The notes below the pieces were generated by a model. That model saw nothing but the letters and a program-made list of their open reading frames with translations, had not been told where the DNA came from and made no database searches. Shown here piece after piece: positions 1 through 64,000 of a stretch of 64,000 bases of DNA (its first letter is position 1; every line of letters begins with the position of its first letter). The stretch is taken from contig CASIAW010000007.1 of assembly GCA_949372875.1 (NCBI GenBank), positions 24,736 to 88,735 on the forward strand. Direction: 5' to 3'. The position numbers and the translations under genes were made by a program. The DNA comes from Candidatus Poseidoniaceae archaeon (GTDB lineage Archaea; Thermoplasmatota; Poseidoniia; Poseidoniales; Poseidoniaceae).

Positions 1-2
1 CT

Positions 3-647
3 GCAGGTATTATGGAATTCACATACGATGAAACCAACAACATGTGGTATTCGAAAGATGACGGATGCAGTGACATTGGAAGCATTACCTTCATTCTCAA
101 CAAGACTGAAAACGGAGCACTACCAGATGCACAAGATGATGACTGGACATGGGAAGAAGAAGAAATGAACATGTTCCCAATCTGCAGTTGGCATTACTCA
201 GTTACCCTCGCAAACGGCTCCATGATGGAAGATCAATGGATGGATGAAGCACCTGAAAGCGGCGATTACGAAATCGTTCTCATCGATGATGCTGCTTACG
301 AAATCTTTGTTTCTTGCTGGGACCCAGAAGGCGGTAAGATGGTCGTTGAAGTAACTAACCCGCTCGGCGTGAACAGCTCAAACACCAGTATTGGAGAAGC
401 AATGGGACACGTCTCATTCAAACTCCCGGCTGGAACTGGTGGTAATGTTACCTTTGACGTCACATGGACTGATGGTTACCATACTGAAAGTGGAACTTTG
501 ACTGTGTTCGCAACTGGAAACGGAACTGTTGACCTTTCTGATGTTGAAACGGAAGGCGAAGGAGTTCTTCCAGGATTCACAGTAGGATTGGGCGTTATTG
601 CAATGCTCGGTGCTGCAATGATTGCTGGCCGACGAAACAACGCTTGA
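3..647 (+). CDS. 5'-partial secreted surface protein with C-terminal PGF-CTERM archaeosortase sorting signal. The frame is open to the window edge.
   Basis: The ORF ends in the PGF-CTERM tripartite signal ...LPGFTVGLGVIAMLGAAMIAGRRNNA. The sequence is acidic with N-glycosylation sequons (NxS/T). There is no stop codon between base 3 and the first ATG at 12, so the N-terminus probably lies outside the window. Confidence 0.6.
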   Translation, partial: AGIMEFTYDETNNMWYSKDDGCSDIGSITFILNKTENGALPDAQDDDWTWEEEEMNMFPICSWHYSVTLANGSMMEDQWMDEAPESGDYEIVLIDDAAYEIFVSCWDPEGGKMVVEVTNPLGVNSSNTSIGEAMGHVSFKLPAGTGGNVTFDVTWTDGYHTESGTLTVFATGNGTVDLSDVETEGEGVLPGFTVGLGVIAMLGAAMIAGRRNNA

Positions 648-664
648 ATTCAAACTGAATTCAA

Positions 665-682
665 AGGCGGGGAAATCCGCCT
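665..682. terminator. Short GC hairpin (AGGCGG-ggaaat-CCGCCT) between convergent ORFs
   Basis: A perfect 6-bp inverted repeat sits 18 nt after the stop of the 3..647 gene and just past the 3' end of the minus-strand small ORF. No clear T-tract follows, so a terminator role is uncertain. Confidence 0.25.
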
Positions 683-694
683 GACCTGACCAAG

Positions 695-889
695 TCATAC
701 GGTGACGAATCGGAAGAGTACCTTCGATACTGCGCTGAGCATGAGAACGATCATGAACGAGCCGAGAGCCCAACGGGCCCACGGCCTGTCTGGTTTCTCT
801 GCTGGCCAAGGGTCAATTCCAAGTGCCTCTGCTTCACGAACAATTGCTGCTAATTCTTGCAGTTCTTCTTCAACTGATTGCGCCGCCAT
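695..889 (-). CDS. Candidate small (64 aa) tail-anchored membrane protein
   Basis: The ORF lies in an intergenic gap and has an acidic helical N-terminus followed by one C-terminal TM helix (ALGSFMIVLMLSAVSKVLFRFV). Its codon usage resembles neighbouring genes. No homology is recognised. Confidence 0.25.
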   Translation of the reverse strand: MAAQSVEEELQELAAIVREAEALGIDPWPAEKPDRPWARWALGSFMIVLMLSAVSKVLFRFVTV

Positions 890-981
890 GCCCTATGGTA
901 ATGAACGGCGCTACATGATATTCACGCTTGAGCAGCAGTGTACAAACAAAGCCTTGAAACCCACGGCGTACAGCGAAATGC

Positions 982-2499
982 ATGAGTGAAGTTCCCGATG
1001 GCGTATCTCTCGGTTCATTCGAGCGGCGGCCACCCCGGCCTACCGCCACCATGACCATGACTCGTGACGGCCCTGAAGGCGTTGAAGTTCTGCTTGGTCT
1101 TCGCTCTGAAACAATGGCTGCATTCCCAGGTTACTGGGCATTTCCAGGTGGGGGATTGTCTCGTGTTGATACTGCTGCGGTTGAAGCGTTGGAAGGTTTT
1201 GAAGGCCCTGAAGCAAAAGCAACTGCATGTATTCTTCGTGAAATGAGTGAAGAATTAGGTTTAGCTCCTTCAGAGAAAGGTTTAGTCGCACTTCCCATCG
1301 AGGCGCGGAAACAGATTATTGCTGACAAAAGTCAATATTTACCGCTTGCATTACAAGGAGAGTTCCCGTACGACACCCATTCTTTGAAGGTTTTAAGTCA
1401 CCGAATAACACCTCCTTTTGGCCCCATTCAGTTTGATAATGCGTTCATGCACTTCCATGCGGGTCCGAAAGAAAATGTTCCGGAAATCGACCTCGAACCA
1501 CAAACTGAATTCACACAGATTATGTGGGATACGCCAAGTAGTATTCTTCTACGCTGGTCTCAGCATGAAATCAAGGTCGCCCCGCCCGTTGTCACACTTC
1601 TTATGGAAATTGAAAGAACACTCCACCGTAAAGAGCGAGATATGATCAAAGCCGCTCAAGATATTAGTGAGCGCTTACCCAATCGTCGCTCAATATTATT
1701 CGCTCATGGGGTCGAAGTCGTTCCAGTCAAAACGGCTACTTTACCTCCAGCCGACCACACAAATTGCTATCTTGTAGGTGATCCAGAAGGAGAATTTATT
1801 CTGGTTGACCCTGCATCTCATCTCCGTGAAGGAATGGAAGATATGGCCAAGGCTGTAGGGCGTCACAAGGGTGAACTCATCGCGATGATGTTTACACATT
1901 CACATGGGGACCATGTTGGCGACATTGGTTTGCTGCGAGAGGCGTTTGACGTTCCGATTTGGGGGAGTGAATATACCGCTCGTAGTGTTCAATGTGACCG
2001 TATTCTTGAAGACGGTGAACAACTCAAACTCGGCAATCAAACCTGGGAGGTTTTGATTACACCCGGTCACCATCCGGGCCACATCTGCTTACTCGGTGAA
2101 GCAGGGCTTATCGCTGGCGACATGGTTGCTGGAATCGGAACGATATTGATACCACCTCATACCGGGGATATGAACATCTACATGGAACAACTTGAGCGCT
2201 TGAAAAACCTCAATCCTCATCTCTTGTTTCCAAGTCATGGTCCGGTTATTGCTCTACCAACAAAAAAATTCAATCAGTATCTCTCGCATCGTCAAGCACG
2301 ACATCAAGCGGTTTTCAATGCAGTTGAATCAGGGATTGATACTCTTTCAGAGATAACCAGAGCAGCCTATTCAGACACACCGGACGCACACCCTGGACTG
2401 GCTGAAGATCAAACCCTCTCCCACCTCATGTCCTTTCAAAGAGCAGGAACGTTGCATGAAGAGTCTCAAAAATGGTTTATCAAAGGTACCAAACCTTAG
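982..2499 (+). CDS. Nudix hydrolase / metallo-beta-lactamase-fold hydrolase fusion protein. The true start may be ATG 1051.
   Basis: The N-terminal domain carries a Nudix box (GGLSRVD...ACILREMSEELGL, i.e. Gx5Ex7REuxEExGu). The C-terminal domain has the MBL motif HSHGDHVGD plus downstream PGHHPGH and PSHG. Confidence 0.8.
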   Translation: MSEVPDGVSLGSFERRPPRPTATMTMTRDGPEGVEVLLGLRSETMAAFPGYWAFPGGGLSRVDTAAVEALEGFEGPEAKATACILREMSEELGLAPSEKGLVALPIEARKQIIADKSQYLPLALQGEFPYDTHSLKVLSHRITPPFGPIQFDNAFMHFHAGPKENVPEIDLEPQTEFTQIMWDTPSSILLRWSQHEIKVAPPVVTLLMEIERTLHRKERDMIKAAQDISERLPNRRSILFAHGVEVVPVKTATLPPADHTNCYLVGDPEGEFILVDPASHLREGMEDMAKAVGRHKGELIAMMFTHSHGDHVGDIGLLREAFDVPIWGSEYTARSVQCDRILEDGEQLKLGNQTWEVLITPGHHPGHICLLGEAGLIAGDMVAGIGTILIPPHTGDMNIYMEQLERLKNLNPHLLFPSHGPVIALPTKKFNQYLSHRQARHQAVFNAVESGIDTLSEITRAAYSDTPDAHPGLAEDQTLSHLMSFQRAGTLHEESQKWFIKGTKP

Positions 2500-2523
2500 A
2501 ACCCATTTACGGTAGGGCGTTTC

Positions 2524-3543
2524 ATGCCACGAAGGGTTGAGTTTACCAAAGCCGGCGCACCAAACACAATTCGTATTGCAGAAATGCCGATGCCGGAACC
2601 AAAAAACGATGAAGTTCGGGTCAAAGTCTCCTATGCTGGAATTAATTTTGCCGACCTGTTGATGCGTCTTGGGTTCTACCAACCTCGCCCACCATACCCA
2701 TTTACTCCCGGATACGAAGTCAGTGGAGTTATCGATGCGGTTGGAGATGAAAACACGGGGTTCGCCATCGGACAACGCGTCGTAGCAGCTATGTCAACCG
2801 GCGGTCAAGCAAGCCATGTTCTTGTTGACAAGAAACGAGTTCTCGCCTTACCGGATGAAATCGAATTAGAGGTTGCTGCAGCCATGCCTGTAACATATCT
2901 TACCGCTCACCATATGTTGCATCATTTGGGCCATATGGAGAAGGATGATTCTGTATTGATTCATGGTGGTGCAGGTGGCGTTGGAACTGCTGCATTGCAG
3001 TTATGTCAATGGGCAGGGGTGACCAAAGTGTGGGCAACTGCTTCAGGTTCGAAAGCGAACATCATCGAATCCTTTGGAGGCCGAGCCATCGACCGGCACA
3101 ACGAAGATTTTGTTCAAATTATCAAGCAAGAGACTGAAGGGGATGGGGTCGATCATATTCTCGACCCGATTGGAGGTGAACACCTCACTCGTTCTCTGTC
3201 TGCCCTCAAAGAAGGCGGACGGCTTTACACGTATGGAATGTCAGCAGTCGCACCCACCTCCAAACGCTCAATGCTGCGAAGTTTCCTCGCATGGAGGAAA
3301 ACTCCTGCATTTGACCCGCTCCGCCTTATGAGTCGAAACCGAGGCGTGTTCGGCGTCCATATGGGCACATGGAAAGATGAAGCAGTAATGCAACGTCAGC
3401 TTCACCGTATCTTAGACGGAATGATGAGTGGAGCACTCTCCCCGGTAATCGATTCTGTATTTGATGTTGAGAATGTTGCAGAAGCGCATCAATATCTTCA
3501 TGACGCAAAGAACGTCGGAAAAGTTCTCCTTCGTTTCAAGTGA
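2524..3543 (+). CDS. Zn-dependent alcohol dehydrogenase / NADPH:quinone oxidoreductase family (MDR superfamily)
   Basis: The N-terminus resembles the GroES-like domain. The protein has the Rossmann motif HGGAGGVGTAALQL and a length of 339 aa, which is typical of Qor-like enzymes. Confidence 0.85.
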   Translation: MPRRVEFTKAGAPNTIRIAEMPMPEPKNDEVRVKVSYAGINFADLLMRLGFYQPRPPYPFTPGYEVSGVIDAVGDENTGFAIGQRVVAAMSTGGQASHVLVDKKRVLALPDEIELEVAAAMPVTYLTAHHMLHHLGHMEKDDSVLIHGGAGGVGTAALQLCQWAGVTKVWATASGSKANIIESFGGRAIDRHNEDFVQIIKQETEGDGVDHILDPIGGEHLTRSLSALKEGGRLYTYGMSAVAPTSKRSMLRSFLAWRKTPAFDPLRLMSRNRGVFGVHMGTWKDEAVMQRQLHRILDGMMSGALSPVIDSVFDVENVAEAHQYLHDAKNVGKVLLRFK

Positions 3544-3588
3544 GGATTCAAGAAGCGTCGATGACAGGTCAGTAAGGAGGCGGGGTGC

Positions 3589-5763
3589 ATGAAAGCGACA
3601 ATGTCAGGCTTTGATTTGCGAGCAGTTGCACGTGAATTGAATGAGTACTCTGGCGCTTACGTCAAGAAGGCATACATGCCACACTACGAGCAAATCGTAC
3701 TCCGCATCAATCCAAAGGACATTGACCAATTTGATTTGGTCCTGGTTCGGGGCGCTCGAATCTACACTTCGAACAGAGACCGGCCGATGCCTATGACGCC
3801 CCCCCCGTTTGCCATGGTGCTCCGAAAACATCTGAAAAATGCTCGAATGACGGGCGTTCATCAACTTGGATTCGACAGAGTGTTGTGCTTTGACTTTGAC
3901 ACGAAATTCGGCCAATACCACCTCTATGTCGAAGTTTTTCGTGATGGAAATATTATTCTCACCGATGAAAAGAACATCATCATTCAGCCCTTAACACACG
4001 CCTCTTATGCTGGTCGAACATTGAAAAAAGGAGTTGAATATCAACCACCACCTCCAGCAATGGACCCTCATGAGATAAAAATGGAACATTTGGTTGAAAT
4101 GTTTGAAACTTCAGATCGAGACCTCGTATCCACACTCGGTGGCAAAGTCAATCTTGGTGGTACTCACGCCAATGCTGTCTGTGCTCTGGCTGGAATGGAA
4201 GCGAACATCGACACACAAGAAGCAGATGCGCAAAAAATACACACGGCATTACAGTCGCTTCTTACCGATTTAGCAGAGAGCAAAGAAGGATTTTTACTTC
4301 TCAAGCCCGACCAAAAAAATACCACTGAATCTCTTGAAACTCAAGCCTCAAAACATGAACCAAATGGAAAAAGAGACCGCTTCTTTGAACAATTTGCTTG
4401 TGAAGCAACACCAACTCTTCTGCCGAATCACGAACAATTTGCGAAAGCTACCTTTCCGACTTTATGTCAAGCAGTTGATGCTTGGAAGGGTGCTCACGAT
4501 GCAATGGCACTTGCGCGACGCGAAGCAGAAAAATTGGATATCGCAGCACCAGGCCGAGGTCATTCAACCGATGTCGAACGACTCGAACGACGCCAAGTGC
4601 AGCAGGAAAAAGCATTGAAAGGGTTTTCAGTGAAAATTGAGAAGCAACAAATGCTTGGACACGTCATCCAAAATAACTGGACACATGTCGAAAGTCTTCT
4701 GACCCAAGTTTCAGCAGCCGTAGAAGAAAAAGGCTGGAGTCAAGTGAAAAAAGATGCCAAAGAAATACCTTGGATTCAATCATTAAATCCTGCTCAACGT
4801 AGTTTTGTAACGATATTGCCAAATGAAAACAATGAGCCTAAAGGACCTCAAGCAACGCTTTCTTTAGACGAAACAGTTCATCAAAATGCTCAACGTCACT
4901 TCGAAGCAGCAAGAAAACAGAAGGACAAAACGAAAGGTGCTGTCGAAGCGCTTGAGGAAACGATTCTCTATTTACAGCGTGCCAAAAAGAAAGAAGAAAA
5001 ACAACAAGCAAGTGGAAAACTCAACAAAATCAAGCGAAGTAAGCGATTATGGTTTGAAAACCATCGATGGACTATGCTTAGCGGAGGCCATTTACTGGTT
5101 GGTGGAAAAGACGCTAAAGGCAACGATGCAATTGTCAAAAAGCACCTTTCCGGTTCTGACATGTATCTTCACGCTGACTTACATGGCGCACCGAGTTGTA
5201 GTCTGAGAGCAACACAAGGATTCGCCCCCGACCAGCACAAACCAGCCCACATACCTGAGGATGTTCCCGCCTTTCGATTGGTCGATAAGCTCGGTGATGA
5301 ACGAATCACCGCTGAAAAACTCGAAGAAGCAGCTACATTGGCCTTGTGTTGGAGCCGTGCATGGGCTGGTGGTGGTGCACACGGAACTGTTTACGCAGTC
5401 AAACCTGCCCAAGTATCCAAAACGGCCCAAACGGGAGAATATGTAGGCAAAGGGGCCTTCATTGTTCGAGGACAACGACAATGGTTCAAAGATCTCGATG
5501 TTCAAATCGGCATCGGAATTGTAGCCATTAATGGCGTCCCCTTGCTCATGGGAGGATTGCCGGAAACCATTCGCTCACTGTGCCAGCGCTTTGCAATACT
5601 TCGTCCAGGCATGGTCAAAAAAGAACAACTGGCGAACCGGATTTACAAGAATACGGGTTTAATGACGGATGATGTCCTCGGCGTCTTACCAGGAGCTGCT
5701 GATATCATAGAAGACTTCGGGATTTTTAGCCCTGCGAAGAAAAGTGCTCAAGAAGAAGAGTGA
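3589..5763 (+). CDS. NFACT-family protein (FbpA/Rqc2/NEMF homologue; archaeal ribosome quality-control factor)
   Basis: The N-terminus MSGFDLRAVARELNE...YVKKAY is typical of the NFACT-N domain. There is a central coiled-coil, a DUF814/NFACT-R region (GGKDAKGNDAIVKKHLSGSDMYLHADLHGAPSC) and a C-terminal NFACT-C domain. A Shine-Dalgarno-like AGGAGG lies 10 nt upstream. Confidence 0.8.
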   Translation: MKATMSGFDLRAVARELNEYSGAYVKKAYMPHYEQIVLRINPKDIDQFDLVLVRGARIYTSNRDRPMPMTPPPFAMVLRKHLKNARMTGVHQLGFDRVLCFDFDTKFGQYHLYVEVFRDGNIILTDEKNIIIQPLTHASYAGRTLKKGVEYQPPPPAMDPHEIKMEHLVEMFETSDRDLVSTLGGKVNLGGTHANAVCALAGMEANIDTQEADAQKIHTALQSLLTDLAESKEGFLLLKPDQKNTTESLETQASKHEPNGKRDRFFEQFACEATPTLLPNHEQFAKATFPTLCQAVDAWKGAHDAMALARREAEKLDIAAPGRGHSTDVERLERRQVQQEKALKGFSVKIEKQQMLGHVIQNNWTHVESLLTQVSAAVEEKGWSQVKKDAKEIPWIQSLNPAQRSFVTILPNENNEPKGPQATLSLDETVHQNAQRHFEAARKQKDKTKGAVEALEETILYLQRAKKKEEKQQASGKLNKIKRSKRLWFENHRWTMLSGGHLLVGGKDAKGNDAIVKKHLSGSDMYLHADLHGAPSCSLRATQGFAPDQHKPAHIPEDVPAFRLVDKLGDERITAEKLEEAATLALCWSRAWAGGGAHGTVYAVKPAQVSKTAQTGEYVGKGAFIVRGQRQWFKDLDVQIGIGIVAINGVPLLMGGLPETIRSLCQRFAILRPGMVKKEQLANRIYKNTGLMTDDVLGVLPGAADIIEDFGIFSPAKKSAQEEE

Positions 5764-5777
5764 AGTTCGTTTCACTC

Positions 5778-7412
5778 TCAGTTTCCGCCGCTATTATAGC
5801 CGCCTTTTTTACCGCTGTTTCCGCCTCTCGACTGAGGTTTTTGGCCACCTTGGTAGCCTTTGCTTGAGTTTTTACTTGGTTTGTAATTTTGGCCACGTGC
5901 TTCACCGCGATAGCCACCGCTGCTTCCGCCGCCGGAGTTACTTCTACCGCCACCGCCGCTTCGACCACCGCCGCCGCTTCGACCACCGCCGCCACCGCCA
6001 CGGTATCCACCGCCGCCGCTTCGACCACCGCCGCCGCCTCGACCACCGCCGCCACCGCCACGGTATCCACCGCCGCCGCTTCGACCACCGCCGCCGCCTC
6101 GACCGCCGCCGCCACCGCCACGGTATCCACCGCCGCCGCCTCGACCACCGCCGCCACCGCCACGGTATCCACCGCCGCCGCCTCGACCACCGCCGCCACC
6201 GCCACGGTATCCACCGCCACCGCCACGACCGCCTGAATCGTTCCGATTGGAACGTTGTCGGCGTTCTGCTGCAATATATTCGACTTCAAATTCGGGTAAG
6301 TTTGTAAATTCTGGAGGTTCAAATTCAACTCGGATACCAACTTCTCGTTGGATTTTTCCAAATTGCTTTTTCTGAGGTTTTTGAACCAGTGAGATGACGA
6401 TTCCAGTGGCTCCACCTCGGGCAGTTCGGCCACTACGGTGCTTGTAGGCCTTACCGTTTTCTGGAGGATCGTAATGAATAACACAGTTGACACCCTCTAC
6501 GTCAATACCACGTGCTGCCACATCTGTTGCGATGAGAGCCATACACTCACCATGTTGGAACCGAGACATTGCTGCATCACGTTGGCGTTGAGATAATCCA
6601 CCATGCAGTGTTTCGATAGCCATTCCATCGAATTGCATTTCATCACCAACGCGGTCAACACCATTTCGTGTTCGACAGAAGATAATTGTTCGACCACACT
6701 TTCGAATGATTTCTGAAGAGATTGCCGACTTTTTCGAGTTTGGCATTAACCAGAAGAAATGCGTCATGCTCTCCATTGTAACTTCCTTTGGGCCAACTTC
6801 AATGGTAACAGGGTCGGTTTGGTAGTCGCGAACTAAATCTGCAACTTCATCATCTAAAGTAGCACTGAATAAAATCGTTTGACGGTCCGGTTTACATTTG
6901 TCAAGAATCTTACAAACGGGTTCCATGAAACCCATATCGGCCATTCGGTCCGCCTCGTCAAGGACGACCACGCCAACATCATCCAATGAAACTGCGCCTC
7001 TGTCCATCATATCGATTAATCGGCCAGGACATGCAACAAGAATATCGACACCTCGGTCAAGGGAGCGAAACTGCTTGTTGTATGAACTTCCACCATACAT
7101 AGCGAGAACATACAGTTGAAGTTCGTAAGCAAGCGGATCAAGAACTTTGTAAATCTGTTCAGCCAACTCTCTGGTTGGTGTAAGAATAAGAGATGTAGGA
7201 CGACGAGGTTCTGCTTCTTTTGTTCGAGCAAGTAAAGGTAAACCGAAGGCAAGAGTCTTTCCAGAGCCCGTTGGAGCTCTACAGCAAACATCCCGACCAA
7301 GCATACCGTCTGGAATAGATTCTCGCTGAACTTCAAACGGTTCAAGAATGCCTTGCTTTTTCAAGGTCTCAACCAAAACAGGCTCAATGCCCAAATCTTC
7401 GAACGATACCAT
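5778..7412 (-). CDS. DEAD-box ATP-dependent RNA helicase with a long C-terminal RGG/GGY glycine-rich tail
   Basis: The Q-motif is followed by motif I (APTGSGKTLAFGLP), motif II (VLDEAD), motif III (SAT) and motif VI (HRSGRTARGG). The C-terminal ~150 aa consist of (GGGGGYRGGGGGGR)n repeats. Confidence 0.9.
   Translation of the reverse strand: MVSFEDLGIEPVLVETLKKQGILEPFEVQRESIPDGMLGRDVCCRAPTGSGKTLAFGLPLLARTKEAEPRRPTSLILTPTRELAEQIYKVLDPLAYELQLYVLAMYGGSSYNKQFRSLDRGVDILVACPGRLIDMMDRGAVSLDDVGVVVLDEADRMADMGFMEPVCKILDKCKPDRQTILFSATLDDEVADLVRDYQTDPVTIEVGPKEVTMESMTHFFWLMPNSKKSAISSEIIRKCGRTIIFCRTRNGVDRVGDEMQFDGMAIETLHGGLSQRQRDAAMSRFQHGECMALIATDVAARGIDVEGVNCVIHYDPPENGKAYKHRSGRTARGGATGIVISLVQKPQKKQFGKIQREVGIRVEFEPPEFTNLPEFEVEYIAAERRQRSNRNDSGGRGGGGGYRGGGGGGRGGGGGYRGGGGGGRGGGGGYRGGGGGGRGGGGGRSGGGGYRGGGGGGRGGGGGRSGGGGYRGGGGGGRSGGGGRSGGGGRSNSGGGSSGGYRGEARGQNYKPSKNSSKGYQGGQKPQSRGGNSGKKGGYNSGGN
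5941..6232. repeat. Tandem 60/45-bp GC-rich repeats encoding the Gly/Arg-rich tail of the DEAD-box helicase
   Basis: The unit cggtatccaccgccgccgcttcgaccaccgccgccgcctcgaccaccgccgccaccgcca is repeated about 4-5 times. This produces spurious antisense ORFs. Confidence 0.9.
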
Positions 7413-7499
7413 CAGTCTACCCCATTTGGTGGCCGTTGTCCTGCCCTATTTGATACCCACAGTCGGAAAAACCGTTTTCTTGGGCTCTGAACGGATGCT

Positions 7500-8693
7500 T
7501 CAGGAACGCCGAACAAGCATTGCGACAGCATTACCGCCGCCTAAACAAAGGGTTACGATTCCAGATTGGGCATCACTACGACGCATGACGCCAAGCATGG
7601 TCATTAGGCAACGTGTACCACTTGAGCCGAGTGGGTGACCGATGCTAATTGCACCGCCGTGAAGGTTAAATCGATCTTCTGGAATGTTCAATTCTTGAGC
7701 AACTGCACAAGAAGCAGATGCAAAGGCCTCATTGTGCTCATAGATATCAACATCAAGAACATTCAACTGGTTTCGTTCAAGAAGGGTCTTGACCGCTGGA
7801 ATCGGTGCACTCATCACTCGACCAGGTTCGACTCCGCTGGTGCAATAGTCTTCGATATATGCAATGATTTCCCAGCCTTGTTGTTGAGCATAAGACGCAT
7901 TTGCAATGACGACGGCACTTGCTCCATCATTGAGTGTGCTTGCATTACCTGCAGTTACTTGACCGTCTTTTTGGAACACCGGTCTCAATCCTGAAAGAGA
8001 TTCTGCATCCGTATTTGCACGGATACCCTCATCATGGGACAAGAAAATTGATGCTCCTCGTCTTTGAGGAATCTCAACATCGAAAGTTTCCCAGTCCAAC
8101 CATCCCTTTGCTTGGGCTTCTGCCGCACGTTGATGGCTGCGAGCAGCAAATCGGTCTGATTGTTCTCGAGAGATAGAGCATTCTATGGCAACAGTTTCGC
8201 CGGTATTACCCATGTGTACGTCGTTGTAACCATCCCATAATCCATCATGAATCATTGAATCTACGAGTGTTGAGTTGCCCATTTTAGACCCTTTTCGGTG
8301 GTTCATCAAGAGGTGAGGCGAGTTCGACATGCTCTCCATCCCACCAGCAATAATCACATTGTATTCTCCTGCCCGGATACTGTTCGCAGCAATCATGGCT
8401 GCTTTGAGCGAACTTCCGCATACTTTGTTAATCGTAACACACGGTGTAGTCACAGGCAATCCAGAGCCAAGAGCGACTTGCCGAGCAGGATTTTGTCCAG
8501 AACCAGCCTGTAAAACTTGACCAAAAATGACCTCGTCAACACCGCCTTCAGAAGGTTTGATACCGACTCGTTCACAGACTTCTTTAACGGCAAGAACCCC
8601 CAAATCTACTGCACTCATGCTTGAAAGTGCTCCCATGAACTTGCCTACAGGAGTTCGAGCCACGCCACAAATTGCTACTCTTGGTTGGCTCAT
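7500..8693 (-). CDS. Acetyl-CoA C-acetyltransferase (thiolase II)
   Basis: The N-terminus VAICGVARTPVGKF carries an active-site Cys region (NKVCGSSLKA). The C-terminus has the His/Cys motifs GGAISIGHPLGSSG and CLGGGNAVAM. Confidence 0.9.
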   Translation of the reverse strand: MSQPRVAICGVARTPVGKFMGALSSMSAVDLGVLAVKEVCERVGIKPSEGGVDEVIFGQVLQAGSGQNPARQVALGSGLPVTTPCVTINKVCGSSLKAAMIAANSIRAGEYNVIIAGGMESMSNSPHLLMNHRKGSKMGNSTLVDSMIHDGLWDGYNDVHMGNTGETVAIECSISREQSDRFAARSHQRAAEAQAKGWLDWETFDVEIPQRRGASIFLSHDEGIRANTDAESLSGLRPVFQKDGQVTAGNASTLNDGASAVVIANASYAQQQGWEIIAYIEDYCTSGVEPGRVMSAPIPAVKTLLERNQLNVLDVDIYEHNEAFASASCAVAQELNIPEDRFNLHGGAISIGHPLGSSGTRCLMTMLGVMRRSDAQSGIVTLCLGGGNAVAMLVRRS

Positions 8694-8789
8694 ACCACCC
8701 CTAACCGAATGGTATTCTTCAATGTGCGCGCATCTCTGTTAGGTGAAAGTGAGGAGAAGACTTGATGAAGAGAAGGTGCTGGCGGTAGC

Positions 8790-9614
8790 ATGGCGAAATT
8801 CAAGACCGAGTTTAACACAGACCGAAAGGCGAATGAAATGCGACACGTCGAAGTCGAAATCGACTTCACACCGAATGCACTGGCATCGATTCTTTACCGC
8901 CAAGGAGATACCGTCATTCTCGTTTGCTGTACCAAAGAAGCAAGATTGCCTGGTTGGTTCCCACGAGACTCAACAAAGGGCTGGGTTCATGCAGAATACT
9001 CGTTGCTTCCTGGTTCAACAGATTCCCGCTTCCGTAGAGAACGAAGAGGGGCAAAAGGCCGAACTCAAGAGATTGAACGCCTCATTGCTCGCTCACTTCG
9101 AGCTGCTGTAGACTTGGAAGCACTTGGGCCGGTCGCACTCAATGTCGATTGTGATGTCCTTAACGCAGACGGTGGCACTCGCTGTGCATCCATTACTGCC
9201 GCAAACATTGCTCTACGCCTCGCTGTTCGACGCTTAATCGCTCAAGGTAAGTGCTTACCTTTGGACATGCGACCAACCGAAGACCAGCGCAAAGGCGGTT
9301 GGACCGCACCATCTCTTTCTGACACTGAAAAAGAAAACCACGAGAATGCGGTCATTCCTCATGACTTAGCCGCAATCTCTGTCGGGCTTATCGACGGAGA
9401 TGTCTATCTTGATCTTGACTATGTGCTCGATTCAAATGCTGATGTCGACATGAATGTTGTCAAAACTGCTGATGGAAAATACGTCGAAATACAAGGCACT
9501 GGTGAAGAATCAACCTTCTCGAGTGACGAACTAATCGCACTGCTCGGTAGCGCTGACGGGGGACTTGATGCTCTGTTTGAAGCTCAAAAAGTCATTCTTG
9601 ACGGTATTGAATGA
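8790..9614 (+). CDS. rph: Ribonuclease PH (RNase PH-fold 3'-5' phosphorolytic exoribonuclease) with a ~40-aa C-terminal extension
   Basis: The sequence aligns along its length to bacterial-type RNase PH: RxDGR...GW..AEY.LP.ST..R..RE..GR..EI.RLIARSLRAAVDLEALG...DCDVL.ADGGTR.ASITAA. Confidence 0.8.
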   Translation: MAKFKTEFNTDRKANEMRHVEVEIDFTPNALASILYRQGDTVILVCCTKEARLPGWFPRDSTKGWVHAEYSLLPGSTDSRFRRERRGAKGRTQEIERLIARSLRAAVDLEALGPVALNVDCDVLNADGGTRCASITAANIALRLAVRRLIAQGKCLPLDMRPTEDQRKGGWTAPSLSDTEKENHENAVIPHDLAAISVGLIDGDVYLDLDYVLDSNADVDMNVVKTADGKYVEIQGTGEESTFSSDELIALLGSADGGLDALFEAQKVILDGIE

Positions 9615-9688
9615 GTTCGACACTCTTCAAAGATTCAACATTCATTGGCGAAAGCCTTGATATGGCAGGGGTTATCGCCGAACTGCAC

Positions 9689-9761
9689 GGGTCAGTAGCT
9701 TAGTTGGGAGAGCGCGGCACTGAAGATGCCGAGGTCGCTGGTTCAAGTCCGGCCTGACCCA
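9689..9761 (+). tRNA. tRNA-Phe (anticodon GAA)
   Basis: A cloverleaf can be drawn with a 7-bp acceptor stem GGGTCAG/CTGACCC. The anticodon stem CGGCA/TGCCG carries the loop CUGAAGA (anticodon GAA). The T-arm is GGTTCAAGTCC and the discriminator is A. The 3' CCA is not encoded. Confidence 0.85.
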
Positions 9762-9794
9762 CCTCAACTCATCACTGCGAATGCTTTGGCTTGC

Positions 9795-9810
9795 AGTTAA
9801 CTTTTTTTCA
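9795..9810 (+). terminator. Oligo-T tract (aactttttttcaaa) downstream of tRNA-Phe; archaeal-type terminator candidate
   Basis: A T7 run lies about 35 nt after the tRNA 3' end. Confidence 0.3.
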
Positions 9811-9855
9811 AATTGCTCAGACCTTTGGCTGTGAGAAATCAATCGTTGGGTTCAT

Positions 9856-11985
9856 GTGCTATGCCTTTCTGCTCTGTGTATGCCCGAAGTGAAGAGCGAT
9901 TCTGACGGCGAAATTGACCATGAGACAAAGTCTCATAACAAGGTCACAAAAGAGTTGCTTGAAATTCGAAATCGTCGAACTGGTGATGTGAAGCAAAACT
10001 TCCTGGTCCAAAAAGAAAACTTTGTTTTGGCTGGTGGAATCGTCTACACGGTCTTGTACGTATTACTCATATTTGGAATGACATCGGGGACTTTTGGAAA
10101 TTCAACATCAATTGACCACTCCGCATCAAAAACATTCCTCGACATTGGAGGAGAATGTGAGGAGATTACAGATGAGCCATGGATCCTCATATTCCCGAAC
10201 GATGATGCTCGAAAGTTTTCGATGTATGGCTACAACCTCCCGTCCGGCTATGCACTTGGAGAATATACCATTGAGCATCATGATGATGCAGGTGATGTGT
10301 TAGAATCATGGAAGAACTCATCGACTAAATTCATCAACCCAGAGGGCGAAACCGATGCTGGAAGAATGTATTATTCAGCCCCATTTGGAGAACTTGAAGA
10401 GGGCCATTACAGCCTCAATTACACAATTTCGGTATACAACCAAACAAACCTTTCAGGTGCACAAACTGTTGAAGGTGGAGAAGAAATTTACAAAAAGGTT
10501 GAATTTGAACTGGACATCTCCAAGCAAACATTTGCTTTCTTACCGTTTGTCGACTCAGAGAAAAAGCATCAGGTTCGATTGACTGATACAGGCGCTCGCT
10601 CTTGCTGGGGCATTCAAGACCTCGGGAACTGGGGATATGTACTCATTGGAGCAGAATTAGGTGGCGGAAGAGAAACCGCCATGCTAGCTGGTGGCGCTGC
10701 GGGTATTCCTGCTTGGTGGATGGCTTTCTCATCGCTCTCGCTTTCTGCAATTACATTACTGATTATTTATCCATTGATGTATAAGGTATATCACCAAGAC
10801 AGTGATGACATCCTCTCAAGATTACACATTGCACGCCTGGTAGAGGACTCGATTAATAAAACGGCGAAACGATTGAACATTGAGATCGACTGGGAATTGT
10901 ATAAACTCGAACCGAGGGACTTATCAATTGACATAATGGTACCATACAAAAATACTGAATCCACACTTTCTGATAGTAAGGATGTGCGTGCGGAAGTGCT
11001 GCGTGAAGTGCTTGAAGAGTTCGCAATTTTCCATGTATTCAAACCTGTCCAACTCACCGTTCGTACCATCGGCATAAATCAAGGAATTGATTTTGAGTCA
11101 GGCGTCGGAATTGGAACATCGAATGAAGTCGAAGAAGATGAAGAGCAAAATTATTCAGACTTCTTTTCAGAACTACATACTCTTTCCCGTGTTGAGGAAG
11201 AAGTTCGGGAAAGTTTGGAATTATTCTTTGCTCGACGAAATAACTTGAAAATGGAAGCTGCTGTTGTAACGAGTGATGATCGAATCATCTTCGTTTCAGT
11301 GATTTATCGACCTACGCAACGCTTTGCTTTCTTTAGATTCAAGAAAACTCGTGACGAAGTTCAAACAGAACTTCACCACTTTATCTCAAAGCGAAATGCG
11401 GACTTGCTTGGTTCTCAAGAATTGATTGTAAAGGGACGTAACCAAGTCTCCACATTATCAGAACGGTCAGGCGCAGGACGTGTTGAGCGAGATCTAAAGA
11501 ACGATGAGCGAATTGTGGCTGTCGCAAAGCAGGATGGTTTTGGTGGTAAAATGTTGCAAACAAAACTCCTCGGAGATACGCTTTCAACCGTCGAATACAT
11601 GGCAAACGAAAAGCGAGAAATGATCAACAAGTGGGGATTCTGGGGACTGATTGTATTCGTTTGGATTCCGTTCATGGCATCCGGAGTATTAGTCGGTGCA
11701 ATGCTTGGCTTGCTTTCTCGAATGAATTTCATGCGTGTTTTAACCGCTACAGCCATCGGTGGAAGTATAGCTTCAATCACTTGGGCCTATACTGCTGAAG
11801 GTATCGTGAAGTTCATGCACCAATACAAACTTGAAGCGGTGATTCCATTGATTATTATCGTCTTTGTAGGCGCTGCATTCCTTCACATACGCTCGACCAA
11901 GATGCGCCGTCAAACTGAATTGTTTGAAGACACACTGCTTGACAACTTCCATGCAAACATCCAAGCCAAATACGGCTCTGAGTGA
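9856..11985 (+). CDS. Large polytopic membrane protein. It has an N-terminal extracytoplasmic domain and a C-terminal ~90-aa hydrophobic module resembling the COG2426 putative small multidrug export family.
   Basis: This is a long clean ORF with an N-terminal TM, a large N-glycosylation-rich domain, central TMs and the C-terminal segment KWGFWGLIVFVWIPFMASGVLVGAMLGLL...IGGSIASITWAY. No firm family call can be made. Confidence 0.6.
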   Translation: MLCLSALCMPEVKSDSDGEIDHETKSHNKVTKELLEIRNRRTGDVKQNFLVQKENFVLAGGIVYTVLYVLLIFGMTSGTFGNSTSIDHSASKTFLDIGGECEEITDEPWILIFPNDDARKFSMYGYNLPSGYALGEYTIEHHDDAGDVLESWKNSSTKFINPEGETDAGRMYYSAPFGELEEGHYSLNYTISVYNQTNLSGAQTVEGGEEIYKKVEFELDISKQTFAFLPFVDSEKKHQVRLTDTGARSCWGIQDLGNWGYVLIGAELGGGRETAMLAGGAAGIPAWWMAFSSLSLSAITLLIIYPLMYKVYHQDSDDILSRLHIARLVEDSINKTAKRLNIEIDWELYKLEPRDLSIDIMVPYKNTESTLSDSKDVRAEVLREVLEEFAIFHVFKPVQLTVRTIGINQGIDFESGVGIGTSNEVEEDEEQNYSDFFSELHTLSRVEEEVRESLELFFARRNNLKMEAAVVTSDDRIIFVSVIYRPTQRFAFFRFKKTRDEVQTELHHFISKRNADLLGSQELIVKGRNQVSTLSERSGAGRVERDLKNDERIVAVAKQDGFGGKMLQTKLLGDTLSTVEYMANEKREMINKWGFWGLIVFVWIPFMASGVLVGAMLGLLSRMNFMRVLTATAIGGSIASITWAYTAEGIVKFMHQYKLEAVIPLIIIVFVGAAFLHIRSTKMRRQTELFEDTLLDNFHANIQAKYGSE

Positions 11986-11995
11986 TGGAGTTGAA

Positions 11996-12583
11996 CAAAT
12001 GGATTCCATCCACAGTTTACTCGGAAAGCCAAATCATTGTGGCGAACATGCTATTCTTGGTATTGTGACCGTGAGTGACAGAGCCAGTTCTGGCACCTAT
12101 CAAGATGAAGGTGGACCTGCTGTCCTAACCTTTTTTGAAGAGGGGTTGGCAAGCCCTTCAACCGTTCATTACCGATGTGTTGCTGATGAACAATCACTCA
12201 TCGAAGAAGCGCTGCTTGAACTGAGTGACGACATTGGATGCCATGTTATTGTCACAACGGGTGGCACTGGACCAGCAGCAAGAGATGTTACGCCAGAGGC
12301 TACTGAAAAAGTGTGTGAGAAAATCCTCCCTGGTTTTGGTGAACAAATGCGAGCGATCTCTTTGAAATTTGTACCTACTGCAATTCTCTCACGACAAGTC
12401 GGCGGAATAAGAGGTTCATGCCTCCTGTTTAATCTCCCAGGAAGGCCAAAATCAATCCGAGAAACCATTGATGAAATTTGGAAAGCAGTGCCATATTGCG
12501 TCGACCTTATTGGAGGTCCCTACATTGATACTGACGACCAAGTTTGCGATGCATTTCGACCGAAGTCAGCACGCCGTCGCTAA
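11996..12583 (+). CDS. Molybdenum cofactor biosynthesis protein MogA/MoaB (molybdopterin adenylyltransferase family)
   Basis: Motifs GIVTVSDRAS...G, HVIVTTGGTGPAARDVTPEAT and GSCLLFNLPGRPKS are present. ATG 11996 was chosen because the longer ORF (from 11924) overlaps the preceding gene. Confidence 0.8.
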   Translation, partial: QMDSIHSLLGKPNHCGEHAILGIVTVSDRASSGTYQDEGGPAVLTFFEEGLASPSTVHYRCVADEQSLIEEALLELSDDIGCHVIVTTGGTGPAARDVTPEATEKVCEKILPGFGEQMRAISLKFVPTAILSRQVGGIRGSCLLFNLPGRPKSIRETIDEIWKAVPYCVDLIGGPYIDTDDQVCDAFRPKSARRR

Positions 12584-12611
12584 GTGTTGAATGGCATAGT
12601 TCATTGAGTAG

Positions 12612-14051
12612 ATGCTCTCAAACCCGCCCATGGAGACCCCTCAAAACCCCGGTAACATGCTCATCATCGGGGCAACCGTAGTCTTGCCTGATTCAACCCG
12701 CCTCGCTGATGTTCGAGTATCAAACGGAATCATCGATACAATCTCGAATCCAAATGAACTGAATCCTCTGGATGATGAACTTCTTATCGATGGTTCAGGC
12801 TTACACCTTCTTCCCGGAATAATAGACCCACAAGTCCATTTCCGTGACCCTGGCCAGCCTGAAAAGGAAGATTTGGAAAGTGGTTCTGCTGCTGCAGTAA
12901 GTGGTGGCGTGACCTCCTTCCTCGATATGCCAAATAACAAACCTTCAATCACCAATATGGAAGGTATGCAGATGAAACTCGACACCGCTGCGGCAAAGTG
13001 CGTCAATAACTACGGATTCTTTATCGGAGCGACTCCAGAAAATGTTGAGGATTTGCAAGAAGCAGTTGGGACTCCAGATGCGCCTCTTGCTGTTCCAGGA
13101 ATTTGTGGAATTAAGATTTTTATGGGCTCTTCAACCGGTACATTACTGGTCAATGAAAGGGATGCTTTGGAGAACATTTTCTCAAAGACTGCTGGACTTA
13201 TCGCAGTTCACGCGGAAGATGAAAAGCGATTGGTTTCCAGATATCCCGACTATGAGAATCGTACCGACATTGCGGCTCACGCAGAATGGCGGGACGACAT
13301 TACAGCCTTGCTCGCAACTCAACTAGCTGTGGAGCTAGCACAGATGTATAACCATCGATTGCACGTATTACACTTGACCTCGGGACTTGAAGCAGACTGG
13401 TTGAATGGAATCACTTCACTCCCATCACAAGCTGGAGAGGGTGCTATCATCACCACTGAGACACTCCCACAGCACCTCACGCTAACAGATGTCGATGTTG
13501 CAGAACAGGGAACTCGGCTACAAATGAATCCACCTATACGATATCAAGAAGACAAGGATATTTTGTGGAGACGGTTGATTGACGGCACCATTCAATGCAT
13601 GGCTACAGACCATGCACCGCACCCTCTGGAAGCAAAAGCCCTCGGATTCCCAAAAGCACCGAGTGGAATGCCGGGTGTTGAGACCTCACTTGCAGTAATG
13701 CTTACTCATGCCAAATCAGGCCGATGCTCCATCGAACAAGTGGCACAATGGATGTCAACCAATGTAGCGGATTGTTTCAATATGATCGGCAAAGGCCGTA
13801 TTGAAGTCGGACTCGATGCTGACTTGGTTCTCGTTGATATGGAAACAGTTCAACAAGTGAAAGATGAGAATACCTGGGCTCGTGTCGGATGGAACCCGTT
13901 CAATGGCCATGATTTAGTGGGTTGGGCAAAGGTGACAATTGTTGCAGGTGTCCCCGTGTTTGAGAGAACAGAAGCAACTGGACCAAAAGGCCGTATTCTG
14001 GTCGAAAAAGGCAGTTGTGGGACTCCAATTCTCATGGCACCTTGGAAATAG
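12612..14051 (+). CDS. Cyclic amidohydrolase of the dihydroorotase/dihydropyrimidinase/allantoinase family, probably dihydroorotase
   Basis: The metal-binding motifs PGIIDPQVHFRDPG and CMATDHAPH are present, along with the carboxylated-Lys region ...GIKIFMGSSTG... The real start may be an internal Met (12630 or 12657). Confidence 0.75.
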   Translation: MLSNPPMETPQNPGNMLIIGATVVLPDSTRLADVRVSNGIIDTISNPNELNPLDDELLIDGSGLHLLPGIIDPQVHFRDPGQPEKEDLESGSAAAVSGGVTSFLDMPNNKPSITNMEGMQMKLDTAAAKCVNNYGFFIGATPENVEDLQEAVGTPDAPLAVPGICGIKIFMGSSTGTLLVNERDALENIFSKTAGLIAVHAEDEKRLVSRYPDYENRTDIAAHAEWRDDITALLATQLAVELAQMYNHRLHVLHLTSGLEADWLNGITSLPSQAGEGAIITTETLPQHLTLTDVDVAEQGTRLQMNPPIRYQEDKDILWRRLIDGTIQCMATDHAPHPLEAKALGFPKAPSGMPGVETSLAVMLTHAKSGRCSIEQVAQWMSTNVADCFNMIGKGRIEVGLDADLVLVDMETVQQVKDENTWARVGWNPFNGHDLVGWAKVTIVAGVPVFERTEATGPKGRILVEKGSCGTPILMAPWK

Positions 14052-14055
14052 GTGC

Positions 14056-14080
14056 CCATTTTTGCTTTTTTTAGCGCATT
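14056..14080 (+). terminator. T-rich tract (cccatttttgctttttttagcgc) after the amidohydrolase gene
   Basis: Two oligo-T runs follow immediately after the stop codon. Confidence 0.35.
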
Positions 14081-14130
14081 TTGAGATAGTATTATACACT
14101 CAACCTCATATTCACCGTTAGGGATACTAC

Positions 14131-14418
14131 ATGAGTTGGCTTGAAGAAAATATTGGAGAAGGATATCAGCAAGTGGTTGTCGGTTTTACCGTTTTTATAA
14201 TCGGCGCATTGCTTGGTTGGATGGAAGCAGCAAATGGACAAATGACGGCTGCTGAAGTGTATATGCCAGCAGTCATCATGCTATCTGGCGCCATGGTTAC
14301 CATGCTCGGATTGTCTTTTGGAACTGAAAGTGAAGAAGACAGAACTGATGATTTGATGAATGCAATCAACGACCTTACCGCTCGCATGAACAGGATGTTG
14401 GGCCAAGAAGAAGAGTGA
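14131..14418 (+). CDS. Small (95 aa) membrane protein with two TM helices and an acidic C-terminal helix
   Basis: The ORF has its own AT-rich upstream region with a TATA-like attatac about 35 nt upstream. Hydrophobic segments are VVGFTVFIIGALLGW and VIMLSGAMVTMLGL. Confidence 0.4.
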   Translation: MSWLEENIGEGYQQVVVGFTVFIIGALLGWMEAANGQMTAAEVYMPAVIMLSGAMVTMLGLSFGTESEEDRTDDLMNAINDLTARMNRMLGQEEE

Positions 14419-15948
14419 TTACAACCCGTACAAGGAGCCATACTTTTCTTCGACATACCGAAGGAATGGTTCCGGAGATGGAGGAGATCCTGTTGCAAAC
14501 TCAATGAGTTCTGCGGGAGTCATCTTACTGCCTTGTTCGTGTATTCGTGGTCGTAACCATTGAAGGAGGCTTGACCAATCGCCAGATGTGATAATCGCAT
14601 CAATATCCCCGAGTTCATCAGCCATTGATTCAAGCAATTGAGCTGCGTAAAGATTCCCTAACGTATACGTTGGGAAATAACCAAAAGCACCCATGGACCA
14701 ATGGATGTCTTGTAAACATCCAACTCGGTCTTCGGGAACCTTCACTCCAAACCACTCTTCAAACATCATGTTCCAAGTTTCAGGTAATTGAGCGATAGGT
14801 AGGTCTTCATTGAAAATTTTCTTTTCGATTTCATAGCGTAGCATTACATGTAAGTTGTAAGTGACTTCATCGGCTTCGACCCGAATGAATCCTTTAGAAA
14901 CAGTATTTGCTATGCGGTTCAGTGTCGCAGGATCCCAATCTGGTGCATCTGGGAAATGTTCTCGGAACCAAGGTAGAGCAACGCTCCAAAACGCTGAGGT
15001 TCTTCCGATTTGATTTTCCCAAAAGCGACTTTGAGATTCATGGACACCAAGCGAAACAGCAGCACCTCGAGGCGTCAATGAATCCGCCTTGGAAAGGCCC
15101 TGTTCATACAAGGCATGGCCTGTTTCATGCATGACTGCATACAAGCATGAGAACGGATCTAGTTCATCAAAACGTGTTGTAAATCGAGTGTCTCCTGGCC
15201 ATAAACCTGCGGAAAAAGGATGTGTTGAAGCATCCATCCTTCCTGCTTCAAAGTCAAAACCCATCGCTTTAGAAACGCTGGTGCAAAAGTCGGTTTGTGC
15301 ATCAATCGAAAAGCGAAGCCCTTCGGGAAGAACAGGGTCTGGGTTTGATTCTTGTGCTGTCGTAATTTTCTGCAGTAAAGGGACAAGGCGAGCGCGTAAG
15401 CCCTCGAAAAGAGGATCGTAATCGGTTACTTTCATGCCAACTTCATACTCATCAAGCAAGACATCGTATGGATTATCTTCACCTCCATAATACGCAATCT
15501 TCTCTTTCGTCATTGAAATGAGCGATTCCAACTGTGGTTGAAAGGCTTGAAAATCAGAAGCCTGTCTCGCTTTTTGCCAAGACAAAAGAGCTTCTGACTT
15601 GGCCTTTGCAAACGCAGCAACAAATGCTGAAGGGAGTTTTATCGCTTTATCGTAAGATCTCCGCATTTCCCGGACATTGGCTTGTTGGTCTTCAGTTAAC
15701 GAATCTTCTTGCTCGAGAGCGTCTAACATTTGACCCATCTGAGGATCAATAAGCCGGTCGTGACGTTCTGCTGCAAGCCATGAGAGAATATCAGAACGCG
15801 CATCCGAACCCTTAGCAGGCATAATCGTCTCTTGGTCCCAGCCTAAGTGACCCTGTAACGCTCCGAGGCGATGTATGTCTTTGACTCGTTCAATAAACAC
15901 TGAATATGCTTGCATCAATCCGTCCATGACACCCACCGTCAAGAACAC
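14419..15948 (-). CDS. Carboxypeptidase Taq-like metallocarboxypeptidase (MEROPS M32)
   Basis: The M32 signature motifs HPF, DTRFTTRF, HESQSRFWEN, HETGHALYEQG (HEXXH), IRVEADEVTYNLH and GCLQDIHWSMG are all present. Confidence 0.9.
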   Translation of the reverse strand: MFLTVGVMDGLMQAYSVFIERVKDIHRLGALQGHLGWDQETIMPAKGSDARSDILSWLAAERHDRLIDPQMGQMLDALEQEDSLTEDQQANVREMRRSYDKAIKLPSAFVAAFAKAKSEALLSWQKARQASDFQAFQPQLESLISMTKEKIAYYGGEDNPYDVLLDEYEVGMKVTDYDPLFEGLRARLVPLLQKITTAQESNPDPVLPEGLRFSIDAQTDFCTSVSKAMGFDFEAGRMDASTHPFSAGLWPGDTRFTTRFDELDPFSCLYAVMHETGHALYEQGLSKADSLTPRGAAVSLGVHESQSRFWENQIGRTSAFWSVALPWFREHFPDAPDWDPATLNRIANTVSKGFIRVEADEVTYNLHVMLRYEIEKKIFNEDLPIAQLPETWNMMFEEWFGVKVPEDRVGCLQDIHWSMGAFGYFPTYTLGNLYAAQLLESMADELGDIDAIITSGDWSSLLQWLRPRIHEQGSKMTPAELIEFATGSPPSPEPFLRYVEEKYGSLYGL

Positions 15949-16033
15949 TTGTACTCATCAGTTTCAAAATTAAGTGTAAAATGTTTGAAAAATACTGCCA
16001 CACATTGAAGATGCAAGCCCTCCTCGGTTTACT

Positions 16034-17206
16034 ATGGTGCGACCTTTTTCTCGTAAAGTGAAAAACATTCCACCTGTTGACTCCCAAGATGAAGAATTGG
16101 AAGAAGTCATTGATGAAGTGAAGGAGATTGGTGAAGAACCAGTCGATATGATGGGTCAGCCCAATGACGTCGCAGAAAGCGAGGATGTTCCATTCGAAGA
16201 ACTTTCTATAGAAGAAGTTGCTAAGCATTTGAAAATTAGTGCAGAAACTGTAATAAAAACATGTATGGACGTTCGAAGAGGAGAGAATGTCCTCATCGTT
16301 TGTGACCCTACCACCGGGGATATCGGACAAGCATTGCATGAAGCCGCAAACGAACGTTCAGACAATGTATTACTGATTGTAATGCCCAAAGCCCGGCATC
16401 ATGGTGAAGAACCACCTACTCCAGTATCGAATCTCATGCGACGGCAGCAAGTTGTAATCGCTCCTACTCGATACTCATTGACCCACACGCGTGCAATACG
16501 CCAATCACTACGAGAAGGGGCTCGCGTCGCAACAATGCCTGGAATGACGAACGAAATGTTCAGTCGAGGTGGCATGTCTGCGGACTTCTCACTCATCAAG
16601 CAGAAAATCAGTGATTTAGGACCTTACTTCCGTCGGAGAAGGATTGCCAAAGTAACTTCTGAACAAGGCACGGATGTTACTTTTGAAGTGAATTGGAGGG
16701 AATGGAAATTAGATGACAATGGTATTTGTAATCGTCCTAAAATGCTCACGAACCTTCCTGCAGGAAAAGCGTTTATCATGCCAAGAGAGGGTTCCATGAA
16801 CGGAACGGTCGTTATTGATGGTTCTTGGGAGTCAAATCTCGTTGACGAACCAATTTCACTGATTATTGAAAATGGGATGGTCATGGATGTTAAAGGAGGT
16901 ACTATTGCTGCAACGATACGTCAAGAATTCGGCGAGGCTGCAAAGCGACTCAAAACCAAAGAGAGAGAGAATGTCTGGACAATGGCCGAATTTGGTTTTG
17001 GCATGAACCCGCAGGCTCGACTTTTTGGAAACGTTCTTGAGGATGAAAAACGCCTTGGAACATGCTACTTTTCTGTAGGAGATAACACTGCCTTGGGCGG
17101 AACATCCGCAGTTGGAATTCACATTCCTGGAGTTCTCAAAAACGCTAGTGTTTGGCTTGATGATACACAACTTATCTCAAACGGCGAATTCACCCTTTGG
17201 GATTAA
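16034..17206 (+). CDS. Aminopeptidase, probably MEROPS M29 (AmpS/AmpT-like), with an acidic N-terminal extension
   Basis: The C-terminal half matches the M29 pattern: NLPAGKAFIMP, ENGMVMDVKGG, EFGFGMNP...FGNVLEDEKRLGTCYFSVGDN and HIPGVL. Confidence 0.7.
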   Translation: MVRPFSRKVKNIPPVDSQDEELEEVIDEVKEIGEEPVDMMGQPNDVAESEDVPFEELSIEEVAKHLKISAETVIKTCMDVRRGENVLIVCDPTTGDIGQALHEAANERSDNVLLIVMPKARHHGEEPPTPVSNLMRRQQVVIAPTRYSLTHTRAIRQSLREGARVATMPGMTNEMFSRGGMSADFSLIKQKISDLGPYFRRRRIAKVTSEQGTDVTFEVNWREWKLDDNGICNRPKMLTNLPAGKAFIMPREGSMNGTVVIDGSWESNLVDEPISLIIENGMVMDVKGGTIAATIRQEFGEAAKRLKTKERENVWTMAEFGFGMNPQARLFGNVLEDEKRLGTCYFSVGDNTALGGTSAVGIHIPGVLKNASVWLDDTQLISNGEFTLWD

Positions 17207-18778
<1,572 letters not shown>

Positions 18779-18867
18779 CTTCTATCCCCCCTTTTTTGTA
18801 GCCAAATGAATCCCGTTCTTGAGTATGATGTTGTAAATCGTTCCCTGCTGCCATACCCATGTGCTCT

Positions 18868-21800
18868 CTAACGGCTTCGACCCATATTGAAGATGGCTCT
18901 GGATTGAGGGGCGGTCCAACCAGTTTCTTGTAACTGCATCATGATTGAACGTTCTTCCTCTCCGTCATCAAGTGAACTTCGAACCCAATCCGCTGCGGAT
19001 TCACGGTCCTCTGTTTGCCAGTCTTCAAAGAGCGACAAATCAATTTTGAACGTCGCCTTTCGCACCTTAGCACCGCTCTCTTCTTCCTCTTTTGGTTCGG
19101 ACGGTGAATCAAAAGACGGGCGAGTTGAAACTCGGCCCCGAGGAGAAGGTTTGCTTCGTGGAGGGGTTGCTGCTTGAGGTGGGGGGGAATTAGGTCCTCG
19201 TCCTTGTGGGCCTTTAGGAGGGCTTCGGGACGGTCCAGGGCCGCCTTGAGGGCCCTTTGTCGGTCCTTTAGATGGGCCTCTGGAAGGTCCTGCTTGTGAC
19301 ACTGGAGCCCGCTTTGGCGCAGATTCTTGTGCACTTCGGCTGTTTCTAAAAGGAAGTGAATCGTCATCGTCGTCATCGTCCCAATCATCATCGTCATCGT
19401 CATCATAATCGTAATCATCACCTTGACGGCGAAGAAGAATCACTGCTACGACAAGAAGAACAACCATTCCTGCAACAACCGCAATGATGATTGTGGATGT
19501 CCCCAGCGCTGATGAGGAACCATCGTCGGAACCGGATGATCTTAACGGACAACCATCCGAATATCCATCTTCTCCCTTCGGTTCATTTTTACATTGGTCT
19601 AATTCATCGTTGACACCATCATTATCTGAATCAAGTTGACGAGGCGCACAACCATTTTCATCAACAGAAACTGATAAGGCTCGGTCTGTGCCCGGACACA
19701 AGTCTGGATAAGTCCCGTTTGGATTATCACCGTAGCCGTCGGCATCTTTATCGAACCACTGCGTAGCATTGCCAGCCAGATAAGGGAGTTCAGTAAAATC
19801 TGCATATCCATCCCCATCATCATAACATCCGTAAATATTTTCGCGTGTTGAAGTCCCAAACTCAGTTGGACAATAGTCGGAATAAATCCCATCTGGATTA
19901 TCTCCCCAGCCGTCGCCATCTAAGTCGGACCATTGCGAGCTGTTTGTAGGGAAGGCGTCACCTTGTTGGTCTTCTCGTAGACCACTGGTTTCGTTCAGCG
20001 TGTAGGTATATTCTCCAAGGTATCCATCGCCGTCTAAATCTTGTTCAAAGGCCGTTTCATCGGTACAACCATCTGCAAGAACTGGATATCCGGAAGGTGT
20101 TTCTGGACAAGCATCCACATCATCTTTCACACCATCACTATCCGAATCTCGTTCGGAAGGTGAGCATCCGTTCTCGTCCACTTCTGAACGTTCACTGTAA
20201 AGCGTCTCAGGACAGAGATCAGCAGGTCCACTCACGTTATCCAAATCGTCATCGGTCTCGAGTTGTGCATTACTACAGCCACTCGCATCAACGAGTACAC
20301 CAAACGGTGTCGACGGACAAATATCAAGGTCATTGGTAACACTGTCATCGTCGTCATCCAATTGGTTCTCTCCACATCCTACAGCATTGACGGAGAGACC
20401 TGCATCAGTATCCGGGCAGATATCTTCTGCATTCGGTACGAAATCTCCATCATCATCTGTATCATCAATAAAGCGGCATCCAATACCAGTGCCGCCTTCG
20501 GTAGGACTCGTTCCTTCAAGAACGCCGGCAATTGTTGGACATTCATCTGCTTGATAGCCCGCTGGGTTATCTCCAAAGCCATCGGAATCGAAATCCAGCC
20601 ATTGAGTTGGCTCGAGAGGGAAAGCGTCTTCGGAATTCATCCAACCGTCACCATCTGCATCAGGACATCCTGGGTAAGGACTCGTTGAATTGCCTGTCAC
20701 ACCAGGGCAGGCATCAAGCAGAAGTCCACCGCCATCATTTTCCGTGACGTCATCTGTAATGTCGTAAAACTCAGTCCATCGATCAGGATATCCGTCTGAA
20801 TCGTTGTCTTCTGCAGCCCCTATGTTATCTGGAAAACTATCAGGGTTCGTGGCGAATTGAGAACTGTTATCGCCGTAACCATCTCCGTCTGAATCAGCCC
20901 ACTGCGTGCTGTCAAATGGCCATGCATCTGCTCCATGAGATACATTCCATTCGAGGCCTCCGCTGTTAGAAGGATCTGATGAACCGTCGAGGTCGGAATC
21001 AAGGCAACCGTTTCGGTCTCGCCATGAAGCACCCCAGTCCCATTTGCAATTATCACCATCAACCCAATCAGAAGAGTTGTCTCCCCAACCATCACCGTCT
21101 TGGTCTTTGTATTGTGAAGGGTTGAATGGGAACAAGTCGCCATCTGGCTGGGACGAATCGTATTCAGTGAGGCAGCAATCAGGACCTGAATTATCCCCAT
21201 ATCCATCTCCATCGCTATCCAAAGCAAGTTTCCAATTGAAGATGAAAACATCACCAGAAAGATAGTTGAATTTGTTGTTAGACCAACCGTCTTGGTCGTA
21301 ATCATCGCAACCCATTCGGTCAATCCAAGAGTCCCCAGGGTCGTCATTACAAGCATCATCAACATCTGCATAACCATCATTGTCGTAATCGAGGCACCCG
21401 TAGGTGTAGAGCGAGGAAGGAGCATTGGTTGATGGGCAATAATCTGCTAACGGACCGAGTGTGTTATCTCCATATCCATCTCCGTCACTGTCCGACCATT
21501 GGTTTGCCAGCAGTGGTAGGTCATCGACCAAATCAAAGATGAGGTCTCTATCAGCATCAGGGTATAACCGCAAAACTTCAACGTCCCAAAGAACACTGTC
21601 TTGAATAGCAAGATGGAGGGTCTCGTTGGAATCTGTGTAGAAGCCTACTGAACCCGTAGCGGTTACATCACCGAAGGAGAGGCTGTTCCAGAAATATTCT
21701 GAAGAGGATTGACTCGAAAGAGTGGGTTGAGTGTTCAGACTGTTCCATGTAAGGAGGTTGTTTTGGCCGACGCTTGTCATCAAAACATAGGTGCCACCTT

Positions 21801-24800
21801 CAGAAGAAAGATCCCATGCTCCTTCGACCGTTGATGCAGGTTGTGAACCGAATGAATGCCAATCTAGTGAGCCGTTTCGAATGTAGATTACATCACTGTT
21901 TGAATCACCTCGGACAGCCATTGCAGGTTCAGAACCACCATTCAAATCGAGATTAAATGAGTTTATTGCGCCACTTGGCTGAGAGAGAAGAGTGGAGTTC
22001 CATGTTGAATTTTCTGCCCAAGTTGATTGATTCATTTGGCGTTCATAGAGATTCAAGGCTCCAGTAGAGGTCAGTGTAGCGACCATCATTGTTCCATCGT
22101 CTGTCATCGCGAGTTGGATGTTACTCGAGAGATCTGTTAGACTCGAAATAAAACTTGGTTCAACTGATGTTCCATCATACATCCATACGCTGAGGTTTTG
22201 GTTTTGGCCATCATTAGAAATCAAAGCGATGGCAAGATTGTCGTTAGGCATATACATTGCAGGGAAATGACTTGAGACGACCTCACCTTGAGAACCGATC
22301 ATGGCTGCGGACCATCCACCATCGTCGTGGGACATGATTAATTGGTCATCTGTTGAATCGCGGTAAAGAATGGTTGTTGCATCGCTTTGGTTGGTCAAAA
22401 CAACCAGTGGATCGACCAAATTGAGATTGGTAGCAACTTGAGTAGTTGCCCATCCCGAATCATCTTCAAGAGAGGCAAAGATTTGCTGCCCTCCGATACC
22501 TGAAGTCGCATGAGCGAGATGTTGGTGACCTTCGGAATCAAGGGCTGAGCCGAGTAAAGCCCCCATTGTTCCGGATGTAAGGATACTTTGTTCAACAGCG
22601 GTGTAACTTGATGTTGTTTGCATCTTCAGCGCCTGACCTCCTTCTGTAGAGAGAACAATCGGTCGGCCGGAACTTGTCCCAGCAAAAGCAAAGCTCGTTG
22701 AACTTGGAGATGAAGTTGAAAGCACTGTATCGGCCCATACTCCGGTAGCGGTACCGTCACTTACGTGCTCTAAGAAATGAAGAGAGTCCCAGTTCTGGAA
22801 TGAGAGGAGCATACTGGCTTCACCTCGGCTTGAGGTTGAAACATCTAAGAATTCTAACTCATCGGTATCAAATGCGAATGTAGATGATTCCCAATCACGT
22901 TCTGAGTAGAACTGGTAAACAACTCGGAATGAGGAATCAGGAATTGACTCCCGATAACTGAGACAAATCTCGTTGAGGCCATCACCATCAATATCACCAT
23001 GGGTTGCCATTGAAAGGCCTCGGTATTCTTGGGCATTGCCGGTGGCGAGTAATTCCGAATCACTGCTTAAGCCGGATGCTGAACCGAGAATAAGGTCAAC
23101 TTCACCACTGCGAGTTGCCCCTTGCTGCATAAGCAGGATATCATCATACCCATCTTCATTGACGTCGCCTGCTCCCATGAACATTCTCCCAAGCATTGCA
23201 TTGGCAGAGTCGCCTACTTTGGTCCAATTAGGGACAACAGAATGAATGCCGGAAGAAGATCCATGATACATCCATACCTTTCCGACTTGATAGCCTCCTG
23301 TGCCGTTATAGACTTCTGAAAACATCATGTCATCATATCCATCAGAGTTGATGTCCCCAATGAAATCGATTGTATGTCCGAACATCTTACCCTGGACATT
23401 CGAATCAATAGTTTGGTCTGCAATTCCGTTGAATCCAAAAGAGGCACCAAAGTAAATTTCAATCCTTGGAAAGCCACTGAATGAATCAAAACTCGCAGCA
23501 TTGGAAACAAGAAGATCATCAAACCCATCTCCGTTCAAATCCCCTGAACCACTCATTGAACGACCAAGCAGGGTTGATTCTTGCGTTTGAGTAATGTTAC
23601 GCACATGGTCCATAGACGAGGAATTTCCCTTGTAAATCGCTATCTTTCCATTGTGCACTATTTCGTTTGGAATGGTAGCAACAACTAGAGAATGATTGGC
23701 AGCAACTGCAGCGAGGTCTGCAAATCCATCACCGTTCATTCCAGCAATTGCTTCAAGTTTCCAGCCAAGAGCCTCACCTTGATTTCCAGTTACACTCCAC
23801 CACGAATTCAAACAATCAAGGCTTCCAGACGTGTTACCGAGGAAAATGTCAATTTTACCGTTATCCCCATTGGAGGAGTTCCACCCGGGTGAGCCTACAG
23901 CGATATCGACAATTCCATCTCCATTGAAATCTTCAACTGCTAAGCCCGATCCAAACCGTTGTCCTGCTTGCGTGCCATCACACAGGGTGATGGAACCATC
24001 ATGACCGAGTCCAAAGGCAGAACCGTAAGAAAGAGAGATGCGACCTGCCTCGAGGTGTTCAGTGGAATAACCGGGTTCAGAATAGATAAAGTCGTCAAAT
24101 CCGTCGCCATTGAAATCTGCCATGAAAGTGACACCTTCATCGAGGTTCTGTGAAGCGGTGGATTGGACTGGTGGCAACTGAATCTCAGAGAACTTAGGCA
24201 CCGGATTGATGCGACCTTCATCTTGTCCCGAAAGGCTTCGAAGTAATTGCACATTCGTAATGAGGTTCCCAGATCCATCGTCAACAACAGACGTCGTTGC
24301 AATTTGTTCAACAGCATTCGAATCAAGACCCATGCCAATATGTGTACCAAGGTTCGAGTCGCGAACGAGGACTCGACGGTCATATGTCGAGCCATCATAA
24401 CGAATCAAACGAACTTCTTCGCCTGCGGTGTAGAGTAAATGTGCAACACCATTATCATCCATTTCTAATTCAATAGAATGGCCGATTGGCCCTACATCAA
24501 GGAGGTCATGATACCACAAATTGCCACTGTAGTTTAATTGCCATAACGAACCATTGACATCCCGAAATACAGCATATTCCAGTTGATTCGGCAAGAGTAC
24601 CATCTCGATATCGGTTGGTCCAACATCATATCGGATGGTGATTTTTTGCCAAGAAAGTTCCGAAAAGACAGAGTTTGGATAAGCGATATGAGCTGACTTG
24701 AGATTGCTACCGTCTGCATAAAGCACATACTGACGGCCGTCTTCATTGACGGCAAGAGCGCAATCAACCAGAGAACTAGCGTTTGATGGGGTCACGGAGT

Positions 24801-25287
24801 CAACCAAATACAGCGACCAACCGGACTGAACCGACGAGTAGGATTGTTGCCCCCCGTCAAGGGAACCAACGTAGACATTCCCCTGTTCAGTTGTCCAGCA
24901 TGCATCAAAGCCTTCATCATGACTGAGTTGAATATCTGGGCGGCCCATTGTTTCATTTGGCAACATCACAAGCATTTCAGCCATCCAGAGATCTAATGCT
25001 GACTCTTCCCGAACCGTTGCATCATCTAATCCGTCGAAAGCAAGGTTGGTTCCTGCAAAATCATGGCTATATGAGTTATTGAGAGGGACATAATCGCTTG
25101 AAGAAGAAACAATGTTCTCATTAAACTCTAAGCCAGATTCTGTAGGATATTGCACCAAAGGAGAGAAGAGATGCACGACAAACAAAAAAGTGAGCAGCAA
25201 TGAAACTATTGGAAAAGGTCTGCTCGCCGCTGCCGCCATGCAACCTTGTCGGCCGGCTTCCTTGAAAACGCTTCTTGAAGATTGCAT
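18868..25287 (-). CDS. Giant (~2,139 aa) type-I membrane surface protein with integrin-alpha-like FG-GAP beta-propeller repeats, thrombospondin type-3 (TSP3) Ca-binding repeats, a TM helix and a poly-Asp plus Pro-rich cytoplasmic tail
   Basis: The predicted signal peptide is MAAAASRPFPIVSLLLTFLFVV, from ATG 25239, with alternative starts at 25287 and TTG 25425. At least six FG-GAP-like repeats (e.g. ...DFNGDGIVDIAVG...) form the propeller. Many DxDxDGxxDxxDxCP TSP3-like repeats follow. The TM is IIIAVVAGMVVLLVVAVILL, followed by RRQGDDYDYDDDDDDDWDDDDDDD and then a PxxP-rich tail. Confidence 0.85.
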   Translation of the reverse strand: MQSSRSVFKEAGRQGCMAAAASRPFPIVSLLLTFLFVVHLFSPLVQYPTESGLEFNENIVSSSSDYVPLNNSYSHDFAGTNLAFDGLDDATVREESALDLWMAEMLVMLPNETMGRPDIQLSHDEGFDACWTTEQGNVYVGSLDGGQQSYSSVQSGWSLYLVDSVTPSNASSLVDCALAVNEDGRQYVLYADGSNLKSAHIAYPNSVFSELSWQKITIRYDVGPTDIEMVLLPNQLEYAVFRDVNGSLWQLNYSGNLWYHDLLDVGPIGHSIELEMDDNGVAHLLYTAGEEVRLIRYDGSTYDRRVLVRDSNLGTHIGMGLDSNAVEQIATTSVVDDGSGNLITNVQLLRSLSGQDEGRINPVPKFSEIQLPPVQSTASQNLDEGVTFMADFNGDGFDDFIYSEPGYSTEHLEAGRISLSYGSAFGLGHDGSITLCDGTQAGQRFGSGLAVEDFNGDGIVDIAVGSPGWNSSNGDNGKIDIFLGNTSGSLDCLNSWWSVTGNQGEALGWKLEAIAGMNGDGFADLAAVAANHSLVVATIPNEIVHNGKIAIYKGNSSSMDHVRNITQTQESTLLGRSMSGSGDLNGDGFDDLLVSNAASFDSFSGFPRIEIYFGASFGFNGIADQTIDSNVQGKMFGHTIDFIGDINSDGYDDMMFSEVYNGTGGYQVGKVWMYHGSSSGIHSVVPNWTKVGDSANAMLGRMFMGAGDVNEDGYDDILLMQQGATRSGEVDLILGSASGLSSDSELLATGNAQEYRGLSMATHGDIDGDGLNEICLSYRESIPDSSFRVVYQFYSERDWESSTFAFDTDELEFLDVSTSSRGEASMLLSFQNWDSLHFLEHVSDGTATGVWADTVLSTSSPSSTSFAFAGTSSGRPIVLSTEGGQALKMQTTSSYTAVEQSILTSGTMGALLGSALDSEGHQHLAHATSGIGGQQIFASLEDDSGWATTQVATNLNLVDPLVVLTNQSDATTILYRDSTDDQLIMSHDDGGWSAAMIGSQGEVVSSHFPAMYMPNDNLAIALISNDGQNQNLSVWMYDGTSVEPSFISSLTDLSSNIQLAMTDDGTMMVATLTSTGALNLYERQMNQSTWAENSTWNSTLLSQPSGAINSFNLDLNGGSEPAMAVRGDSNSDVIYIRNGSLDWHSFGSQPASTVEGAWDLSSEGGTYVLMTSVGQNNLLTWNSLNTQPTLSSQSSSEYFWNSLSFGDVTATGSVGFYTDSNETLHLAIQDSVLWDVEVLRLYPDADRDLIFDLVDDLPLLANQWSDSDGDGYGDNTLGPLADYCPSTNAPSSLYTYGCLDYDNDGYADVDDACNDDPGDSWIDRMGCDDYDQDGWSNNKFNYLSGDVFIFNWKLALDSDGDGYGDNSGPDCCLTEYDSSQPDGDLFPFNPSQYKDQDGDGWGDNSSDWVDGDNCKWDWGASWRDRNGCLDSDLDGSSDPSNSGGLEWNVSHGADAWPFDSTQWADSDGDGYGDNSSQFATNPDSFPDNIGAAEDNDSDGYPDRWTEFYDITDDVTENDGGGLLLDACPGVTGNSTSPYPGCPDADGDGWMNSEDAFPLEPTQWLDFDSDGFGDNPAGYQADECPTIAGVLEGTSPTEGGTGIGCRFIDDTDDDGDFVPNAEDICPDTDAGLSVNAVGCGENQLDDDDDSVTNDLDICPSTPFGVLVDASGCSNAQLETDDDLDNVSGPADLCPETLYSERSEVDENGCSPSERDSDSDGVKDDVDACPETPSGYPVLADGCTDETAFEQDLDGDGYLGEYTYTLNETSGLREDQQGDAFPTNSSQWSDLDGDGWGDNPDGIYSDYCPTEFGTSTRENIYGCYDDGDGYADFTELPYLAGNATQWFDKDADGYGDNPNGTYPDLCPGTDRALSVSVDENGCAPRQLDSDNDGVNDELDQCKNEPKGEDGYSDGCPLRSSGSDDGSSSALGTSTIIIAVVAGMVVLLVVAVILLRRQGDDYDYDDDDDDDWDDDDDDDSLPFRNSRSAQESAPKRAPVSQAGPSRGPSKGPTKGPQGGPGPSRSPPKGPQGRGPNSPPPQAATPPRSKPSPRGRVSTRPSFDSPSEPKEEEESGAKVRKATFKIDLSLFEDWQTEDRESAADWVRSSLDDGEEERSIMMQLQETGWTAPQSRAIFNMGRSR

Positions 25288-25291
25288 CCAT

Positions 25292-25310
25292 TGACCCCCG
25301 TAGGGGGTCA
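25292..25310. promoter_or_regulatory. 19-bp perfect palindrome TGACCCCCGTAGGGGGTCA in the divergent region between the giant FG-GAP/TSP3 gene and the TPK gene
   Basis: The palindrome has 8-bp arms and a 3-nt centre. It lies about 50-70 nt upstream of the predicted signal-peptide start (25239) of the giant gene. A near-identical copy sits at 30807-30825. Confidence 0.5.
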
Positions 25311-25386
25311 TAACAACAAACTGCAAAACCATCGTTTTGAACCGCTCAATGGATGGGTTTGACAAGATGGACAACCTCGCCGGAGC

Positions 25387-26019
25387 ATGGCGGGAGAGCG
25401 ATATGTGATCATCGCCAATGGTCATTGGCCTAAAGAGGCAATATGGAGACCGTTAGTCGAAGATTCGGACCACGTCATGGCGTGTGATGGAGCGGCCGTT
25501 CAGTGTATTGAACACAAGGTTACAATGAATTCCATTATCGGCGACATGGATAGTCTACCGATTGAAATTGAATCGAAACTCAAACAAGAAGAAGAAATTC
25601 AATTTTTTGAACAAACGATTCAAGAAGAAAACGACTTGGTCAAAGCCATCCATTGGGCGATTAAACAAGGAGCCTCTCAGATCGAAGTATTCGGAATCGA
25701 AGGCGGAGATATGTCCCATCAATTTGCAGCTTTTTTAGCACTGTGTGAAGTCCCATTTCACACTCGATTAAACACATCGCAGGGCACCATTGAACTCATC
25801 CCGAAAAGTGGATATAGAAACTGCTCTATAGAAAAGAAGAGGCTCTTCTCCCTCTTCGCAATAGGGGCTGTTGAAGGCATCAAAACCTCGGGCGCAAAAT
25901 GGAATCTCAAAAACGAAGAGTTACGTCCTGGAACACGAGGCCTCCACAATCAAGTCGAGGGAGAATGTCTTGAGATCAGTATGGATTCTGGTCAACTACT
26001 TCTCTTCTTGAACCGTTGA
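25387..26019 (+). CDS. Thiamine pyrophosphokinase (TPK family)
   Basis: Motifs ACDGAA...IIGDMDSL, QEENDLVKAI and GIEGGDMSHQFAAF fit the TPK fold. The 210-aa length also fits. Confidence 0.7.
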   Translation: MAGERYVIIANGHWPKEAIWRPLVEDSDHVMACDGAAVQCIEHKVTMNSIIGDMDSLPIEIESKLKQEEEIQFFEQTIQEENDLVKAIHWAIKQGASQIEVFGIEGGDMSHQFAAFLALCEVPFHTRLNTSQGTIELIPKSGYRNCSIEKKRLFSLFAIGAVEGIKTSGAKWNLKNEELRPGTRGLHNQVEGECLEISMDSGQLLLFLNR

Positions 26020-26853
26020 TTCAGGGAGATACTTGCGAAGCATTTCTGAATAACTTCCTTTACCATCCCATTCTTGAGCGATTTTGTCAATACGTGCTTT
26101 TTCAAGCGTATCTTCTAGACCGCCCCAGTCTTCTATGAGGCCGAGTTTTAGTGCAGCCCGTGGAGTATAACCCGGGAGGAAATTACGCCACAAAAAGGGT
26201 ACGCGGCCCGGAGTGACTCGATTCACCATTCGAACAATCGAAGTATTGCAGGTGGTCAAAAACGAATGATACCATTCCGGTTTTTCAGCGAGTTGGTTTG
26301 CCTTATTTGCGAGGCGGCGAAGCATGTCTTTGTCCTTACCAGGTGGCGTGATGGCTCGAAACATGTAGTCCTTATTTCCTCGAGCATTTGTTCGTAATCC
26401 TGTGAGGTCGTGCTCAAAACCGACCAGGAGATACAGTTCAAAATTACGCCAAAGACCAGTCCATGGGTGATAGCGTTGTTTGACTCGACGACGTGCTTCA
26501 AAGGAGAAAGAGAGGCATGTGCCATCATTAAACTCAAAGGTCAGATAGGTATGTGCCATTCCGTGGATTGCATGGAAATGATCGACTATGAACCAGATGT
26601 CTTTCAGTTCTTCAACATCGACAACCACCTCATCCGCCCATGCTTCATCACGGTCCCGAGTTGTGCGCCAGAAGAAATCACGAACATTTCGAAACGTGAT
26701 GAGGTTACCATCAGTCGTGGTTGTGGTTAGAAACTCACAGTCTGAATTCCATTTTGCGTCATTTTGGGGAATGCGTGGACGAACTTTTACCACCCAAATG
26801 AGTATGCATATGCCTACCAATGAGAGAAGTGAAAGAAAAAAAATGTCCAACAA
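25996..26853 (-). CDS. Membrane-anchored hypothetical protein, possibly DUF4105 (Lnb N-terminal periplasmic domain)-like
   Basis: There is an N-terminal TM (FFLSLLSLVGICILIWVV). The motifs HGMAHTYLTFEF and WYHSFLTTCNTSI resemble DUF4105. The family call is low confidence. Confidence 0.5.
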   Translation of the reverse strand: MLDIFFLSLLSLVGICILIWVVKVRPRIPQNDAKWNSDCEFLTTTTTDGNLITFRNVRDFFWRTTRDRDEAWADEVVVDVEELKDIWFIVDHFHAIHGMAHTYLTFEFNDGTCLSFSFEARRRVKQRYHPWTGLWRNFELYLLVGFEHDLTGLRTNARGNKDYMFRAITPPGKDKDMLRRLANKANQLAEKPEWYHSFLTTCNTSIVRMVNRVTPGRVPFLWRNFLPGYTPRAALKLGLIEDWGGLEDTLEKARIDKIAQEWDGKGSYSEMLRKYLPESTVQEEK

Positions 26854-26865
26854 CGAAATTACCCC

Positions 26866-28197
26866 TCACCACTTGTGCCAAATACGAAGCTGATCATCCC
26901 ACCAATCAGTACCACCGTCTGGATGTTGACGCCAGAGAATACCTTCACCATCGGTCATCGTTGGAAGACCCTGAGCATCAGGTGAGCCGTCAGCAAGAAT
27001 CATTGGCATCGGACCAAGGTCCCGAAGAGAAGAGACTCCTGTTTCTTCCTTCACACGAACCAAGAGAATGAATACGACAACACAAACGATCAAGCCCAGA
27101 ATACCAATTGAGAACCAACCTACGGATTCAGTAGGAGTTTCATCTCCAAAAGAGCGGCTCGGAAGAGTTGCTGCTTCATCTTCAGAAAGGTTGAGCCCGG
27201 GGAGCCGAACAAGATTTATTCCGTGAACGGTTCGGATTTTTTCGTTATTGATTACTTCTAACGTAATCAAATGAACACCTGCGGGAAGGATGCTACAATC
27301 ATACGATGTGCTACGATTGCCGGGCAAGACAACTCCTTGAACGGTCCAGATTTTATCAAATGTAGAAAAGTCTACATCAATCATGTTTGGAATCATCGTG
27401 ATTTGGCAAGGATTGTCTGTAACGTTTTCATTCCCAACAACTGACATAGAGAATGCAGGCGCTGGCCGATTGTTTATCGAGAGATTGAGCCAATACTCTG
27501 CGGTTTGGCCTAAGTCATTTCGATAGGCTTCTTTGAGTAAATATTCGCCTGCAGGCCAGTGAGAACAATCTAAAATTGTCTGGTTATCAAGAACCGTGAA
27601 TGGCGCACCAGAGAATGTGCGCACGCCTGATGCGTCATATCGAGGGCCAGTTTCATCTGCAAAAATGCGGTTGATTGAACAGGGGTCTCCCGTTTCAATC
27701 CAGCTTGGCGCCTCTAAATCCAGCATAAGTTGTGGCGTTTTCAAAGCAGGCGTAAGCACATAGTTCGGCAATTGAAGCGTTGTGATTTTATTCCCGTCTT
27801 GGTTGATAAATTCAAGTCGGAGGGAATGTTCACCTTCTGACCATGCATCGTAAACGAGACTTACATTCGATTGGCCGGTAAAAGCCATGTATTGCGATTC
27901 AAGAACTTCTTTATCCTTGTGAAGTCCATACAATCGTAATTCAATTTCGGTTAAGTCGGAACTCGAATTGAGAATGACAACCACCCGAATCGCATCGGGT
28001 TCACCATCTTGGTTCATGTCCATGGTATCATTTCTCAAGGCAACGAGCGTCAGTCCTTCAGCAGAAAGAGCGTCTTCAACAGGAGTCGTTTCTGCTTGAA
28101 CTTCATCGACAAGACCGAGAGGGAGCATTATGCAACCGAGAAGAAGAGAGGTAAGAAGCAAAGGCAGAACTCGTGAGACTTCACTCATTGACTTCAC
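26866..28197 (-). CDS. Secreted C-terminally TM-anchored hypothetical surface protein (443 aa)
   Basis: The signal peptide is MKSMSEVSRVLPLLLTSLLLGCIMLPLG. An extracellular domain follows, then a TM (WFSIGILGLIVCVVVFILLV) and a short cytoplasmic tail. The start overlaps the end of the preceding TSP3 gene by 17 nt. Confidence 0.65.
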   Translation of the reverse strand: MKSMSEVSRVLPLLLTSLLLGCIMLPLGLVDEVQAETTPVEDALSAEGLTLVALRNDTMDMNQDGEPDAIRVVVILNSSSDLTEIELRLYGLHKDKEVLESQYMAFTGQSNVSLVYDAWSEGEHSLRLEFINQDGNKITTLQLPNYVLTPALKTPQLMLDLEAPSWIETGDPCSINRIFADETGPRYDASGVRTFSGAPFTVLDNQTILDCSHWPAGEYLLKEAYRNDLGQTAEYWLNLSINNRPAPAFSMSVVGNENVTDNPCQITMIPNMIDVDFSTFDKIWTVQGVVLPGNRSTSYDCSILPAGVHLITLEVINNEKIRTVHGINLVRLPGLNLSEDEAATLPSRSFGDETPTESVGWFSIGILGLIVCVVVFILLVRVKEETGVSSLRDLGPMPMILADGSPDAQGLPTMTDGEGILWRQHPDGGTDWWDDQLRIWHKW

Positions 28198-30760
28198 CTC
28201 CTTGTTCTGGAATTGGTTGAGCGGGTGGTGGCATCTCCATGCCTTCGGGAATTGGAAGAGGAGGTAAATCCTCCAATGGAATCATTGCTGGCGGCATTGC
28301 ATCCATCGTTAGTGCGTCTAAGTCTGCTGTTTCTTTGGAGTCAAACAATTGCTCTTCAAGGAGTTCATTGTCTCTCCCTCTACGAACAATGAGTGCTAAT
28401 GTTGCTCCGAAAATAAATCCAAAACCAATGACTAGATACGTCAACCAAGAGGCTGCTGGATCTTCACCTAAGATTGCAACAGCCGCTGAAAATTCACCAT
28501 AAGAATCCGACCAGCCATCGCCATTTGAATCGACACAGCCTTGGGTATCTCGCATGGAAATACCTGATATTTCTGGGCAGTCGTCTCGGAGTGCGCCTAA
28601 TGGAACATCACCGAAACCATCACCGTCGGAGTCTCGCCACTGAAGAGATTCAGTAGGGAATGAATCCGCAGCACCATACGGATGGGCTTGCCAACTATCG
28701 GTTGGATCTGACCAACCATCACCATCGGTATCACGACATCCCAAGCGGTCAAGCAGAGAAGTACCACGAACCTCAGGACAAGCATCGCCTTGATTGCCAT
28801 CTTCCGAATCTCCAAAACCATCGCCATCAGTATCGCGAGATTGGGTTGGCTCATGGATGAATGCATCACCTAAATCAGACCAGCCGTCGCCGTCTGTATC
28901 CGGGCAACCCCAACGGTCGCCGCCGGATGAAGGACCGACAGAAGTTCCTGCTTGACTAGGGCAAACATCTGCGGTCGTCCCAAGTGGGTTATCGCCACGT
29001 CCGTCACCATCAATATCGTGCCATTGGGTAACATCCATTGGCCAAGCATCGCCCTTTCCACCGGGACTTGCCAACCAAGAATTCGTTGGATCAGACCAGC
29101 CATCTTCATCGCTATCTGGGCATCCCCATCGGTCAAAAGTTGAGGCCCCTTCAGTCGTTCTACATCCGTCGCCTCGATAGGCAACACGAAGCGTTTGACC
29201 GTCGAAATATTCGAGGTTATCACCGTAACCATCGTCATCGGTATCATACCATTGACTTTCATCGTTCGGGAATGCATCAGCAAACCCATCGGGGTGAGCA
29301 ATCCAATCACTGCTCGGGTCTGAATAGCCATCTGAATCAACATCTCGACAACCAAGTCGGTCGAAACGAGAAATCCATTCGGACTCGACTTCTTCTGCTG
29401 AGGAAAAGACACAAACATCGCCTTCAAATCCGTCGAGGTTATCACCGTAACCATCACCATCGGTATCTCGGTATTGTGATTCTATGAATGGGAAATCATC
29501 GATTTGTGTCGCACCATAAGATTGGTTATCACCCCAACCATCTTCATCGGAGTCCGCCCACTGGGTTGGGTTGTCTGGGAAGTCATCGACTTGTAGAGCA
29601 CCTTCCGATTGGTTATCGCCCCAACCGTCAAAATCACGGTCTTGCCATTGGGAAGGTTCCAGAGGGAATGCATCAGAACCATTGGATTTCGTCCAATTCA
29701 AATCTCCGTCAGAAAATCCATCGCCATCTGTATCAGTGCAACCGTACCGGTCACCTGTTGAGGTCCCCGTAATGAATGGACAAGCGTCGGGTGTCGAGGC
29801 ATTGAACAACCACGAACCAATTCCCCAACCTGCACGTGAAAGGTTCCAATCTCCATCTTCCCAATTATCTCCAAAACCATCAGCATCGGTATCGTTCCAC
29901 TGTGACTGGTCAAGCGGAAAAGCGTCTCCAAACCCAACTGGGTGAGCATACCAAGCGGTAACACCGTCCAATGCACCGGGGTCTTCGTTTGAATAACCGT
30001 CACCATCTGAATCTAAACAACCGTATCGGTCTTGAACTGAATAGCCTCTTCGGAATGGACAATGATCTCCTTCAAAGCCATCGAGATTGTCTCCATAGCC
30101 ATCGTTATCGCTGTCAAGCCATTGGGAATTTTCGCTAACAAAAGCATCAGCCCCATTTTGAGGACCCCATCCTGAATCAGGATCAGACCAACCGTCTGAA
30201 TCTGAATCTGTGCAGCCCTTGCGGTCGTTTGTGGAGGTTCCTACCAAATTGTCACAGTCATCATCGTTATCGATAAATCCATCCTCATCAAAATCCCGGT
30301 TTGCTTTGTCAATTGAAGGCGTGAGGGTGTAATCAAATCCGTCGTTACACCACGAATCATCTGCCTTGACTTTGACATACACATAACTCGCAGTGTTCAC
30401 TGTTGTCGAGAGAACTTTGGAAGCCGCATTATCATCAGCATAGGTATCGACAATGACGCCACCTTGTGCATCGAGAAGAGAAAATCGACCGGCCCATCCA
30501 TCCCCAGGACACCACCATGCAGGTCCATTCATCGAACCGGAAAAAGAAACTTGAACGATATCGCCTTTCCGAGCTTCGACCTTCCAAAAGTCGGCTTTAT
30601 CTTGCCCTGCATCACAGTCAGGGTCGCACACATAACCGTTAGATGTAACGCCATCTGTGAGAGGATTTGCGCTTTGAATGTCGTCATCAGCCGAGACAGG
30701 CGGTAGCATTGAAATCATCATCGCGGCGAGGCAGATGGCCATCAACCGCTTCGCGAGCAT
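28181..30760 (-). CDS. Large (~859 aa) surface protein with an N-terminal beta-sandwich-like domain, ~15 tandem TSP3-like Ca-binding repeats and a TM anchor with a Pro-rich cytoplasmic tail
   Basis: The signal peptide is MLAKRLMAICLAAMMISMLPPVSA, from ATG 30760; the ORF track extends it to TTG 30838. Repeats of the form W.D.D.DG.GDN.D..P (e.g. WLDSDNDGYGDNLDGFEGDHCPF) recur throughout. The TM is LTYLVIGFGFIFGATLALIV. Confidence 0.85.
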   Translation of the reverse strand: MLAKRLMAICLAAMMISMLPPVSADDDIQSANPLTDGVTSNGYVCDPDCDAGQDKADFWKVEARKGDIVQVSFSGSMNGPAWWCPGDGWAGRFSLLDAQGGVIVDTYADDNAASKVLSTTVNTASYVYVKVKADDSWCNDGFDYTLTPSIDKANRDFDEDGFIDNDDDCDNLVGTSTNDRKGCTDSDSDGWSDPDSGWGPQNGADAFVSENSQWLDSDNDGYGDNLDGFEGDHCPFRRGYSVQDRYGCLDSDGDGYSNEDPGALDGVTAWYAHPVGFGDAFPLDQSQWNDTDADGFGDNWEDGDWNLSRAGWGIGSWLFNASTPDACPFITGTSTGDRYGCTDTDGDGFSDGDLNWTKSNGSDAFPLEPSQWQDRDFDGWGDNQSEGALQVDDFPDNPTQWADSDEDGWGDNQSYGATQIDDFPFIESQYRDTDGDGYGDNLDGFEGDVCVFSSAEEVESEWISRFDRLGCRDVDSDGYSDPSSDWIAHPDGFADAFPNDESQWYDTDDDGYGDNLEYFDGQTLRVAYRGDGCRTTEGASTFDRWGCPDSDEDGWSDPTNSWLASPGGKGDAWPMDVTQWHDIDGDGRGDNPLGTTADVCPSQAGTSVGPSSGGDRWGCPDTDGDGWSDLGDAFIHEPTQSRDTDGDGFGDSEDGNQGDACPEVRGTSLLDRLGCRDTDGDGWSDPTDSWQAHPYGAADSFPTESLQWRDSDGDGFGDVPLGALRDDCPEISGISMRDTQGCVDSNGDGWSDSYGEFSAAVAILGEDPAASWLTYLVIGFGFIFGATLALIVRRGRDNELLEEQLFDSKETADLDALTMDAMPPAMIPLEDLPPLPIPEGMEMPPPAQPIPEQGGEVNE

Positions 30761-30806
30761 GCTTGTCCAATAGGTGGTGTGCCTATGAACACCGCGCCTT
30801 CTCGGC

Positions 30807-30825
30807 TGACACCCGTAGGGTGTCA
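30807..30825. promoter_or_regulatory. 19-bp perfect palindrome TGACACCCGTAGGGTGTCA between the BNR gene stop and the TSP3-repeat gene start
   Basis: It is the same motif as at 25292-25310. It lies 10 nt after the BNR gene stop codon and about 50-65 nt upstream of ATG 30760. Confidence 0.5.
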
Positions 30826-30834
30826 TTGAAATGT

Positions 30835-32568
30835 TCAACTTCGTGAAGCAAGAATCAGTTCTTCAAGTGAAAAAGCAGGCATCATCATTGAAGCGTTGCT
30901 GGACTGAGTAACCACGCTATGGGTTAACGCCACATCGCCTCGGATGAATTTGATGTATCGCTGCTCTTCATTTTCTTCAAAAGGATGCAGACCAACGTTC
31001 TCTTGGTAAGCAATACCCACCCACGAACCATCTGGAGACATGACTGTTTCAAAGAAGTCGTGCAGTGCGTGTGTATCACCACTGCTTTCTTCGTATGCAG
31101 TGACGGTATGAAGGGGTGTTGGATCAGCGATTCTAAAGTCCCATTCATCACCCTCCATCGGATGGTGAAGAGCACCAGCATAGAGGTACCAATCCTTTCC
31201 AGCTACGTAACCGTCTTCGCTATTTTTCTGATCGAAATCAAGACCGTAAAAAGCCAAACTCACGACTTGATCTTCAGTAATTGATACGAATGGATACATG
31301 TTGATGCCGCGGTCAAATGCAGTAGCGTTCCAAGATTGCCAACTGCTACCGTTATCGTAAGACACGGCAATTCGCATAGCCCAAGCACCGGTGTTTCCAT
31401 TCGGACAATCTGCCCAAACAACGACCACCATACCGCCTTCGTTGTTGTTGACAACTGGATAACCTTCGGGACAGTTCCCCTCACGAGGACCCACTTCAAC
31501 AGGTGATTGCCATGTCCCGTCGCTCGGACTCGGGCCCGTTCCTCGGCCGTAGTCATCACTGATTCGAACTTGAACAACACCGGTTGAAGTATCTGCATCT
31601 TCTTGTGCTACAAAGACATAGGGGCCGTTGTTTTGACTGGAAATAGTTGACCAGCCCCCCGGCATGGCATAGCATTGAGAAAAGGGAGCACGACCGGTTT
31701 CGGAGTGATAATACCAGTATCGGCCACTGTCACCAGAGCATTCTGGAGGAGACGCACCTGAATTGCCAAGATAGTGGATGATTCCATCGCCTTGGGCAGC
31801 AACCCAAGGTCGGTCATCCGCAGCCATTGTTTGCATTCGCTCACAAACTGATGGTGAAATGTAGGTATTGCCTCCATCTTCAAACATATGCCACCAATTG
31901 TCCTCAAGAGTCGTATCCAGATAATAGACAACATCGTTTGCATCGACTGCAATATCGCCTTCATCGCCTAAACATTCTGATCCCGCACCAGCAGCTGAGC
32001 CGACAACGGAATTTCCTAAATTACCAGGAGTCGGGTTGAAGTTTTCACCATGACCCCACGTCTCACCGTTATCGTTTGAGACCCAAAACCATGAAGCCCA
32101 GTAATCCCAACTTGTCATTTCGCCATCTTGGCAAGCATACCACGTGTCAAGGTTTCCTCCGATAATTGGTGCGAATGGATTACCTTCTCCACCCCAACGC
32201 AAATCTTTGTGTGCAGTGACGAATAAATTGCCCTGACTGTCGATGGAAAGGCTCGGCTCATATCCAATGCCATAGCCTTCATACCCCGGGTCTTGACCGT
32301 TATCGGGGTCGATACATTCCTCGTGACGAGGCATGTATTCAGGTTCGTTCCAAGTGAAGTAGACTTGATCGCCTTTGAAGGATTCTTGTGATTCTGATTG
32401 ATTGAGCCCGTTTGACATTGAAGGGCCCCAAATAGCTGCGAGAAGTAGTGCGATAATGGCAACTGCGATTGTTGCTCCTATCGCCATATTGAGCTCTAGT
32501 TTGCCAGACACATCAGAGTCTGCAGATGTTTCAGCGAGTAAGATTCCCTCTGGGTCTTTGTTCGCCAT
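30835..32568 (-). CDS. BNR/Asp-box repeat protein (sialidase-like beta-propeller), N-terminally membrane-anchored or secreted
   Basis: The N-terminal hydrophobic segment is IGATIAVAIIALLLAAIWGP. Asp-box motifs are SNDNGETW, SYDNGSSW and others of the form S.D.G.TW. Confidence 0.7.
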   Translation of the reverse strand: MANKDPEGILLAETSADSDVSGKLELNMAIGATIAVAIIALLLAAIWGPSMSNGLNQSESQESFKGDQVYFTWNEPEYMPRHEECIDPDNGQDPGYEGYGIGYEPSLSIDSQGNLFVTAHKDLRWGGEGNPFAPIIGGNLDTWYACQDGEMTSWDYWASWFWVSNDNGETWGHGENFNPTPGNLGNSVVGSAAGAGSECLGDEGDIAVDANDVVYYLDTTLEDNWWHMFEDGGNTYISPSVCERMQTMAADDRPWVAAQGDGIIHYLGNSGASPPECSGDSGRYWYYHSETGRAPFSQCYAMPGGWSTISSQNNGPYVFVAQEDADTSTGVVQVRISDDYGRGTGPSPSDGTWQSPVEVGPREGNCPEGYPVVNNNEGGMVVVVWADCPNGNTGAWAMRIAVSYDNGSSWQSWNATAFDRGINMYPFVSITEDQVVSLAFYGLDFDQKNSEDGYVAGKDWYLYAGALHHPMEGDEWDFRIADPTPLHTVTAYEESSGDTHALHDFFETVMSPDGSWVGIAYQENVGLHPFEENEEQRYIKFIRGDVALTHSVVTQSSNASMMMPAFSLEELILASRS

Positions 32569-32600
32569 GATGAGTTGTAGCAGCCGGGGTGCTTTGGAGG

Positions 32601-33893
32601 TTACGCAGGAGAAGGCATTCCCTTTTCTGTGGTTTGAACAACATCCAAGTAGATTTTTTCGTAATCTTCTGCATTGTGCTCATAGGTATAGGTCTCAAGG
32701 ACTCGTTCTCGACCTCTGAGTGCTTGGGCAGTTCGACCTTCTGGGTCATCGAGAGAACGGCAGACTGCATCCGCTAAATCAGCCGGATTACCCGTTTCAA
32801 ACAATTCTCCAACCGTTGAATCAATCATTTCTGTGAGCGGGGCTTGGTCAACCGTAACCACAGGAGTTCCACTTGCCAATGCCTCTAATGGAATCAAACC
32901 TTGACCTTCATAATATGAGGGGTAGACGACTAAATCCGCAGACCGGAAATGTTGTGCTAAGTCATCAAAAGACATGCTGCTTCGAATAAATAAAGCATGT
33001 TCCACCCCTAATTTGCGGGCATTTTTTAGAAGACGCTTCTTCATATGACCTCTTCCAACAACGACGAGTCGGGCGCCTGGATGGCTTTCTAGAATCTTGG
33101 GCAAGGCCCTGATTAAAGTCATGTAACCCTTTCTAGCTACTAATCTTCCAACTGCCAAAATCATTGGAGTTTTGGTTTCAGGCATGTAACTCAAAGCTAA
33201 TTCATCATCGCAATCATAATTTTTACGTAACTTCTCATGACTCAATTGTTCCTCTTCATCATCCTGATTTGGTGGCCTGAAGACCTTATGATCGCAACCC
33301 CACAAAACGACTTCACATCTGAAATCTTTCGAGGGGTCATACCATTCTTCGAACTCTGAAAGAGTGGATTTAGAATTAGCAACACACACACTTGATTCGA
33401 GTATTCCTGCTCTTTCATACTTGGAATAATACTTACCCGTCAGCCTGATAGCAAGGTCGTTTGGATTTCTCCAAGTAGCGGATTCTTTCGCCTTAGCTGC
33501 CCGAATCACACCTTGCTTCTCCCCCAACCATGAACCATGGAGAGATGAACAAACTGGAGCGATATGTTCTTCCATAAATCTGAATTCCTTCCGAGTAAAA
33601 GATGCCAAAGGAAGATGAATATGTATGGCATCAACCGGCTCTCGACTATGCAGGTGCTTGAGAGCAAGTAAGGCATGCTTCCCGTAGGAACGGGTGAACG
33701 CCATTGGAGCTTTCAGCCAAGGAACTTCAATCACCGAAACGCCTTGTTGAGGTGGAGCCCTGTCTTTGTGAGTTCGAGTGATGATGCTCACTCGGTGTCC
33801 ACGAGCAGCGAGGTGGCCTGCAAGATGGAACACAACAGAGCCAATACCACCCCATCGGGGGGGGTATTCACCGGACACCATGGCAATGTGCAT
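32601..33893 (-). CDS. Glycosyltransferase family 4 (GT-B fold, group 1)
   Basis: The C-terminal motif EGQGLIPLEALASGTPVVT (EX7E) is present. The N-terminal start MHIAMVSGEYPPRWGGIGSVV at 33893 was chosen because the longer ORF overlaps the divergent GT2 gene. Confidence 0.85.
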   Translation of the reverse strand: MHIAMVSGEYPPRWGGIGSVVFHLAGHLAARGHRVSIITRTHKDRAPPQQGVSVIEVPWLKAPMAFTRSYGKHALLALKHLHSREPVDAIHIHLPLASFTRKEFRFMEEHIAPVCSSLHGSWLGEKQGVIRAAKAKESATWRNPNDLAIRLTGKYYSKYERAGILESSVCVANSKSTLSEFEEWYDPSKDFRCEVVLWGCDHKVFRPPNQDDEEEQLSHEKLRKNYDCDDELALSYMPETKTPMILAVGRLVARKGYMTLIRALPKILESHPGARLVVVGRGHMKKRLLKNARKLGVEHALFIRSSMSFDDLAQHFRSADLVVYPSYYEGQGLIPLEALASGTPVVTVDQAPLTEMIDSTVGELFETGNPADLADAVCRSLDDPEGRTAQALRGRERVLETYTYEHNAEDYEKIYLDVVQTTEKGMPSPA

Positions 33894-33998
33894 GTATGCT
33901 GCAGAGGGCCCGGTGGTTTCAATGTCACCGATAACAATCTCAAAAATATCGACTTTTGAACCCAATGCCTTCAAGGAGGTGAGTAAAGTGGGCGTAAC

Positions 33999-34775
33999 AT
34001 GGGCGATAAACTCCCTGTAACGGTCACGGTAATTCTTCCGACTCGAAATGAAGAAGAGGCGCTCGGACCTACGATAGATGCAATCCCGCGTGGATGGTGT
34101 AAAGACCTTGAAATTATGATTGTCGACGGTAATTCTACCGACCGCACTCGTGAAATTGCGCTTGAAAAGAAGATTCGAGTCCACCTTGAAAGTCGAAAAG
34201 GATACGGGCGGGCCTACAGAACAGGGTTTGATGTTGCTAAAAATGATATTATTGTCACCATGGATGCTGATTGCACTTATCCTGCAGAATTGGTTCCCAC
34301 CTTGGTAAAGCGTCTGCTTGATGATGATCTTGATTTCATCACCTGTGACCGCCTCTCACTTGCTGAAGATGGGTCGATGTCCGGAATCCACGGATTTGGG
34401 AACTGGGCGCTCTCTTTCACCGCTCGTTTGTTGTTTGGATATGGGATAAAAGATTCTCAATCAGGCATGTGGGTATTCCGAAAGTCTATTTTCAACAACG
34501 ATGCTATGCGCCCAACGAACGATGGGATGCCTCTCTCCGAAGAAATGAAAATCCTTGCTCGCCGGGTACTCGGTAAAGACAAGGCGGTCGAAATCTCAGT
34601 CCCATATCGCCCACGTGTAGGCGAAGCAGAAATCCATACTTGGGGCGACGGTTGGAAAAATTTCAAGTTCCTGTTTGCCCGTCGAATAGGCCTTCATCGA
34701 ACTGTTTCACCTTGGGGTGGTCGTGAATCAAACCCAGATTCATTGAACAAAGATTTGCCTGAGCAAAAGAAGTGA
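33999..34775 (+). CDS. Glycosyltransferase family 2 (dolichyl-phosphate sugar synthase-like)
   Basis: Motifs VTVILPTRNEEEAL and the DXD motif VTMDADCTYP are present. An AGGAGG-like sequence lies about 20 nt upstream. Confidence 0.85.
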   Translation: MGDKLPVTVTVILPTRNEEEALGPTIDAIPRGWCKDLEIMIVDGNSTDRTREIALEKKIRVHLESRKGYGRAYRTGFDVAKNDIIVTMDADCTYPAELVPTLVKRLLDDDLDFITCDRLSLAEDGSMSGIHGFGNWALSFTARLLFGYGIKDSQSGMWVFRKSIFNNDAMRPTNDGMPLSEEMKILARRVLGKDKAVEISVPYRPRVGEAEIHTWGDGWKNFKFLFARRIGLHRTVSPWGGRESNPDSLNKDLPEQKK

Positions 34776-35579
34776 TTACTCGACCACAATATCTTCAAGA
34801 CCTTCTGCTGGTTCTGGCCATTTCATGTTGAATTGGTCCATTGTTTCCACGATGAGAGATGAAATGAGTTCATTTCGGTATTTCTTATTGTTTGCTGGAA
34901 TGACATACCACGGGGCTGAATCTGTTGATGTGCGCTGAAGCATGGTTTCGAAAGCATCCTGGTAGTCATCCCAGTAAGCTCGTTCCTTGAGATCACTCAT
35001 CTCGAACTTCCAATTCTTTTCAGGTGTGTTCAGTCGGTCTTCTAGTCGGCGCTTTTGTTCATCTTTCGTAATGTGAAGAAAAATTTTGATAATTGTGGTA
35101 CCTTCATCAACCAACATTTGCTCAAAGTTACGAATGTGAGCATAGCGTTTCTCAATCTGTTCTTCAGAGACATACCCGTGTACTTTGACAACGAGAATAT
35201 CTTCATAGTGGCTTCGATTGAATACAGCGATTTCCCCATTTGCAGGTACGTGAGGGTGGACTCGCCACAGGTAGTCATGGGCCAGTTCAATGTTCGTAGG
35301 GCGCTTGAAAGGTTGAACATTGAAACCTTGAGGGTTTGTCCTTCCAAAGACAGCTCGTAGAGTACCGTCTTTACCACCCGTATCAATGGCTTGTAAAACC
35401 ACCAAAAGGCGTTGCTTCTGTCCAGCCCACATCAGTTCTTGTAAAGTCCGAATACGCTTCGTGAGGGCTTTCACCATCTTTTTTGAAACATCTTTATCAA
35501 AATCTTCAGGGGCATCGGTAGCAGCGTCTGCAAGAGAAAACTTGTCTCCTTGGGTTACCCGAAACGGCGAAGTGTCCAT
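34776..35579 (-). CDS. Polyphosphate kinase 2 (PPK2) family phosphotransferase
   Basis: The Walker A-like motif IDTGGKDGT, the lid region and the 267-aa length are typical of single-domain PPK2. Confidence 0.85.
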   Translation of the reverse strand: MDTSPFRVTQGDKFSLADAATDAPEDFDKDVSKKMVKALTKRIRTLQELMWAGQKQRLLVVLQAIDTGGKDGTLRAVFGRTNPQGFNVQPFKRPTNIELAHDYLWRVHPHVPANGEIAVFNRSHYEDILVVKVHGYVSEEQIEKRYAHIRNFEQMLVDEGTTIIKIFLHITKDEQKRRLEDRLNTPEKNWKFEMSDLKERAYWDDYQDAFETMLQRTSTDSAPWYVIPANNKKYRNELISSLIVETMDQFNMKWPEPAEGLEDIVVE

Positions 35580-35622
35580 AGTATCATGGCCTCTATCTTA
35601 GATTAAAGAATTTACGAGGTAC

Positions 35623-35958
35623 TCATACGTTGTCCCAGTCAAGGTCAATACCAGCCACAGGCTGAGTGTCAGCCGCTGAGTCTTCAAGAACTGGCTTTGC
35701 TGAATCAAGTATTTCTTCTTCTGCAAGAACCTCTTCTGCACCTTCAACTGCACCACCTTCAAGTTCGTCTCGCTTTTTGTCATCGTTCGAAGAAGGTTTG
35801 AAACCGCCGAATGAATCCCAAGTGTCAATCATTGCAAGTTCAGCCTTCTTTTGACGACGTAATGCAATAACGGCAATAACGACAAGAATACCGACGAAAC
35901 CTGAAGTGGCTGCAACGAACATGGCAACTCTGCTGTCGGATTCCGCCTGCTTCAACAT
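35623..35958 (-). other. Detached C-terminal TM anchor plus acidic cytoplasmic tail of the upstream 1,554-aa adhesin, lying in a different reading frame. This implies a frameshift near 35940-35990.
   Basis: The segment encodes ...AESDSRVAMFVAATSGFVGILVVIAVIALRRQKKAE plus an acidic tail. This is the same TM-RR-acidic architecture seen at the C-termini of the other giant surface proteins. The big ORF instead ends in the nonsensical Cys/Arg-rich tail CHVRCSHFRFRRYSCRYCRYC. Confidence 0.55.
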
Positions 35959-38900
35959 AGAGTGTGATACTGAGAATATCGATCATCGGGTCAGCGCCTG
36001 TCCCGTCGGTTGCAATGACTTTCAAATTCGGACGACCTGCAGCATCAGGGTTCATCTCAACGCTGCCTTCCCAGTAGCCATCACCGTCTTCATCTGTGAG
36101 ATTAAACGCCCAGTTCTGAACGTTAAAAACAACCGTTGCTCGAACACTTTGAGTCGTCCCATCAGGGTCACTCATCATCACTCGAACAGAAAAAGTGTTT
36201 TTCTGTTGTGCAAGAAGTGTATCTGGCATAACGGTGAGATTGGAAAGTTTTGGAAGACTCGATTGAACTGTAATGTTGGTATGAACTTCGTCACTTGCTC
36301 CACGGCTGTCTTCGACATAGAGTGAGAGGTGATGCTGACCCGGAGGGAGTTGAATCGAATCAGTACTCATGGTTGAGACGATTTCATAGTCTCCAGTAAC
36401 CAACCACCGGCGCCATTCACGTGTTTCCATATCACCATCAGCATCGGAAGACTGCTCTTCTAAGACCACAAATTCACCAGGTGCTACCGAGAAGAGATTT
36501 GACGGTTGAAGTAAGAGTGCAACGGGGTCTGATTGTCCAATTGTAAGACTCACGAAGGAGATTTGTTCATCTCCGGTGTCATCTGTAAGAGTGATTTTGA
36601 TGGTGTGCTCTCCAGCAGGAAGAGGTGAAGAGTGAACTTGAGAGGTCGAAACATCACTCAACAATGGCTCAGTGAGCAAATCACTTCGAATGGTCATTGT
36701 AAACGAATCGCCGTCATAATCCACCGATTGGCGAGCGTCCCATTGAATCGGGTAACTGGAAGAATAGGCATCGCCGTCGGCAGGGGAATCGAGAGTTAAT
36801 TGCGGCGCCGAAGTCAGAACTTCAACGGTTCGTGAAACGTTGACTGGCTGATGTATGCCATCATCGAGACTGAGCGTTATCGTGTGCGTTCCAGCACTCA
36901 AACGCCCCTCGAAAATGAGCCAGTCTTCACCCTCTGGAGTAAGGCGTCCGTCCAAATCGCTGTTCCAAACCACAACCAAATATTCCGAGCCGCTGAAAGG
37001 TTCTGAATCAGCACAATGCCAGATTCCATCCATTGGGAAGGTAGAGCATGCAGAATCGTAATCACCCGAAGAATTAGCAGAGAACCATATCAGTTCCGAG
37101 GATACGTACGTTTGTGTGGAAAGTGGAGTTTCAATATTTGACTGTGGAAGCGAATTCTCAACGTCCACTAGCAGCGACGCAACCTTTGTGTCGTTGATAT
37201 GTTCTGGTCGGTTATCGACTACCCTCATTTCTATAGAATGAACGCCTCTGGAAAGGTGTCCAGTCCACGTTTTGCCGGCCTCGGTATTATTCCAGGAGAG
37301 TTGACCGTCAAGGCTTGACCAAAATTCAACCTCAAGAATATCCCCCTCAGGGTCGATAGTTGCCGTTCCATCGAGTGTGACTTCATCTTCACTAGCATTC
37401 CCAAGACGAGTTAATGTGAACACGGGGTCTGGAACTTCATTATACAGTTCTACTGGAATTGTGTACGTGGATGGAGGGTTAATGCCATCAGAGGCGTAAA
37501 TCACTACATCAAAAGTAGAAGGAACTGTTTCAGCCATTGAAAGGTTCATCCAAATTTCTGTGGGACAGTCGGTGATTGAACTTTCTGAGGTAACCGATTG
37601 ATACGAGCGGTCAATCCAACACGACAGCGTATCTCCTTCTGGATCAAAAGTTCCAGTGAGGTTGAAGAGAACATGTTGGGTTCGGGGAATCACAAGTTCT
37701 GACCATGGCGTCAATTCAGGAGTAACCTCGAAGACAATTGTAGGCGCTTGATTGACAAGTTCGATTGTTCGGCTTTCAGAAACACAGTGTCCGTAATCGT
37801 CACATATTTCCAAAGAGATGATATGAATTCCATCTGAGAGAGTGCAATTCCCTGCATGGTTCCCATTTACAGTGAATGGATACCCTCTCGTCACATTGTA
37901 TTGATTTTCAAACCCTTGACCTTGCCCAGTGCAAGATGCCAAAATATCGCCATCGAGGCTACTTGTCCATGCGAAAGTAAGTTCATCGTCATCGAGATCC
38001 CAAGAATCTGAGGCATTGAATTCGACAGAGCCTTGCGATGAGAACACCGAAGAATCAGAGGGAGAAGTCCACATGAGGAAAGGTGGTTGATTGTCGAGAG
38101 GGAGAACGCAATTGACAAATCGGTCTTGATCAAGCGTTACAGTCGTAGAATTGGATACACTGTCGTATCCACAGGAAACGGTCACTGTTGTGAAACTCGA
38201 AGCGCCCGTATTGGTCCATCGTTGACCTATGAAGTTTGGAAGAGAGCGATAACCGAACTCATTGCTCGAGTCTTGAACCGTGCTTTCAAATTGGGAAAAA
38301 GCGGCCTCAACATTTGCCCTTGGAACACCGTTACTGTTGTTATTTATGACCCAGACATTGATGTCATAAGCAACATCTACGGTTGCACCGGATGCGATGG
38401 TTGGATACGATTGGTTCAAATCGATGTTCACAGGTTGATGTAAATGCAAATTCGAATTCGAATCGAGTTGGAGAAGGGTTGAAGTCAGCCCAGAATCTGT
38501 AAATCCGGACCAATTCACCTGACTGTTAACAAATTGTATTGTTCCTGTACAATCCGTGGCAATTGCATTCCCATTTCCGGACAGGTCAAGGTGGTTTGAA
38601 ATCTGAAGACAGCCAGTACCACTGAAAGAGCTGTTACTAAGTTCTGAAGGGTAATTGTTGTTGTTTTGGCCATCCCATTCAATTCCTGAATGGTTACCAT
38701 ACATCATCAATCCATCAATTGAAGCGGCGGCTTGGTTGATGAGTAGTGCAGGTGCTCCCGCCCCACTTCCTCGCTCGGTGTGGATTTCAAGGTCTTCGAT
38801 GTGGATGACGCCTCCTTGTTGACCGAGATTTAAGCCAGAGTTGTCTGCCGCAAGCGGTGCGAAATCTTCTCCATTTTCAGCGAGATAAATATCGCTTAAC

Positions 38901-40504
38901 CAAAGGTCTGCTGAATCACGAATGAGAATACCAGAGCCTGCAGAGCCAGTCACCTCACAATTGGAACAACCAACATCAAGTTGAGGGTGAGTTACAGTCT
39001 TTGAGCGATCGAAAAACATCCCTGCTTTTTGGTCATCCGTATTTCCATTCAATCCGTTGTTCGTCACTGTGAGGTTTTGCAGGTCAGTATCAATATTGTC
39101 GAGGAGATGAACACCAGAATGACCGTTATTCTCCATTGTTGAATCATGAATACTCACTGAGGAATAATCCAAGTATAATCCATCTTCAGAGTTATTGTGA
39201 AGATATAATCCACTTGCTTCCCATTCCGCTTTGTATGAATGTATGCCCGGTCCGACTGAGCCCGATATTTCAAGACCGTCAAACACGGGAGCTGATGTAA
39301 AAATCCACGTAATAGCAAGACCTGCTTTATGCGGACCTTGACCTGGGTCCCCCGAATCGCGAATGGTAAGGTTACGGAACGTCGTCGATGAATCGGCATA
39401 ATACAAACGCACACCTGTCGAGGTGGAGTTTTCAATCAGCGTGTTCTCAAACCAAGCTCCGGTTGAGTTGACATCGATTGCTGCATACGCAATGTTGGCC
39501 GTCTTTGCTCCAACTCCACCAGTGCCTGTTACGGTTAAGTTTGTGAAATCAGCTGTTTCATAATTGGTATAATTGGAGTGGTTTTCTTTATCGACATAAA
39601 CGCCTCGATACATGGAATTAGAGACAGTACAATCTCTGAAGACTGCACGAGTGTATCCACTGTCATCAATATGGCGAACGACGATGCCATAGTCTGAACG
39701 GTCGACAGTCAAGTTGATCAACAACGGCTGGCTATCTTCAATCCAAACGCCTGCTGAAATCTCCCAACTCGAGCCACTGATATTACTCATTACAAGATTA
39801 CGCAGAATGCCACCGGAGCCACCCCAGATGTTGATTGCTCGAGTAAGGTGGTCAGTGAAGGTGGCACCGTCGACAATTGGAGTCGAACCAGAACCAATCG
39901 ATAAGCCCAAACCGTATCTCCAATCACCTTGGAAAGGGAGAACTCGTCCCGCTTGGTTGATGACTAAATCATATATTTGCGGTGCAGAATTGCTGAACAT
40001 GTCAATGCCAACACGGTCTGGATTGAGGATGGTTAAATTATGAATCACTGGGTTTGCACCATACATTGTAATACCGTATATTGAATCTTCAATCGACAGA
40101 TTGTTGAGGACGGAACCTCGATTGTTTGAACTGCTGTTGAATTGGATACCCTCATGGTCAGAACCCGTCAATGAACTCAACGTAACGGGACACGTAACTG
40201 TACCTTCAACTGTTAAACGCCCTTCGACATAAAGTCGAGCACCTGAGCCCATTTCGACTTGTGTACACGCTGAAATAATCAATTCATCAAAGACCGAGAC
40301 CGTATATGTGGAAGTGATTGTGACCGAACCTGTCCACGTTGTCTGAGCACGAGCACTAGTGGACTCTGGTATGAGAGAAATCTCTAATTCAGTCGAAGGC
40401 TCCTCTCCGTCATAAACTGAAGAAGATAGACTCGTGAAAGGGGCTCCGAGCATCAAAAAAAGAACAATCCAAATCCCAAAAGAAGAACGATTTTGAAGGT
40501 CCAT
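35840..40504 (-). CDS. Giant (~1,554 aa) secreted adhesin-like protein with a right-handed parallel beta-helix (pectin-lyase-like/PbH1) region followed by multiple Ig/PKD-like domains. It is probably disrupted near the C-terminus.
   Basis: A signal-peptide-like N-terminus MDLQNRSSFGIWIVLFLMLGAPFTS follows ATG 40504 (alternatives 40528/40645). Periodic N..G....S repeats mark the beta-helix, and long Thr/Ser-rich beta domains follow. The C-terminal 40 aa are non-biological, indicating the frameshift. Confidence 0.8.
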   Translation of the reverse strand: MDLQNRSSFGIWIVLFLMLGAPFTSLSSSVYDGEEPSTELEISLIPESTSARAQTTWTGSVTITSTYTVSVFDELIISACTQVEMGSGARLYVEGRLTVEGTVTCPVTLSSLTGSDHEGIQFNSSSNNRGSVLNNLSIEDSIYGITMYGANPVIHNLTILNPDRVGIDMFSNSAPQIYDLVINQAGRVLPFQGDWRYGLGLSIGSGSTPIVDGATFTDHLTRAINIWGGSGGILRNLVMSNISGSSWEISAGVWIEDSQPLLINLTVDRSDYGIVVRHIDDSGYTRAVFRDCTVSNSMYRGVYVDKENHSNYTNYETADFTNLTVTGTGGVGAKTANIAYAAIDVNSTGAWFENTLIENSTSTGVRLYYADSSTTFRNLTIRDSGDPGQGPHKAGLAITWIFTSAPVFDGLEISGSVGPGIHSYKAEWEASGLYLHNNSEDGLYLDYSSVSIHDSTMENNGHSGVHLLDNIDTDLQNLTVTNNGLNGNTDDQKAGMFFDRSKTVTHPQLDVGCSNCEVTGSAGSGILIRDSADLWLSDIYLAENGEDFAPLAADNSGLNLGQQGGVIHIEDLEIHTERGSGAGAPALLINQAAASIDGLMMYGNHSGIEWDGQNNNNYPSELSNSSFSGTGCLQISNHLDLSGNGNAIATDCTGTIQFVNSQVNWSGFTDSGLTSTLLQLDSNSNLHLHQPVNIDLNQSYPTIASGATVDVAYDINVWVINNNSNGVPRANVEAAFSQFESTVQDSSNEFGYRSLPNFIGQRWTNTGASSFTTVTVSCGYDSVSNSTTVTLDQDRFVNCVLPLDNQPPFLMWTSPSDSSVFSSQGSVEFNASDSWDLDDDELTFAWTSSLDGDILASCTGQGQGFENQYNVTRGYPFTVNGNHAGNCTLSDGIHIISLEICDDYGHCVSESRTIELVNQAPTIVFEVTPELTPWSELVIPRTQHVLFNLTGTFDPEGDTLSCWIDRSYQSVTSESSITDCPTEIWMNLSMAETVPSTFDVVIYASDGINPPSTYTIPVELYNEVPDPVFTLTRLGNASEDEVTLDGTATIDPEGDILEVEFWSSLDGQLSWNNTEAGKTWTGHLSRGVHSIEMRVVDNRPEHINDTKVASLLVDVENSLPQSNIETPLSTQTYVSSELIWFSANSSGDYDSACSTFPMDGIWHCADSEPFSGSEYLVVVWNSDLDGRLTPEGEDWLIFEGRLSAGTHTITLSLDDGIHQPVNVSRTVEVLTSAPQLTLDSPADGDAYSSSYPIQWDARQSVDYDGDSFTMTIRSDLLTEPLLSDVSTSQVHSSPLPAGEHTIKITLTDDTGDEQISFVSLTIGQSDPVALLLQPSNLFSVAPGEFVVLEEQSSDADGDMETREWRRWLVTGDYEIVSTMSTDSIQLPPGQHHLSLYVEDSRGASDEVHTNITVQSSLPKLSNLTVMPDTLLAQQKNTFSVRVMMSDPDGTTQSVRATVVFNVQNWAFNLTDEDGDGYWEGSVEMNPDAAGRPNLKVIATDGTGADPMIDILSITLYVEAGGIRQQSCHVRCSHFRFRRYSCRYCRYCITSSKEG

Positions 40505-40619
40505 GTCTTCCGCTGTATGAAAGAGCATTTGAAGGGTTCTATGAAATGTGAGAAACGGTATCATTGAGCCCAAGAGTTTCCTTCGATAGCAATAAGACCG
40601 GTCCGCAATTCGGCTGTTT

Positions 40620-40853
40620 ATGCCCGAAGCGTTTGTGTTGTTCAAAACCCAACCTGCTCACGAGCGAGAAGTCTACCTTTCATTGATGGAACATTCAGCC
40701 GTTGCGGAAGTTCATGCACTTTACGGTGAATTTGATTTAGTCGTTCGTTTGTCTGTGGAAAACTCCCAAAACCTCACCAAAATGTTGATGACCGATTTTC
40801 GCCAAATCCAAGGAGTTAAAGATACTCAAACACTGATTGCAGTGGAATACTGA
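40620..40853 (+). CDS. Stand-alone Lrp/AsnC ligand-binding (RAM) domain protein, 77 aa
   Basis: The protein shows the betaalphabetabetaalphabeta RAM pattern: VLFKTQPAHEREVYLSLMEHSAVAEVHALYGEFDLVVRLSVENSQNLTKMLMTDFRQIQGVKDTQTLIAVEY. It has no HTH. Confidence 0.7.
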   Translation: MPEAFVLFKTQPAHEREVYLSLMEHSAVAEVHALYGEFDLVVRLSVENSQNLTKMLMTDFRQIQGVKDTQTLIAVEY

Positions 40854-40862
40854 GGTGAATGA

Positions 40863-41096
40863 ATGGCTATTGGATTTGTATTGATTACGACGCAACCCGG
40901 CTCTGAAAGTTTGGTTAGACGCGCATTAGATGGAATTGAATACGTTACTGACCGTTGGATGTTATTTGGAGAATACGACCTCATTGCCCGAGTCCAAGCG
41001 GATGATGAGTTTGCACTTACGCGATGTATTGTCGAAGAGATCCGTGTGCTTGACGGCATCAGTGATACCAAAACTCTGATTGGCGCTGAACTTTAA
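40863..41096 (+). CDS. Second stand-alone Lrp/AsnC RAM-domain protein, 77 aa, in tandem with the first
   Basis: The sequence is FVLITTQPGSESLVRRALDGIEYVTDRWMLFGEYDLIARVQADDEFALTRCIVEEIRVLDGISDTKTLIGAEL. It lies 9 nt after the first gene's stop, preceded by an SD-like ggtgaatgaATG. Confidence 0.7.
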   Translation: MAIGFVLITTQPGSESLVRRALDGIEYVTDRWMLFGEYDLIARVQADDEFALTRCIVEEIRVLDGISDTKTLIGAEL

Positions 41097-43313
41097 TCAC
41101 AAGAAAGAATGCAGTCGTGCTTCCAGTATGTTCGCTGCTCGCGGACAACCTGCTGCTCTGTGTTTAGAAATGGCTTCTTTCAATGCAATTTGTCGCATCG
41201 ATGGCTCAAGTTGAGAGGAGCATGTCCACCAACGAGCGTGAAGTCGTTGGTGAGAGATATGAATCGCAGATTCATCTGGTTGAGATACGAAGAGAAATTC
41301 TGCTCTAGCTAGCTCAATGTCATGCTCCAACAGTGCTTCCACGAGCGTTAACCGCAGTGACTCACGATGGATAGGGCTGATCTGCTGTTCAATGGCTTTA
41401 CGAGTGATACCCACTGCGGAGGAAAACTCTTTGTTGCTTTTCTTAGCCTTGGCCAAAGATGCCTTGGCTTCAAGACCCAATACCAATGCATGATCGATAC
41501 CTCCGATGGATACGAGAGTTGCGCGAAGTGTTTCTGCTTTCACATAGTTTTCTTCATGTAAGGCAAGTGCATGTTGGACCATGGTCAGTGCAACCAATGT
41601 TACAGCACGGAGTGAGGGTTCATTCGGCAGAACAATCTGACTGAGGTAGTGTTTGATTTCCCCAATAGTTTGCTTGGAGAGTGTTGTTTCGACTCGGTCA
41701 TCTAATCGTCGGGAAGATGCCGATAAAGCCAACTGGTTTTTCTGTTGCTGTGAACCGATTTCCAACCCCTTTGTAATGGCGATTTCAGCATCCTCTATAC
41801 GCCCTTCGAGATAGGCTAAATTCATTTCAATTTCGTTGAAAGAGCCTTCTTCATGAATCGACTCCAGATGGTGACGAGCATGACTCGATTCACATCGGTC
41901 AAGTGCTACTTTTGCAGCGAGATAATGGAGATGAGAAGGCTCGTGAGAACGCTCAATGGCTTGCTCAAGAAGAACTGAAAGAGCATTGCTATGTTCCGAA
42001 GGAAGAGAGCCATAAGCGGTAGTACAATGAGCCTCTAAATCCTGAGTATCTGAACAAATGCGATGATAGAGTAAGATAATTTGGTCTTCCGGAGTTTGAG
42101 CACAGGACTCCCAATGCGTAACTGCCTCACGATGGAGTTTTAATTTCTCTTGTTCGGTCATTGTTGAGCGGCGCACGTTCCGTATCAAGTGATGCAATTC
42201 CATTTTCTCCGTACCTGAAGTCCAACGTAAAAATGCTGATTCATCAAGAATGCCAACGATTTCATTGTCCTGTGCCTTACTGGCTTCAATAGGCATTGGA
42301 AGTATGACCAGGTGGTCCAATTCAGACCGAGTCGTTTCATCAAGTGTCGACAAAACAACCTCTTCGACATACGACTGAACCTCCGAGTTTGTTTCAGGTA
42401 AAGCCGTTTCATGCTGATAGAGAAGGAGAGCTAATGGATGGCCCCCGAGTCGCTCAGCAATGTGTTCTCGCTCTTCTTTAGATTGGGAGGTTCCTAGTAA
42501 TTTAATCGCATCAGGGGTATCAAGTGGAGGAATCGAAATTCGTTCAACTTGTTCAAAGGAAACAAGTGGTTCTCTTCCAATAAAAATCATCTTTGGGCCA
42601 TTGAGGCGTTCTATCTGATGACAGAGGGCATGGAATTGAGGTAAGTGGCGCTGAGAGATGAGATGAACATCATCGAAGATGAAAATTTCGTCTCTGCATT
42701 GCATTACGATATACTCGGCGAGTGCATCGATATCGGAGGGCAGGGGAGATGCGAAAGCCATTGATGAGCACAATGCTTCAAAGTCCGAAAACGCATCGGC
42801 TGTAGCCCAGCGAAGATCTAAACCCATTGAGAGAAGTTCATGTCCGACTGCAATTCCGACGGTTGTTTTTCCAATGCCGGGTAAACCACTGAGAAGAATA
42901 GTGTGCCGTTCTTGGACCATGGCAAGGGCGTTTTGTATGACATCTGAACGTCCATGGATTTCACCACTTTGAGGATAATCTCCGTAAGACATCCCAACAG
43001 AACTGCTCTTTCGTGGTTTGGAATTGTCCTCGCCGAATGAATCGAAAAGAAGACGACCTTCATCTGTGAGATGGTAGACATTTCTTCTACGAGAGCCACC
43101 TCCAATCACATGAGCCATTCGCTTGAAAATTAGGCCTTGATCTTCAAGGATTGTCAAAGGTCCATTCAATGCTGAGCGGACCACGCTAAGTGACTCACTT
43201 AATCCAGGGAGTGAAATTTCACGCGTCACATCCCATGCTTTTTCTAAATTTTTAGAATATTGCCCTAGACAGCGCAGGAGGCGTTCCTGCGGCAAAGACA
43301 GTCGAGGTGACAT
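41097..43313 (-). CDS. wHTH-STAND(NB-ARC-like P-loop NTPase)-TPR/helical regulator (738 aa)
   Basis: The N-terminal winged helix (LRCLGQYSKN...RNVYHLTDEGRLL) is followed by Walker A (LLSGLPGIGKTTVGIAV) and Walker B (IFIFDDVHLIS). The long C-terminus is alpha-helical and TPR-like. This AfsR/MalT-like signal-transducing ATPase architecture is established knowledge, not a search result. Confidence 0.75.
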   Translation of the reverse strand: MSPRLSLPQERLLRCLGQYSKNLEKAWDVTREISLPGLSESLSVVRSALNGPLTILEDQGLIFKRMAHVIGGGSRRRNVYHLTDEGRLLFDSFGEDNSKPRKSSSVGMSYGDYPQSGEIHGRSDVIQNALAMVQERHTILLSGLPGIGKTTVGIAVGHELLSMGLDLRWATADAFSDFEALCSSMAFASPLPSDIDALAEYIVMQCRDEIFIFDDVHLISQRHLPQFHALCHQIERLNGPKMIFIGREPLVSFEQVERISIPPLDTPDAIKLLGTSQSKEEREHIAERLGGHPLALLLYQHETALPETNSEVQSYVEEVVLSTLDETTRSELDHLVILPMPIEASKAQDNEIVGILDESAFLRWTSGTEKMELHHLIRNVRRSTMTEQEKLKLHREAVTHWESCAQTPEDQIILLYHRICSDTQDLEAHCTTAYGSLPSEHSNALSVLLEQAIERSHEPSHLHYLAAKVALDRCESSHARHHLESIHEEGSFNEIEMNLAYLEGRIEDAEIAITKGLEIGSQQQKNQLALSASSRRLDDRVETTLSKQTIGEIKHYLSQIVLPNEPSLRAVTLVALTMVQHALALHEENYVKAETLRATLVSIGGIDHALVLGLEAKASLAKAKKSNKEFSSAVGITRKAIEQQISPIHRESLRLTLVEALLEHDIELARAEFLFVSQPDESAIHISHQRLHARWWTCSSQLEPSMRQIALKEAISKHRAAGCPRAANILEARLHSFL

Positions 43314-43479
43314 GTGTTAAGCCACTGCCCCGTTTCTTTCTAAGGGAATCCCCTTCATGCATACAGTAATTTGAAAATTTAAATTGTTCAAGTCACTGTA
43401 AAATTAAAAAAAAAGTAAATTGATTTTTTTAAAAATATAATTCCTTGTTAGGTATTTAAGAACAATCCAAGTTACTTAA
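43314..43479. promoter_or_regulatory. AT-rich (~25-30% GC) divergent promoter region with A/T tracts and TATA-like boxes (tttaaa, ttttaaaaatata)
   Basis: The region is strikingly AT-rich compared with the ~48% GC surroundings. It separates the divergent STAND-regulator and TPR-protein genes. Confidence 0.45.
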
Positions 43480-45261
43480 ATGCGAAAGCCTCTAGATTCA
43501 ATCATGAACCTTGCACCAACTGATTATGACTACGGCGTCCCGGCGAACTATTTCTTTGCTTCAAATATTACATGTGCGAACGACGATGCTCGTAAGATGT
43601 ATGTCCAAGCCTTTGGTCACATGCTCAACTATAACCACGAAGAAGCAATTGCCTGTTTCAGTAAATGTACTGAACTCGACCCAACCTGCGCTATGGCTTA
43701 CTGGGGAATCGCATACTGCGTCTCTTCAAACTACAATTGGAGCCCAGGACTTGGCTCTGGACACGATTCGATTCAACAAGCTGTTTCTCTCAAAGCAGGC
43801 TGCACCGAACTTGAGCAAGACCTCATCGATGCATTGGCACAACGCCATTCTGCAGAAGCACGTGATGCAGCAGATCCGTCGGTCCTCAACATGGGCAACG
43901 ATCCTGAACTCAACGTTGCATTCGCAAAAGCAATGGAGCCTCTTTATCGAAAGTACAGTGGAAACTTGGATGTTGCCGCCATTTATGTCGAGGCTCTCAT
44001 GAATTTGAAAGCATGGCAACTTTGGGATAAGAATGTCAGTACCGGAGAAATTACTCCCGCTGACGACAACACATTGCTGTTGGTCAAAGTAATGGAAGAT
44101 GCATTTGCAAACATCGAAGGTGCAAAGGAACACGTTGCAATGTGCCACCTATACTGCCACGCTCTTGAATTATCTCCGTTCCCAGAACGCGCTCTACCAG
44201 CAGCAGACGTGCTTCGCACCGTCATGCCTGGCATGGGTCACCTCGTGCACATGCCCTCTCACATCGATGCATGGGTTGGACAATGGAAAGAAGCAATTGA
44301 ATGTAACATTGCTGCGGTTGAAGCCGATGACAAATACGTCGAACTCACAGGCAATGAATCCCAGTTTTACAAGTTCTATCGAATGCACAACCACCATTTC
44401 GTGGTTTGGTGTGCTATGTTTGAAGGACAATACGAAACTGCTCTCAAGTATGCTCGAAAGGCAGTCGATACACTTCCTGCTGGAGACGAAAACTCAGGCG
44501 TTCAGTTCATGCTTGCTGGTATCATCCCTATGGGTGCAATCTTCCTTGAATCCTATGTTACCATGCCATGGCACGTCATGATTCGTTTCGGAAAGTGGGA
44601 CGAAATCATTGCTGAACCAATGTATTCTGACAAGGATGTATTCCCTGCAACCATCGCAACACAACACTACGCTCGTGGTGTGGCTTATGCATCCAAGGGA
44701 ATGGTTGCTGAGGCTGAAGCAGAACAAGTTCTGTTCAATGAAGCGATTCAAAACCCTGCACTTGCTGGCCGTGTATTACACAACAATTTGATGTATCAAG
44801 ACCCAAGTGATGGGCCATGTATTCTTTTGGTCAACGCTGCTGTTCTTGCTGGTGAAATTGAATACCGAAAGCAATTCCAAGCAAAGGCTCGTGGTGAAGC
44901 ATCTGACTTCACTGCTGCTTTTGATCACCTACGCCGTGGTGTCGATCTTTCACTCAACCTTGCTTACAACGAACCTTGGGGTCAAATGCAACCTGTGCGC
45001 CACATTCTCGGTGCTCTTCTCCACGAACAAGGTGAAATCGAAGAAGCAGAAGCGGTCTACCGTGCTGACATCAAACTTTGGAAAGACAACATGTGGGGTC
45101 TCCTCGGTCTCAAACTTTGTCTCGAAGCTCGTGGCGATGCTCCAGAGGAACTCGCTGCAGTCACTGCATTGTTCAACGAACGTAGTTCTCGTGCTGACAT
45201 CGTTCCAGCCAAGACCTGCTTCTGTGCCCAAGACAGTCTCGAAAAGAGTTGCTGCGATTAA
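43480..45261 (+). CDS. TPR-like all-helical protein (593 aa), function unknown
   Basis: The long clean ORF has repeated helical hairpins with TPR-like signatures (AMAYWGIAY, ALKYARKAVD). The C-terminus is cysteine-rich (KTCFCAQDSLEKSCCD). Confidence 0.7.
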   Translation: MRKPLDSIMNLAPTDYDYGVPANYFFASNITCANDDARKMYVQAFGHMLNYNHEEAIACFSKCTELDPTCAMAYWGIAYCVSSNYNWSPGLGSGHDSIQQAVSLKAGCTELEQDLIDALAQRHSAEARDAADPSVLNMGNDPELNVAFAKAMEPLYRKYSGNLDVAAIYVEALMNLKAWQLWDKNVSTGEITPADDNTLLLVKVMEDAFANIEGAKEHVAMCHLYCHALELSPFPERALPAADVLRTVMPGMGHLVHMPSHIDAWVGQWKEAIECNIAAVEADDKYVELTGNESQFYKFYRMHNHHFVVWCAMFEGQYETALKYARKAVDTLPAGDENSGVQFMLAGIIPMGAIFLESYVTMPWHVMIRFGKWDEIIAEPMYSDKDVFPATIATQHYARGVAYASKGMVAEAEAEQVLFNEAIQNPALAGRVLHNNLMYQDPSDGPCILLVNAAVLAGEIEYRKQFQAKARGEASDFTAAFDHLRRGVDLSLNLAYNEPWGQMQPVRHILGALLHEQGEIEEAEAVYRADIKLWKDNMWGLLGLKLCLEARGDAPEELAAVTALFNERSSRADIVPAKTCFCAQDSLEKSCCD

Positions 45262-45337
45262 GCAGAATCCAACATCCAATCGGGACCCTTTTGTTCATAA
45301 AGTGCCGATTCAACCGACCTCATAAGATGGTGTCGCA

Positions 45338-45802
45338 ATGTTGACAGTCGCAGATGTAGAGGAAGCCCAGCAAGCATGGGGAGAAGGGATTGTAGAGATT
45401 GCTGCAGCGCATAATGCTGGAGCGGACTATGTCCAAAGGGCACGTACTCATGTAGAATCGTTGTATAGTTACGACATTGGACCCGTATTGTTCAAACCAA
45501 CCTTGGCTGTAAAAAATCAGTTTCGCCCGACCTTTGAAGGAGCATTATCCTACTTTGTTGGGGGAAACAGCGCATTTTCAGAAGACAAGGGATTCGCAAT
45601 CAAGAGTTGGACAAAGGTGCGGTTTGAGAATGAGGATGTCATCATCAGCGGAACAACTGCAATAACCATGGGAAATTATTTTTTCACACCACCAAGCGGT
45701 GAAGAGGTTAAGGTTGAATTTACCTTTGGATACATCGTTGATTCAAACAGAAAGTTGCGAATTAACCTGCATCATTCTTCAATGCCGGCAGACATTGACT
45801 GA
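45338..45802 (+). CDS. NTF2-like superfamily protein resembling the CaMKII association-domain/SnoaL-like family (DUF4440-like)
   Basis: The pattern is EEAQQAWGEGI...LYSYD...F.G...F.....DG.....H.S.. The 154-aa length and C-terminal HHSS signature fit. Confidence 0.55.
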   Translation: MLTVADVEEAQQAWGEGIVEIAAAHNAGADYVQRARTHVESLYSYDIGPVLFKPTLAVKNQFRPTFEGALSYFVGGNSAFSEDKGFAIKSWTKVRFENEDVIISGTTAITMGNYFFTPPSGEEVKVEFTFGYIVDSNRKLRINLHHSSMPADID

Positions 45803-45849
45803 ACTTTTTCAGTTTGTTCGATAAAAATACTTAACGTATAATTTCGACA

Positions 45850-46305
45850 TCAATTATCGGTGTTTTCAATCGTTTTCGGTTGTTCAGGGAAAATTGAATA
45901 CATCAATAAAACCAAAGTCGCAGAGACAGGAATCAAAGTAGCGAATAAGAACTTTAACTCAAACTCTATCAACCCAGATGTCCATCCATATACCTCCAAG
46001 AATACGGTCGAACAGAGGCCCAGTGAGAACAAACGTCCGAAGATATGCAGGTTTTCCTTAACATAAATCGCTACGAACCATTGTGTCAATCCAATAAAAA
46101 TGGCAAAGACTCCCACATACATACTCACAAAGATACCATGCTCAGTAAGGTAGGGGCCAACAGCAATAGAGGTTCTTGGCGAAAAGAGAAATGTCGCACC
46201 AATCATTATTGGTAAAAAGCCAGTTAACTTCATTATTCCAGATAAGCCAATATTGAGTTCATCCTTTTCTTCCATACTTTGATTAGGATACACAGTCCAT
46301 ATCAA
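45850..46305 (-). CDS. Polytopic membrane protein (4 TM), hypothetical
   Basis: There are four hydrophobic helices. The actual start is probably an internal Met (46275). Confidence 0.5.
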   Translation of the reverse strand: MIWTVYPNQSMEEKDELNIGLSGIMKLTGFLPIMIGATFLFSPRTSIAVGPYLTEHGIFVSMYVGVFAIFIGLTQWFVAIYVKENLHIFGRLFSLGLCSTVFLEVYGWTSGLIEFELKFLFATLIPVSATLVLLMYSIFPEQPKTIENTDN

Positions 46306-46379
46306 ACTACTCCCGGAGAGGAAAGGAGTGAAGGCATTTTACAAAGGAAACAGGAAAGCGAATATTGCGCTAAGTAGAA

Positions 46380-46988
46380 TCAAACCTGTGGAAAGAGAAG
46401 AACTTCATCGCCTTCTGTCCATTGTTTGTATTTCTTCATACAGATTTTGAACGGCTCACTTTCAAGATTCTCATGAAGCCAAGTCAACACGTTGCCCCAC
46501 TCTTGTGCATCGAACCATTCACGGTTATGATTTGCAAATTGCCGGACAAATGGAAACAATGCATCGCTCAATGCCTCACTGATCGGAGGTTGAGAAGCAA
46601 GACGGGTATCCAAATCCATGAGATAGGATGATGCAGCAGAGCGTTGTTCAAGTTCGTCAACTCCTTCGTATCGATTGGGATACTTGTAGCGGTCAAGATG
46701 ATACTTGAACTCATCATCATTTCTTGTAATCCAATGGCTCTCTTCTTGTGAAAGTGTCCAGTCCAAGACGTGTTGCATAATCTCAAGACTTTCCTCAATC
46801 AGCGTTCCATCTTTGAGGAGTAAAACTGGAACTGTTCCCTTCGGTGAGATTTCCATCATGTGAGCCGGTCGGTGTCGTAAAACGACCTCTCTCAATTCAA
46901 CTTGAAAATTTTCACGAACAATCGACATTCTGGCTCGCATCGCATATGGACATCGCCGAAACGAGTAAAGAAGGGGAGTTTCAGCCAT
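46380..46988 (-). CDS. Glutaredoxin 2 / GST-fold thiol transferase-like protein (CPYA active-site motif)
   Basis: LLYSFRRCPYAMRARM...VPVLLLKDGTLIEESLEIMQHV aligns to the Grx2/GST N-terminal thioredoxin fold. A helical C-terminal domain follows. Confidence 0.7.
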   Translation of the reverse strand: MAETPLLYSFRRCPYAMRARMSIVRENFQVELREVVLRHRPAHMMEISPKGTVPVLLLKDGTLIEESLEIMQHVLDWTLSQEESHWITRNDDEFKYHLDRYKYPNRYEGVDELEQRSAASSYLMDLDTRLASQPPISEALSDALFPFVRQFANHNREWFDAQEWGNVLTWLHENLESEPFKICMKKYKQWTEGDEVLLFPQV

Positions 46989-47002
46989 GTTCTGGCTTCA
47001 CC

Positions 47003-48067
47003 TCACTCTGGTGGAATTGGAGGCGCATAGCCGCCATTGACTGCTTCTTGGACAAGTGCCATATCAGAGTCAACCATCATTTGAACCAGTTCTTCAAACG
47101 AAGTTCCTGGGACCCATCCAAGTTCTTTCTCTGCAAGAGCAGGATCGCCGATTAGCAAATCAACTTCAGCTGGTCGGAAGAATTTCGGATTTGTACGCAC
47201 ACGGATGTTTCCATTTTGGTCTGTAGCAATGGTGTCTACACCCTCCCCTGACCAAGTAAGATTCATTCCAACATGTGAAAAACCGAGCGTAATCATGTCC
47301 CGAACACTGTGTGTTCGACCGGTAGCAACAACGTAGTCACCAGGTTCATCTTGCTGAAGCATTCTCCATTGCATCTCGACATAATCGCCGGCAAATCCCC
47401 AATCTCGCTTTGCATCGACGTTGCCAATCCAAAGGCATTCATCAAATCCATGGGCGATACGTGCTGCAGTCATCGTAACCTTACGAGTGACGAATTCCAG
47501 TCCACGGCGTGGGCTTTCGTGATTGAAGAGAATACCTGTGCAAGCAAACATATCGTAAGACTCTCGGTAATTACGGGTGATTTCGAATGCGAACACTTTG
47601 GCACATCCATATGGGGAGCGCGGGTGGAACGGAGTCAGTTCTGTTTGAGGAACGTCTCTCACTTTTCCGTATTGCTCAGAAGAACCTGCTTGATAGAAAC
47701 GGCACGTTGGTGCGTGCTTTCGAATTGCTTCAAGGCAACGAAGCGCCCCTAAACCAGTGATGTCTGCAGTCATCATTGGCGAGCGCCATGATTCTGGAAC
47801 AAATGACATTGCACCGAGGTTGTAAAATTCATCTGGTTGGGCGAGAGTCACTGCATTATCAATTGAGTTCTGGTCAGCAAGGTCACCGTTAACCAGTCTA
47901 AAATTATCATTGGTCATCAAGTGATTAATGAGGCTTCGACCAGAGGTTGGTTGAGACACGCGGCGAACCAAGCCATAGACGATGTAGCCCTTTTCCAACA
48001 ACAGTTCTGCAAGGTATGAACCGTCTTGGCCAGTGATTCCGGTTACCATTGCTGTCTTTCCGCTCAT
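47003..48067 (-). CDS. gmd: GDP-mannose 4,6-dehydratase
   Basis: MVTGITGQDGSYLAELLLEKGYIVYGLVRR carries the SDR Rossmann motif. The YxxxK catalytic region and 354-aa length are typical of Gmd. Confidence 0.9.
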   Translation of the reverse strand: MSGKTAMVTGITGQDGSYLAELLLEKGYIVYGLVRRVSQPTSGRSLINHLMTNDNFRLVNGDLADQNSIDNAVTLAQPDEFYNLGAMSFVPESWRSPMMTADITGLGALRCLEAIRKHAPTCRFYQAGSSEQYGKVRDVPQTELTPFHPRSPYGCAKVFAFEITRNYRESYDMFACTGILFNHESPRRGLEFVTRKVTMTAARIAHGFDECLWIGNVDAKRDWGFAGDYVEMQWRMLQQDEPGDYVVATGRTHSVRDMITLGFSHVGMNLTWSGEGVDTIATDQNGNIRVRTNPKFFRPAEVDLLIGDPALAEKELGWVPGTSFEELVQMMVDSDMALVQEAVNGGYAPPIPPE

Positions 48068-48120
48068 GGCTTACCGTAGACTCCTCCCTTTTTCAATCGG
48101 TCGCGTGTTCGTATGCGTAA

Positions 48121-49470
48121 ATGGCAACTGGAATCCACCTGCTGAGGGAGGATTTGAAGGGGAGTCGCCGGCTGTACGGTCCAATGGCTGAATTGAAAGA
48201 CGGAGTTGGGAGCGGTCTACGCGTTCTCATTGTTCGTGGTTCATTCGCTTCACTGGGAGGTGCTGAACGTGAACTACTGCAGCTCATTCGGGCAACTTCT
48301 CAACGTTGGGATGTGAGTTTAGCGAGTCTTGATTTGACCAAAGATGCTCAAGATTTGCTCAATGATGCAAATGTGCGGCTCCTTTTACCTACAACAGCAA
48401 TGAAGTGGCCAGCAGGCGCTGTTGCTGAAATCATGGCAAAGGCAAGCACATCTGCACAAAAAATGTGGCGGAGCATCGACATTCCTTGGGATGAGTTTGA
48501 TGCAGTTCACATGTCGGTTTGCCGTGGCACCCTCGAACTGCTACCGCTCATCCCTGCTCATCTTCCAGTTCATTACCACTGCCTCGAACCGCCAAGGTGG
48601 TTGTATGAAGATGTGCTTCACCGTCATATTGATGGTACTCCAAAACGCCCACTATGGTTCACAAAAGCACTTTTCACTCGTCAAAGAATTCGAGACCAAA
48701 CTTTTGTTAAAAAACTCCTCAAACGCCCGAAGTCTTCGATTTCAGGAAATTCAATGTGGATACAAAAGCGACTGAATCAAGTCTACGGCATAGCGTGCGA
48801 TAGTGAAAAAGAAAACGGCAAACCACCAAAGCGAGATGCTGGGGGGCGACCTGTTGAAGCAAGCCATGTCATGCATGTTATCGACTGGAAGTTATGGCCT
48901 GAGAAAGCAACCGCAAAGGAATTGAAATCACTCAAAGAAATGGGGACCATACCCGAAGAATACGTAGTAACTGTTGGACGAGTATCTCATGTGAAAGGAA
49001 CCTGGGACACATTACAATCTCTGAAGGATACCGGACTGGCTTTGGTTCAAGTTGGTGGTGGAGATGACGCAGACAAGAGTAAGCTCATCGAAGAGGGAAA
49101 GAGAATTGGAGTTGAAGTAAACTGTATGCCTCGACTTTCGCAGACGCAACTTTGTGCTTTGATCAGAGGTTCTCTGGCGATGGTAAGTCACGCCCATGAT
49201 GAGCCATTTGGACTCACGCCCATTGAAGCGATGGCAATCGGCATTCCTGCGCTCATGGTCGATGAAGGAGGATTTACCTGCACCATGTCACCTGTTGACT
49301 CTGGACGCCTCTTACCTCGAAACGACTTAGGGGCTTGGAAAGCCTCGTATCTTGATTCAAAAGACCCCGTCTTACGCAAGGCTTGGGCCGATGTCGGACG
49401 GCCTTATGTGGAAACGCATTTCACTCTTGAAGTTCAAATCGCTGCCCTTGAACGGATGATGTCTATTTGA
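48121..49470 (+). CDS. Glycosyltransferase family 4 (group 1) with an ~200-aa N-terminal extension
   Basis: The C-terminal motif is HDEPFGLTPIEAMAIGIPALMVDEGG. The start may be an internal Met. Confidence 0.8.
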   Translation: MATGIHLLREDLKGSRRLYGPMAELKDGVGSGLRVLIVRGSFASLGGAERELLQLIRATSQRWDVSLASLDLTKDAQDLLNDANVRLLLPTTAMKWPAGAVAEIMAKASTSAQKMWRSIDIPWDEFDAVHMSVCRGTLELLPLIPAHLPVHYHCLEPPRWLYEDVLHRHIDGTPKRPLWFTKALFTRQRIRDQTFVKKLLKRPKSSISGNSMWIQKRLNQVYGIACDSEKENGKPPKRDAGGRPVEASHVMHVIDWKLWPEKATAKELKSLKEMGTIPEEYVVTVGRVSHVKGTWDTLQSLKDTGLALVQVGGGDDADKSKLIEEGKRIGVEVNCMPRLSQTQLCALIRGSLAMVSHAHDEPFGLTPIEAMAIGIPALMVDEGGFTCTMSPVDSGRLLPRNDLGAWKASYLDSKDPVLRKAWADVGRPYVETHFTLEVQIAALERMMSI

Positions 49471-49501
49471 GATTTATTAAGTGTTGAATACTTCCTTTCA
49501 C

Positions 49502-50158
49502 ATGGAAGAAGAATCTATGCCAAAAAATGTACTTATCGTCGGCACCGGCGGTATTGGAACAACCCTCGTTGAGTTACTTGTACCTGCCTTGGAACGCGTT
49601 CAATTAAAGGCCAAAATCTCGCTTATGGATGGAGATGTTGTGGAAACCTCAAACCTCGGACATCAGCGCTTCTCTCAAGCGAATGTCGGCATGGAGAAAG
49701 TCTCTGCTCTTTCGAGTAAATATGCTGGTGAAACAGAATATGTGGAACTGGTCCCACTGACTGAAAACTTGAGAAGTGCTGAACAACTTGAAGGCTATGA
49801 TTTGGTCGTTGTCTGCGTCGATAGGCCGGAGCCTCGCCGATTGGTTCACGCTCTTGAGATTCCTTGGGTCGACCTGAGGTGTTCTGGAGATGGATGGATG
49901 GTCTTTTCATCTCAGTCAGATTCTGTTCTGGTCGAGCAAATGACTCCCGACCATGAACCGATGAGTTGTCAAGTCCAAGGTGCATTGGATGCAGGGAATC
50001 TCGAATTTGGATTTTCGATTGCAGGAACTTTTGGAGCCCAGTGGCTTCTTCAACACCTTCGTGAAAGAAAATCACCCATGCAATCTATGGGAAGTCTCAC
50101 GTATGGTCAATTCGAGTTTCCGCGCTTGAAGAGCAATACAGTGGAGGTGAAGGCATGA
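49502..50158 (+). CDS. Minimal ThiF/MoeB/E1-like adenylyltransferase (~219 aa)
   Basis: The Rossmann motif VLIVGTGGIGT is followed by the E1 signature ISLMDGDVVETSNLGHQRF (compare DxDxVExSNLNRQ), then DLVVVCVDRPEPRRL and PWVDLRCSGDGWMVF. The ORF track starts at GTG 49481; the ATG at 49502 or 49517 is more likely. The stop overlaps the next start (ATGA). Confidence 0.7.
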   Translation: MEEESMPKNVLIVGTGGIGTTLVELLVPALERVQLKAKISLMDGDVVETSNLGHQRFSQANVGMEKVSALSSKYAGETEYVELVPLTENLRSAEQLEGYDLVVVCVDRPEPRRLVHALEIPWVDLRCSGDGWMVFSSQSDSVLVEQMTPDHEPMSCQVQGALDAGNLEFGFSIAGTFGAQWLLQHLRERKSPMQSMGSLTYGQFEFPRLKSNTVEVKA

Positions 50159-50706
50159 TATTCATCCCTGCTCTCGAACAGTTAGATGTGACCCAAGAGG
50201 TTTGGGACCACGTCACAGAGATGGCAAAACAAAGAAACATCGAGGATGAAGTGTTACTTGACATCCAACATCGTGCATCGAAACAAGGTCGTTGGGATGT
50301 TGTCTATGCAATTTCTTATCTTGCTGGACTTGAAACATCCGTGCTCATTGATGCGGAAAATGTCATTTCAATAGATTGGGGGACTTCTGGACAAGTCCAA
50401 CTCTCACCTCCTGTTGGATGTATTGCCCCATTCAAACTCTGGGTTCATACCCATCCCGGATTTTCTGCATACTGGTCAGGAACGGATACTCGCAGCCTGT
50501 CAATCGGGCTTGGAATTGTTGAGAAGGCAATGGTTCTTGGATCACCTGGAATAAAGTGCACGCATAATGCGACCATGTTGCCCCTCTCCTCAAGCTCGCT
50601 ACGTATTTCGGAAACAGGGCCGTTGAGCGAATGGTCTGATGAAGAAGTGATTCAATGGGAAGACTGGTATGCTCAACATTTCAATAGCGATGAGGTGACA
50701 CAATGA
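50155..50706 (+). CDS. JAB/MPN (JAMM) family metalloprotease (183 aa)
   Basis: The JAMM motif WVHTHPGFSAYWSGTD (HxHx7SxxD) sits with an upstream acidic residue context. The gene is translationally coupled to the flanking genes by ATGA overlaps at both ends. Confidence 0.7.
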   Translation: MIFIPALEQLDVTQEVWDHVTEMAKQRNIEDEVLLDIQHRASKQGRWDVVYAISYLAGLETSVLIDAENVISIDWGTSGQVQLSPPVGCIAPFKLWVHTHPGFSAYWSGTDTRSLSIGLGIVEKAMVLGSPGIKCTHNATMLPLSSSSLRISETGPLSEWSDEEVIQWEDWYAQHFNSDEVTQ

Positions 50707-50942
50707 CTGGCGTTCGCAAACCAAAAGATGAGGCCGAAGAGCGACGTGCACGCATTGCTATTGCACAAGGCAAGGGTATGTCATTACCTGCTTTTATCGA
50801 AGATATTCTGAATGAAAAACCGGAAGAGGAATTTGTCGATGCAGTCCGAAACCGCATCGCATTTGCTCATGAGCAAGATGAAACAATTGACATTGTTACA
50901 CTGGTTAAACAGATGGCTGAGATTCAGGACCAGTGGGCTTAA
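50703..50942 (+). CDS. Small (79 aa) protein, possibly ribbon-helix-helix (CopG/ParD-like); third gene of the E1-like/JAB operon
   Basis: The segment RIAIAQGKGMSLPAFIEDILNE looks like an RHH beta-strand followed by a helix. There is no C-terminal GG, so it is not an obvious Ubl. The start shares an ATGA overlap with the JAB stop. Confidence 0.45.
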   Translation: MTGVRKPKDEAEERRARIAIAQGKGMSLPAFIEDILNEKPEEEFVDAVRNRIAFAHEQDETIDIVTLVKQMAEIQDQWA

Positions 50943-53078
50943 TCACGAATTTGAATAGGTCGGCTTTCGACCTTCAATCAATGCCGAGAGTCCCTCAAGT
51001 GAATCAGCAGTCGAGAAAATCTCAGTAAGTCCGTCGAGTTCGAATTGCAATCCTTGTGCTAGGTCTGTATGTCCACTTTCATCGATGAGCGCACTTGCCA
51101 TCTTTAGGGCATGAGGAGCCGTACGAGAAAGAGATTTGAGTTGACGGCCAACATTCCTGTCTTCTGCATCAAAGCCGTCTGGACACTTTCCTGCCATCAA
51201 ATCAGACATGTTTTCATCTGCGAAAAAAGAACGTGCAAAAGAGGCGACTGCACTGTCTGGATGTGCTGGAACACCCGGGTATTTGTTGTCGGGTTTACCA
51301 CTCTTGGCGAGTTGAGAAACGCAAGCATTGACGCCTGAGACATCGACAAGGTGAGTAAGCAATCCAAGATCAGCAGCAGTTGAAGCATCCATGAAATTAC
51401 CAGCTAAAACAGCCCAGCGCGCTGCTGGAATACCGCTGATTCGGGCAGGTCGTTGTGAGCCCCCGAGCCCAGGATAAATTCCAATCGAGGTTTCGGGGAA
51501 GCGGAATTGTGTGCGACGTGTACCAATCCGATAATCACACGCCAGTGCTAATTCAAGGCCGCCACCAAGCGCAAGTCCAGTCGTCAAAGCAACAGTGGTC
51601 TTGCCTGAGGATTCGAGTTTATCGAGTACAACATGCCCATTGGTGGTAAATTCAACAATGTCTGGTATTGCATCTGCGTGTATTTTATCGACAAAGAATT
51701 TGACATCAGCACCTGCGACAAATGCCTTCCCTGCACCGTCCAATACAATCGTGTGAACCGAATCATTGGCGTTGATTTTATCCAATGCGACACCAAGTTG
51801 AGACACAACGGTTTCATTGAGAGCATTCATTGCTTCAGGGCGGTTAATGGTAACGGTAGCAATTCCATTTTCAATGGCTGTATCCACGGTCGAGAAAGAC
51901 CAATCTTCATCACCTTGTTCGACGAAAAATTCAGGGACATTCCATGCACGGGATGGGTCTGCTTCAGCAGCCAAATCAGCATAGGATTGAGCCATTTGGC
52001 ACGAGGCTTGAACGCCGACTTTGTTCATCAACTCAAACGGCCCTCGAGCCCAACGCAAGCCAACTTTAGCACCGCGATCCACATCTTCCATGGAACAAAC
52101 ACCTTCATCAACAATTTGAGCAGCGACGCCGAATACGACTCCATACAAGCGTTCTGAAACAGTGGTGTATTGCTCATCAGAATAAGATTCTTCACCTTCG
52201 ATACTCCAGTGCTCATTTGCATCAATCAGATTTCGAAGGTTTTGAGCCCCGATATATCGGGGAGTGTGCAACTGTTCCGCCAAATAATCAGTCGAGTGGA
52301 GTGCAATCGGTGGACCGGTGAGATTCATCAATCCAAACGGCCCAAGACCAATACGGAAGGCTTTACGGGCAGCAGCATCAATCTGAGCAGCAGTAGCAAC
52401 GCCCTCCTCCAAAAGAAGGCACGCCTCATTCAACCAAGGTACGAAGAAACGATTGACTACAAACCCTGGACGATCTGCACATACGATGACGACTTTGCCG
52501 AGCATTTTGCAGTATTGAACTACTTTTTCAACAGTTTCCGGACTCGAAGATTGAGCAGGAATTACTTCGACAAGTCGGTTTTTAGCAGGATGGTAAAAGA
52601 AATGCAAACCAACAAATCTGTCCGCTCGACCTGTCGCTTCTGCCAGTGCATTGACCGATAGTGAAGATGTGTTTGATGCAAGAATTGTATCAGGGCCACA
52701 TGCTTTGTCAAGGGTGTTAAAAACTGCAGTTTTAATGTCGAAATCTTCGAAAACCGCTTCGATGACCAGATCAGTATCAATCGCCGTATTTTCAACACCA
52801 ACAACACCGGTAATTCGCCCTTGAATGGCTTCGACTTGTGCTGGAGAAAAGATTCGTCGTTCAACAGCTTCAGAAAGGAAATCTCGAATAATTCCTTGGC
52901 CTCTATCAACCCATTGTTGTTCTCGGTCGACCATTTGAACATCAAATTCTTCTTGAGCGGTTTTCTGAGCAATACCTGAGCCCATGTTCCCTGCACCGAC
53001 TATGGCTACGCGTTGAATAGGTTGCATGACCTTGCCAACAAAACTCGACTCAAGAACACTGCGGAGAGATGTTCTCAC
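50943..53078 (-). CDS. Fused 3-hydroxyacyl-CoA dehydrogenase (N-terminal) / enoyl-CoA hydratase (C-terminal) beta-oxidation multifunctional protein
   Basis: The N-terminal motif VAIVGAGNMGSGIAQ marks the NAD-binding HAD domain. A C-terminal crotonase fold carries the oxyanion-hole motifs (AGADVKFF...). The domain order is reversed relative to E. coli FadB. Confidence 0.9.
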   Translation of the reverse strand: MRTSLRSVLESSFVGKVMQPIQRVAIVGAGNMGSGIAQKTAQEEFDVQMVDREQQWVDRGQGIIRDFLSEAVERRIFSPAQVEAIQGRITGVVGVENTAIDTDLVIEAVFEDFDIKTAVFNTLDKACGPDTILASNTSSLSVNALAEATGRADRFVGLHFFYHPAKNRLVEVIPAQSSSPETVEKVVQYCKMLGKVVIVCADRPGFVVNRFFVPWLNEACLLLEEGVATAAQIDAAARKAFRIGLGPFGLMNLTGPPIALHSTDYLAEQLHTPRYIGAQNLRNLIDANEHWSIEGEESYSDEQYTTVSERLYGVVFGVAAQIVDEGVCSMEDVDRGAKVGLRWARGPFELMNKVGVQASCQMAQSYADLAAEADPSRAWNVPEFFVEQGDEDWSFSTVDTAIENGIATVTINRPEAMNALNETVVSQLGVALDKINANDSVHTIVLDGAGKAFVAGADVKFFVDKIHADAIPDIVEFTTNGHVVLDKLESSGKTTVALTTGLALGGGLELALACDYRIGTRRTQFRFPETSIGIYPGLGGSQRPARISGIPAARWAVLAGNFMDASTAADLGLLTHLVDVSGVNACVSQLAKSGKPDNKYPGVPAHPDSAVASFARSFFADENMSDLMAGKCPDGFDAEDRNVGRQLKSLSRTAPHALKMASALIDESGHTDLAQGLQFELDGLTEIFSTADSLEGLSALIEGRKPTYSNS

Positions 53079-53915
53079 TCAGCGGTAAGCGTGAAAAGAC
53101 ATTCGACCTTGATTAATCGTCTGTCTAAACGGTCCACGGCCAGTGAACATTCCCTTGATTGAGGAGAATAACCGAACGGGGAGTGAATAACGAATCCACG
53201 GGTTCTTTGGGTAGACAACTTCCACTCTTGAGAAGCCCAAATCCTTGAGCATGCCTTTCATAGCACCCACATTTGGAGCCCAATAATTTGTATCATCGCT
53301 GTTGAAAGAATCTCCCGGATAATAGACCATTGAAGGTTTCCAGCGATGCAAGTCATCTACAGCAGTCTCAATGATGAGCAATTCTTTGCAGACATTGGCA
53401 GCCACACGAAGACCAGCCATTGGGTCTTGAAGGTGATATAAGACTCCGAGGAACATGACAACATCAAATTCACCAACATTGTCAGGTGACACATCCATCG
53501 CGTCAATATCCAATGATTCGACTTTCGAATTCAGTGCTTTATGAGCGAAATTAAAACCATCTTTCGTCCCCCATCCAGGGCCACTCCAACAGAAATGATC
53601 GGTTGCCAGAACTCGCTTAGCACCAGCCTTTTCTGCTTGGAAAGAGAAAAATCCATCCCAAGAACCGATGTCAAGAACGGTTTTACCGCTCAAATCTTTC
53701 GGGAGGCAAATCTGTTCGAGTTTTGCCATGGAAGCATCTAATCCGGGCGTAACAATGCCGTCGTTAAGAGGGATTGAGTGAAACCATTTGATTGAATCCA
53801 TTCCGTCAGGGGACGTCTCTCCGGCCATGCTCGACGACGCTCTGCTTCTACATATGAGCATATTGTTCACGAAATGACTTACAACGAATCGTAAACTTCG
53901 GCCATTCGAAGACAA
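53079..53915 (-). CDS. Class I SAM-dependent methyltransferase
   Basis: Motif I is VLDIGSWDGFFSFQAEKAGAKRVLATD and the post-I acidic residue is present. The start is probably internal (~53828) because the long ORF overlaps the upstream GT by 37 nt. Confidence 0.7.
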   Translation of the reverse strand: MSSNGRSLRFVVSHFVNNMLICRSRASSSMAGETSPDGMDSIKWFHSIPLNDGIVTPGLDASMAKLEQICLPKDLSGKTVLDIGSWDGFFSFQAEKAGAKRVLATDHFCWSGPGWGTKDGFNFAHKALNSKVESLDIDAMDVSPDNVGEFDVVMFLGVLYHLQDPMAGLRVAANVCKELLIIETAVDDLHRWKPSMVYYPGDSFNSDDTNYWAPNVGAMKGMLKDLGFSRVEVVYPKNPWIRYSLPVRLFSSIKGMFTGRGPFRQTINQGRMSFHAYR

Positions 53916-55054
53916 AATCGACTTTGGTCGAATCGTGATGCAAATTCAATCAGACCTGAACGAGGTTTTGGCCAAACGTGTCCCTCATCCGCCTTGGTGC
54001 GGCTTTGCCAATTTGAATAGACTGAAAGGAGAGCTTCTCTCCAAGCCTCTGTATCTTCGGGGTCAAGACATGTATCATCAGGCATCAACTCATTATGTGA
54101 AGGAAGGTTTGAGCATAAAACAGGGGTGCCACAGGCCATAGCCTCAAGTGGGGGGTAACCGAATCCTTCGCTAGCGCTTGGGAAAAGGAGGGCCTCACTG
54201 GCATGGCGTAAATCCATGAGGGCATCGCTCGAGAGATGACCTCCATAGGAGACCCAATTGTTCACGTCGTATTCACGAGCAAGATGGGAGGCTGATAGAC
54301 CGCCATAAGGGCACTTTTCATTTCCTACATGGTGAACGATAATGTTCTGTTTCATCTCTTCATCCAGCCCACCTATTAATTGACAGAGGAATTTTAGGCG
54401 TTTCCGCGGTGCGTGACTTCCAACAACCAACAGATGGCATCCTTTGGATAAATTCGATGCTGGCAGAGAGGCTACGTTACTCGAACGTCCTTTGGGACTG
54501 AAAGATTGAAGATCTAAACCGAGAGGGACACATACTGATTTGATACCTGGGAAATACTTCATGCATGCTGATAAAGTCGCTTGAGAATCACATACCAAAA
54601 GATCTGCTCGTGCCAAACCTGCACGTAGTTTCACCAAGTCTCGACGCCGATACCATCGCGGATTGTGCTCCCCGACTTCGATGGATTCCTCTCCAACATT
54701 AATTCGCTCTGGAAAGAAATGGAACAAATCATGCACAGTGACAACAACTGGGATAGAACAGTCTTCAGGAATAAGGTGTGCTTGTTCTTGGTCTGTAATG
54801 TGAAGAATATCGAATTCATGCTGCTTTTTGAGAATCTTTGCTATACGTCTTGGGTGTGAAAACCAGCGTTTAAACAAGCGTGAGAAAGGATTCATCCTCT
54901 TTTTAATTGGGTATTCGCAAATCAATGTATTCGCCCATCCCTGAATGTTGCCATGGGTCAGTGAAGTGACAAGGTTGTGATGGGCGCCGCCAATACCGGT
55001 ATTGACGCCTAAGGCACCGCCTCGTACGAGCAACACCTGTTTGGCCATACTCAC
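53879..55054 (-). CDS. Glycosyltransferase family 4 (group 1)
   Basis: The C-terminal motif is FPSASEGFGYPPLEAMACGTPVLCSN. Confidence 0.8.
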   Translation of the reverse strand: MSMAKQVLLVRGGALGVNTGIGGAHHNLVTSLTHGNIQGWANTLICEYPIKKRMNPFSRLFKRWFSHPRRIAKILKKQHEFDILHITDQEQAHLIPEDCSIPVVVTVHDLFHFFPERINVGEESIEVGEHNPRWYRRRDLVKLRAGLARADLLVCDSQATLSACMKYFPGIKSVCVPLGLDLQSFSPKGRSSNVASLPASNLSKGCHLLVVGSHAPRKRLKFLCQLIGGLDEEMKQNIIVHHVGNEKCPYGGLSASHLAREYDVNNWVSYGGHLSSDALMDLRHASEALLFPSASEGFGYPPLEAMACGTPVLCSNLPSHNELMPDDTCLDPEDTEAWREALLSVYSNWQSRTKADEGHVWPKPRSGLIEFASRFDQSRFCLRMAEVYDSL

Positions 55055-55184
55055 CCGTAAGCGCGAGACTTCTTGAAAGGTGAGATGAAGTGTTAATGGA
55101 ATGGCTCGCTTTGTGAAAAAAGGAATCGGTGTTAAAATGGAATTAAGTAGTCGGTGTATCAGCGTTCACATAAGGAGATAAACA

Positions 55185-55646
55185 ATGCCGACTCTACCGC
55201 TCAAAGTACCTCGCGATGATTACAATATGGTTCGGACTTCGATTGAATCTGCTATTAAAATAGGTGGAGATATTCGAGGCATTTTGGGTTCGCAGCAAGA
55301 TCTCAATCCGATGAATGATTTGCATAATGAAGTATGCCGAGCAGGTGAAGCATTGAGTGTATTTGGTTCTCGATGGACCATTGAAATTCTATCAGCACTC
55401 TACATTTCTGGACCTCGAAGATTTAACCAAATGAAGAACCTACTTGAGGGGATTTCATCAAGAACGCTTTCAGACAAATTGCGCTATTTAGCGGACGAAG
55501 GCCTTGTTTCACGACAGGTTGCTGATGGACCACCTATCCGGGTGACGTATCTTCTTACCGAACATGGCCGAACATGTGGCCGACTTCTTTCTCCCCTAGT
55601 CGCTCATTTGAAAATTCATTTAGGCACCGTGCAAGCTCATGATTGA
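55185..55646 (+). CDS. HxlR-type winged-helix transcriptional regulator
   Basis: CRAGEALSVFGSRWTIEILSAL...RRFNQMKNLLEGISSRTLSDKLRYLADEGLVSRQV...IRVTYLLTEHG matches the HxlR/DUF24 family. AGGAGA lies 8 nt upstream of the ATG. Confidence 0.75.
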   Translation: MPTLPLKVPRDDYNMVRTSIESAIKIGGDIRGILGSQQDLNPMNDLHNEVCRAGEALSVFGSRWTIEILSALYISGPRRFNQMKNLLEGISSRTLSDKLRYLADEGLVSRQVADGPPIRVTYLLTEHGRTCGRLLSPLVAHLKIHLGTVQAHD

Positions 55647-56371
55647 GCGTTGCTTTCTGCGACGCACCCATAGGATGGATTAAGAAGGGAGAATGGGAAC
55701 CTCGTCGTATGCCTCTACTTGCACAATGGGTCCGTCAGCGACCGTGGTTGTCTGCTGGTTTGGCAGGTGCTGCTGGAGGCGTGGTAGGACTTGCAAGTGG
55801 AGTCGCAGCCGCCGCTACAGCAGTTGGCGCCCTTGCTATGGGTGGTGTATCTACGAAAGCGAGGACCTATGAGCATCCGTTGCGCCAACGTATTCTCTCT
55901 ACACTTGAACAACACCCAGGTTTGTGTTACAGAGAGTTACAATCAACCTTGAACGCAGCTAACGGAACTCTTCGCCATCATCTCGACGTATTACAAAGCC
56001 GAAAAAGCGTAACCGTTCTACCTGTCAACGGACGCACATGCTATTTTGCCGGCGCTCCAACTCAAGTCGAAATCTTACGGGGAATTGCCGTGAGTGAAGA
56101 GCGAGCAGCATCTGCCCTACCAATCGGATTATCTCTGGTTCAGAAATTGATCATTGAAGATATCAAGAATGAAGGCGTACCACGTTCTCAAGCCTCACTG
56201 GCTCGACGAATCGGCCGCTCACGAGCGACCGTTCATTCTGCGGTGAAAGTACTCCGCAGAAGAGGTATTCTGCGAGAAGACAGAATTGAAATGATGCCGC
56301 ATATCGATATGGAAATCGAATGGCATGGCTCGAAAGGTGTCGATTACGATTGGCACGATGACAGAAGATAA
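55643..56371 (+). CDS. Membrane-anchored ArsR-like winged-helix regulator carrying a second MarR-like wHTH
   Basis: A Gly/Ala-rich TM (LSAGLAGAAGGVVGLASGVAAAATAVGALAMGG) is followed by the wHTH RQRILSTLEQHPGLCYRELQ..., and then a second wHTH, SQASLARRIGRSRATVHSAVKVL. Confidence 0.6.
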   Translation: MSVAFCDAPIGWIKKGEWEPRRMPLLAQWVRQRPWLSAGLAGAAGGVVGLASGVAAAATAVGALAMGGVSTKARTYEHPLRQRILSTLEQHPGLCYRELQSTLNAANGTLRHHLDVLQSRKSVTVLPVNGRTCYFAGAPTQVEILRGIAVSEERAASALPIGLSLVQKLIIEDIKNEGVPRSQASLARRIGRSRATVHSAVKVLRRRGILREDRIEMMPHIDMEIEWHGSKGVDYDWHDDRR

Positions 56372-56379
56372 AGACTCTA

Positions 56380-56412
56380 TTTTTCGCCTCTTGAGAGGCA
56401 AATAAAACATAG
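56380..56412 (+). terminator. T-tract plus hairpin (ctatttttcGCCTCTtgaGAGGCaaataaaa)
   Basis: An oligo-T run and a 6-bp stem hairpin lie immediately after the 55643..56371 stop. Confidence 0.35.
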
Positions 56413-56450
56413 CCTTCAAAGACCCTCGGAATAAACACGTATCGAGTACT

Positions 56451-57560
56451 ATGTTTAGTGTCCGTTTAACAGAGGTTGCTTTACCAACCAGTGAGCGGGA
56501 AGTTGACAACCTCGTTGGCTGGTTTATCGACACATTATGCCTCGTACGCAAACGTGGAGAAGCGACCGCTGACCAAGGAAGAGCGGGGCCTGTTCATCGA
56601 TTATTGAGAGATTACCTCTTTGCACAACCTGACATAAGCTGGGATGCACAAATGTTAGCAGATGAACTCGCTTTAACGCCTGCATCATTGAACCATCACT
56701 TAACTCGATTAGTTGAAGCAGGCATAATTGGTTTTTCGAACGAAGGAAAAGGATGGCGAAGATATTACTTACGTGGCGGCTCGCTTAGTAATGCGATTGA
56801 ATTCTTTACATTACAATGTGAAACAATTGTCAAACAACGCATGGCTTTGCTCGACTCACTTTGGAATCGTGAAAACCCAAATATTGGAACAGAACCTGTT
56901 TCGACCGACACTCCTGCACTTAGTATTGGGATTGTCGACCACCGCCCATTACTTGCTGACAGTGAAGAAAGTCTCTTGTCCCAATGGATGGGTGATTTTG
57001 GATTACTCGGCGAGCGACCTGGCAAAGAAGCACATGCTGAATCAATATCTGTACAATTATTTGAGTTGCTTTTGAATCGAGATTTACCTCTTTCTCTCGA
57101 CGAAGCAAGTGAAGTTCTCGATGACGAAAAACCTCGCCTCGGTAGAATCCTAGAAAGGTTCCGAAATACTGGGATGGTCCAAAGAGTTCCGAGAATCGAC
57201 CGGCTCAACATCACTCTTTGGACGGCTATGACGGCACAACATCAACGCAGGGGAGAAGATTGGATGCTGAAGAAAGGTGGCTTCCAACGAATTCTTAACT
57301 CAAAGCAACAATCTGCTCTACTCTCGAGTCTAAAAAAAGGGAAATTGAAAGTCGAAGAAGTTGAAACATCAATGAAAGGTATTTCCAACGATGAACAGAT
57401 GCTATTACTCAATTTACTCGGTGGACGGCTTCCATTAGGTCACAGGATGGCAGGGTACACATCCGGAGAAGTACACAGAGAGATCGCCTCAAGAATCGAC
57501 AGAACCCTTCGCAGAATGCGCAGAGTTGCTCAATTACTTGAACAGGCAATGGTCTCCTAA
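56451..57560 (+). CDS. Multi-wHTH putative transcriptional regulator (369 aa)
   Basis: The N-terminal ArsR-like wHTH is WDAQMLADELALTPASLNHHLTRLVEAGII. Further helix-turn-helix-like segments follow. There is no enzymatic motif. Confidence 0.5.
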   Translation: MFSVRLTEVALPTSEREVDNLVGWFIDTLCLVRKRGEATADQGRAGPVHRLLRDYLFAQPDISWDAQMLADELALTPASLNHHLTRLVEAGIIGFSNEGKGWRRYYLRGGSLSNAIEFFTLQCETIVKQRMALLDSLWNRENPNIGTEPVSTDTPALSIGIVDHRPLLADSEESLLSQWMGDFGLLGERPGKEAHAESISVQLFELLLNRDLPLSLDEASEVLDDEKPRLGRILERFRNTGMVQRVPRIDRLNITLWTAMTAQHQRRGEDWMLKKGGFQRILNSKQQSALLSSLKKGKLKVEEVETSMKGISNDEQMLLLNLLGGRLPLGHRMAGYTSGEVHREIASRIDRTLRRMRRVAQLLEQAMVS

Positions 57561-57591
57561 GTGGCAATGAAGTTCAAGAAACAGCCAACCC

Positions 57592-58656
57592 TTGAAAAAC
57601 AAGGATTCTGAGCGATTGGTAATGAGCGAGCATATTGGCGCTAAACCTGGTGCGTGGGAAGGCGAGGCTCGTCCTCTTTTTCTTGCTCCAATGGCCGGTG
57701 TGTCGGACCTTCCATTTCGATTACTAGCGAAAGATTGCGGTGCTGATGTGACCATCACTGAGTTTACCAACAGCACAGCTCTTACGCGTGAAGCTGCTAT
57801 GTCGTGGAGAAAGATGGAGTCACATGCCACGGAAATTCCATTTATCCCCCAAATTTTTGGTGGTGATGCAGGCGATATGGCAACAGCTGCTGAAATGTTG
57901 GCACCAAGTGCAGATATTATCGATTTAAACTTCGGATGTCCGGCTCCCAAAGTTACCAAAATATGTGCAGGAGCGGCATTGATGGGTGAACCTGAGAATC
58001 TCGTTGCCATGGTGGATGGAATCATTCAGCGCGTCGATGTTCCTGTTACGGCCAAGATGCGCCTCGGTACGGGACAAGGTGAAAATAATGCATTGGAAAT
58101 ATGCAAAGAGCTCGAAAACATCGGCACGTCTCGGCTATGCGTTCATGGCCGAACGCTTCGACAACGGTATTCTGGCGAAGCAGACTGGAACTCTATCCAA
58201 AGAGTGGTGGATGCAGTCGAAGTCCCCGTTATTGCAAATGGAGATGTTGTCGATACCAAAAGTGCGAAACTGTGCTTAGAAAAAACGGGTGCTGCAGGTC
58301 TTATGATTGGTCGTGGCGCTATTGGTCGTCCTGCAACCTTTGGAGAAATCAAAGTTGGTTTAGGCTGGATGGATGAAGAGGATTTACCGTGGATTAAACA
58401 AATGGGAGAGGAGTGGTATCAGCGTTCAGAGATTGGCCGTGCTTTTGCAACCCGCAAATGGTGTTGGGACAAATACATCGAATATTCTCACCTCACAATG
58501 GGACTTCAACCACGATGGATGCAGAGGCATGCTGTTGCATTCACAAAAGGGTTACCAGGTGCTAAGAAAATTCGTAACCTAATGCATGGTGCCCCGACAC
58601 CAGAAGATTTCGCCACCGGGATTTCCAATTATTTGTCAGCGAACTCTACAGAATAG
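57592..58656 (+). CDS. tRNA-dihydrouridine synthase (Dus family TIM-barrel flavoenzyme)
   Basis: Motifs LAPMAGVSDLPFRLL and DLNFGCPAPKVTK (catalytic Cys) are present, along with a K...H...R pattern. An alternative start lies at 57622. Confidence 0.8.
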   Translation: MKNKDSERLVMSEHIGAKPGAWEGEARPLFLAPMAGVSDLPFRLLAKDCGADVTITEFTNSTALTREAAMSWRKMESHATEIPFIPQIFGGDAGDMATAAEMLAPSADIIDLNFGCPAPKVTKICAGAALMGEPENLVAMVDGIIQRVDVPVTAKMRLGTGQGENNALEICKELENIGTSRLCVHGRTLRQRYSGEADWNSIQRVVDAVEVPVIANGDVVDTKSAKLCLEKTGAAGLMIGRGAIGRPATFGEIKVGLGWMDEEDLPWIKQMGEEWYQRSEIGRAFATRKWCWDKYIEYSHLTMGLQPRWMQRHAVAFTKGLPGAKKIRNLMHGAPTPEDFATGISNYLSANSTE

Positions 58657-58661
58657 CGGAT

Positions 58662-59579
58662 TCAAATGAGTTCAAAAGGTGAAGATGCTAACTTTTTAGC
58701 CGTTTTCACAGCGTCAACGCAAGCCAAATAATCTCCATTGGGGATCAACATTCCTTCTTCACTCTTCATGACTTGTCCATTCAAGTCAAGGATTTGATAT
58801 CCTGAATCAAATAGAATTTGGAACACTTCTTGAGAACTGCGTTGAATCGATTCAAGAAGGGTTTCTTGTAATTCAAATAAAATGTAATCAATTTTTTTCT
58901 CGCCAAGGAGTGTTTGAGCACCGAGAAGAACATCTGATTCGAAACCTTCAACATCTATTTTGAGGAAATGAATTCGTTCAATCGAAAGTTCACGAGAGAC
59001 ATCGTCCATTGTGCGGACTTGAACTTTGATTTTATCGACGGTTGGACTGTTGTCGACATCACCAAGTGAATGGTGGCCGTGAAACCCTTTGACATGCAAC
59101 TGCATTTCTGTCTGCTCTTTACCTAGAGCCATTTGATGCAAAGTAATGTTCTGATTGTTCCTCATCTTCATTTGCGAGTTGATGGTTGAGACGTTTTCTG
59201 GATGAGGCTCGAATGCATGAACATGTTCACAGCGCTGGGAAAACCAGTGGCTTACTACGCCCATATTCGCTCCAACATCAAAGATCATACTCTGCTTATG
59301 GATGAGCGGCTGAATGCGGTCAAGCCATGGAACTGCATCGCATGCTTTACCGGAATTTAAACTCCAATCAAGCCGCTCACCGTAGCTCAGTACCCGAACC
59401 AAACCTCGTTCTTTATCATGAACCAATAATTCCAAATCACTGCTCGCAATTTTTCGGTCGAGCATGGGATAAAAAACCAATCGATTAAACAACCTGCCGG
59501 GAGTTCGGAGGCCATAAAAAAAAGCACGAGCGGGGAGGCTTCGTTTCTTTTCAATATTCGACATCTGCAAATCCCTCAA
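58662..59579 (-). CDS. FkbM-family methyltransferase
   Basis: FDVGANMGVVSHWFSQRCEHVHAFEPHPEN is the FkbM/Methyltransf_21 signature. Confidence 0.8.
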   Translation of the reverse strand: MRDLQMSNIEKKRSLPARAFFYGLRTPGRLFNRLVFYPMLDRKIASSDLELLVHDKERGLVRVLSYGERLDWSLNSGKACDAVPWLDRIQPLIHKQSMIFDVGANMGVVSHWFSQRCEHVHAFEPHPENVSTINSQMKMRNNQNITLHQMALGKEQTEMQLHVKGFHGHHSLGDVDNSPTVDKIKVQVRTMDDVSRELSIERIHFLKIDVEGFESDVLLGAQTLLGEKKIDYILFELQETLLESIQRSSQEVFQILFDSGYQILDLNGQVMKSEEGMLIPNGDYLACVDAVKTAKKLASSPFELI

Positions 59580-59677
59580 CGAAAGCCAAAGCCTCTTTGT
59601 TTATCAGTTGCATTCAACAAACAGTTGAATTTTCAAGGAAAGTACTCAAAAAAGGTTCTTAGAAGTCTCGAACTGCT

Positions 59678-60286
59678 TCAGAACGTTGATTGCCATTCTT
59701 CCAAGTCTTGGGAAGCAGCCCAATCTTCATCGGTCGTTTTTCCACGAACCTTGAGAACTTCACGAGCGAGAAGCCAGTAAATCAAAGCGAGTGAACGGCG
59801 ACCTTTGTTGTTTGCAGGAAGTGCGATATCGACATTGCGAAGATTGTTGTTTGCATCAACAATTCCAACGATTGGCAAACCGGAGTTGACCGCTTCTCGA
59901 AGTGCTTGTTGGTCAGCAGCAGGGTCGGTTACAAACAAGACATCAGGCTCAACATAGGAGCGGAGAACTGGATTGGTAAGAGAACCTGGAATAAATCGGC
60001 CAACAGCCGCATTTGCACCAATTGCTTCAGAAAACAATCGAGCAGGACGCTGACCATATTGACGTGCTGAAACAACCATGATTCGAGAAGGGTCATACTT
60101 GTTGAGGAACTCAGCAATGGAACGAATTCGAGAGTCGGTCATGTTGACATCGAGAAGGTAAAGTCCGTCTTCACGAACACGTTCAATGAAACGAGCCATG
60201 TCAGCACTCTTTTGTTGAGTACCAATATTGACAGCATTCTCCTCATAGGATTCAAAGGGTAAGAGTAAGTTCATTTCCTCGGACAT
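59678..60286 (-). CDS. rps2: 30S ribosomal protein uS2 (archaeal/eukaryotic-type S2)
   Basis: The 202-aa protein carries ...RIMVVSARQYGQRPARLFSEAIGA...DPAADQQALREAVNSGLPIVGIVDANNNLRNVDIALPANNKGRRSLALIYWLLAREVL, which is typical of archaeal uS2. Confidence 0.9.
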   Translation of the reverse strand: MSEEMNLLLPFESYEENAVNIGTQQKSADMARFIERVREDGLYLLDVNMTDSRIRSIAEFLNKYDPSRIMVVSARQYGQRPARLFSEAIGANAAVGRFIPGSLTNPVLRSYVEPDVLFVTDPAADQQALREAVNSGLPIVGIVDANNNLRNVDIALPANNKGRRSLALIYWLLAREVLKVRGKTTDEDWAASQDLEEWQSTF

Positions 60287-60442
60287 GGCAATTCCTCAGC
60301 AGTCACCCGACTTGGACTCTATATTAAACCGCTTCGTAGAGAGGCGGGATGATTTCAACTGCAACCTCAAGGAGATTTAAGCGGGATTGCCATGGGAGAA
60401 CTCAAAGCCTGAAGCAAGTCTGTTGAGGTAGAGGGGGGGTTT

Positions 60443-61624
60443 GTGATGGAAGATAATTCGACAGAAAACGGGCCACCGAAGGCCACAGTTTCTGAAGACG
60501 GGATTTGGCGAGATGAACAAGGAGTCGCACTCCCCGTCAGTGCTAGCGATTTAGAGCGCCATGAATATTGTCCATTGTCTTGGTCATTATCACGTCAAGG
60601 AAATTCCGGCCAAGGAGAAGCCATCGTCGCCGGCATCAAAAGACACGCCCAAATTCATGAGCAAATGAAGGACTTTCAATTCATTCAAACTCAAATGCGT
60701 CGTTCAGTTACAGTTTGGACCTGGTGGTTTTCAGTCATCATTGCATTGACAATCGATGCAGTGGCTTTCAATTTCATTGATGATGTCACTACGCCTTTGC
60801 AAATGGCCCGATACCTCGCCATGTGGGCTGCAGCCACCCTCATCGTAGGGTTAATTGCCATTTCAGTACCTTGGCGCTCATGGATTGGTTTGAGCGAAAC
60901 TATCCCTCGGCAAAAAACAAAATTACTATCGAGAAATGAGGAATTTAAGCCTTTTTGGGAACCTAAAGGGTTTATCGGTGGCTGGTTTGAAGCAGGCCGT
61001 GTTGAAGCAAGTCTACTGTTTGGTTCAATCGTTTTAGGATTACACGCTATTGCCTTGGCAGGTGCTGATGATCGAAACCAAGCGGCTTTCATATTGTTCG
61101 TGACCGCAATGGCATGGACTCTTGCTGCCTCATGGCAACTACAACGAATGTTGTTGTCTGACAATGCTCTCGAGTCAATGAAAAAGGATATCGATATTCA
61201 AACGGATGACGAAGTAGCATATTCAGATGATGATGCAACGTCAAATCTTCTGGTCGATGAAAACATTGGCTTGAGAGGTCGACCAGACCAAATTGTCATT
61301 GTCGATGGAGAGTTTATTCCCGTTGAACAAAAGACCGGTAAGGTCCCCATAAATCCTCACCCCTCGCACCGAATGCAATTACTCGCTTACCTACACCTCG
61401 TGGAAAAAAATACCAACAAAAGTGCCCCCTATGGAGTTCTGCGTTATGGTGAAACAAACCTTCACCAAATACCATGGAACGATGTAGCCAAAAAGGAATT
61501 GAAGAGTGCAGTTAAAGAAATTCAGCGCCTCATGGTCCAAGGAGGAGCATTACGTAACCACAACCGTCCAGGAAAGTGCAAAAACTGCTCAAGGCTATAT
61601 GCGTGCGAGGATTCACTTGTCTGA
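60443..61624 (+). CDS. Cas4-like PD-(D/E)xK Fe-S nuclease with a ~200-aa insertion containing four transmembrane helices
   Basis: The N-terminal Cas4 motifs are SASDLERHEYCPLSW and GEAIVAGIKRHAQIHE. Four TM helices follow. The C-terminal Cas4 motifs are GRPDQIVIVDGEFIPVEQKTGK (D..E.K), QLLAYLHL (QxxxY) and CKNCSRLYAC (CxxCx5C). Confidence 0.65.
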   Translation: MMEDNSTENGPPKATVSEDGIWRDEQGVALPVSASDLERHEYCPLSWSLSRQGNSGQGEAIVAGIKRHAQIHEQMKDFQFIQTQMRRSVTVWTWWFSVIIALTIDAVAFNFIDDVTTPLQMARYLAMWAAATLIVGLIAISVPWRSWIGLSETIPRQKTKLLSRNEEFKPFWEPKGFIGGWFEAGRVEASLLFGSIVLGLHAIALAGADDRNQAAFILFVTAMAWTLAASWQLQRMLLSDNALESMKKDIDIQTDDEVAYSDDDATSNLLVDENIGLRGRPDQIVIVDGEFIPVEQKTGKVPINPHPSHRMQLLAYLHLVEKNTNKSAPYGVLRYGETNLHQIPWNDVAKKELKSAVKEIQRLMVQGGALRNHNRPGKCKNCSRLYACEDSLV

Positions 61625-61625
61625 A

Positions 61626-62216
61626 TCAAATGCATGCATCTTCAAGCGGATATTGTATGCATGTTCGTTTGATGGTGATTTCAATTCGAAAGGAGTCTTG
61701 AGCTGCAGAGTTTTCAATGCCTGCCCCCCGTGCTGAGATTTCAAGTCTCCATGTCCCAGTTTCAAACGTTGGAGTTGGGGCGATATTCGCAGTTGCTGCA
61801 CCTAAGTCCTCACACACATCAATCGACCAAGCCGGTTGATCGTTCGGGCCCGCATTTGGAGCCCAAAGTTCTGCGCGAACATAGCGAGTAAAATTTTCTA
61901 AGCAACCGATGAATTCAGACCCTTGAACCGTTACCTTTCGGAATACAAGAATCTCCGAAACAGTCTCATCTATCTCGAAGGTGGAGACGTTTTCATACGA
62001 TTCCCAGTCCTCTGGGTTCAAAGTACTGAATGCTTTAAAATGAGTGATTTTGATAGACTCAGACTTCGTTTCAGGCTCCCCGCGAAGACTCTCTATCGTC
62101 TCACGTGCTTGTAGGAGGCCTAAACATCCAGAAGTACTGCTGAGAAGAAAAATCATCACCATGAGGATTGGCAGAGACCAACTCTTCTTCATGGCGCGGC
62201 TAGGCTCCACCCACAT
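61626..62216 (-). CDS. Secreted hypothetical protein (196 aa) with an N-terminal signal peptide
   Basis: The signal peptide is MKKSWSLPILMVMIFLLSSTSGCLG. There is no recognisable domain. Confidence 0.55.
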   Translation of the reverse strand: MWVEPSRAMKKSWSLPILMVMIFLLSSTSGCLGLLQARETIESLRGEPETKSESIKITHFKAFSTLNPEDWESYENVSTFEIDETVSEILVFRKVTVQGSEFIGCLENFTRYVRAELWAPNAGPNDQPAWSIDVCEDLGAATANIAPTPTFETGTWRLEISARGAGIENSAAQDSFRIEITIKRTCIQYPLEDACI

Positions 62217-62337
62217 ATCAACTCAATGCTAGAGAACACAAGGGTTTGATATCTTAGAGCCACTGCGTCAACTGTCCGAATGACGTGAAGTGGTTGCCGA
62301 GCAAAGCGATGACGAACCCTATGAAAGCCGACGGACA

Positions 62338-64000
62338 TCACTCAAATTTCGCACCACATGTTCCACATTCAGTTGCATCGACTGCGATTTCTGCGCCGCA
62401 TGCACCACATTCTGCAACATCTGATTCCTTTGGCGTGTCGGTGGTTTCAGCCGCTTTTCGGCGGGTACCTCGGCGACGTGCGGGTTTGACTTTCTCAGGC
62501 GTCAATTCATCAACCATAGCTACTGGCTTGTCGTCATCCTTCATGGTAAAGTCAGAAGTCGCCTCGGAAACTTCATTTCCAGCGAATGCTGAATCTGTGA
62601 GTTGCATTCCGACGTTGACTTTGTCACCAGGCATAATGCCGTCTTCTCCAGTAATTTCAAACAAGCGGCCACGAATATCGGCATCGCTTGCAGAGAGGTC
62701 TTTTCCATCATCTTTGTGAGCGATAATTTCGCCCTTAGAAGCAAGTATTGCATCAATGTCATTGGATTCTTCACTGAGGTCTTTGGTACTCTTGAGTGTC
62801 GTTGTAACTGTATTTTTATACGCTTCTAATTCTTCTTCAGTCATATCTTCACGCAACAACTCGTCCGCATTTCTACGATCATATGCTGCTTCAACTTCAG
62901 CCTCAGCACTCAAGATGTTTTCATCCCATTCGTCTTCGAGTTGTTCTTCATCAAAGCCAAATTCTTTCACTGTTTGAGCAAAGTTCTCAGTTCCGGTAAC
63001 GATAGCATCTTCATCAACTTCTTCAGGAAGCGCGACGACTTCTTTGGCCACTCTTTCTTTGCGTACTCTCTGTTCGAAATACGAGGACACATCTTGGTCA
63101 GCGCCACAATAAACACAATTATCCAGTAAGTCTGGAATCGATTCACCACATTCTTCACAATCGTGGAATTGGTTTCGAGCTTTCTTCAGATTGAAGGAAC
63201 AATGAGGGCAGCGATCTTCATCACCCTCTAATTCCCCATCGCATGCAGGACAATACTCAAAGATGTCGCGCTCTACTTCGTCTTCGGATTCACGTGTAAG
63301 TAAGATAGACACTGCAAGAATAACAATCAATATGAGTGAACCAATACCAATGAGCGTGAATGTACCCAATTCAGAATTCGTCTGCAAATCGTCAAGGTCG
63401 TCTTGACTCATAACGGTCGTAAAGGTTCGAGAAAAGGTGCTCGATATCGTTGAGTCTGAGGGTTTCAAGAGAACGACCGTCGATGGAGCAAGTGCATTAA
63501 AATCACATCTTAGGGTTACTTTATCACCTATATTGACGACTTCCGCATTCATTGTAGCAAGTATTTCTCCTTCGCCATTAAGACAGTCATAGGTCAAATC
63601 TCCTGTTTCTACACTGGTCAAATCCACTTCCAAGGTGTACGATTCTCCTTGAGTCATGGGTAGCACGAGCGGAGAGCCATCAGCACTGGTAACTTCAAGG
63701 GTTGAAAGAGCCCATGACAAACGCAGTTCAGCCTCAACAGGAATCATTCCTGTGGCTACACTGTTTGCAACGTTCGAATCCCAACTGTTCGAACTGGGTT
63801 GCCATTGTGATTCAAAAGTAGCATTGTGCGCTCCTATGGCCGTGGTTAATTCAACTGACCATGTATAGTCCTGAGCAGGGTCAAGATAGATGATAGGAGA
63901 AGATGCTTCAACACCTTCCCAAGTGTAGAATATCTTTCCCGAAACACGAATTTCGCCAGCATTAAATACACTTACATGCCATTCTACTGATTCACCGGAA
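62338..64000 (-). CDS. 5'-truncated membrane protein with an extracellular beta-rich domain, a TM helix, and a cytoplasmic region with three zinc-ribbon CxxC pairs and an acidic tract
   Basis: The frame is open from 63747 to the window end (translated manually, no stops). The TM is TFTLIGIGSLILIVILAVSILL. The zinc ribbons are CPACDGE...CPHC, CEECGES...CVYCG and CGACGAE...CGTCG. Confidence 0.7.
   Translation of the reverse strand, partial: SGESVEWHVSVFNAGEIRVSGKIFYTWEGVEASSPIIYLDPAQDYTWSVELTTAIGAHNATFESQWQPSSNSWDSNVANSVATGMIPVEAELRLSWALSTLEVTSADGSPLVLPMTQGESYTLEVDLTSVETGDLTYDCLNGEGEILATMNAEVVNIGDKVTLRCDFNALAPSTVVLLKPSDSTISSTFSRTFTTVMSQDDLDDLQTNSELGTFTLIGIGSLILIVILAVSILLTRESEDEVERDIFEYCPACDGELEGDEDRCPHCSFNLKKARNQFHDCEECGESIPDLLDNCVYCGADQDVSSYFEQRVRKERVAKEVVALPEEVDEDAIVTGTENFAQTVKEFGFDEEQLEDEWDENILSAEAEVEAAYDRRNADELLREDMTEEELEAYKNTVTTTLKSTKDLSEESNDIDAILASKGEIIAHKDDGKDLSASDADIRGRLFEITGEDGIMPGDKVNVGMQLTDSAFAGNEVSEATSDFTMKDDDKPVAMVDELTPEKVKPARRRGTRRKAAETTDTPKESDVAECGACGAEIAVDATECGTCGAKFE

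Follow-up and report, generated by a model that had tools for sequence, protein, structure and literature searches.

Two closely similar inverted repeats, each located just upstream of a gene for a large membrane protein in the 64,000 nucleotides of Poseidoniales DNA analysed here (hereafter the window), are probably duplex binding sites, i.e. operators or upstream activating sites (UAS), of a putative dimeric and sequence-specific Poseidoniales regulator. We favour this reading because the sequence of the element, and not just its pairing, is invariant, the spacer is free, the spacing to the core promoter is fixed and half-sites are shared within a genome.

Site 1 (positions 25292-25310, TGACCCCCGTAGGGGGTCA) consists of the arms TGACCCCC and GGGGGTCA around a GTA spacer and lies between two divergent promoters, while site 2 (30807-30825, TGACACCCGTAGGGTGTCA), with the arms TGACACCC and GGGTGTCA around the same GTA, lies upstream of a gene encoding an 859-amino-acid protein. 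The two sites differ from each other by a symmetric change of C:G to A:T at positions 5 and 15. A preliminary description of this DNA had located both repeats correctly and had called them perfect 19 bp palindromes; the 8 bp arms are indeed perfect, but the 3 nt spacer of both sites is non-palindromic (GTA on the plus strand, TAC on the gene strand), so that they are better termed inverted repeats. They are not random occurrences. Even when two mismatches were tolerated, sites 1 and 2 were the only places in the window to match the pattern TGACMCCC-N3-GGGKGTCA, against a chance expectation of 0.04 estimated from shuffles, and two matches were reached in none of 100 shuffled sequences. An independent scan for hairpins likewise returned these two sites as the only GC-rich hairpins of this kind (8 bp arms, 3 nt loop) in the window. 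Both sites show dyad symmetry, and the combination of 8 bp arms with a 3 bp spacer places the half-site centres 11 bp apart (~1 helical turn).

The genes downstream of the two sites are both on the minus strand. Site 1 shows its tightest coupling to a gene for a giant type-I membrane protein (18868..25239, minus strand), the open reading frame of which spans 18868-25425 and offers two candidate start codons, ATG 25287 (2,139 amino acids) and ATG 25239 (2,123 amino acids). The second is most likely the true start because the N-terminus that it predicts (MAAAASRPFP..., consensus MA..SR.FP) is conserved in orthologs and because it has a promoter box at −27; of the target sizes given previously, 859 amino acids is retained and 2,139 becomes 2,123. 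The giant protein contains a signal/transmembrane start, FG-GAP repeats, TSP3-like calcium-binding repeats, a C-terminal transmembrane helix and, at its C-terminus, a conserved cytoplasmic module of ~70 amino acids. When compared with Pfam, FG-GAP scored over threshold (E = 2e-12) and TSP_3 reached 17 bits against a cut-off of 25 bits, and the match to the NCBIfam family throspo3_MtsC was far under its cut-off. The 859-amino-acid membrane protein downstream of site 2 (28181..30760, minus strand; C-terminal transmembrane helix) matched no Pfam or NCBIfam family, DxDxDG-type repeats being visible in its sequence. The label of TSP3-repeat proteins, originally given to both products, is therefore weakly supported: TSP_3 is sub-threshold in the giant protein, where FG-GAP is above it, and the 859-amino-acid protein displays only the visible DxDxDG repeats.

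Site 1 is found within a 147 bp intergenic region that the giant gene has in common with a divergent gene for thiamine diphosphokinase (TPK; 25387..26019, plus strand), identified by the Pfam domains TPK_catalytic and TPK_B1_binding and by TIGR01378 (110 bits; cut-off 76 bits). This divergent arrangement was syntenic in about 100 loci. Site 2 is found within a 74 bp gap, 10 nt past the stop codon of a co-directional gene encoding 577 amino acids, and the 859-amino-acid gene that follows it heads a minus-strand cluster that also includes 26866-28197 and 25996-26853. Many genera conserve a block comprising the giant gene, TPK, an Lnb_N-domain protein, a protein of ~443 amino acids and the 859-amino-acid protein, and in many genera the orthologs of the last lie ~5.5 kb from site 1.

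Promoter anatomy was derived from a curated set of window genes, the profile over all loci being too noisy. In 12 of the 44 window genes (1.5 expected; Poisson p ~5e-8), both target genes among them, a TT[CG]A[AT] pentamer has its first base at −27 to −29 relative to the ATG. Most plausibly, this TTSAW box serves the genome as its generic TATA-like element, and its location at −27 to −29 from the ATG implies that the mRNAs are leaderless. The box of the giant gene, TTTTCAAGG (25260..25268, minus strand), has its TTCAA starting at −27, and the box on the TPK side, TTTTGAACC (25335..25343, plus strand), is its mirror image; the pair makes up an inverted repeat with its midpoint at 25301.5, which coincides with the centre of the palindrome at 25301. 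The core promoter of the 859-amino-acid gene, GGTGTTCATAGGCACACC (30776..30793, minus strand), has a TTCAT box at −29 (box copy TTCATAGG at 30782-30789), is nearly invariant in 15 lineages and contains an internal GGTGT/ACACC inverted repeat. The preliminary description had seen similar elements downstream of both repeats. One of them, TTCAWAGG, is real but corresponds to the generic TT[CG]A[AT] core-promoter box; the other, GACAAG, is present before both ATGs but was dropped as a shared element, not being conserved in orthologous promoters.

The repeats hold a regular position relative to these boxes. In 74 of 88 distinct site-1 sequences a distance of 20-25 nt separated the edge of the palindrome from the giant-side box downstream of it; spacing on the TPK side was less regular. 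From the edge of the palindrome to the ATG there are 52 nt at site 1 and 46 nt at site 2, where ~50-70 nt had first been given for both. This puts the centre of the palindrome at about −62 at site 1 and about −56 at site 2, in both cases upstream of the expected BRE/TATA. Site 2 of the window is 17 nt upstream of its promoter box, and in two other lineages (L220 and L052) site 2 abuts the box.

An exact scan for TGACNCCCGTAGGGNGTCA in one genome per species (185,579 species) detected at least 119 loci. Among the matches listed, at least 72 came from Poseidoniales or from MAGs of unclassified marine Euryarchaeota, and the remainder mostly belonged to a multi-copy Bordetella repeat or were scattered single matches. 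The free positions of the pattern were complementary in all 73 archaeal instances listed (67 C/G and 6 A/T), and mostly AA or TT in the non-archaeal loci listed. Every listed archaeal C/G instance lay between a TPK gene of ~210 amino acids and a divergent giant gene of ~2,100 amino acids, and every listed archaeal A/T instance lay upstream of an ortholog of the 859-amino-acid gene. None of the listed Poseidoniales matches fell inside a gene, and each assembly among them carried one or two exact copies, contigs of 0.4-2 Mb included. A check for random or intragenic occurrence, as first suggested for this motif, hence found the exact form at only two orthologous intergenic places among the matches listed. 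A broader search with the core AC.CCC-N3-GGG.GT and looser forms over ~0.79 Mb of Poseidoniales DNA gave essentially the same two orthologous sites and no wider regulon; one extra match to the core was inside a gene (L137, 4510-4528).

The arms of site 1 (TGACCCCC/GGGGGTCA) showed no mismatch in more than 100 Poseidoniales sequences. As a scan for an exact pattern finds perfect arms only, a second sample of metagenome loci was anchored on the TPK protein, and it comprised ~36 loci of the Poseidoniales type, i.e. in which the TPK and giant genes are transcribed away from each other. In 28 of these ~36 loci none of the 16 arm positions was mismatched. Spacers in the TPK-anchored loci were GTA, TAC, ATA, TAA, TTC and TTT. 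Four out of four further TPK lineages (each ≤ 55% identical to the prior samples) had canonical arms too, with the spacers AAA, TAA and ATA. The TPK proteins flanking the sites were only 30-55% identical to that of the window. Since the arms are invariant at such protein identities, they are far more constrained than the adjacent TPK protein while the spacer is free, and conservation of site 1 in orthologous promoters, the other check suggested at the outset, is above the neutral background. Neither of the two checks refuted the operator. Three observations on this data set are counterpoints to an operator: 16 invariant positions out of 16 across an order exceed what is typical of operators, one locus (L141) combined canonical arms with a 2 nt spacer, and another (L149) had lost the element.

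In a few lineages the place of site 1, equally far from the box of the giant gene, was taken by different but likewise perfect 8-3-8 arms. These variants of site 1 were CGGCCCCC-ATA-GGGGGCCG (L160), TGCCCCTC-TAC-GAGGGGCA (L222 and L225) and CGCCGCTC-TAY/ATA-GAGCGGCG (L145-147, L220, L224 and L221). The CGCCGCTC arms are themselves conserved within their clade, as the TPK of L221 is only 51% identical to that of L147 and yet both have the same arms. In L220 site 2 reads CGCCTAC-ATA-GTAGGCG, the outer CGCC/GGCG of which is common to site 1 of the same lineage, just as the outer arms TGAC/GTCA are common to sites 1 and 2 of the window; no palindrome of this type was present upstream of the site-2 gene in L225. 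Half-sites are thus shared within a genome and change together between lineages, as seen in two lineages only (the window and L220). The concerted change of both sites in L220 points to a single sequence-specific factor acting in trans, and would be expected if the specificity of such a factor had shifted.

Site 2 is restricted to some genera and is absent or decayed in many others. It is intact (TGACACCC) in the window genus and in L099, takes the form nAACACCC-N3-GGGTGTTn in L071, L077 and L030 (a symmetric G:C to A:T change at positions 2/18) and has GACACCC arms in L001. Partial or decayed versions occur in L020, L033, L015, L084, L013 and L046, the last two having lost the inner stem and retained the outer TGGCA/TGTCA arms, and in more distant groups the site is mostly absent. 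In an alignment of 15 site-2 sequences 85% of cells pair, with double-sided changes at three pairs. Two measures of covariation had their observed values reached in 1-5 of 500 shuffles, which is modest support given the relatedness of the sequences. At this site the core promoter GGTGTTCATAGGCACACC is better conserved than the palindrome.

If the element is an operator or UAS, each 8 bp arm would constitute one half-site and the 3 bp spacer would not be read by the protein. A dimer bound at site 1 would have a divergent leaderless core promoter at equal distance on either side, with the TATA-like box of the giant gene ~20-25 bp downstream, and could from there influence the recruitment of TBP/TFB. 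Its target would be the gene for the giant integrin-like surface protein and possibly the divergent TPK gene as well. In the window genus and some relatives, the second copy, carrying the C:G to A:T change, may place the operon of the 859-amino-acid membrane protein with its calcium-binding repeats under the same control. Activation is more likely than repression at site 1, judging from position only, because the site is upstream of BRE/TATA and does not overlap with it. This direction is not generalizable, since site 2 abuts the promoter box in L220 and L052 and is 17 nt upstream of it in the window. The existence and non-randomness of the element, its promoter geometry, the extremely conserved arms, the free spacer, the one or two copies per genome and the joint change of both sites between lineages are observed; that a protein binds there, that it is a dimer and in which direction it regulates are inferred.

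Selection on the formation of a hairpin or cruciform by the GC-rich 8 bp arms could also account for the element, and we regard this as possible though unlikely. The structure might act in DNA, as a supercoiling-sensitive promoter element or the target of a structure-specific protein, or in RNA, where short inward or antisense transcripts initiated from the quasi-symmetric TATA-like boxes ~24 nt from the palindrome edges would begin with the hairpin; the near-palindromic TTSAA boxes make inward initiation at the palindrome edge geometrically possible. Complementarity is kept in all arm changes (site 1 versus site 2, L071/L077/L030, L160, L222 and L147), one and the same position is taken by four different arm sequences that all keep the 8-3-8 layout, the spacer is unconstrained in sequence and comes in both orientations (GTA and TAC), one lineage (L141) tolerates a spacer of 2 nt, and the single strands fold stably as DNA (−7 to −10 kcal/mol), all of which a structural element would explain. 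The symmetric changes are, however, not decisive for structure because co-evolution of an operator with a homodimer and template-switch correction also yield them. Pairing alone would permit swaps between G:C, A:T and C:G, and yet the arms of the main clade never vary in more than 100 sequences with TPK identity down to 30%. Nor would independent hairpins be expected to share lineage-specific outer arms (TGAC or CGCC) at the two sites of one genome, and the outer arms retained by L013 and L046 persist without an inner stem. Both target genes appear leaderless, which places the element outside their mRNAs, no Rfam match was obtained, and 8 bp arms are short for cruciform extrusion. That all changes are symmetric is itself a counterpoint to an operator, as it fits hairpin selection or template-switch correction of quasi-palindromes equally well.

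Somewhat more doubtful is a version in which a protein recognizing structure as well as sequence would read the short GC-rich hairpin (or cruciform), or the hairpin at the 5′ end of an inward transcript from the symmetric TATA-like boxes, and set the expression of the giant protein, with compensatory evolution maintaining the symmetry across an archaeal order. If true, such reading of structure together with sequence would represent a principle of promoter architecture undescribed for Archaea.

A chromosome landmark, i.e. a single-copy site for a segregation, recombination (Xer/dif-like) or replication-associated protein, is very unlikely. Such a role would suit an element that has one, rarely two, exact copies per genome among the matches listed and an extreme conservation comparable to that of parS- or dif-type sites, but it leaves the conserved spacing to the core promoter box unexplained, as well as the second copy at a comparable promoter-relative position before another surface-protein gene 5.5 kb away. 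Xer/dif sites consist of two ~11 bp recombinase-binding arms around a 6-8 bp centre (11-6-11) and occur once per chromosome; the 8-3-8 layout is unlike them, and the window proteins that were scanned included no product of an Orc1/Cdc6, Xer or partition gene.

We give even less credence to a terminator or insulator hairpin separating neighbouring transcription units. The GC-rich stem and the start of site 2 only 10 nt past the stop codon of the 577-amino-acid gene could be taken in its favour, but both genes flanking site 1 point away from it and nothing ends there, neither hairpin is followed by a T-run and a terminator scan flagged neither; archaeal intrinsic termination relies on oligo-T tracts and not on hairpins. 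Chance similarity or a selfish REP/MITE-type repeat without function, prompted by the same pattern being multi-copy in Bordetella (with AA or TT at the free positions) and present in a few viral contigs, is effectively refuted by the 0.04 matches expected in the window, by arms that stay invariant while their flanks diverge and by the one or two copies per Poseidoniales genome at orthologous positions.

Two further candidates were set aside. A known RNA or TPP riboswitch was rejected after an Rfam scan of the window gave only a tRNA at the gathering threshold, and the region 25150-25450 had no Rfam match at E ≤ 1. Carriage of the site by viruses of these archaea was rejected as well: the 13 matches in viral contigs are about the number expected by a rough estimate and all had unrelated contexts.

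Returning to the operator or UAS, no regulator gene was adjacent or syntenic to either site, as judged by clustering of the neighbours in 103 loci and by Pfam searches of window open reading frames of ≥ 150 amino acids (44 proteins). The only conserved neighbours were the giant gene, TPK, the Lnb_N-domain protein, the ~443-amino-acid protein and the 859-amino-acid protein. The preliminary description had looked to one of many winged-helix regulators in the window, a link that we could not sustain: among the open reading frames of ≥ 150 amino acids there are only two, an HxlR-like gene (55185-55646) and a tandem winged-helix gene (55643-56371), both 25-30 kb from the sites and with nothing tying them to these. 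The tail of the giant protein was considered as a membrane-tethered reader of the palindrome and discarded, its ~70-amino-acid module being unchanged in clades with a different palindrome; this module had no Pfam, PDB-sequence or Foldseek match. The lack of a regulator gene among the conserved neighbours in the 103 loci is a counterpoint to an operator, and it would likewise be unusual for a factor encoded elsewhere to have a regulon of just one or two promoters.

The co-regulation of an adhesin repertoire, initially envisaged as the role of the motif, is contradicted by the small number of sites, one or two in each genome, and by other large surface-protein genes of the window (e.g. 35840-40645) that lack a site. 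Moreover, site 1 is not exclusive to a surface-protein gene, being common to the divergent TPK gene, and site 2 is missing or decayed in many genera. What survives of the original proposal of a dimeric-factor operator is a selected, promoter-associated cis-element with co-changing half-sites, without the adhesin-repertoire role and the winged-helix link.

Poseidoniales (Marine Group II), which are uncultured, rank among the most abundant archaea in surface seawater. In these organisms an invariant 19 bp element marks the promoter of one giant integrin-like surface protein that is kept in every sampled lineage, its gene being in fixed synteny with a gene of thiamine salvage (TPK). The 19-mer is usable as bait for finding its regulator, and the arm series TGACCCCC, CGGCCCCC, TGCCCCTC and CGCCGCTC provides a natural co-variation set that can be matched with changes in the recognition helices of candidate regulators. 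The TTSAW box at −28, together with the apparently leaderless mRNAs, can improve the calling of start codons in Poseidoniales MAGs.

Full-text literature searches returned no description of the motif, of Poseidoniales promoter elements or of gene regulation in this order. The kind of element proposed, an operator or UAS, is conventional; the instance, the depth of its conservation and the series of variants are new. Archaeal UAS bound by dimeric regulators include those of Ptr2 (rb2/fdxA of Methanocaldococcus jannaschii), GvpE (Halobacterium) and EarA (fla promoter of Methanococcus). The Poseidoniales element resembles these in being short, symmetric and just upstream of BRE/TATA, a position compatible with aiding the recruitment of TBP/TFB, and it resembles the EarA site further in the predicted control of a cell-surface structure. 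In contrast to these UAS, its arms are unrelated in sequence, GC-rich and almost invariant across an order, and site 1 is centred between two divergent promoters, with activation suggested by position only. With the CIRCE/HrcA and NrdR boxes it has in common a perfect inverted repeat of wide phylogenetic range, found in one to a few copies per genome and invariably ahead of the same orthologous genes. CIRCE is a repressor site with 9 bp arms and a 9 bp spacer that overlaps or follows the promoter, and CIRCE and NrdR boxes differ from the Poseidoniales element in belonging to the bacterial domain and its promoter logic and in having known cognate regulators. Finally, the element is similar to REP-type sequences such as the Bordetella repeat in being a short, GC-rich, hairpin-forming intergenic sequence, but whereas the Bordetella repeat is multi-copy (up to five in 8 kb) with non-complementary variable positions, the Poseidoniales element is present in one or two copies that are positionally orthologous.

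A gene block spanning positions 18868-30760 of the window is kept across the Poseidoniales (the window and ~100 related loci), in the order giant FG-GAP protein, divergent thiamine diphosphokinase (TPK), Lnb_N-domain protein (25996-26853), a protein of ~443 amino acids without family match (26866-28197) and an 859-amino-acid protein with Ca-binding repeats. A thiamine-salvage gene is in this way held in locked linkage with surface-protein genes.

The region between the divergent giant-protein and TPK genes displays inverted symmetry beyond the 8-3-8 inverted repeat itself (25292-25310), with two more repeat pairs: CTGCCGCCATGC / GCATGGCGGGAG at the start-codon regions (25230-25241 / 25385-25396) and the 10-nt pair CATCCATTGA / TCAATGGATG (25285-25294 / 25346-25355). 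The two divergent promoters look as if they were mirror copies of each other. One of the Poseidoniales clades with other perfect 8-3-8 arms at this position (loci L145-L147, L220, L221 and L224) carries a second palindrome ~14 nt upstream of the box of the TPK gene and separated by ~20 nt from the CGCCGCTC palindrome, so that each divergent promoter there has one inverted repeat. This second palindrome reads GAGGCC-GTA-GGCCTC (e.g. L220, 7940-7954) or, in L221, AGAGGCC-TCC-GGCCTCT.

The core promoter of the 859-amino-acid protein gene, GGTGTTCATAGGCACACC (30776-30793, minus strand), is near-invariant in 15 lineages. An inverted repeat within it, GGTGT/ACACC, brackets the TATA-like box and could serve as an additional regulatory site that overlaps this box. 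The orthologous 827-amino-acid protein gene of locus L225 has no GC-rich palindrome upstream; an AT-richer 8-4-8 palindrome, ATCCAAGT-GTAT-ACTTGGAT, lies between its promoter box and ATG instead (~11291-11330).

A TT[CG]A[AT] box starting at -27 to -29 relative to the ATG was found for 12 of the 44 window genes (p ~5e-8), e.g. those at 982, 7500-8693 (minus strand), 8790, 16034, 33999, 45338, 47003-48067 (minus strand), 48121 and 50155. The box suggests that this Poseidoniales genome has an unusual TATA-like consensus, YTTSAAR, and that most of its mRNAs are leaderless; it could also aid start-codon calling.

All giant-protein orthologues share a C-terminal cytoplasmic module of ~70 amino acids (18871-19095, minus strand; consensus KVRKA..DLSIFEDWQ.EDRESA.DWV...ER..LMQLQETGW.A.QSRAI), whose high conservation is far above that of the N-terminus. 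The module had no match in Pfam or among PDB sequences. AlphaFold predicts a small bundle of helices for it (pLDDT 78), and a Foldseek search with this model gave no significant match. Further along the window, a cluster at 32601-55054 encodes many glycosyltransferases (GT4, GT2), a GDP-mannose 4,6-dehydratase, methyltransferases and PPK2, adjoins several very large surface proteins (e.g. a 1,601-amino-acid beta-helix/PKD protein, 35840-40645) and looks like a surface-glycoprotein biogenesis island.

Outside the Poseidoniales, TGACCCCC-N3-GGGGGTCA occurs in some viral and giant-virus contigs (L202-L204, L209, L211, L212; L200, L206, L208), where it either has additional TGACCCCC half-sites beside it or forms the middle of a larger inverted repeat, gtaaattcgcgag...ctcgcgaatttac. 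Neither context is related to the Poseidoniales locus. An intergenic repeat of Bordetella genomosp. 7 and B. petrii (L003, L011, L018, L116 etc.) also fits the search pattern. The Bordetella repeat is multi-copy (up to five copies in 8 kb) with non-complementary variable positions (AA or TT), and is a REP-like element unrelated to the Poseidoniales palindrome.

Follow-up and report, generated by a model that had tools for sequence, protein, structure and literature searches.

Conserved juxtaposition of a winged-helix STAND protein, a pair of stand-alone RAM proteins and a giant surface protein in Poseidoniales archaea

The locus analyzed here lies within a 64,000-nucleotide stretch of DNA (hereafter, the window) from an archaeon of the order Poseidoniales (MGII, marine Group II). 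Two short genes on the forward strand encode the RAM proteins RAM1 and RAM2; RAM1 is divergent from the gene for a giant surface protein, and RAM2 is arranged tail-to-tail with the gene for a STAND protein. The features of this block, with the evidence for each in brackets, are the following.

35623..40504, minus strand: giant type-I membrane surface protein of about 1,600 aa (Pfam Beta_helix, 78 bits, and K319L-like PKD)
40526..40553, minus strand: giant-gene promoter, TCTCACA, then GAACC (BRE-like), then CTTCAAA (TATA-like) (conserved in 69 loci)
40582..40598, plus strand: motif A, presumed promoter of the RAM operon, BRE/TATA-like, reading TTCGATAGCAATAAGAC (TTAT core invariant in 69 loci)
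40620..40853, plus strand: RAM1, a 77-aa stand-alone RAM (Lrp/AsnC ligand-binding) protein, first in a bicistronic operon (PF01037, 44.9 bits)
40854-40858, plus strand: GGTGA, a Shine-Dalgarno-like element before the RAM2 ATG (sequence)
40863..41096, plus strand: RAM2, a paralogous 77-aa stand-alone RAM protein (PF01037, 40.4 bits; best PDB match DM1, 2e1a)
41097..43313, minus strand: wHTH-STAND-helical sensor protein of 738 aa, a PH0952-type predicted transcription factor (6mfv PH0952 profile and Foldseek match)
41100..42158, minus strand: residues 386-738, an arm and a TPR-like sensor that is all-helical (17 helices in a row in the AF2 model)
42159..42953, minus strand: NOD core, with NBD-HD at residues 121-300 and WHD at 301-385 (motifs; residues 111-387 align to PH0952)
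43029..43313, minus strand: predicted winged-helix effector domain at the N-terminus, residues 1-95; its wing motif is HVIGGGSRRRxVYH (AF2 topology, invariant residues)
43336..43346, minus strand: element presumed to be the promoter of the STAND gene, CCCTTAGAAAG (located 23-33 nt before the ATG)

The initial annotation had read the two short frames as back-to-back Lrp/AsnC ligand-binding domains lacking any helix-turn-helix, and both the coordinates and the domain assignment hold. Each protein scores well above the PF01037 gathering cut-off of 25 bits, and because the match, spanning residues 6-75 of 77, covers essentially the entire protein, there is no room for an HTH. [quoted passage not shown] The 77-aa length is preserved in 63-70 of the 75 orthologues. 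RAM1 shares 61-100% identity with its orthologues but only about 37% with RAM2; the two are separately conserved paralogues. The G-E-[FY]-D and T-x-T signatures, which play a role in ligand-backbone binding, are kept in both proteins and align with those of the amino-acid-binding DM1. Stand-alone RAM proteins (demi-FFRP or SARD proteins) bind amino acids at dimer-dimer interfaces, shift between dimers and octamers, and can form hetero-oligomers.

The gap between the two RAM genes is 9 nt in the window and 8-10 nt in most loci. The juxtaposition of the 3' ends proposed at the outset is exact: the stop codon of RAM2 (41094-41096, plus strand) abuts that of the STAND gene (41097-41099, minus strand) with 0 bases between them, and in 73 of 75 loci the two stops are either 0 to +2 nt apart or overlap by 4 nt. 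Neither the 64-kb window nor the sequence within 10 kb of each of the 80 orthologous loci contained a full-length Lrp/AsnC gene or a further RAM ORF. A reading of RAM1 as a NapD-like chaperone was rejected, given that the match does not reach the threshold (E=0.029; 14.9 bits, with the cut-off at 28) and that the signal peptide of the giant protein carries no twin-arginine motif.

The 738-aa protein displays the NOD of a STAND NTPase, namely a P-loop NBD, a helical domain with the GxP motif, and a WHD. The motifs are readily located (Walker A, GLPGIGKTT, 143-151; Walker B, IFIFDD, 210-215; GxP, GGHPLA, 290-295; WHD, HHLIRNVRR, 374-382), and a search of the PDB with the family profile retrieved PH0952 (6mfv, E=4e-12), the NOD of which aligns with residues 111-387. 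The AF2 model (pLDDT 86.7) matched the same structure in a Foldseek search with E=1e-11 over 665 columns, and in this alignment residues 386-738 correspond to the arm and TPR sensor of PH0952. Because no Pfam TPR model matches residues 386-738, the label 'TPR-like' refers to the fold of this region alone. Pfam nSTAND3 falls just below threshold (25.3 against 27.2 bits), and the nSTAND6 match is sub-threshold too. At the N-terminus, the model has the topology of a winged helix, in which helices precede a beta hairpin (62-82); by sequence, this region gave weak matches (PadR, E=0.002 in Pfam; HpaR/MarR, 0.025; PadR 3l7w, E=0.066, the best PDB profile match). The predicted winged helix is the most conserved domain of the protein, with 82-91% identity within clades, and between the most distant members it retains 28-49% identity compared to 16-29% for most other domains. 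This conservation fits a conserved nucleic-acid target for the predicted DNA-binding domain. The 441 homologues, all from Poseidoniales, are 725-770 aa long; the gene occurs in a single copy, its length is constant, and a relative was detected in 267 species genomes. The combination of a winged helix, a STAND NTPase and a TPR-like sensor that the initial annotation had assigned to this protein agrees with these results, the winged helix as a predicted domain.

PH0952 belongs to a STAND clade placed between APAF1 and MalT. The 738-aa protein resembles it in having, in this order, a predicted N-terminal winged-helix effector, an NBD-HD-WHD NOD, an arm and a helical repeat sensor, and both are archaeal; the two differ in that identity is only about 16%, the winged helix here is PadR-like rather than ArsR-like by weak matches, and no Pfam TPR match accompanies the sensor. 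PH0952 itself is predicted to be a transcription factor and has an ArsR-like effector domain at the N-terminus as well as a TPR sensor (PMC6468293); no RAM association has been reported for it. PH0952 is the best match of the 738-aa protein in both sequence and modeled fold, and the assignment denotes this top match by both measures. The protein accordingly groups with a regulatory STAND that bears a winged helix and not with housekeeping ATPases, ORC/Cdc6 or Avs. ORC/Cdc6 proteins have an N-terminal AAA+ module, a C-terminal winged helix and no sensor; in the 738-aa protein the domain order is the reverse and a 350-aa sensor is added, and the Foldseek match to Cdc6 (1fnn) is far weaker (E=3e-5 compared to 1e-11 for PH0952).

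Two better known regulators are instructive. MalT of E. coli is a STAND transcription factor with a TPR-like sensor that multimerizes dependent on ATP and inducer, is inhibited by its partners MalK, MalY and Aes, and controls polymer uptake and use (PMC6468293, PMC10427625). As a switch-type regulator with a TPR-like sensor and partner proteins, it offers a working model for the protein described here, with the RAM proteins as proposed partners in place of MalK, MalY and Aes. However, MalT carries its effector, a LuxR-type HTH, at the C-terminus, the predicted effector here is a winged helix at the N-terminus, and there is no close sequence kinship; Pfam reports no LuxR/GerE match in the 738-aa protein, the C-terminus of which is the sensor. 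The AfsR/SARP regulators of actinomycetes combine an N-terminal winged-helix DNA-binding effector with a STAND NTPase and TPR, in the order that is predicted here too, but they are bacterial, their winged helix is of the OmpR type and is joined to a BTAD, and their NB-ARC-like NOD belongs to a different clade; neither Trans_reg_C nor BTAD gave a Pfam match in the 738-aa protein.

Could the protein instead be an Avs-like or other anti-virus NTPase, and the cluster a defense or conflict locus? Avs4, NLRC4, plant NLRs and SAMD9 do appear among the weaker fold matches beyond PH0952, and nSTAND3 and nSTAND6 give sub-threshold matches. Yet the PADLOC matches are noise at the level of the P-loop (best E=3e-4 over 30 residues), and the predicted effector is a winged helix rather than a nuclease, protease or TIR domain. 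Furthermore, the gene belongs to the vertically inherited core, occurs once per genome and keeps its chromosomal position in at least 80 species across the order, unlike mobile and patchy defense genes; neither patchy presence and absence among strains nor association with mobile elements was seen. We consider a role in defense highly improbable.

The giant protein consists of a signal peptide, a right-handed beta-helix, PKD/Ig-like domains, a TM helix and a cytoplasmic tail of about 70 aa. In the window, its gene is interrupted by a 1-nt indel (frameshift) near 35948. The start is most likely the Met that precedes the signal peptide, at 40504, and not at 40645 or 40564, and the divergent spacer between RAM1 and the giant gene is therefore 115 nt. 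An orthologue of the giant gene is adjacent at every locus where the sequence extends to cover the position. The tail carries the motifs ESWDxFG, LEGGxxDGAxEV and a C-terminal DLDWDNV, recognizable even in a distant relative with 31% GC. As an unusually conserved element, however, the tail had to be discarded: its column identity is 0.28-0.52 compared to 0.6-0.88 in the ectodomain, and in some clades the C-terminal motif is replaced by IDELLE or DDDELDI.

Promoter-like elements precede the RAM operon, the giant gene and the STAND gene. Motif A begins and ends 22-38 nt before the RAM1 ATG, so that the mRNA would be leaderless or carry a short leader; because motif A was lost along with the RAM genes from loci lacking them, we take it for the RAM promoter and not for a STAND operator serving the giant gene. 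The giant-gene promoter precedes the ATG (40504) by about 24-30 nt and is retained in loci without RAM genes. TTAGAA/TGATGAA-type elements occur at the same distance from the STAND ATG across loci. The initial annotation had also pointed to an AT-rich promoter region beyond the STAND gene; this region (43314-43479, 27.7% GC) is indeed a divergent promoter region common to the STAND gene and a TPR gene (TPR593, 43480-45261), but the divergent arrangement is confined to the clade of the window, the only one in which TPR593 is present, and TPR593 was therefore not counted as part of the unit.

The search for an operator common to these promoters gave no positive result. Motif B (CGAACCnTTsAAg) was dismissed as a specific operator: since TTGAA/TTCAA recurs about 30 nt before the ATG of many genes in the window, it is best regarded as a general promoter element, and the promoter of the giant gene resembles the general TTGAA-type promoter of the lineage. 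No further copies of motifs A and B were found in the window. Several loci show, by eye, clade-specific inverted repeats in the spacer between RAM1 and the giant gene; nevertheless, RNAalifold found 0 conserved pairs in 69 spacer sequences and the folding z-scores of individual sequences were unremarkable (mean -0.23, p=0.14), and a conserved RNA or DNA structure or palindromic operator in this spacer was therefore rejected.

The order STAND, RAM2, RAM1, giant gene is conserved in 75 of 79 informative species-level genomes and recurs in the most distant full-length members, with STAND identity of about 25-31%. The clade of the window has a rearrangement breakpoint immediately upstream of its STAND gene, and the block stays intact there too. 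However, the entire neighborhood of about 20 kb is syntenic among the loci of the STAND family, and the upstream genes for UvrC and a protein of about 1028 aa, as well as the downstream GT2/GT4 genes, show a conservation similar to that of the block. Because UvrC and glycosyltransferases share this synteny, synteny alone is weak evidence of function.

From some loci the RAM genes are missing, and the genomes without the pair include TMED99, UBA91, AG-333-I22 and GCA_036228365.1. The pair was cleanly lost in at least two lineages (loci L010/L011/L014/L023, and L088), and these loci keep an intact, conserved STAND gene beside the giant gene, which indicates that the RAM pair is accessory. In the closest clade without the pair, the STAND protein is mildly accelerated, with no domain specificity (61.4% compared to 65.8% identity to the outgroup), and we do not regard this as informative on relaxed selection in the sensor after RAM loss. 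None of 5 outgroup STAND loci has a RAM neighbor; at 3 of the 5, the neighbor of the non-syntenic wHTH-STAND gene is a large beta-helix or secreted protein: at one locus a secreted protein (1761 aa or more), at another a Beta_helix/NosD protein (972 aa or more), and at the third a NosD/Beta_helix protein (1129 aa). These neighbors lend independent support to a link between the predicted STAND regulator and surface proteins.

The order-wide juxtaposition of the STAND gene, the RAM pair and the giant gene suggests a unit that would control the cell surface in response to nutrients, and a regulatory reading of the cassette is plausible. Specifically, we tentatively favor (with a probability of about 0.45) a lineage-conserved regulatory cassette, in which the STAND switch would target the giant gene and the RAM pair would provide an accessory feast/famine input. 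The proposal of a small-molecule-responsive unit in the initial annotation thus stands as far as the conserved juxtaposition is concerned, whereas a functional unit of RAM and STAND is made doubtful by the high baseline synteny, the RAM losses, the outgroup loci and the failure to find a shared operator or a conserved structure in the promoter regions. Neither of the two observations that the initial annotation named as counting against the unit, a STAND protein grouping with a housekeeping ATPase family that has no HTH and a lack of synteny in other genomes, was made. Control of the giant gene by the STAND protein gains from the neighbors of the outgroup genes and loses from the failure to find a shared operator motif.

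The foremost rival explanation, which we deem somewhat unlikely, is that the genes are neighbors only through gene order inherited in a compact genome that rearranges slowly: the RAM pair would hetero-oligomerize with full-length Lrp/AsnC proteins encoded elsewhere, and the STAND protein would have another target or respond to an unrelated signal. Proteins of the DM1 type switch oligomeric state upon binding Ile or Met, and hetero-octamers are possible; those of DM1 with the full-length FL11 have been documented in vitro and are the favored explanation for stand-alone RAM proteins (PMC2995911). DM1, DM2 and DM3 of P. horikoshii, STS042 of S. tokodaii and the TTHA0845-like 2djw are alike RAM1 and RAM2 in consisting of the RAM domain only (75-92 aa) and in having both signatures, and such demi-FFRPs have been discussed as partners of full-length Lrp proteins (PMC2995911). 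RAM1 and RAM2 differ from these examples in being two diverged paralogues in a fixed tandem operon at a fixed place between the STAND and giant genes. The synteny of the functionally unrelated UvrC, the retention of the STAND gene without the RAM pair and the outgroup loci without RAM neighbors also speak for independence. Against it are the lack of full-length Lrp/AsnC genes in the window and around the orthologous loci, the persistence of the block over the breakpoint, and the stop-to-stop abutment, although compact genomes can yield abutment without function.

A different possibility is that the signal runs from the surface inward. The tail of the giant protein, as a receptor or adhesin, would be the peptide ligand of the TPR-like sensor, with a RAM hetero-oligomer as modulator, so that surface contact or substrate would lead to transcription. 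TPR domains commonly bind acidic C-terminal peptides, the adjacency of the STAND and giant genes is universal and extends to lineages without the RAM pair, large surface proteins also adjoin outgroup STAND genes, and the protein is of membrane type I, with tail motifs traceable to the 31%-GC relative; the weaker conservation of the tail compared to the ectodomain and the swapped C-terminal motifs argue against this explanation, which we consider quite improbable. A broader version, an archaeal outside-in device in which the giant protein would sense particles or polymers, either its tail or an amino-acid-loaded RAM1/RAM2 hetero-oligomer would be the sensor ligand, and the multimerized STAND protein would switch surface and glycosylation genes, is likewise a long shot.

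Returning to the favored regulatory cassette, its operation can be outlined as follows. In the resting, ADP-bound state, the NOD would be held closed by the arm and the helical sensor; an inducer on the sensor would open it, allowing ATP exchange and multimerization, and the multimer would gather the PadR/ArsR-like winged helices on DNA. The most likely target would be the adjacent, highly conserved beta-helix/PKD gene, and the downstream glycosyltransferase genes might be targets as well. RAM1 and RAM2 are presumably transcribed together, from a bicistronic operon without a leader, and their products probably assemble into a hetero-oligomer that would bind an amino acid or a related metabolite and serve as the accessory feast/famine input to the STAND circuit. 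Most economically, they would contact the STAND protein as partners, in the way MalK, MalY and Aes act on MalT. This input would be dispensable, as some lineages have lost the pair. Of this outline, the domain architectures, family assignments, gene order and its conservation, promoter elements and RAM losses are observed, whereas DNA binding, the target gene, ligand binding and any contact between RAM and STAND proteins are inferred.

Poseidoniales are the most abundant planktonic archaea of surface oceans and are uncultured, and to our knowledge almost nothing is known of their gene regulation. The cassette consists of ordinary members of known families in a conserved arrangement that is apparently undescribed: a switch-type predicted transcription factor and two metabolite-sensor-like proteins adjoin the giant surface protein that is most conserved in the lineage, and the surroundings are a region of glycosylation genes. 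If the link between them is not real, these are three well-conserved neighbors from known families and nothing more. Were the outside-in device to prove true, stand-alone RAM proteins would gain their first physiological role in directly modulating a STAND switch, and these uncultured, globally abundant archaea their first defined signaling pathway. If the link is real, it would offer a testable handle on how nutrient status is coupled to the cell surface, for example in particle attachment or polymer use, and could give stand-alone RAM proteins a defined partner.

The window belongs to an archaeon of the order Poseidoniales (Marine Group II, MGII). The three open reading frames reported in the initial annotation, two back-to-back genes for 77-aa RAM proteins and a convergent gene for a 738-aa protein, exist exactly as described.

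Features of the cassette (nucleotide positions are those of the window)
40620-40853, + strand: RAM1, PF01037 (Lrp/AsnC ligand-binding domain) above threshold over nearly the whole 77 aa
40863-41096, + strand: RAM2, PF01037 above threshold over nearly the whole 77 aa
41097-43313, - strand: STAND gene, 738-aa product, identified by profile, AF2 model and Foldseek matches to PH0952
STAND residues 143-151: Walker A
STAND residues 210-215: Walker B
STAND residues 290-295: GGHPLA
STAND residues 374-382: HHLIRNVRR
35623-35901, - strand: transmembrane (TM) helix and cytoplasmic tail of the giant surface protein, from orthologue comparison

Because PF01037 spans nearly all of both RAM proteins, the absence of an HTH holds, and their closest solved relatives are likewise stand-alone RAM proteins of 75-92 aa, namely DM1 of Pyrococcus horikoshii (2e1a/2cvi), 2zbc and 2djw. 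A 9-nt gap separates the two genes, GGTGA precedes the RAM2 ATG, and the RAM2 stop codon directly abuts that of the STAND gene. Orthologues of RAM1 and of RAM2 each average about 74-79% identity, whereas RAM1 and RAM2 share only ~37%, indicating an old paralogue pair. No further RAM-domain ORF was found, either in the window or up to 10 kb from the orthologous loci.

Copies of the 738-aa protein with 100% identity occur on ENA marine metagenome contigs, and those of its relatives that have names carry the label Candidatus Poseidoniaceae or Poseidonia. Pfam was equivocal for this protein (nSTAND3 reached 25.3 bits, below the 27.2-bit cut-off; PadR, E=0.002). A family profile built from 24 members (A1) matched PH0952 (6mfv), a P. 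horikoshii STAND protein predicted to be a transcription factor (E=4e-12); the alignment takes in the P-loop and the GxP motif and reaches into the winged-helix domain. The AF2 model (pLDDT 86.7) begins with a wHTH (residues ~1-95), continues through an alpha/beta NBD, a helical domain and a WHD, and ends in a series of 17 helices. In Foldseek, PH0952, which has the same architecture, ranks top with E=1e-11 over 665 aligned columns; SAMD9, plant NLRs, NLRC4, Cdc6 and Avs4 rank lower. Sequence matches of the N-terminal domain to PadR/ArsR are weak (E=0.066 at best in PDB), yet no other part of the protein is as well conserved, and its wing HV-GGG-RRR-V-H is invariant. PADLOC found no match beyond the P-loop. 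The profile, model and Foldseek evidence, stronger than Pfam, settles the predicted assignment to the PH0952-type STANDs rather than to Avs-like or ORC/Cdc6 proteins, and the proposed composition of a predicted winged helix, STAND NTPase and helical sensor fits the AF2 topology and the NOD motifs.

A scan with one genome per species found a relative in 267 species, and the ORFs of the best 80 loci entered a phmmer census. The order STAND(+), RAM2(-) RAM1(-), giant protein(+) is kept in 75 of these 80, so that the RAM pair and the STAND gene co-occur in related genomes; one locus is truncated. Stop codons of STAND and RAM2 are 0 to +2 nt apart, or overlap by 4 nt, in 73/75 loci, and RAM1-RAM2 spacing is 8-10 nt in most. 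An exhaustive profile search delimited a compact full-length STAND family (about 45 clusters when grouped at 50% identity), separated by a score gap from generic STANDs sharing only the NOD or sometimes also the wHTH; the RAM pair is still present in its most distant members, L089 and L090 (~25-31% identity to the window STAND). The remaining four loci (L010, L011, L014 and L023), which form a coherent clade and are close to the window, lack RAM genes, and the giant gene directly follows STAND. Locus L088, from a lineage of 31% GC, also lacks the RAM pair: STAND is followed there by a giant-protein homologue with 36% identity and then by GT2 and GT4. This is a second, independent loss. At least two lineages have cleanly lost the pair from this locus, where STAND and the giant gene now run in the same direction, 60-115 nt apart. 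After the loss STAND stays intact with only mild acceleration and is therefore independent of the RAM pair.

The giant protein (35623-40504, - strand) most likely starts at the Met before the signal peptide, at 40504, leaving a divergent spacer of 115 nt to RAM1; counted from this Met, orthologues have about 1580-1630 aa. The beta-helix region is highly conserved (80-88% column identity), and the C-terminal end of all orthologues (L009-L047, L088) consists of a TM helix, a basic stop-transfer sequence (RRRxR/RRQKK) and an acidic cytoplasmic tail of ~70 aa, less conserved than the ectodomain, with the motifs (I/M)(D/E)SWD(A/S)FG, LEGGxx(D/E)GAxEV and C-terminal DLDWD(N/D)V, for the last of which distant clades have the variants IDELLE and DDDELDI. 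Compared with contig L003 of the same population, the window carries a 1-nt insertion that shifts the frame near 35948 (35623-35960, - strand) and splits the gene into a 1555-aa ORF and another frame with intact TM helix and tail. Because the frame is broken at different places in four same-strain contigs, long-read assembly indels are suggested rather than a pseudogene.

Two conserved elements lie in the RAM1-giant gene spacer. Motif A, 22-38 nt from the RAM1 ATG, disappears along with the RAM genes and is therefore the presumed RAM promoter. Motif B, 24-30 nt from the giant-gene ATG, is of the TTGAA/TTCAA type common before window genes and is accordingly considered a general promoter element. 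The variable part of the spacer has no consensus structure and no overall folding excess. A separate element of the TTAGAA type lies at about -30 of the STAND gene. The search for shared promoter motifs came up empty, with no second copy of motif A or B in the window. TTGAA/TTCAA-centred elements, often after CGAA/GAAC, lie about 25-35 nt upstream of many window start codons (for example, upstream of 982, 7500-8693(-), 16034, 47003-48067(-) and 56451); this element appears to serve the lineage as its BRE/TATA-type promoter and to yield mRNAs that are leaderless or have a very short leader.

The cassette sits in a surface-glycosylation-type region (26866-35579 and 46380-50706) with GT2, GT4 and GT1 glycosyltransferases, a GDP-mannose 4,6-dehydratase-like epimerase, PPK2 and a ThiF-like protein, named from the Pfam labels that identical contigs carry. 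About 10 kb away lies a second giant ORF of 2185 aa (18868-25425, - strand). All cassette genes are ordinary new members of known families, and the portions of the literature searched, including the archaeal Lrp review (PMC2995911) and MGII genomics papers, do not mention the cassette.

Clustering of all flanking ORFs showed the entire neighbourhood to be syntenic in the STAND family, with a ~1028-aa gene and UvrC upstream and GT2/GT4 downstream in most loci with enough sequence, so that adjacency alone is weak evidence of function. Two observations go beyond shared descent. In the window's clade, the block outlives a breakpoint directly upstream of the STAND gene, where genes for a 593-aa TPR protein (TPR593), a MICAH-domain protein, GST and GDP-mannose dehydratase have taken the place of UvrC, the ancestral neighbour. 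Of five outgroup wHTH-STAND-TPR proteins whose surroundings are unrelated, three have large neighbours: a divergent secreted protein (at least 1761 aa) in one case, a divergent Beta_helix/NosD protein (at least 972 aa) in another, and in the third both a convergent NosD/Beta_helix protein of 1129 aa and a divergent DUF7948/SBBP protein (at least 1023 aa). None of the five has a RAM neighbour. Together these observations support a recurrent link of STAND to large surface proteins, to which the RAM pair would be an addition specific to the Poseidoniales. TPR593 and the 154-aa MICAH-domain protein after it are confined to the window's clade, and a 166-nt divergent intergenic region (27.7% GC) lies between the STAND gene and TPR593, the stretch from this region to the MICAH-domain gene spanning 43314-45802.

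Within the proposed small-molecule-responsive unit, possibly controlling the giant gene, the link of STAND to the surface protein gains outgroup support, and the RAM pair is accessory. The main rival, less probable than the best-supported reading but of appreciable weight, is that the RAM pair acts elsewhere, together with full-length Lrp proteins, and is merely an inherited neighbour; such a partnership has been proposed for DM1 in the Lrp review (PMC2995911). We hypothesize that the cassette genes are functionally coupled. In the best-supported reading, to which we assign a probability of roughly 0.45, a PH0952/MalT-like STAND, as a predicted transcription factor, would control neighbouring surface-protein or glycosylation genes, and a putative RAM1/RAM2 hetero-oligomer would provide an accessory, dispensable amino-acid or metabolite input. 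With distant wHTH-STAND-TPR relatives (L091, L094, L095/L096) beside very large secreted, NosD/Beta_helix or DUF7948/SBBP proteins, this STAND clade may be generally associated with giant surface proteins.

Follow-up and report, generated by a model that had tools for sequence, protein, structure and literature searches.

Within the window, the stretch of 64,000 nucleotides of Candidatus Poseidoniaceae DNA that was analysed as a whole, three genes on the + strand encode an E1-like adenylyltransferase, a JAMM (JAB/MPN) metalloprotease and a protein of 79 aa. They are chained by successive ATGA stop/start overlaps at 50155-50158 and 50703-50706, both already recognised in a sequence-only reading of this locus. 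The features discussed below are:

48121..49470, + strand: GT4-family glycosyltransferase gene, 449 aa (Glycos_transf_1 E 3.8e-16); neighbour of the trio
49472..49480, + strand: TATA-like box ATTTATTAA, centred ~26 nt 5' of the E1 ATG
49502..50158, + strand: ThiF/E1-like adenylyltransferase gene, 218 aa (Pfam ThiF, conserved start, family invariants)
50143..50150, + strand: Shine-Dalgarno-like GGAGGTGA, within the end of the E1 gene, 4 nt before the JAB ATG
50155..50706, + strand: JAMM/MPN+ zinc metalloprotease gene, 183 aa, with an N-terminal three-helix extension
50692..50698, + strand: Shine-Dalgarno-like GAGGTGA, within the end of the JAB gene, 4 nt before the third-gene ATG
50703..50942, + strand: gene for the small partner protein, modelled as four helices, 79 aa
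50943-53078, - strand: 3-hydroxyacyl-CoA dehydrogenase/enoyl-CoA hydratase (3HCDH/ECH) gene, convergent with the trio

Gene layout, conservation and neighbourhood

The GGAGGTGA element in the end of the E1 gene is the putative ribosome-binding site for the JAB gene, and GAGGTGA in the end of the JAB gene would serve the third gene in the same way. Alignment of E1 homologues revealed that a C-terminal EV[KSLM]A is kept among them, a conservation (...EVxA) explained by the Shine-Dalgarno-like element being encoded there, and EV-type C-termini are also found among JAB homologues. The E1 start was placed at the ATG at 49502 rather than 49499, backed by a conserved M-[EN]-E-E start and by TATA spacing, so its length is corrected from 219 to 218 aa. 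The ATTTATTAA box falls inside the 31-nt gap between the GT4 stop codon (49468-49470) and the E1 ATG; this gap was originally given as 10-30 nt. Nearly all MGIIa loci have a TTTATA, TATATA or TTTAAG-type element equally far from the ATG, whether GT4, gmd or Tyw1 is the upstream gene. As judged from its sequence and placement, ATTTATTAA is a candidate archaeal promoter, from which the three genes would be transcribed as one leaderless mRNA, separately from the upstream GT4. At the other end of the trio, the third gene and the convergent 3HCDH/ECH gene meet with directly adjoining stop codons.

The trio, overlaps included, is repeated in ~80 Poseidoniaceae (MGIIa) loci, and a JAB relative is encoded in 142 GTDB species representatives. 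Since the same trio recurs, with overlaps of 4 nt at both junctions in nearly all loci examined, the arrangement is far beyond chance; the three genes are co-conserved, unlike in the case that the sequence-only reading named as refuting it. In 72 of 80 loci the trio is convergent with the 3HCDH/ECH gene, which amounts to one fixed syntenic position, and its inheritance throughout the family seems to be vertical, which sets it apart from typical defence islands. The catalytic motifs of its enzymes are all invariant. Some MGIIa have an E1 that contains an inserted HRDC domain (PF00570, E 2e-18), and other lineages display a Myb/HTH-like tail on E1 or a separate Myb/HTH-like ORF; this accretion hints at a nucleic-acid link, which lies outside the account given by the model proposed below.

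Upstream, gmd (E 6e-128), already noted as a neighbour, precedes the GT4 on the opposite strand, and a second GT4 is also present in the region. Of 65 informative MGIIa loci, 46 have the GT4 immediately upstream of the trio and in the same orientation, so that this adjacency is not unique to the present lineage, and GT4, E1 and JAB might be imagined to act together on a glycan or glycoprotein carboxylate. We consider such a function highly improbable: 15 loci keep the trio without a GT4, gmd being the divergent neighbour there, and L028 lacks the GT4 that is present in its close relative L038, their fourth genes being 88% identical. Furthermore, the GT4 neither overlaps E1 nor is coupled with it, the conserved TATA-like box parting the two, and no glycosyltransferase was found beside the module in Thalassarchaeaceae-like loci, within viral modules or beside the fusion forms examined. 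The functional link to glycosylation that had been entertained is thus replaced by a positional one, with presence/absence variation and a separate promoter, and the GT4 is probably not part of the E1-JAMM module. Tyw1 is a further variable neighbour: in L003 it immediately precedes the trio and overlaps it by 4 nt, and many loci have it no more than a few kb away.

The two enzymes and their small partner

The first protein matches Pfam ThiF (PF00899) with an E-value of 2.2e-17 and 63.5 bits (gathering cut-off 28.1), and carries the motifs VLIVGTGGIGT and ISLMDGDVVETSNLGHQRF, bearing out its initial description as a Rossmann/E1-like adenylyltransferase. Across the family alignment the Rossmann GxGxxG loop (G14xG16G17xG19) is invariant, as are K66 and D107, in line with the canonical ATP-site Lys and Mg-binding Asp, and Cys156 within TPDHxPxSCQ. 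It is a minimal form, with only ~9 residues ahead of the G-loop, in which both the N-terminal Arg-finger helix and the CxxC zinc motifs are absent. Alignment to Uba4 in the PDB places the invariant His54 at the Arg position of SNLxRQ/NLxRQ, where viral copies have Tyr and where, to our knowledge, all characterised E1s have Arg; given His54 and the missing Arg-finger helix, the chemistry of this E1 could differ from the canonical one. The TPDHxPxSCQ motif is invariant in hosts, its FSCQ form is kept in viral copies, and, by alignment to a MoeB sequence, Cys156 probably occupies the position of MoeB C187.

In NCBIfam and PDB sequence comparisons E1 matches ThiF, MoeB and Uba4 best, with NCBIfam scores of 46.8 against a cut-off of 159 for ThiF PRK08644, 30.4 against 376 for MoeB and 27.9 against 450 for UbaA; TcdA gave no match among the NCBIfam profiles. 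Moa, Thi and Ncs genes were not found nearby in the trio loci whose neighbourhoods were examined. Orthology to MoeB, ThiF, UbaA or TcdA was rejected on these scores, on the missing CxxC pairs and on the lack of a standard context, and the protein is not the housekeeping enzyme that would have made the locus ordinary. Closest in minimal length are the short ThiF-family proteins (PRK08644 and thiF_fam2, ~200-215 aa, and the PRTRC-system ThiF), which are also the best NCBIfam matches at 46.8 and 45.9 bits; E1 nevertheless scores three-fold under their cut-offs, and differs from them by His/Tyr for the NLxRQ Arg, by TPDHxPxSCQ and by obligate JAB coupling.

The second protein displays the JAMM active site E60...H98-T-H100-x7-S108-x2-D111, invariant in an alignment of 24 sequences with identity down to 40%, so that the canonical HxHx7SxxD motif originally reported is confirmed and shows no degeneration. 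Fold comparison assigned it a JAB/MPN fold, with resemblance to Cap3 and BilC.

The third protein measures 78-80 aa and starts in an ATGA overlap with the JAB stop in nearly all loci. Its N-terminal motif R-x-P-x-D-[DE]-x-E is conserved, and it usually ends ...QWA, the last residue in MGIIa always being small (A, V, I or S). Thalassarchaeaceae-like and other lineages encode a homologue 3' of JAB (HMM E 4e-21 and 7e-10), and outside MGIIa the C-terminus varies (...YDLM, ...IQQA, ...EANA). The AlphaFold2 model (pLDDT 76) consists of four helices, and fold, Pfam and PDB searches returned no significant match. An RHH-like assignment, made at first from the sequence, was abandoned, as neither these searches nor the four-helix model support it. 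The protein was also considered as a substrate of E1 through its C-terminus and rejected as the main model, this end being unconserved outside MGIIa and a poor fit to the E1 channel because its predicted helix extends to the penultimate residue.

Homologous modules in sister archaea and on viral contigs

Homologous E1/JAB modules were found in sister lineages, some of them shown to be Thalassarchaeaceae (MGIIb), and other marine Thermoplasmatota encode the two enzymes as a single E1-JAB fusion of 405-408 aa. Beside these modules lies a gene for a ubiquitin-like (Ubl-like) protein of 66-79 aa, the C-terminus of which is GG followed by 0-2 residues, or AG-RA in one lineage. In L094-096 a 71-aa version ending ...QGG-H is encoded directly upstream of the E1-JAB fusion; a 73-aa version ends ...VGG-L in L101/L102, and the ends are ...IGG-WL in the Thalassarchaeaceae loci L100/L105 and ...VAG-RA in L097. 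These proteins align as one family, whose profile aligned end to end, with the C-terminal GG in register, to ThiS (E 4e-4), MoaD (0.015) and ubiquitin (0.016). Ubiquitin was also the main family matched in PDB profile searches, in register to G76. The beta-grasp match is weak in sequence (mono-ubiquitin E ~1 in the PDB, hhalign probabilities of 3-34%), and neither ThiS nor MoaD of Pfam matches the family.

E1 (E 1e-26 to 1e-31) and JAB homologues were present on 12 of 12 viral contigs, 7 of which also encode Ubl homologues ending in AIVGG, AIVGGQ or AIVGGQQ (HMM E 1e-15 to 1e-20), and the viral module adjoins GroES/GroEL. Because they carry GroEL, reported as encoded by magroviruses (PMC5434244; PMC11706807), these contigs look like magroviruses of these archaea. 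They were retrieved with the divergent P0343-type JAB only, and a viral scan with the MGIIa JAB alignment found nothing. The GenBank phage collection gave no JAB match; the E1-like genes in it, from crAss-like phages among others, are all short and remote, and no archaeal-virus record was among the matches. A metagenome scan with a single Thalassarchaeaceae Ubl recovered only 3 close relatives.

The recurring partners of the modules are TFB-like zinc-ribbon, HTH/Myb-like and HRDC proteins, TFB-like zinc-ribbon genes often adjoining the Ubl-like gene. Other lineages have a Cys-cluster partner protein of ~320-385 aa that matches neither the PDB (by profile) nor Pfam. Among the partner proteins scanned there was no UQ_con or E2-like Pfam match, and the neighbourhoods examined held no rhodanese, sulfurtransferase or ThiG/MoaE/CysM-type partner.

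Neither a Ubl nor an E2 is present in the 64-kb window, in agreement with the sequence-only reading. No Ubl homologue was found in ~90 MGIIa loci, with flanks of up to ~6-8 kb where the contig allowed; window and loci were searched with GG-tail regular expressions, tblastn and an HMM with filters off.

A candidate Ubl activation and processing core

We propose, with a probability of about 0.6, that the trio is the enzyme core of a lineage-specific, E2-less Ubl activation and processing system of Poseidoniales and related marine Thermoplasmatota. Three kinds of function had been put forward at the outset, and that of a minimal Ubl-type system with its Ubl encoded elsewhere fits best, because the E1/JAB modules of sister lineages and viral contigs carry an adjacent GG-terminal Ubl-like gene; the Ubl of MGIIa itself was not found. 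From direct observations of gene anatomy, family assignments, catalytic residues, co-conservation, fusions and adjacent Ubl-like genes, we infer a Ubl as the substrate in MGIIa and protein conjugation as the end use.

In this model, the minimal E1 would bind ATP and adenylate a small beta-grasp Ubl at its C-terminal glycine, and this Ubl would then probably pass to the conserved crossover-loop Cys156 as a thioester. The JAMM protease would remove the 1-2 residues behind GG in the Ubl precursor, and could in addition undo conjugates. Translational coupling would keep the 79-aa helical protein in fixed proportion to the enzymes, as a third subunit, an adaptor or a regulator. In place of an E2, transfer may proceed directly from E1, as in archaeal sampylation, or through lineage-specific partners, such as the ~320-385-aa Cys-cluster protein or the TFB-like zinc-ribbon proteins. 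Since it is absent from both the operon and the 64-kb window, the Ubl of this genome would be encoded elsewhere in it.

Other functions can be derived from the same genes. The E1 could make a thiocarboxylate on a ThiS/MoaD-like carrier for a thio-cofactor, thionucleoside or cysteine, with the JAB exposing GG in the manner of Mec+ on CysO and of QbsD on QbsE. Its best sequence matches ThiF, MoeB and Uba4, the alignment of the Ubl profile, best with ThiS, and the extra residues after GG, typical of JAB-processed sulfur carriers such as these, all agree with this; the E1 scores nonetheless stay far under every equivalog cut-off, sulfur-transfer partners are missing from the neighbourhoods and TFB-like zinc-ribbon, HTH/Myb-like and HRDC proteins recur instead, and a whole module beside viral GroES/GroEL is hard to square with cofactor synthesis, so that we hold it to be unlikely. 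We also consider it improbable that the carboxylate activated by E1 belongs to a nucleic-acid modification, to the 79-aa C-terminus or to another peptide, the JAB being an amidohydrolase; TcdA, which adenylates t6A, offers a precedent for the first of these. The HRDC insertions, the Myb/HTH-like tails or ORFs, the nearby Tyw1, the invariably small last residue of the MGIIa third protein and the non-canonical active site (R to H) speak for it, yet homologous modules include a GG-terminated Ubl-like gene, the third-protein C-terminus is variable and predicted helical, and Tyw1 is just one of several variable upstream states.

Conflict between virus and host offers another reading, in which the chromosomal trio would be an immune or counter-viral device that intercepts, activates or strips a viral Ubl, or tags viral proteins, in analogy to Bil and to Cap2/Cap3 of type II CBASS. 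GroEL-bearing viral contigs do have their own members of the same Ubl, E1 and JAB families, the MGIIa module has no adjacent Ubl of its own, the JAB fold resembles Cap3 and BilC, and PADLOC E1-E2 (Cap2-type) models match the E1 domain weakly (E 3.7e-9). These models cover only residues 14-124 (33.7 bits), the generic Rossmann region, and PADLOC returned no match for the JAB or the third protein. CD-NTase and E2 are absent from the window and related loci, as is any effector, no ORF for a Bil-type E2 (BilB) or Ubl (BilA) was found in the window, and the fixed position and apparent vertical inheritance of the trio also argue against this reading, which we judge improbable to the same degree as a sulfur carrier. 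The earlier suggestion of a defence module is not upheld in a Cap2/Cap3- or Bil-type form: compared with type II CBASS and Bil (BilA-D), the trio lacks an E2 domain or gene, a CD-NTase and an effector, and sits at a fixed core-genome syntenic position.

The proposed Ubl activation and processing core also differs from archaeal sampylation (SAMP1-3, UbaA and HvJAMM1 of Haloferax volcanii), whose UbaA is not orthologous to the trio E1 (27.9 bits against 450) and has the zinc CxxC motifs and Arg-finger helix that E1 lacks; moreover, the trio genes are tightly coupled in one operon that includes a third, helical component, and the Ubl family of the homologous modules falls outside Pfam ThiS and MoaD. 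Bacterial Ubl-E1-JAB operons, E1-JAB fusions included, have been described (Iyer, Burroughs and Aravind 2006, PMC1779556), and share with the archaeal modules, as do CysO/Mec+ and QbsE/QbsD, an adjacent or fused E1 and JAB and Ubl precursor residues after GG that a JAB would remove. In contrast to these systems, the archaeal and viral modules have no E2-like gene or biosynthetic partner, the archaeal module has a conserved small helical third component, and the partners are TFB-like zinc-ribbon and HTH proteins.

A broader proposal, which we regard as possible though doubtful, is that Poseidoniales and magrovirus-like viral contigs share one E2-less Ubl conjugation system (His-type E1, JAMM and Ubl). 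Its recurrent TFB-like zinc-ribbon and HTH/HRDC partners would point to Ubl control of the transcription or replication machinery, with virus and host contesting the same modifier; in one form of such a contest, the MGIIa trio, without an adjoining Ubl, would act on the virus-encoded Ubl.

Our literature search found no link of Poseidoniales or magroviruses to ThiF, JAB or ubiquitin, and the main text of the magrovirus papers checked does not mention any of the three. Most likely, this is a previously undescribed Ubl-like system with this enzyme core, and a sugar-modifying operon is disfavoured. Linkage of Jab genes to genes of the Ubl pathway has been described as rare in archaea (Makarova and Koonin 2010, PMC2948915), which makes a translationally coupled E1-JAMM operon found throughout a family an unusual archaeal Ubl system. 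It is also a tractable one, the more so as fused versions exist and as sister lineages and viral contigs have Ubl-bearing ones, and its components are all small and soluble, so that in vitro study is possible without culture of the host. The viral copies would mean that archaeal viruses carry a complete Ubl-activation module homologous to a core module of their hosts.

Organisation and conservation of the trio

The E1-like (ThiF-family), JAB and third genes are chained by ATGA overlaps at both junctions (E1-JAB and JAB-third), and lie between a glycosyltransferase gene and a 3-hydroxyacyl-CoA dehydrogenase/enoyl-CoA hydratase (3HCDH/ECH) gene. The coordinates and motifs of the sequence-only reading were confirmed, except for the start and length of the E1-like protein: position 49499 is a His codon and the ATG is at 49502, giving 218 aa.

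Features of the trio and its neighbours
47003-48067, minus strand: gmd (E 6e-128), divergent from the GT4 gene
48121-49470, plus strand: GT4-type glycosyltransferase (Glycos_transf_1, E 3.8e-16), 31 nt before the E1 gene
49472-49480, plus strand: TATA-like element, ATTTATTAA, directly after the GT4 stop codon
49481-50158, plus strand: E1-like ORF, biological start at ATG 49502, 218 aa
50155-50706, plus strand: JAB gene, 183 aa
50703-50942, plus strand: third gene, 79 aa
50943-53078, convergent with the trio: 3HCDH/ECH gene, stop codon abutting that of the third gene

Shine-Dalgarno-like elements precede the ATG of JAB (GGAGGTGA, 50143-50150, in the E1 gene) and that of the third gene (GAGGTGA, 50692-50698, in the JAB gene), and the conserved ...EV.. 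C-termini of E1 and JAB are encoded by these same elements. We infer that the candidate ribosome-binding site of the next gene constrains the protein C-terminus, in E1 and JAB alike.

Scanning one genome per GTDB species revealed a JAB relative in 142 species, from which 80 loci were kept, all from MAGs labelled Poseidoniales/Poseidoniaceae or carrying older or broader names (Euryarchaeota, Methanobacteriota, Thermoplasmatota). JAB homologues in Poseidoniales/Euryarchaeota archaea are all annotated as hypothetical, without a Pfam domain. The trio recurs in the kept loci, with both overlaps exactly 4 nt long in nearly all and a third protein of 78-80 aa, showing that the three genes are co-conserved in relatives; it is convergent with the 3HCDH/ECH gene in 72/80. 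This core operon appears to be inherited vertically and not to be a mobile island.

A Cys-cluster protein of ~316-369 aa follows the third gene in 11 Poseidoniaceae (MGIIa) loci (L028:6781-7743 and 10 others) and is homologous to a 385-aa partner that precedes E1 in the sister lineage, Thalassarchaeaceae (L100:749-1906). This ~316-385-aa family has an invariant N-terminal Cys cluster, C-x4-C-x2-C; no member is encoded in the window, and neither PDB nor Pfam gave a match. Separately, Tyw1/Taw1, the tRNA wyosine radical-SAM gene, lies directly upstream of E1 in one MGIIa clade (L001-L003:6338-7342; L086; L089), where the L003 gene call gives a 4-nt overlap with E1, and is found within ~2-5 kb in many other loci; its nearness to E1 is probably synteny.

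The trio had also been linked to glycosylation through the adjacent GT4 gene, which lies directly upstream on the same strand in 46/65 informative MGIIa species loci. The remainder comprise 15 without GT4, where gmd is the divergent neighbour, one with Tyw1 upstream and three other arrangements. An earlier view of GT4 adjacency as lineage-specific proved wrong on this systematic count. Locus L028 lacks GT4 and L038 carries it, though their fourth genes are 88% identical. Whichever gene lies upstream, a TATA-like element (TTTATA, TATATA or TTTAAG type) is found ~25-30 nt before the E1 ATG. The archaeal TATA box is usually centred ~26-27 nt upstream of the transcription start, and this spacing suggests a leaderless three-gene transcript independent of GT4. 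No glycosyltransferase adjoins the module in the sister-lineage or fusion-form loci examined, nor is one present within the viral modules examined. We have therefore dropped the glycan link, reading it as common synteny rather than a common function.

A further pair of minus-strand genes occupies 53079-55054 in the window: a second GT4 gene (391 aa), and a class I methyltransferase gene (278 aa) that overlaps its start by 37 nt. This second GT4 gene is kept downstream of 3HCDH/ECH in most MGIIa loci, whereas conservation of the methyltransferase is confined to the closest relatives. The pair makes up the local glycan-gene context along with gmd and the first GT4 gene. Two very large ORFs lie elsewhere on the minus strand, at 18868-25425 (2185 aa) and 35840-40645 (1601 aa).

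The encoded proteins

The E1-like protein scores 63.5 bits against Pfam ThiF (cut-off 28.1) and far under the cut-off of every NCBIfam equivalog: 46.8 bits for ThiF PRK08644 (cut-off 159), 45.9 for PRTRC ThiF (145), 30.4 for MoeB (~377) and 27.9 for UbaA (450). It thus belongs to the E1 superfamily but does not pass as an orthologue of UbaA, MoeB or ThiF, the kind of housekeeping enzyme that would have made the module ordinary. Across 19 homologues (down to 43% identity), the G-loop, Lys66, Asp107, Arg112/113 and TPDHxPxSC(156)Q are invariant. The N-terminal Arg-finger helix and the CxxC zinc pairs are absent, and in place of the SNLxRQ Arg the protein has an invariant His (HMMER alignment to Uba4), which is Tyr in viral copies.

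JAB reaches only 15.9 bits against Pfam Prok-JAB and carries an N-terminal three-helix extension. Its catalytic residues E60, H98, H100, S108 and D111 are invariant in an alignment of 24 sequences (down to 40% identity), and the motif is therefore intact, not degenerate. The third protein is predicted to consist of four helices with a disordered N-terminus (pLDDT 76); its initial label, 'RHH-like', is unsupported and has been abandoned. The trio is a genuine, strongly conserved feature and no ordinary housekeeping set.

Several lineages carry enlarged E1 proteins. Some close MGIIa relatives (L090:256-1272 and L091; P0245, P0254) have an HRDC domain of ~110 aa (PF00570, E 2e-18 to 4e-16) inserted after the K-loop, ahead of the following strand, with the downstream JAB and 79-aa genes unchanged; HRDC is a nucleic-acid-binding module. 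In another MGIIa lineage, which lacks GT4, E1 is 356-360 aa long (L092:6001-7083; P0224, P0221), with a conserved ~140-aa N-terminal extension that has no Pfam match. In two lineages (L097:5130-5999, L103:5991-7004) the E1 C-terminus continues into a Myb/SANT-like HTH segment (W-[ST]-x-x-E-[DE]...R-R-h), matched weakly by several Pfam HTH families (E 0.03-0.3); this segment forms a separate 73-aa ORF between E1 and JAB in one Thalassarchaeaceae contig (L099:4954-5175).

Related modules in other archaea and in viruses

A profile search of 1.84 billion representative proteins yielded 147 JAB relatives, among them E1-JAB fusions, 405-408 aa long, with the E1-family features NL[HS]HQ and TP..xPASCQ. 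Modules outside MGIIa include small proteins with GG, or AG in one case, one or two residues before the C-terminus.

Modules outside MGIIa
L094-096, Thermoplasmatota: 71 aa ending ...SLQGG-H; E1-JAB fusion; overlapping 86-aa helical protein; TFB-like zinc-ribbon protein
L101/L102, neighbour genes named Thalassarchaeaceae: 73 aa, ...GLVGG-L; E1; JAB; 82 aa; TFB-like
L100/L105, Thalassarchaeaceae: ...GLIGG-WL; 385-aa Cys-cluster protein; E1; variable insert; JAB; 80 aa; 238-249-aa protein
L097/L098: E1 with Myb/HTH-like tail; JAB; 79 aa; TFB-like; 72 aa ending ...IVAG-RA

The four small proteins, one per module type, align as one family. In hhalign comparisons their profile matched ThiS (E 4e-4), MoaD (0.015) and ubiquitin (0.016), in end-to-end alignments with the C-terminal GG in register. 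Profile searches of the PDB matched mainly ubiquitin, always ending at G76; mono-ubiquitin alone gave E ~1, the small polyubiquitin E-values being inflated by repeats. Taken together, size, context, GG-X tail and these weak alignments suggest that a ubiquitin-like protein (Ubl) precursor is the most reasonable reading. Neither the 64-kb window nor the flanking sequence of ~90 MGIIa loci yielded a Ubl homologue. Of the options first offered, a Ubl encoded elsewhere is the best supported, by the GG-tailed candidates in relatives' modules, albeit with none found beside the MGIIa trio itself.

TFIIB-type zinc-ribbon proteins, matching PF08271 at E 1e-5 to 2e-6, slightly under cut-off, stand beside the module in three non-MGIIa host lineages (L094:7658-8638, L097:6878-8098, L101:8009-8998) and in the viral contigs read (L111:1244-2098, L114:2973-3806). 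They could be targets or partners of the module; a TBP is a sampylation target in Haloferax (PMC4895103).

The more divergent JAB relatives, of the P0343 type, were located on 12 viral contigs in IMG/VR (L108-L119; 16-97 kb). Each of the 12 encodes JAB and also E1, which is 184-199 aa long (HMM E 1e-26 to 1e-31). A Ubl homologue of 66-78 aa ending AIVGG, AIVGGQ or AIVGGQQ (E 1e-15 to 1e-20) lies a few kb upstream in 7/12, and a ~385-aa protein weakly related to the host Cys-cluster partner is present in 10/12, followed by the TFB-like protein in L111 and L114, the two contigs whose intervening genes were read. The viral loci yielded no homologue of the third protein. In each of the four contigs read from end to end, JAB is closely followed by GroES- and GroEL-like genes. 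Magroviruses, which infect MGII, are reported to carry GroEL in their replicative gene cluster (PMC5434244; PMC11706807), and the contigs are therefore probably magroviruses. The main texts of PMC5434244, PMC10160649 and PMC11706807 make no mention of ubiquitin, ThiF or JAB. Short E1-like proteins, 25-35% identical to viral E1, also occur in crAss-like and other bacteriophages (MT074136.1, MT774378.1, PQ006092.1), annotated as hypothetical, 'thiamine biosynthesis protein' or 'E1 enzyme family protein'.

Proposed function

We propose, with a probability of roughly 0.6, that the trio encodes the core enzymes of a system for Ubl activation and processing. E1 would adenylate a GG-terminated Ubl, probably forming a thioester on Cys156; JAB would trim one or two residues to expose the GG and may also deconjugate; and the helical protein would serve as a stoichiometric third subunit. 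From the E1-JAB fusions and the coupled genes, E1, JAB and the 79-aa protein are predicted to form a complex. No E2 would be involved, as in archaeal sampylation, and SAMP/UbaA/HvJAMM1 would be the closest known system in its working. The module is also similar to bacterial Ubl-E1-JAB operons and fusions (Iyer et al. 2006, PMC1779556), whereas Cap2/Cap3, Bil and related operons are defined by an E2, which it lacks.

A sulfur-carrier pathway would employ the same kind of enzymes, but no sulfurtransferase or biosynthetic partner lies near the module at any locus examined; this, together with the TFB-like, HTH/Myb-like and HRDC partners and the viral carriage, makes protein conjugation likelier than sulfur transfer, which we consider improbable. 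We judge equally improbable a virus-host conflict device, including one acting on the viral Ubl, and slightly more so a non-Ubl substrate, for instance a modified nucleoside or the C-terminus of a peptide. A glycan-linked function, given the variable GT4 neighbour, is very improbable indeed. Neither Ubl activation and processing nor any of these rivals explains why the E1 active site is unusual or why nucleic-acid-binding domains have accreted.

Archaeal Jab genes are rarely linked to Ubl-pathway genes, and one Jab-E1 fusion has been described, in methanogen RC1 (Makarova and Koonin 2010, PMC2948915); given this rarity, a family-wide coupled E1-JAB operon is an unusual archaeal case.
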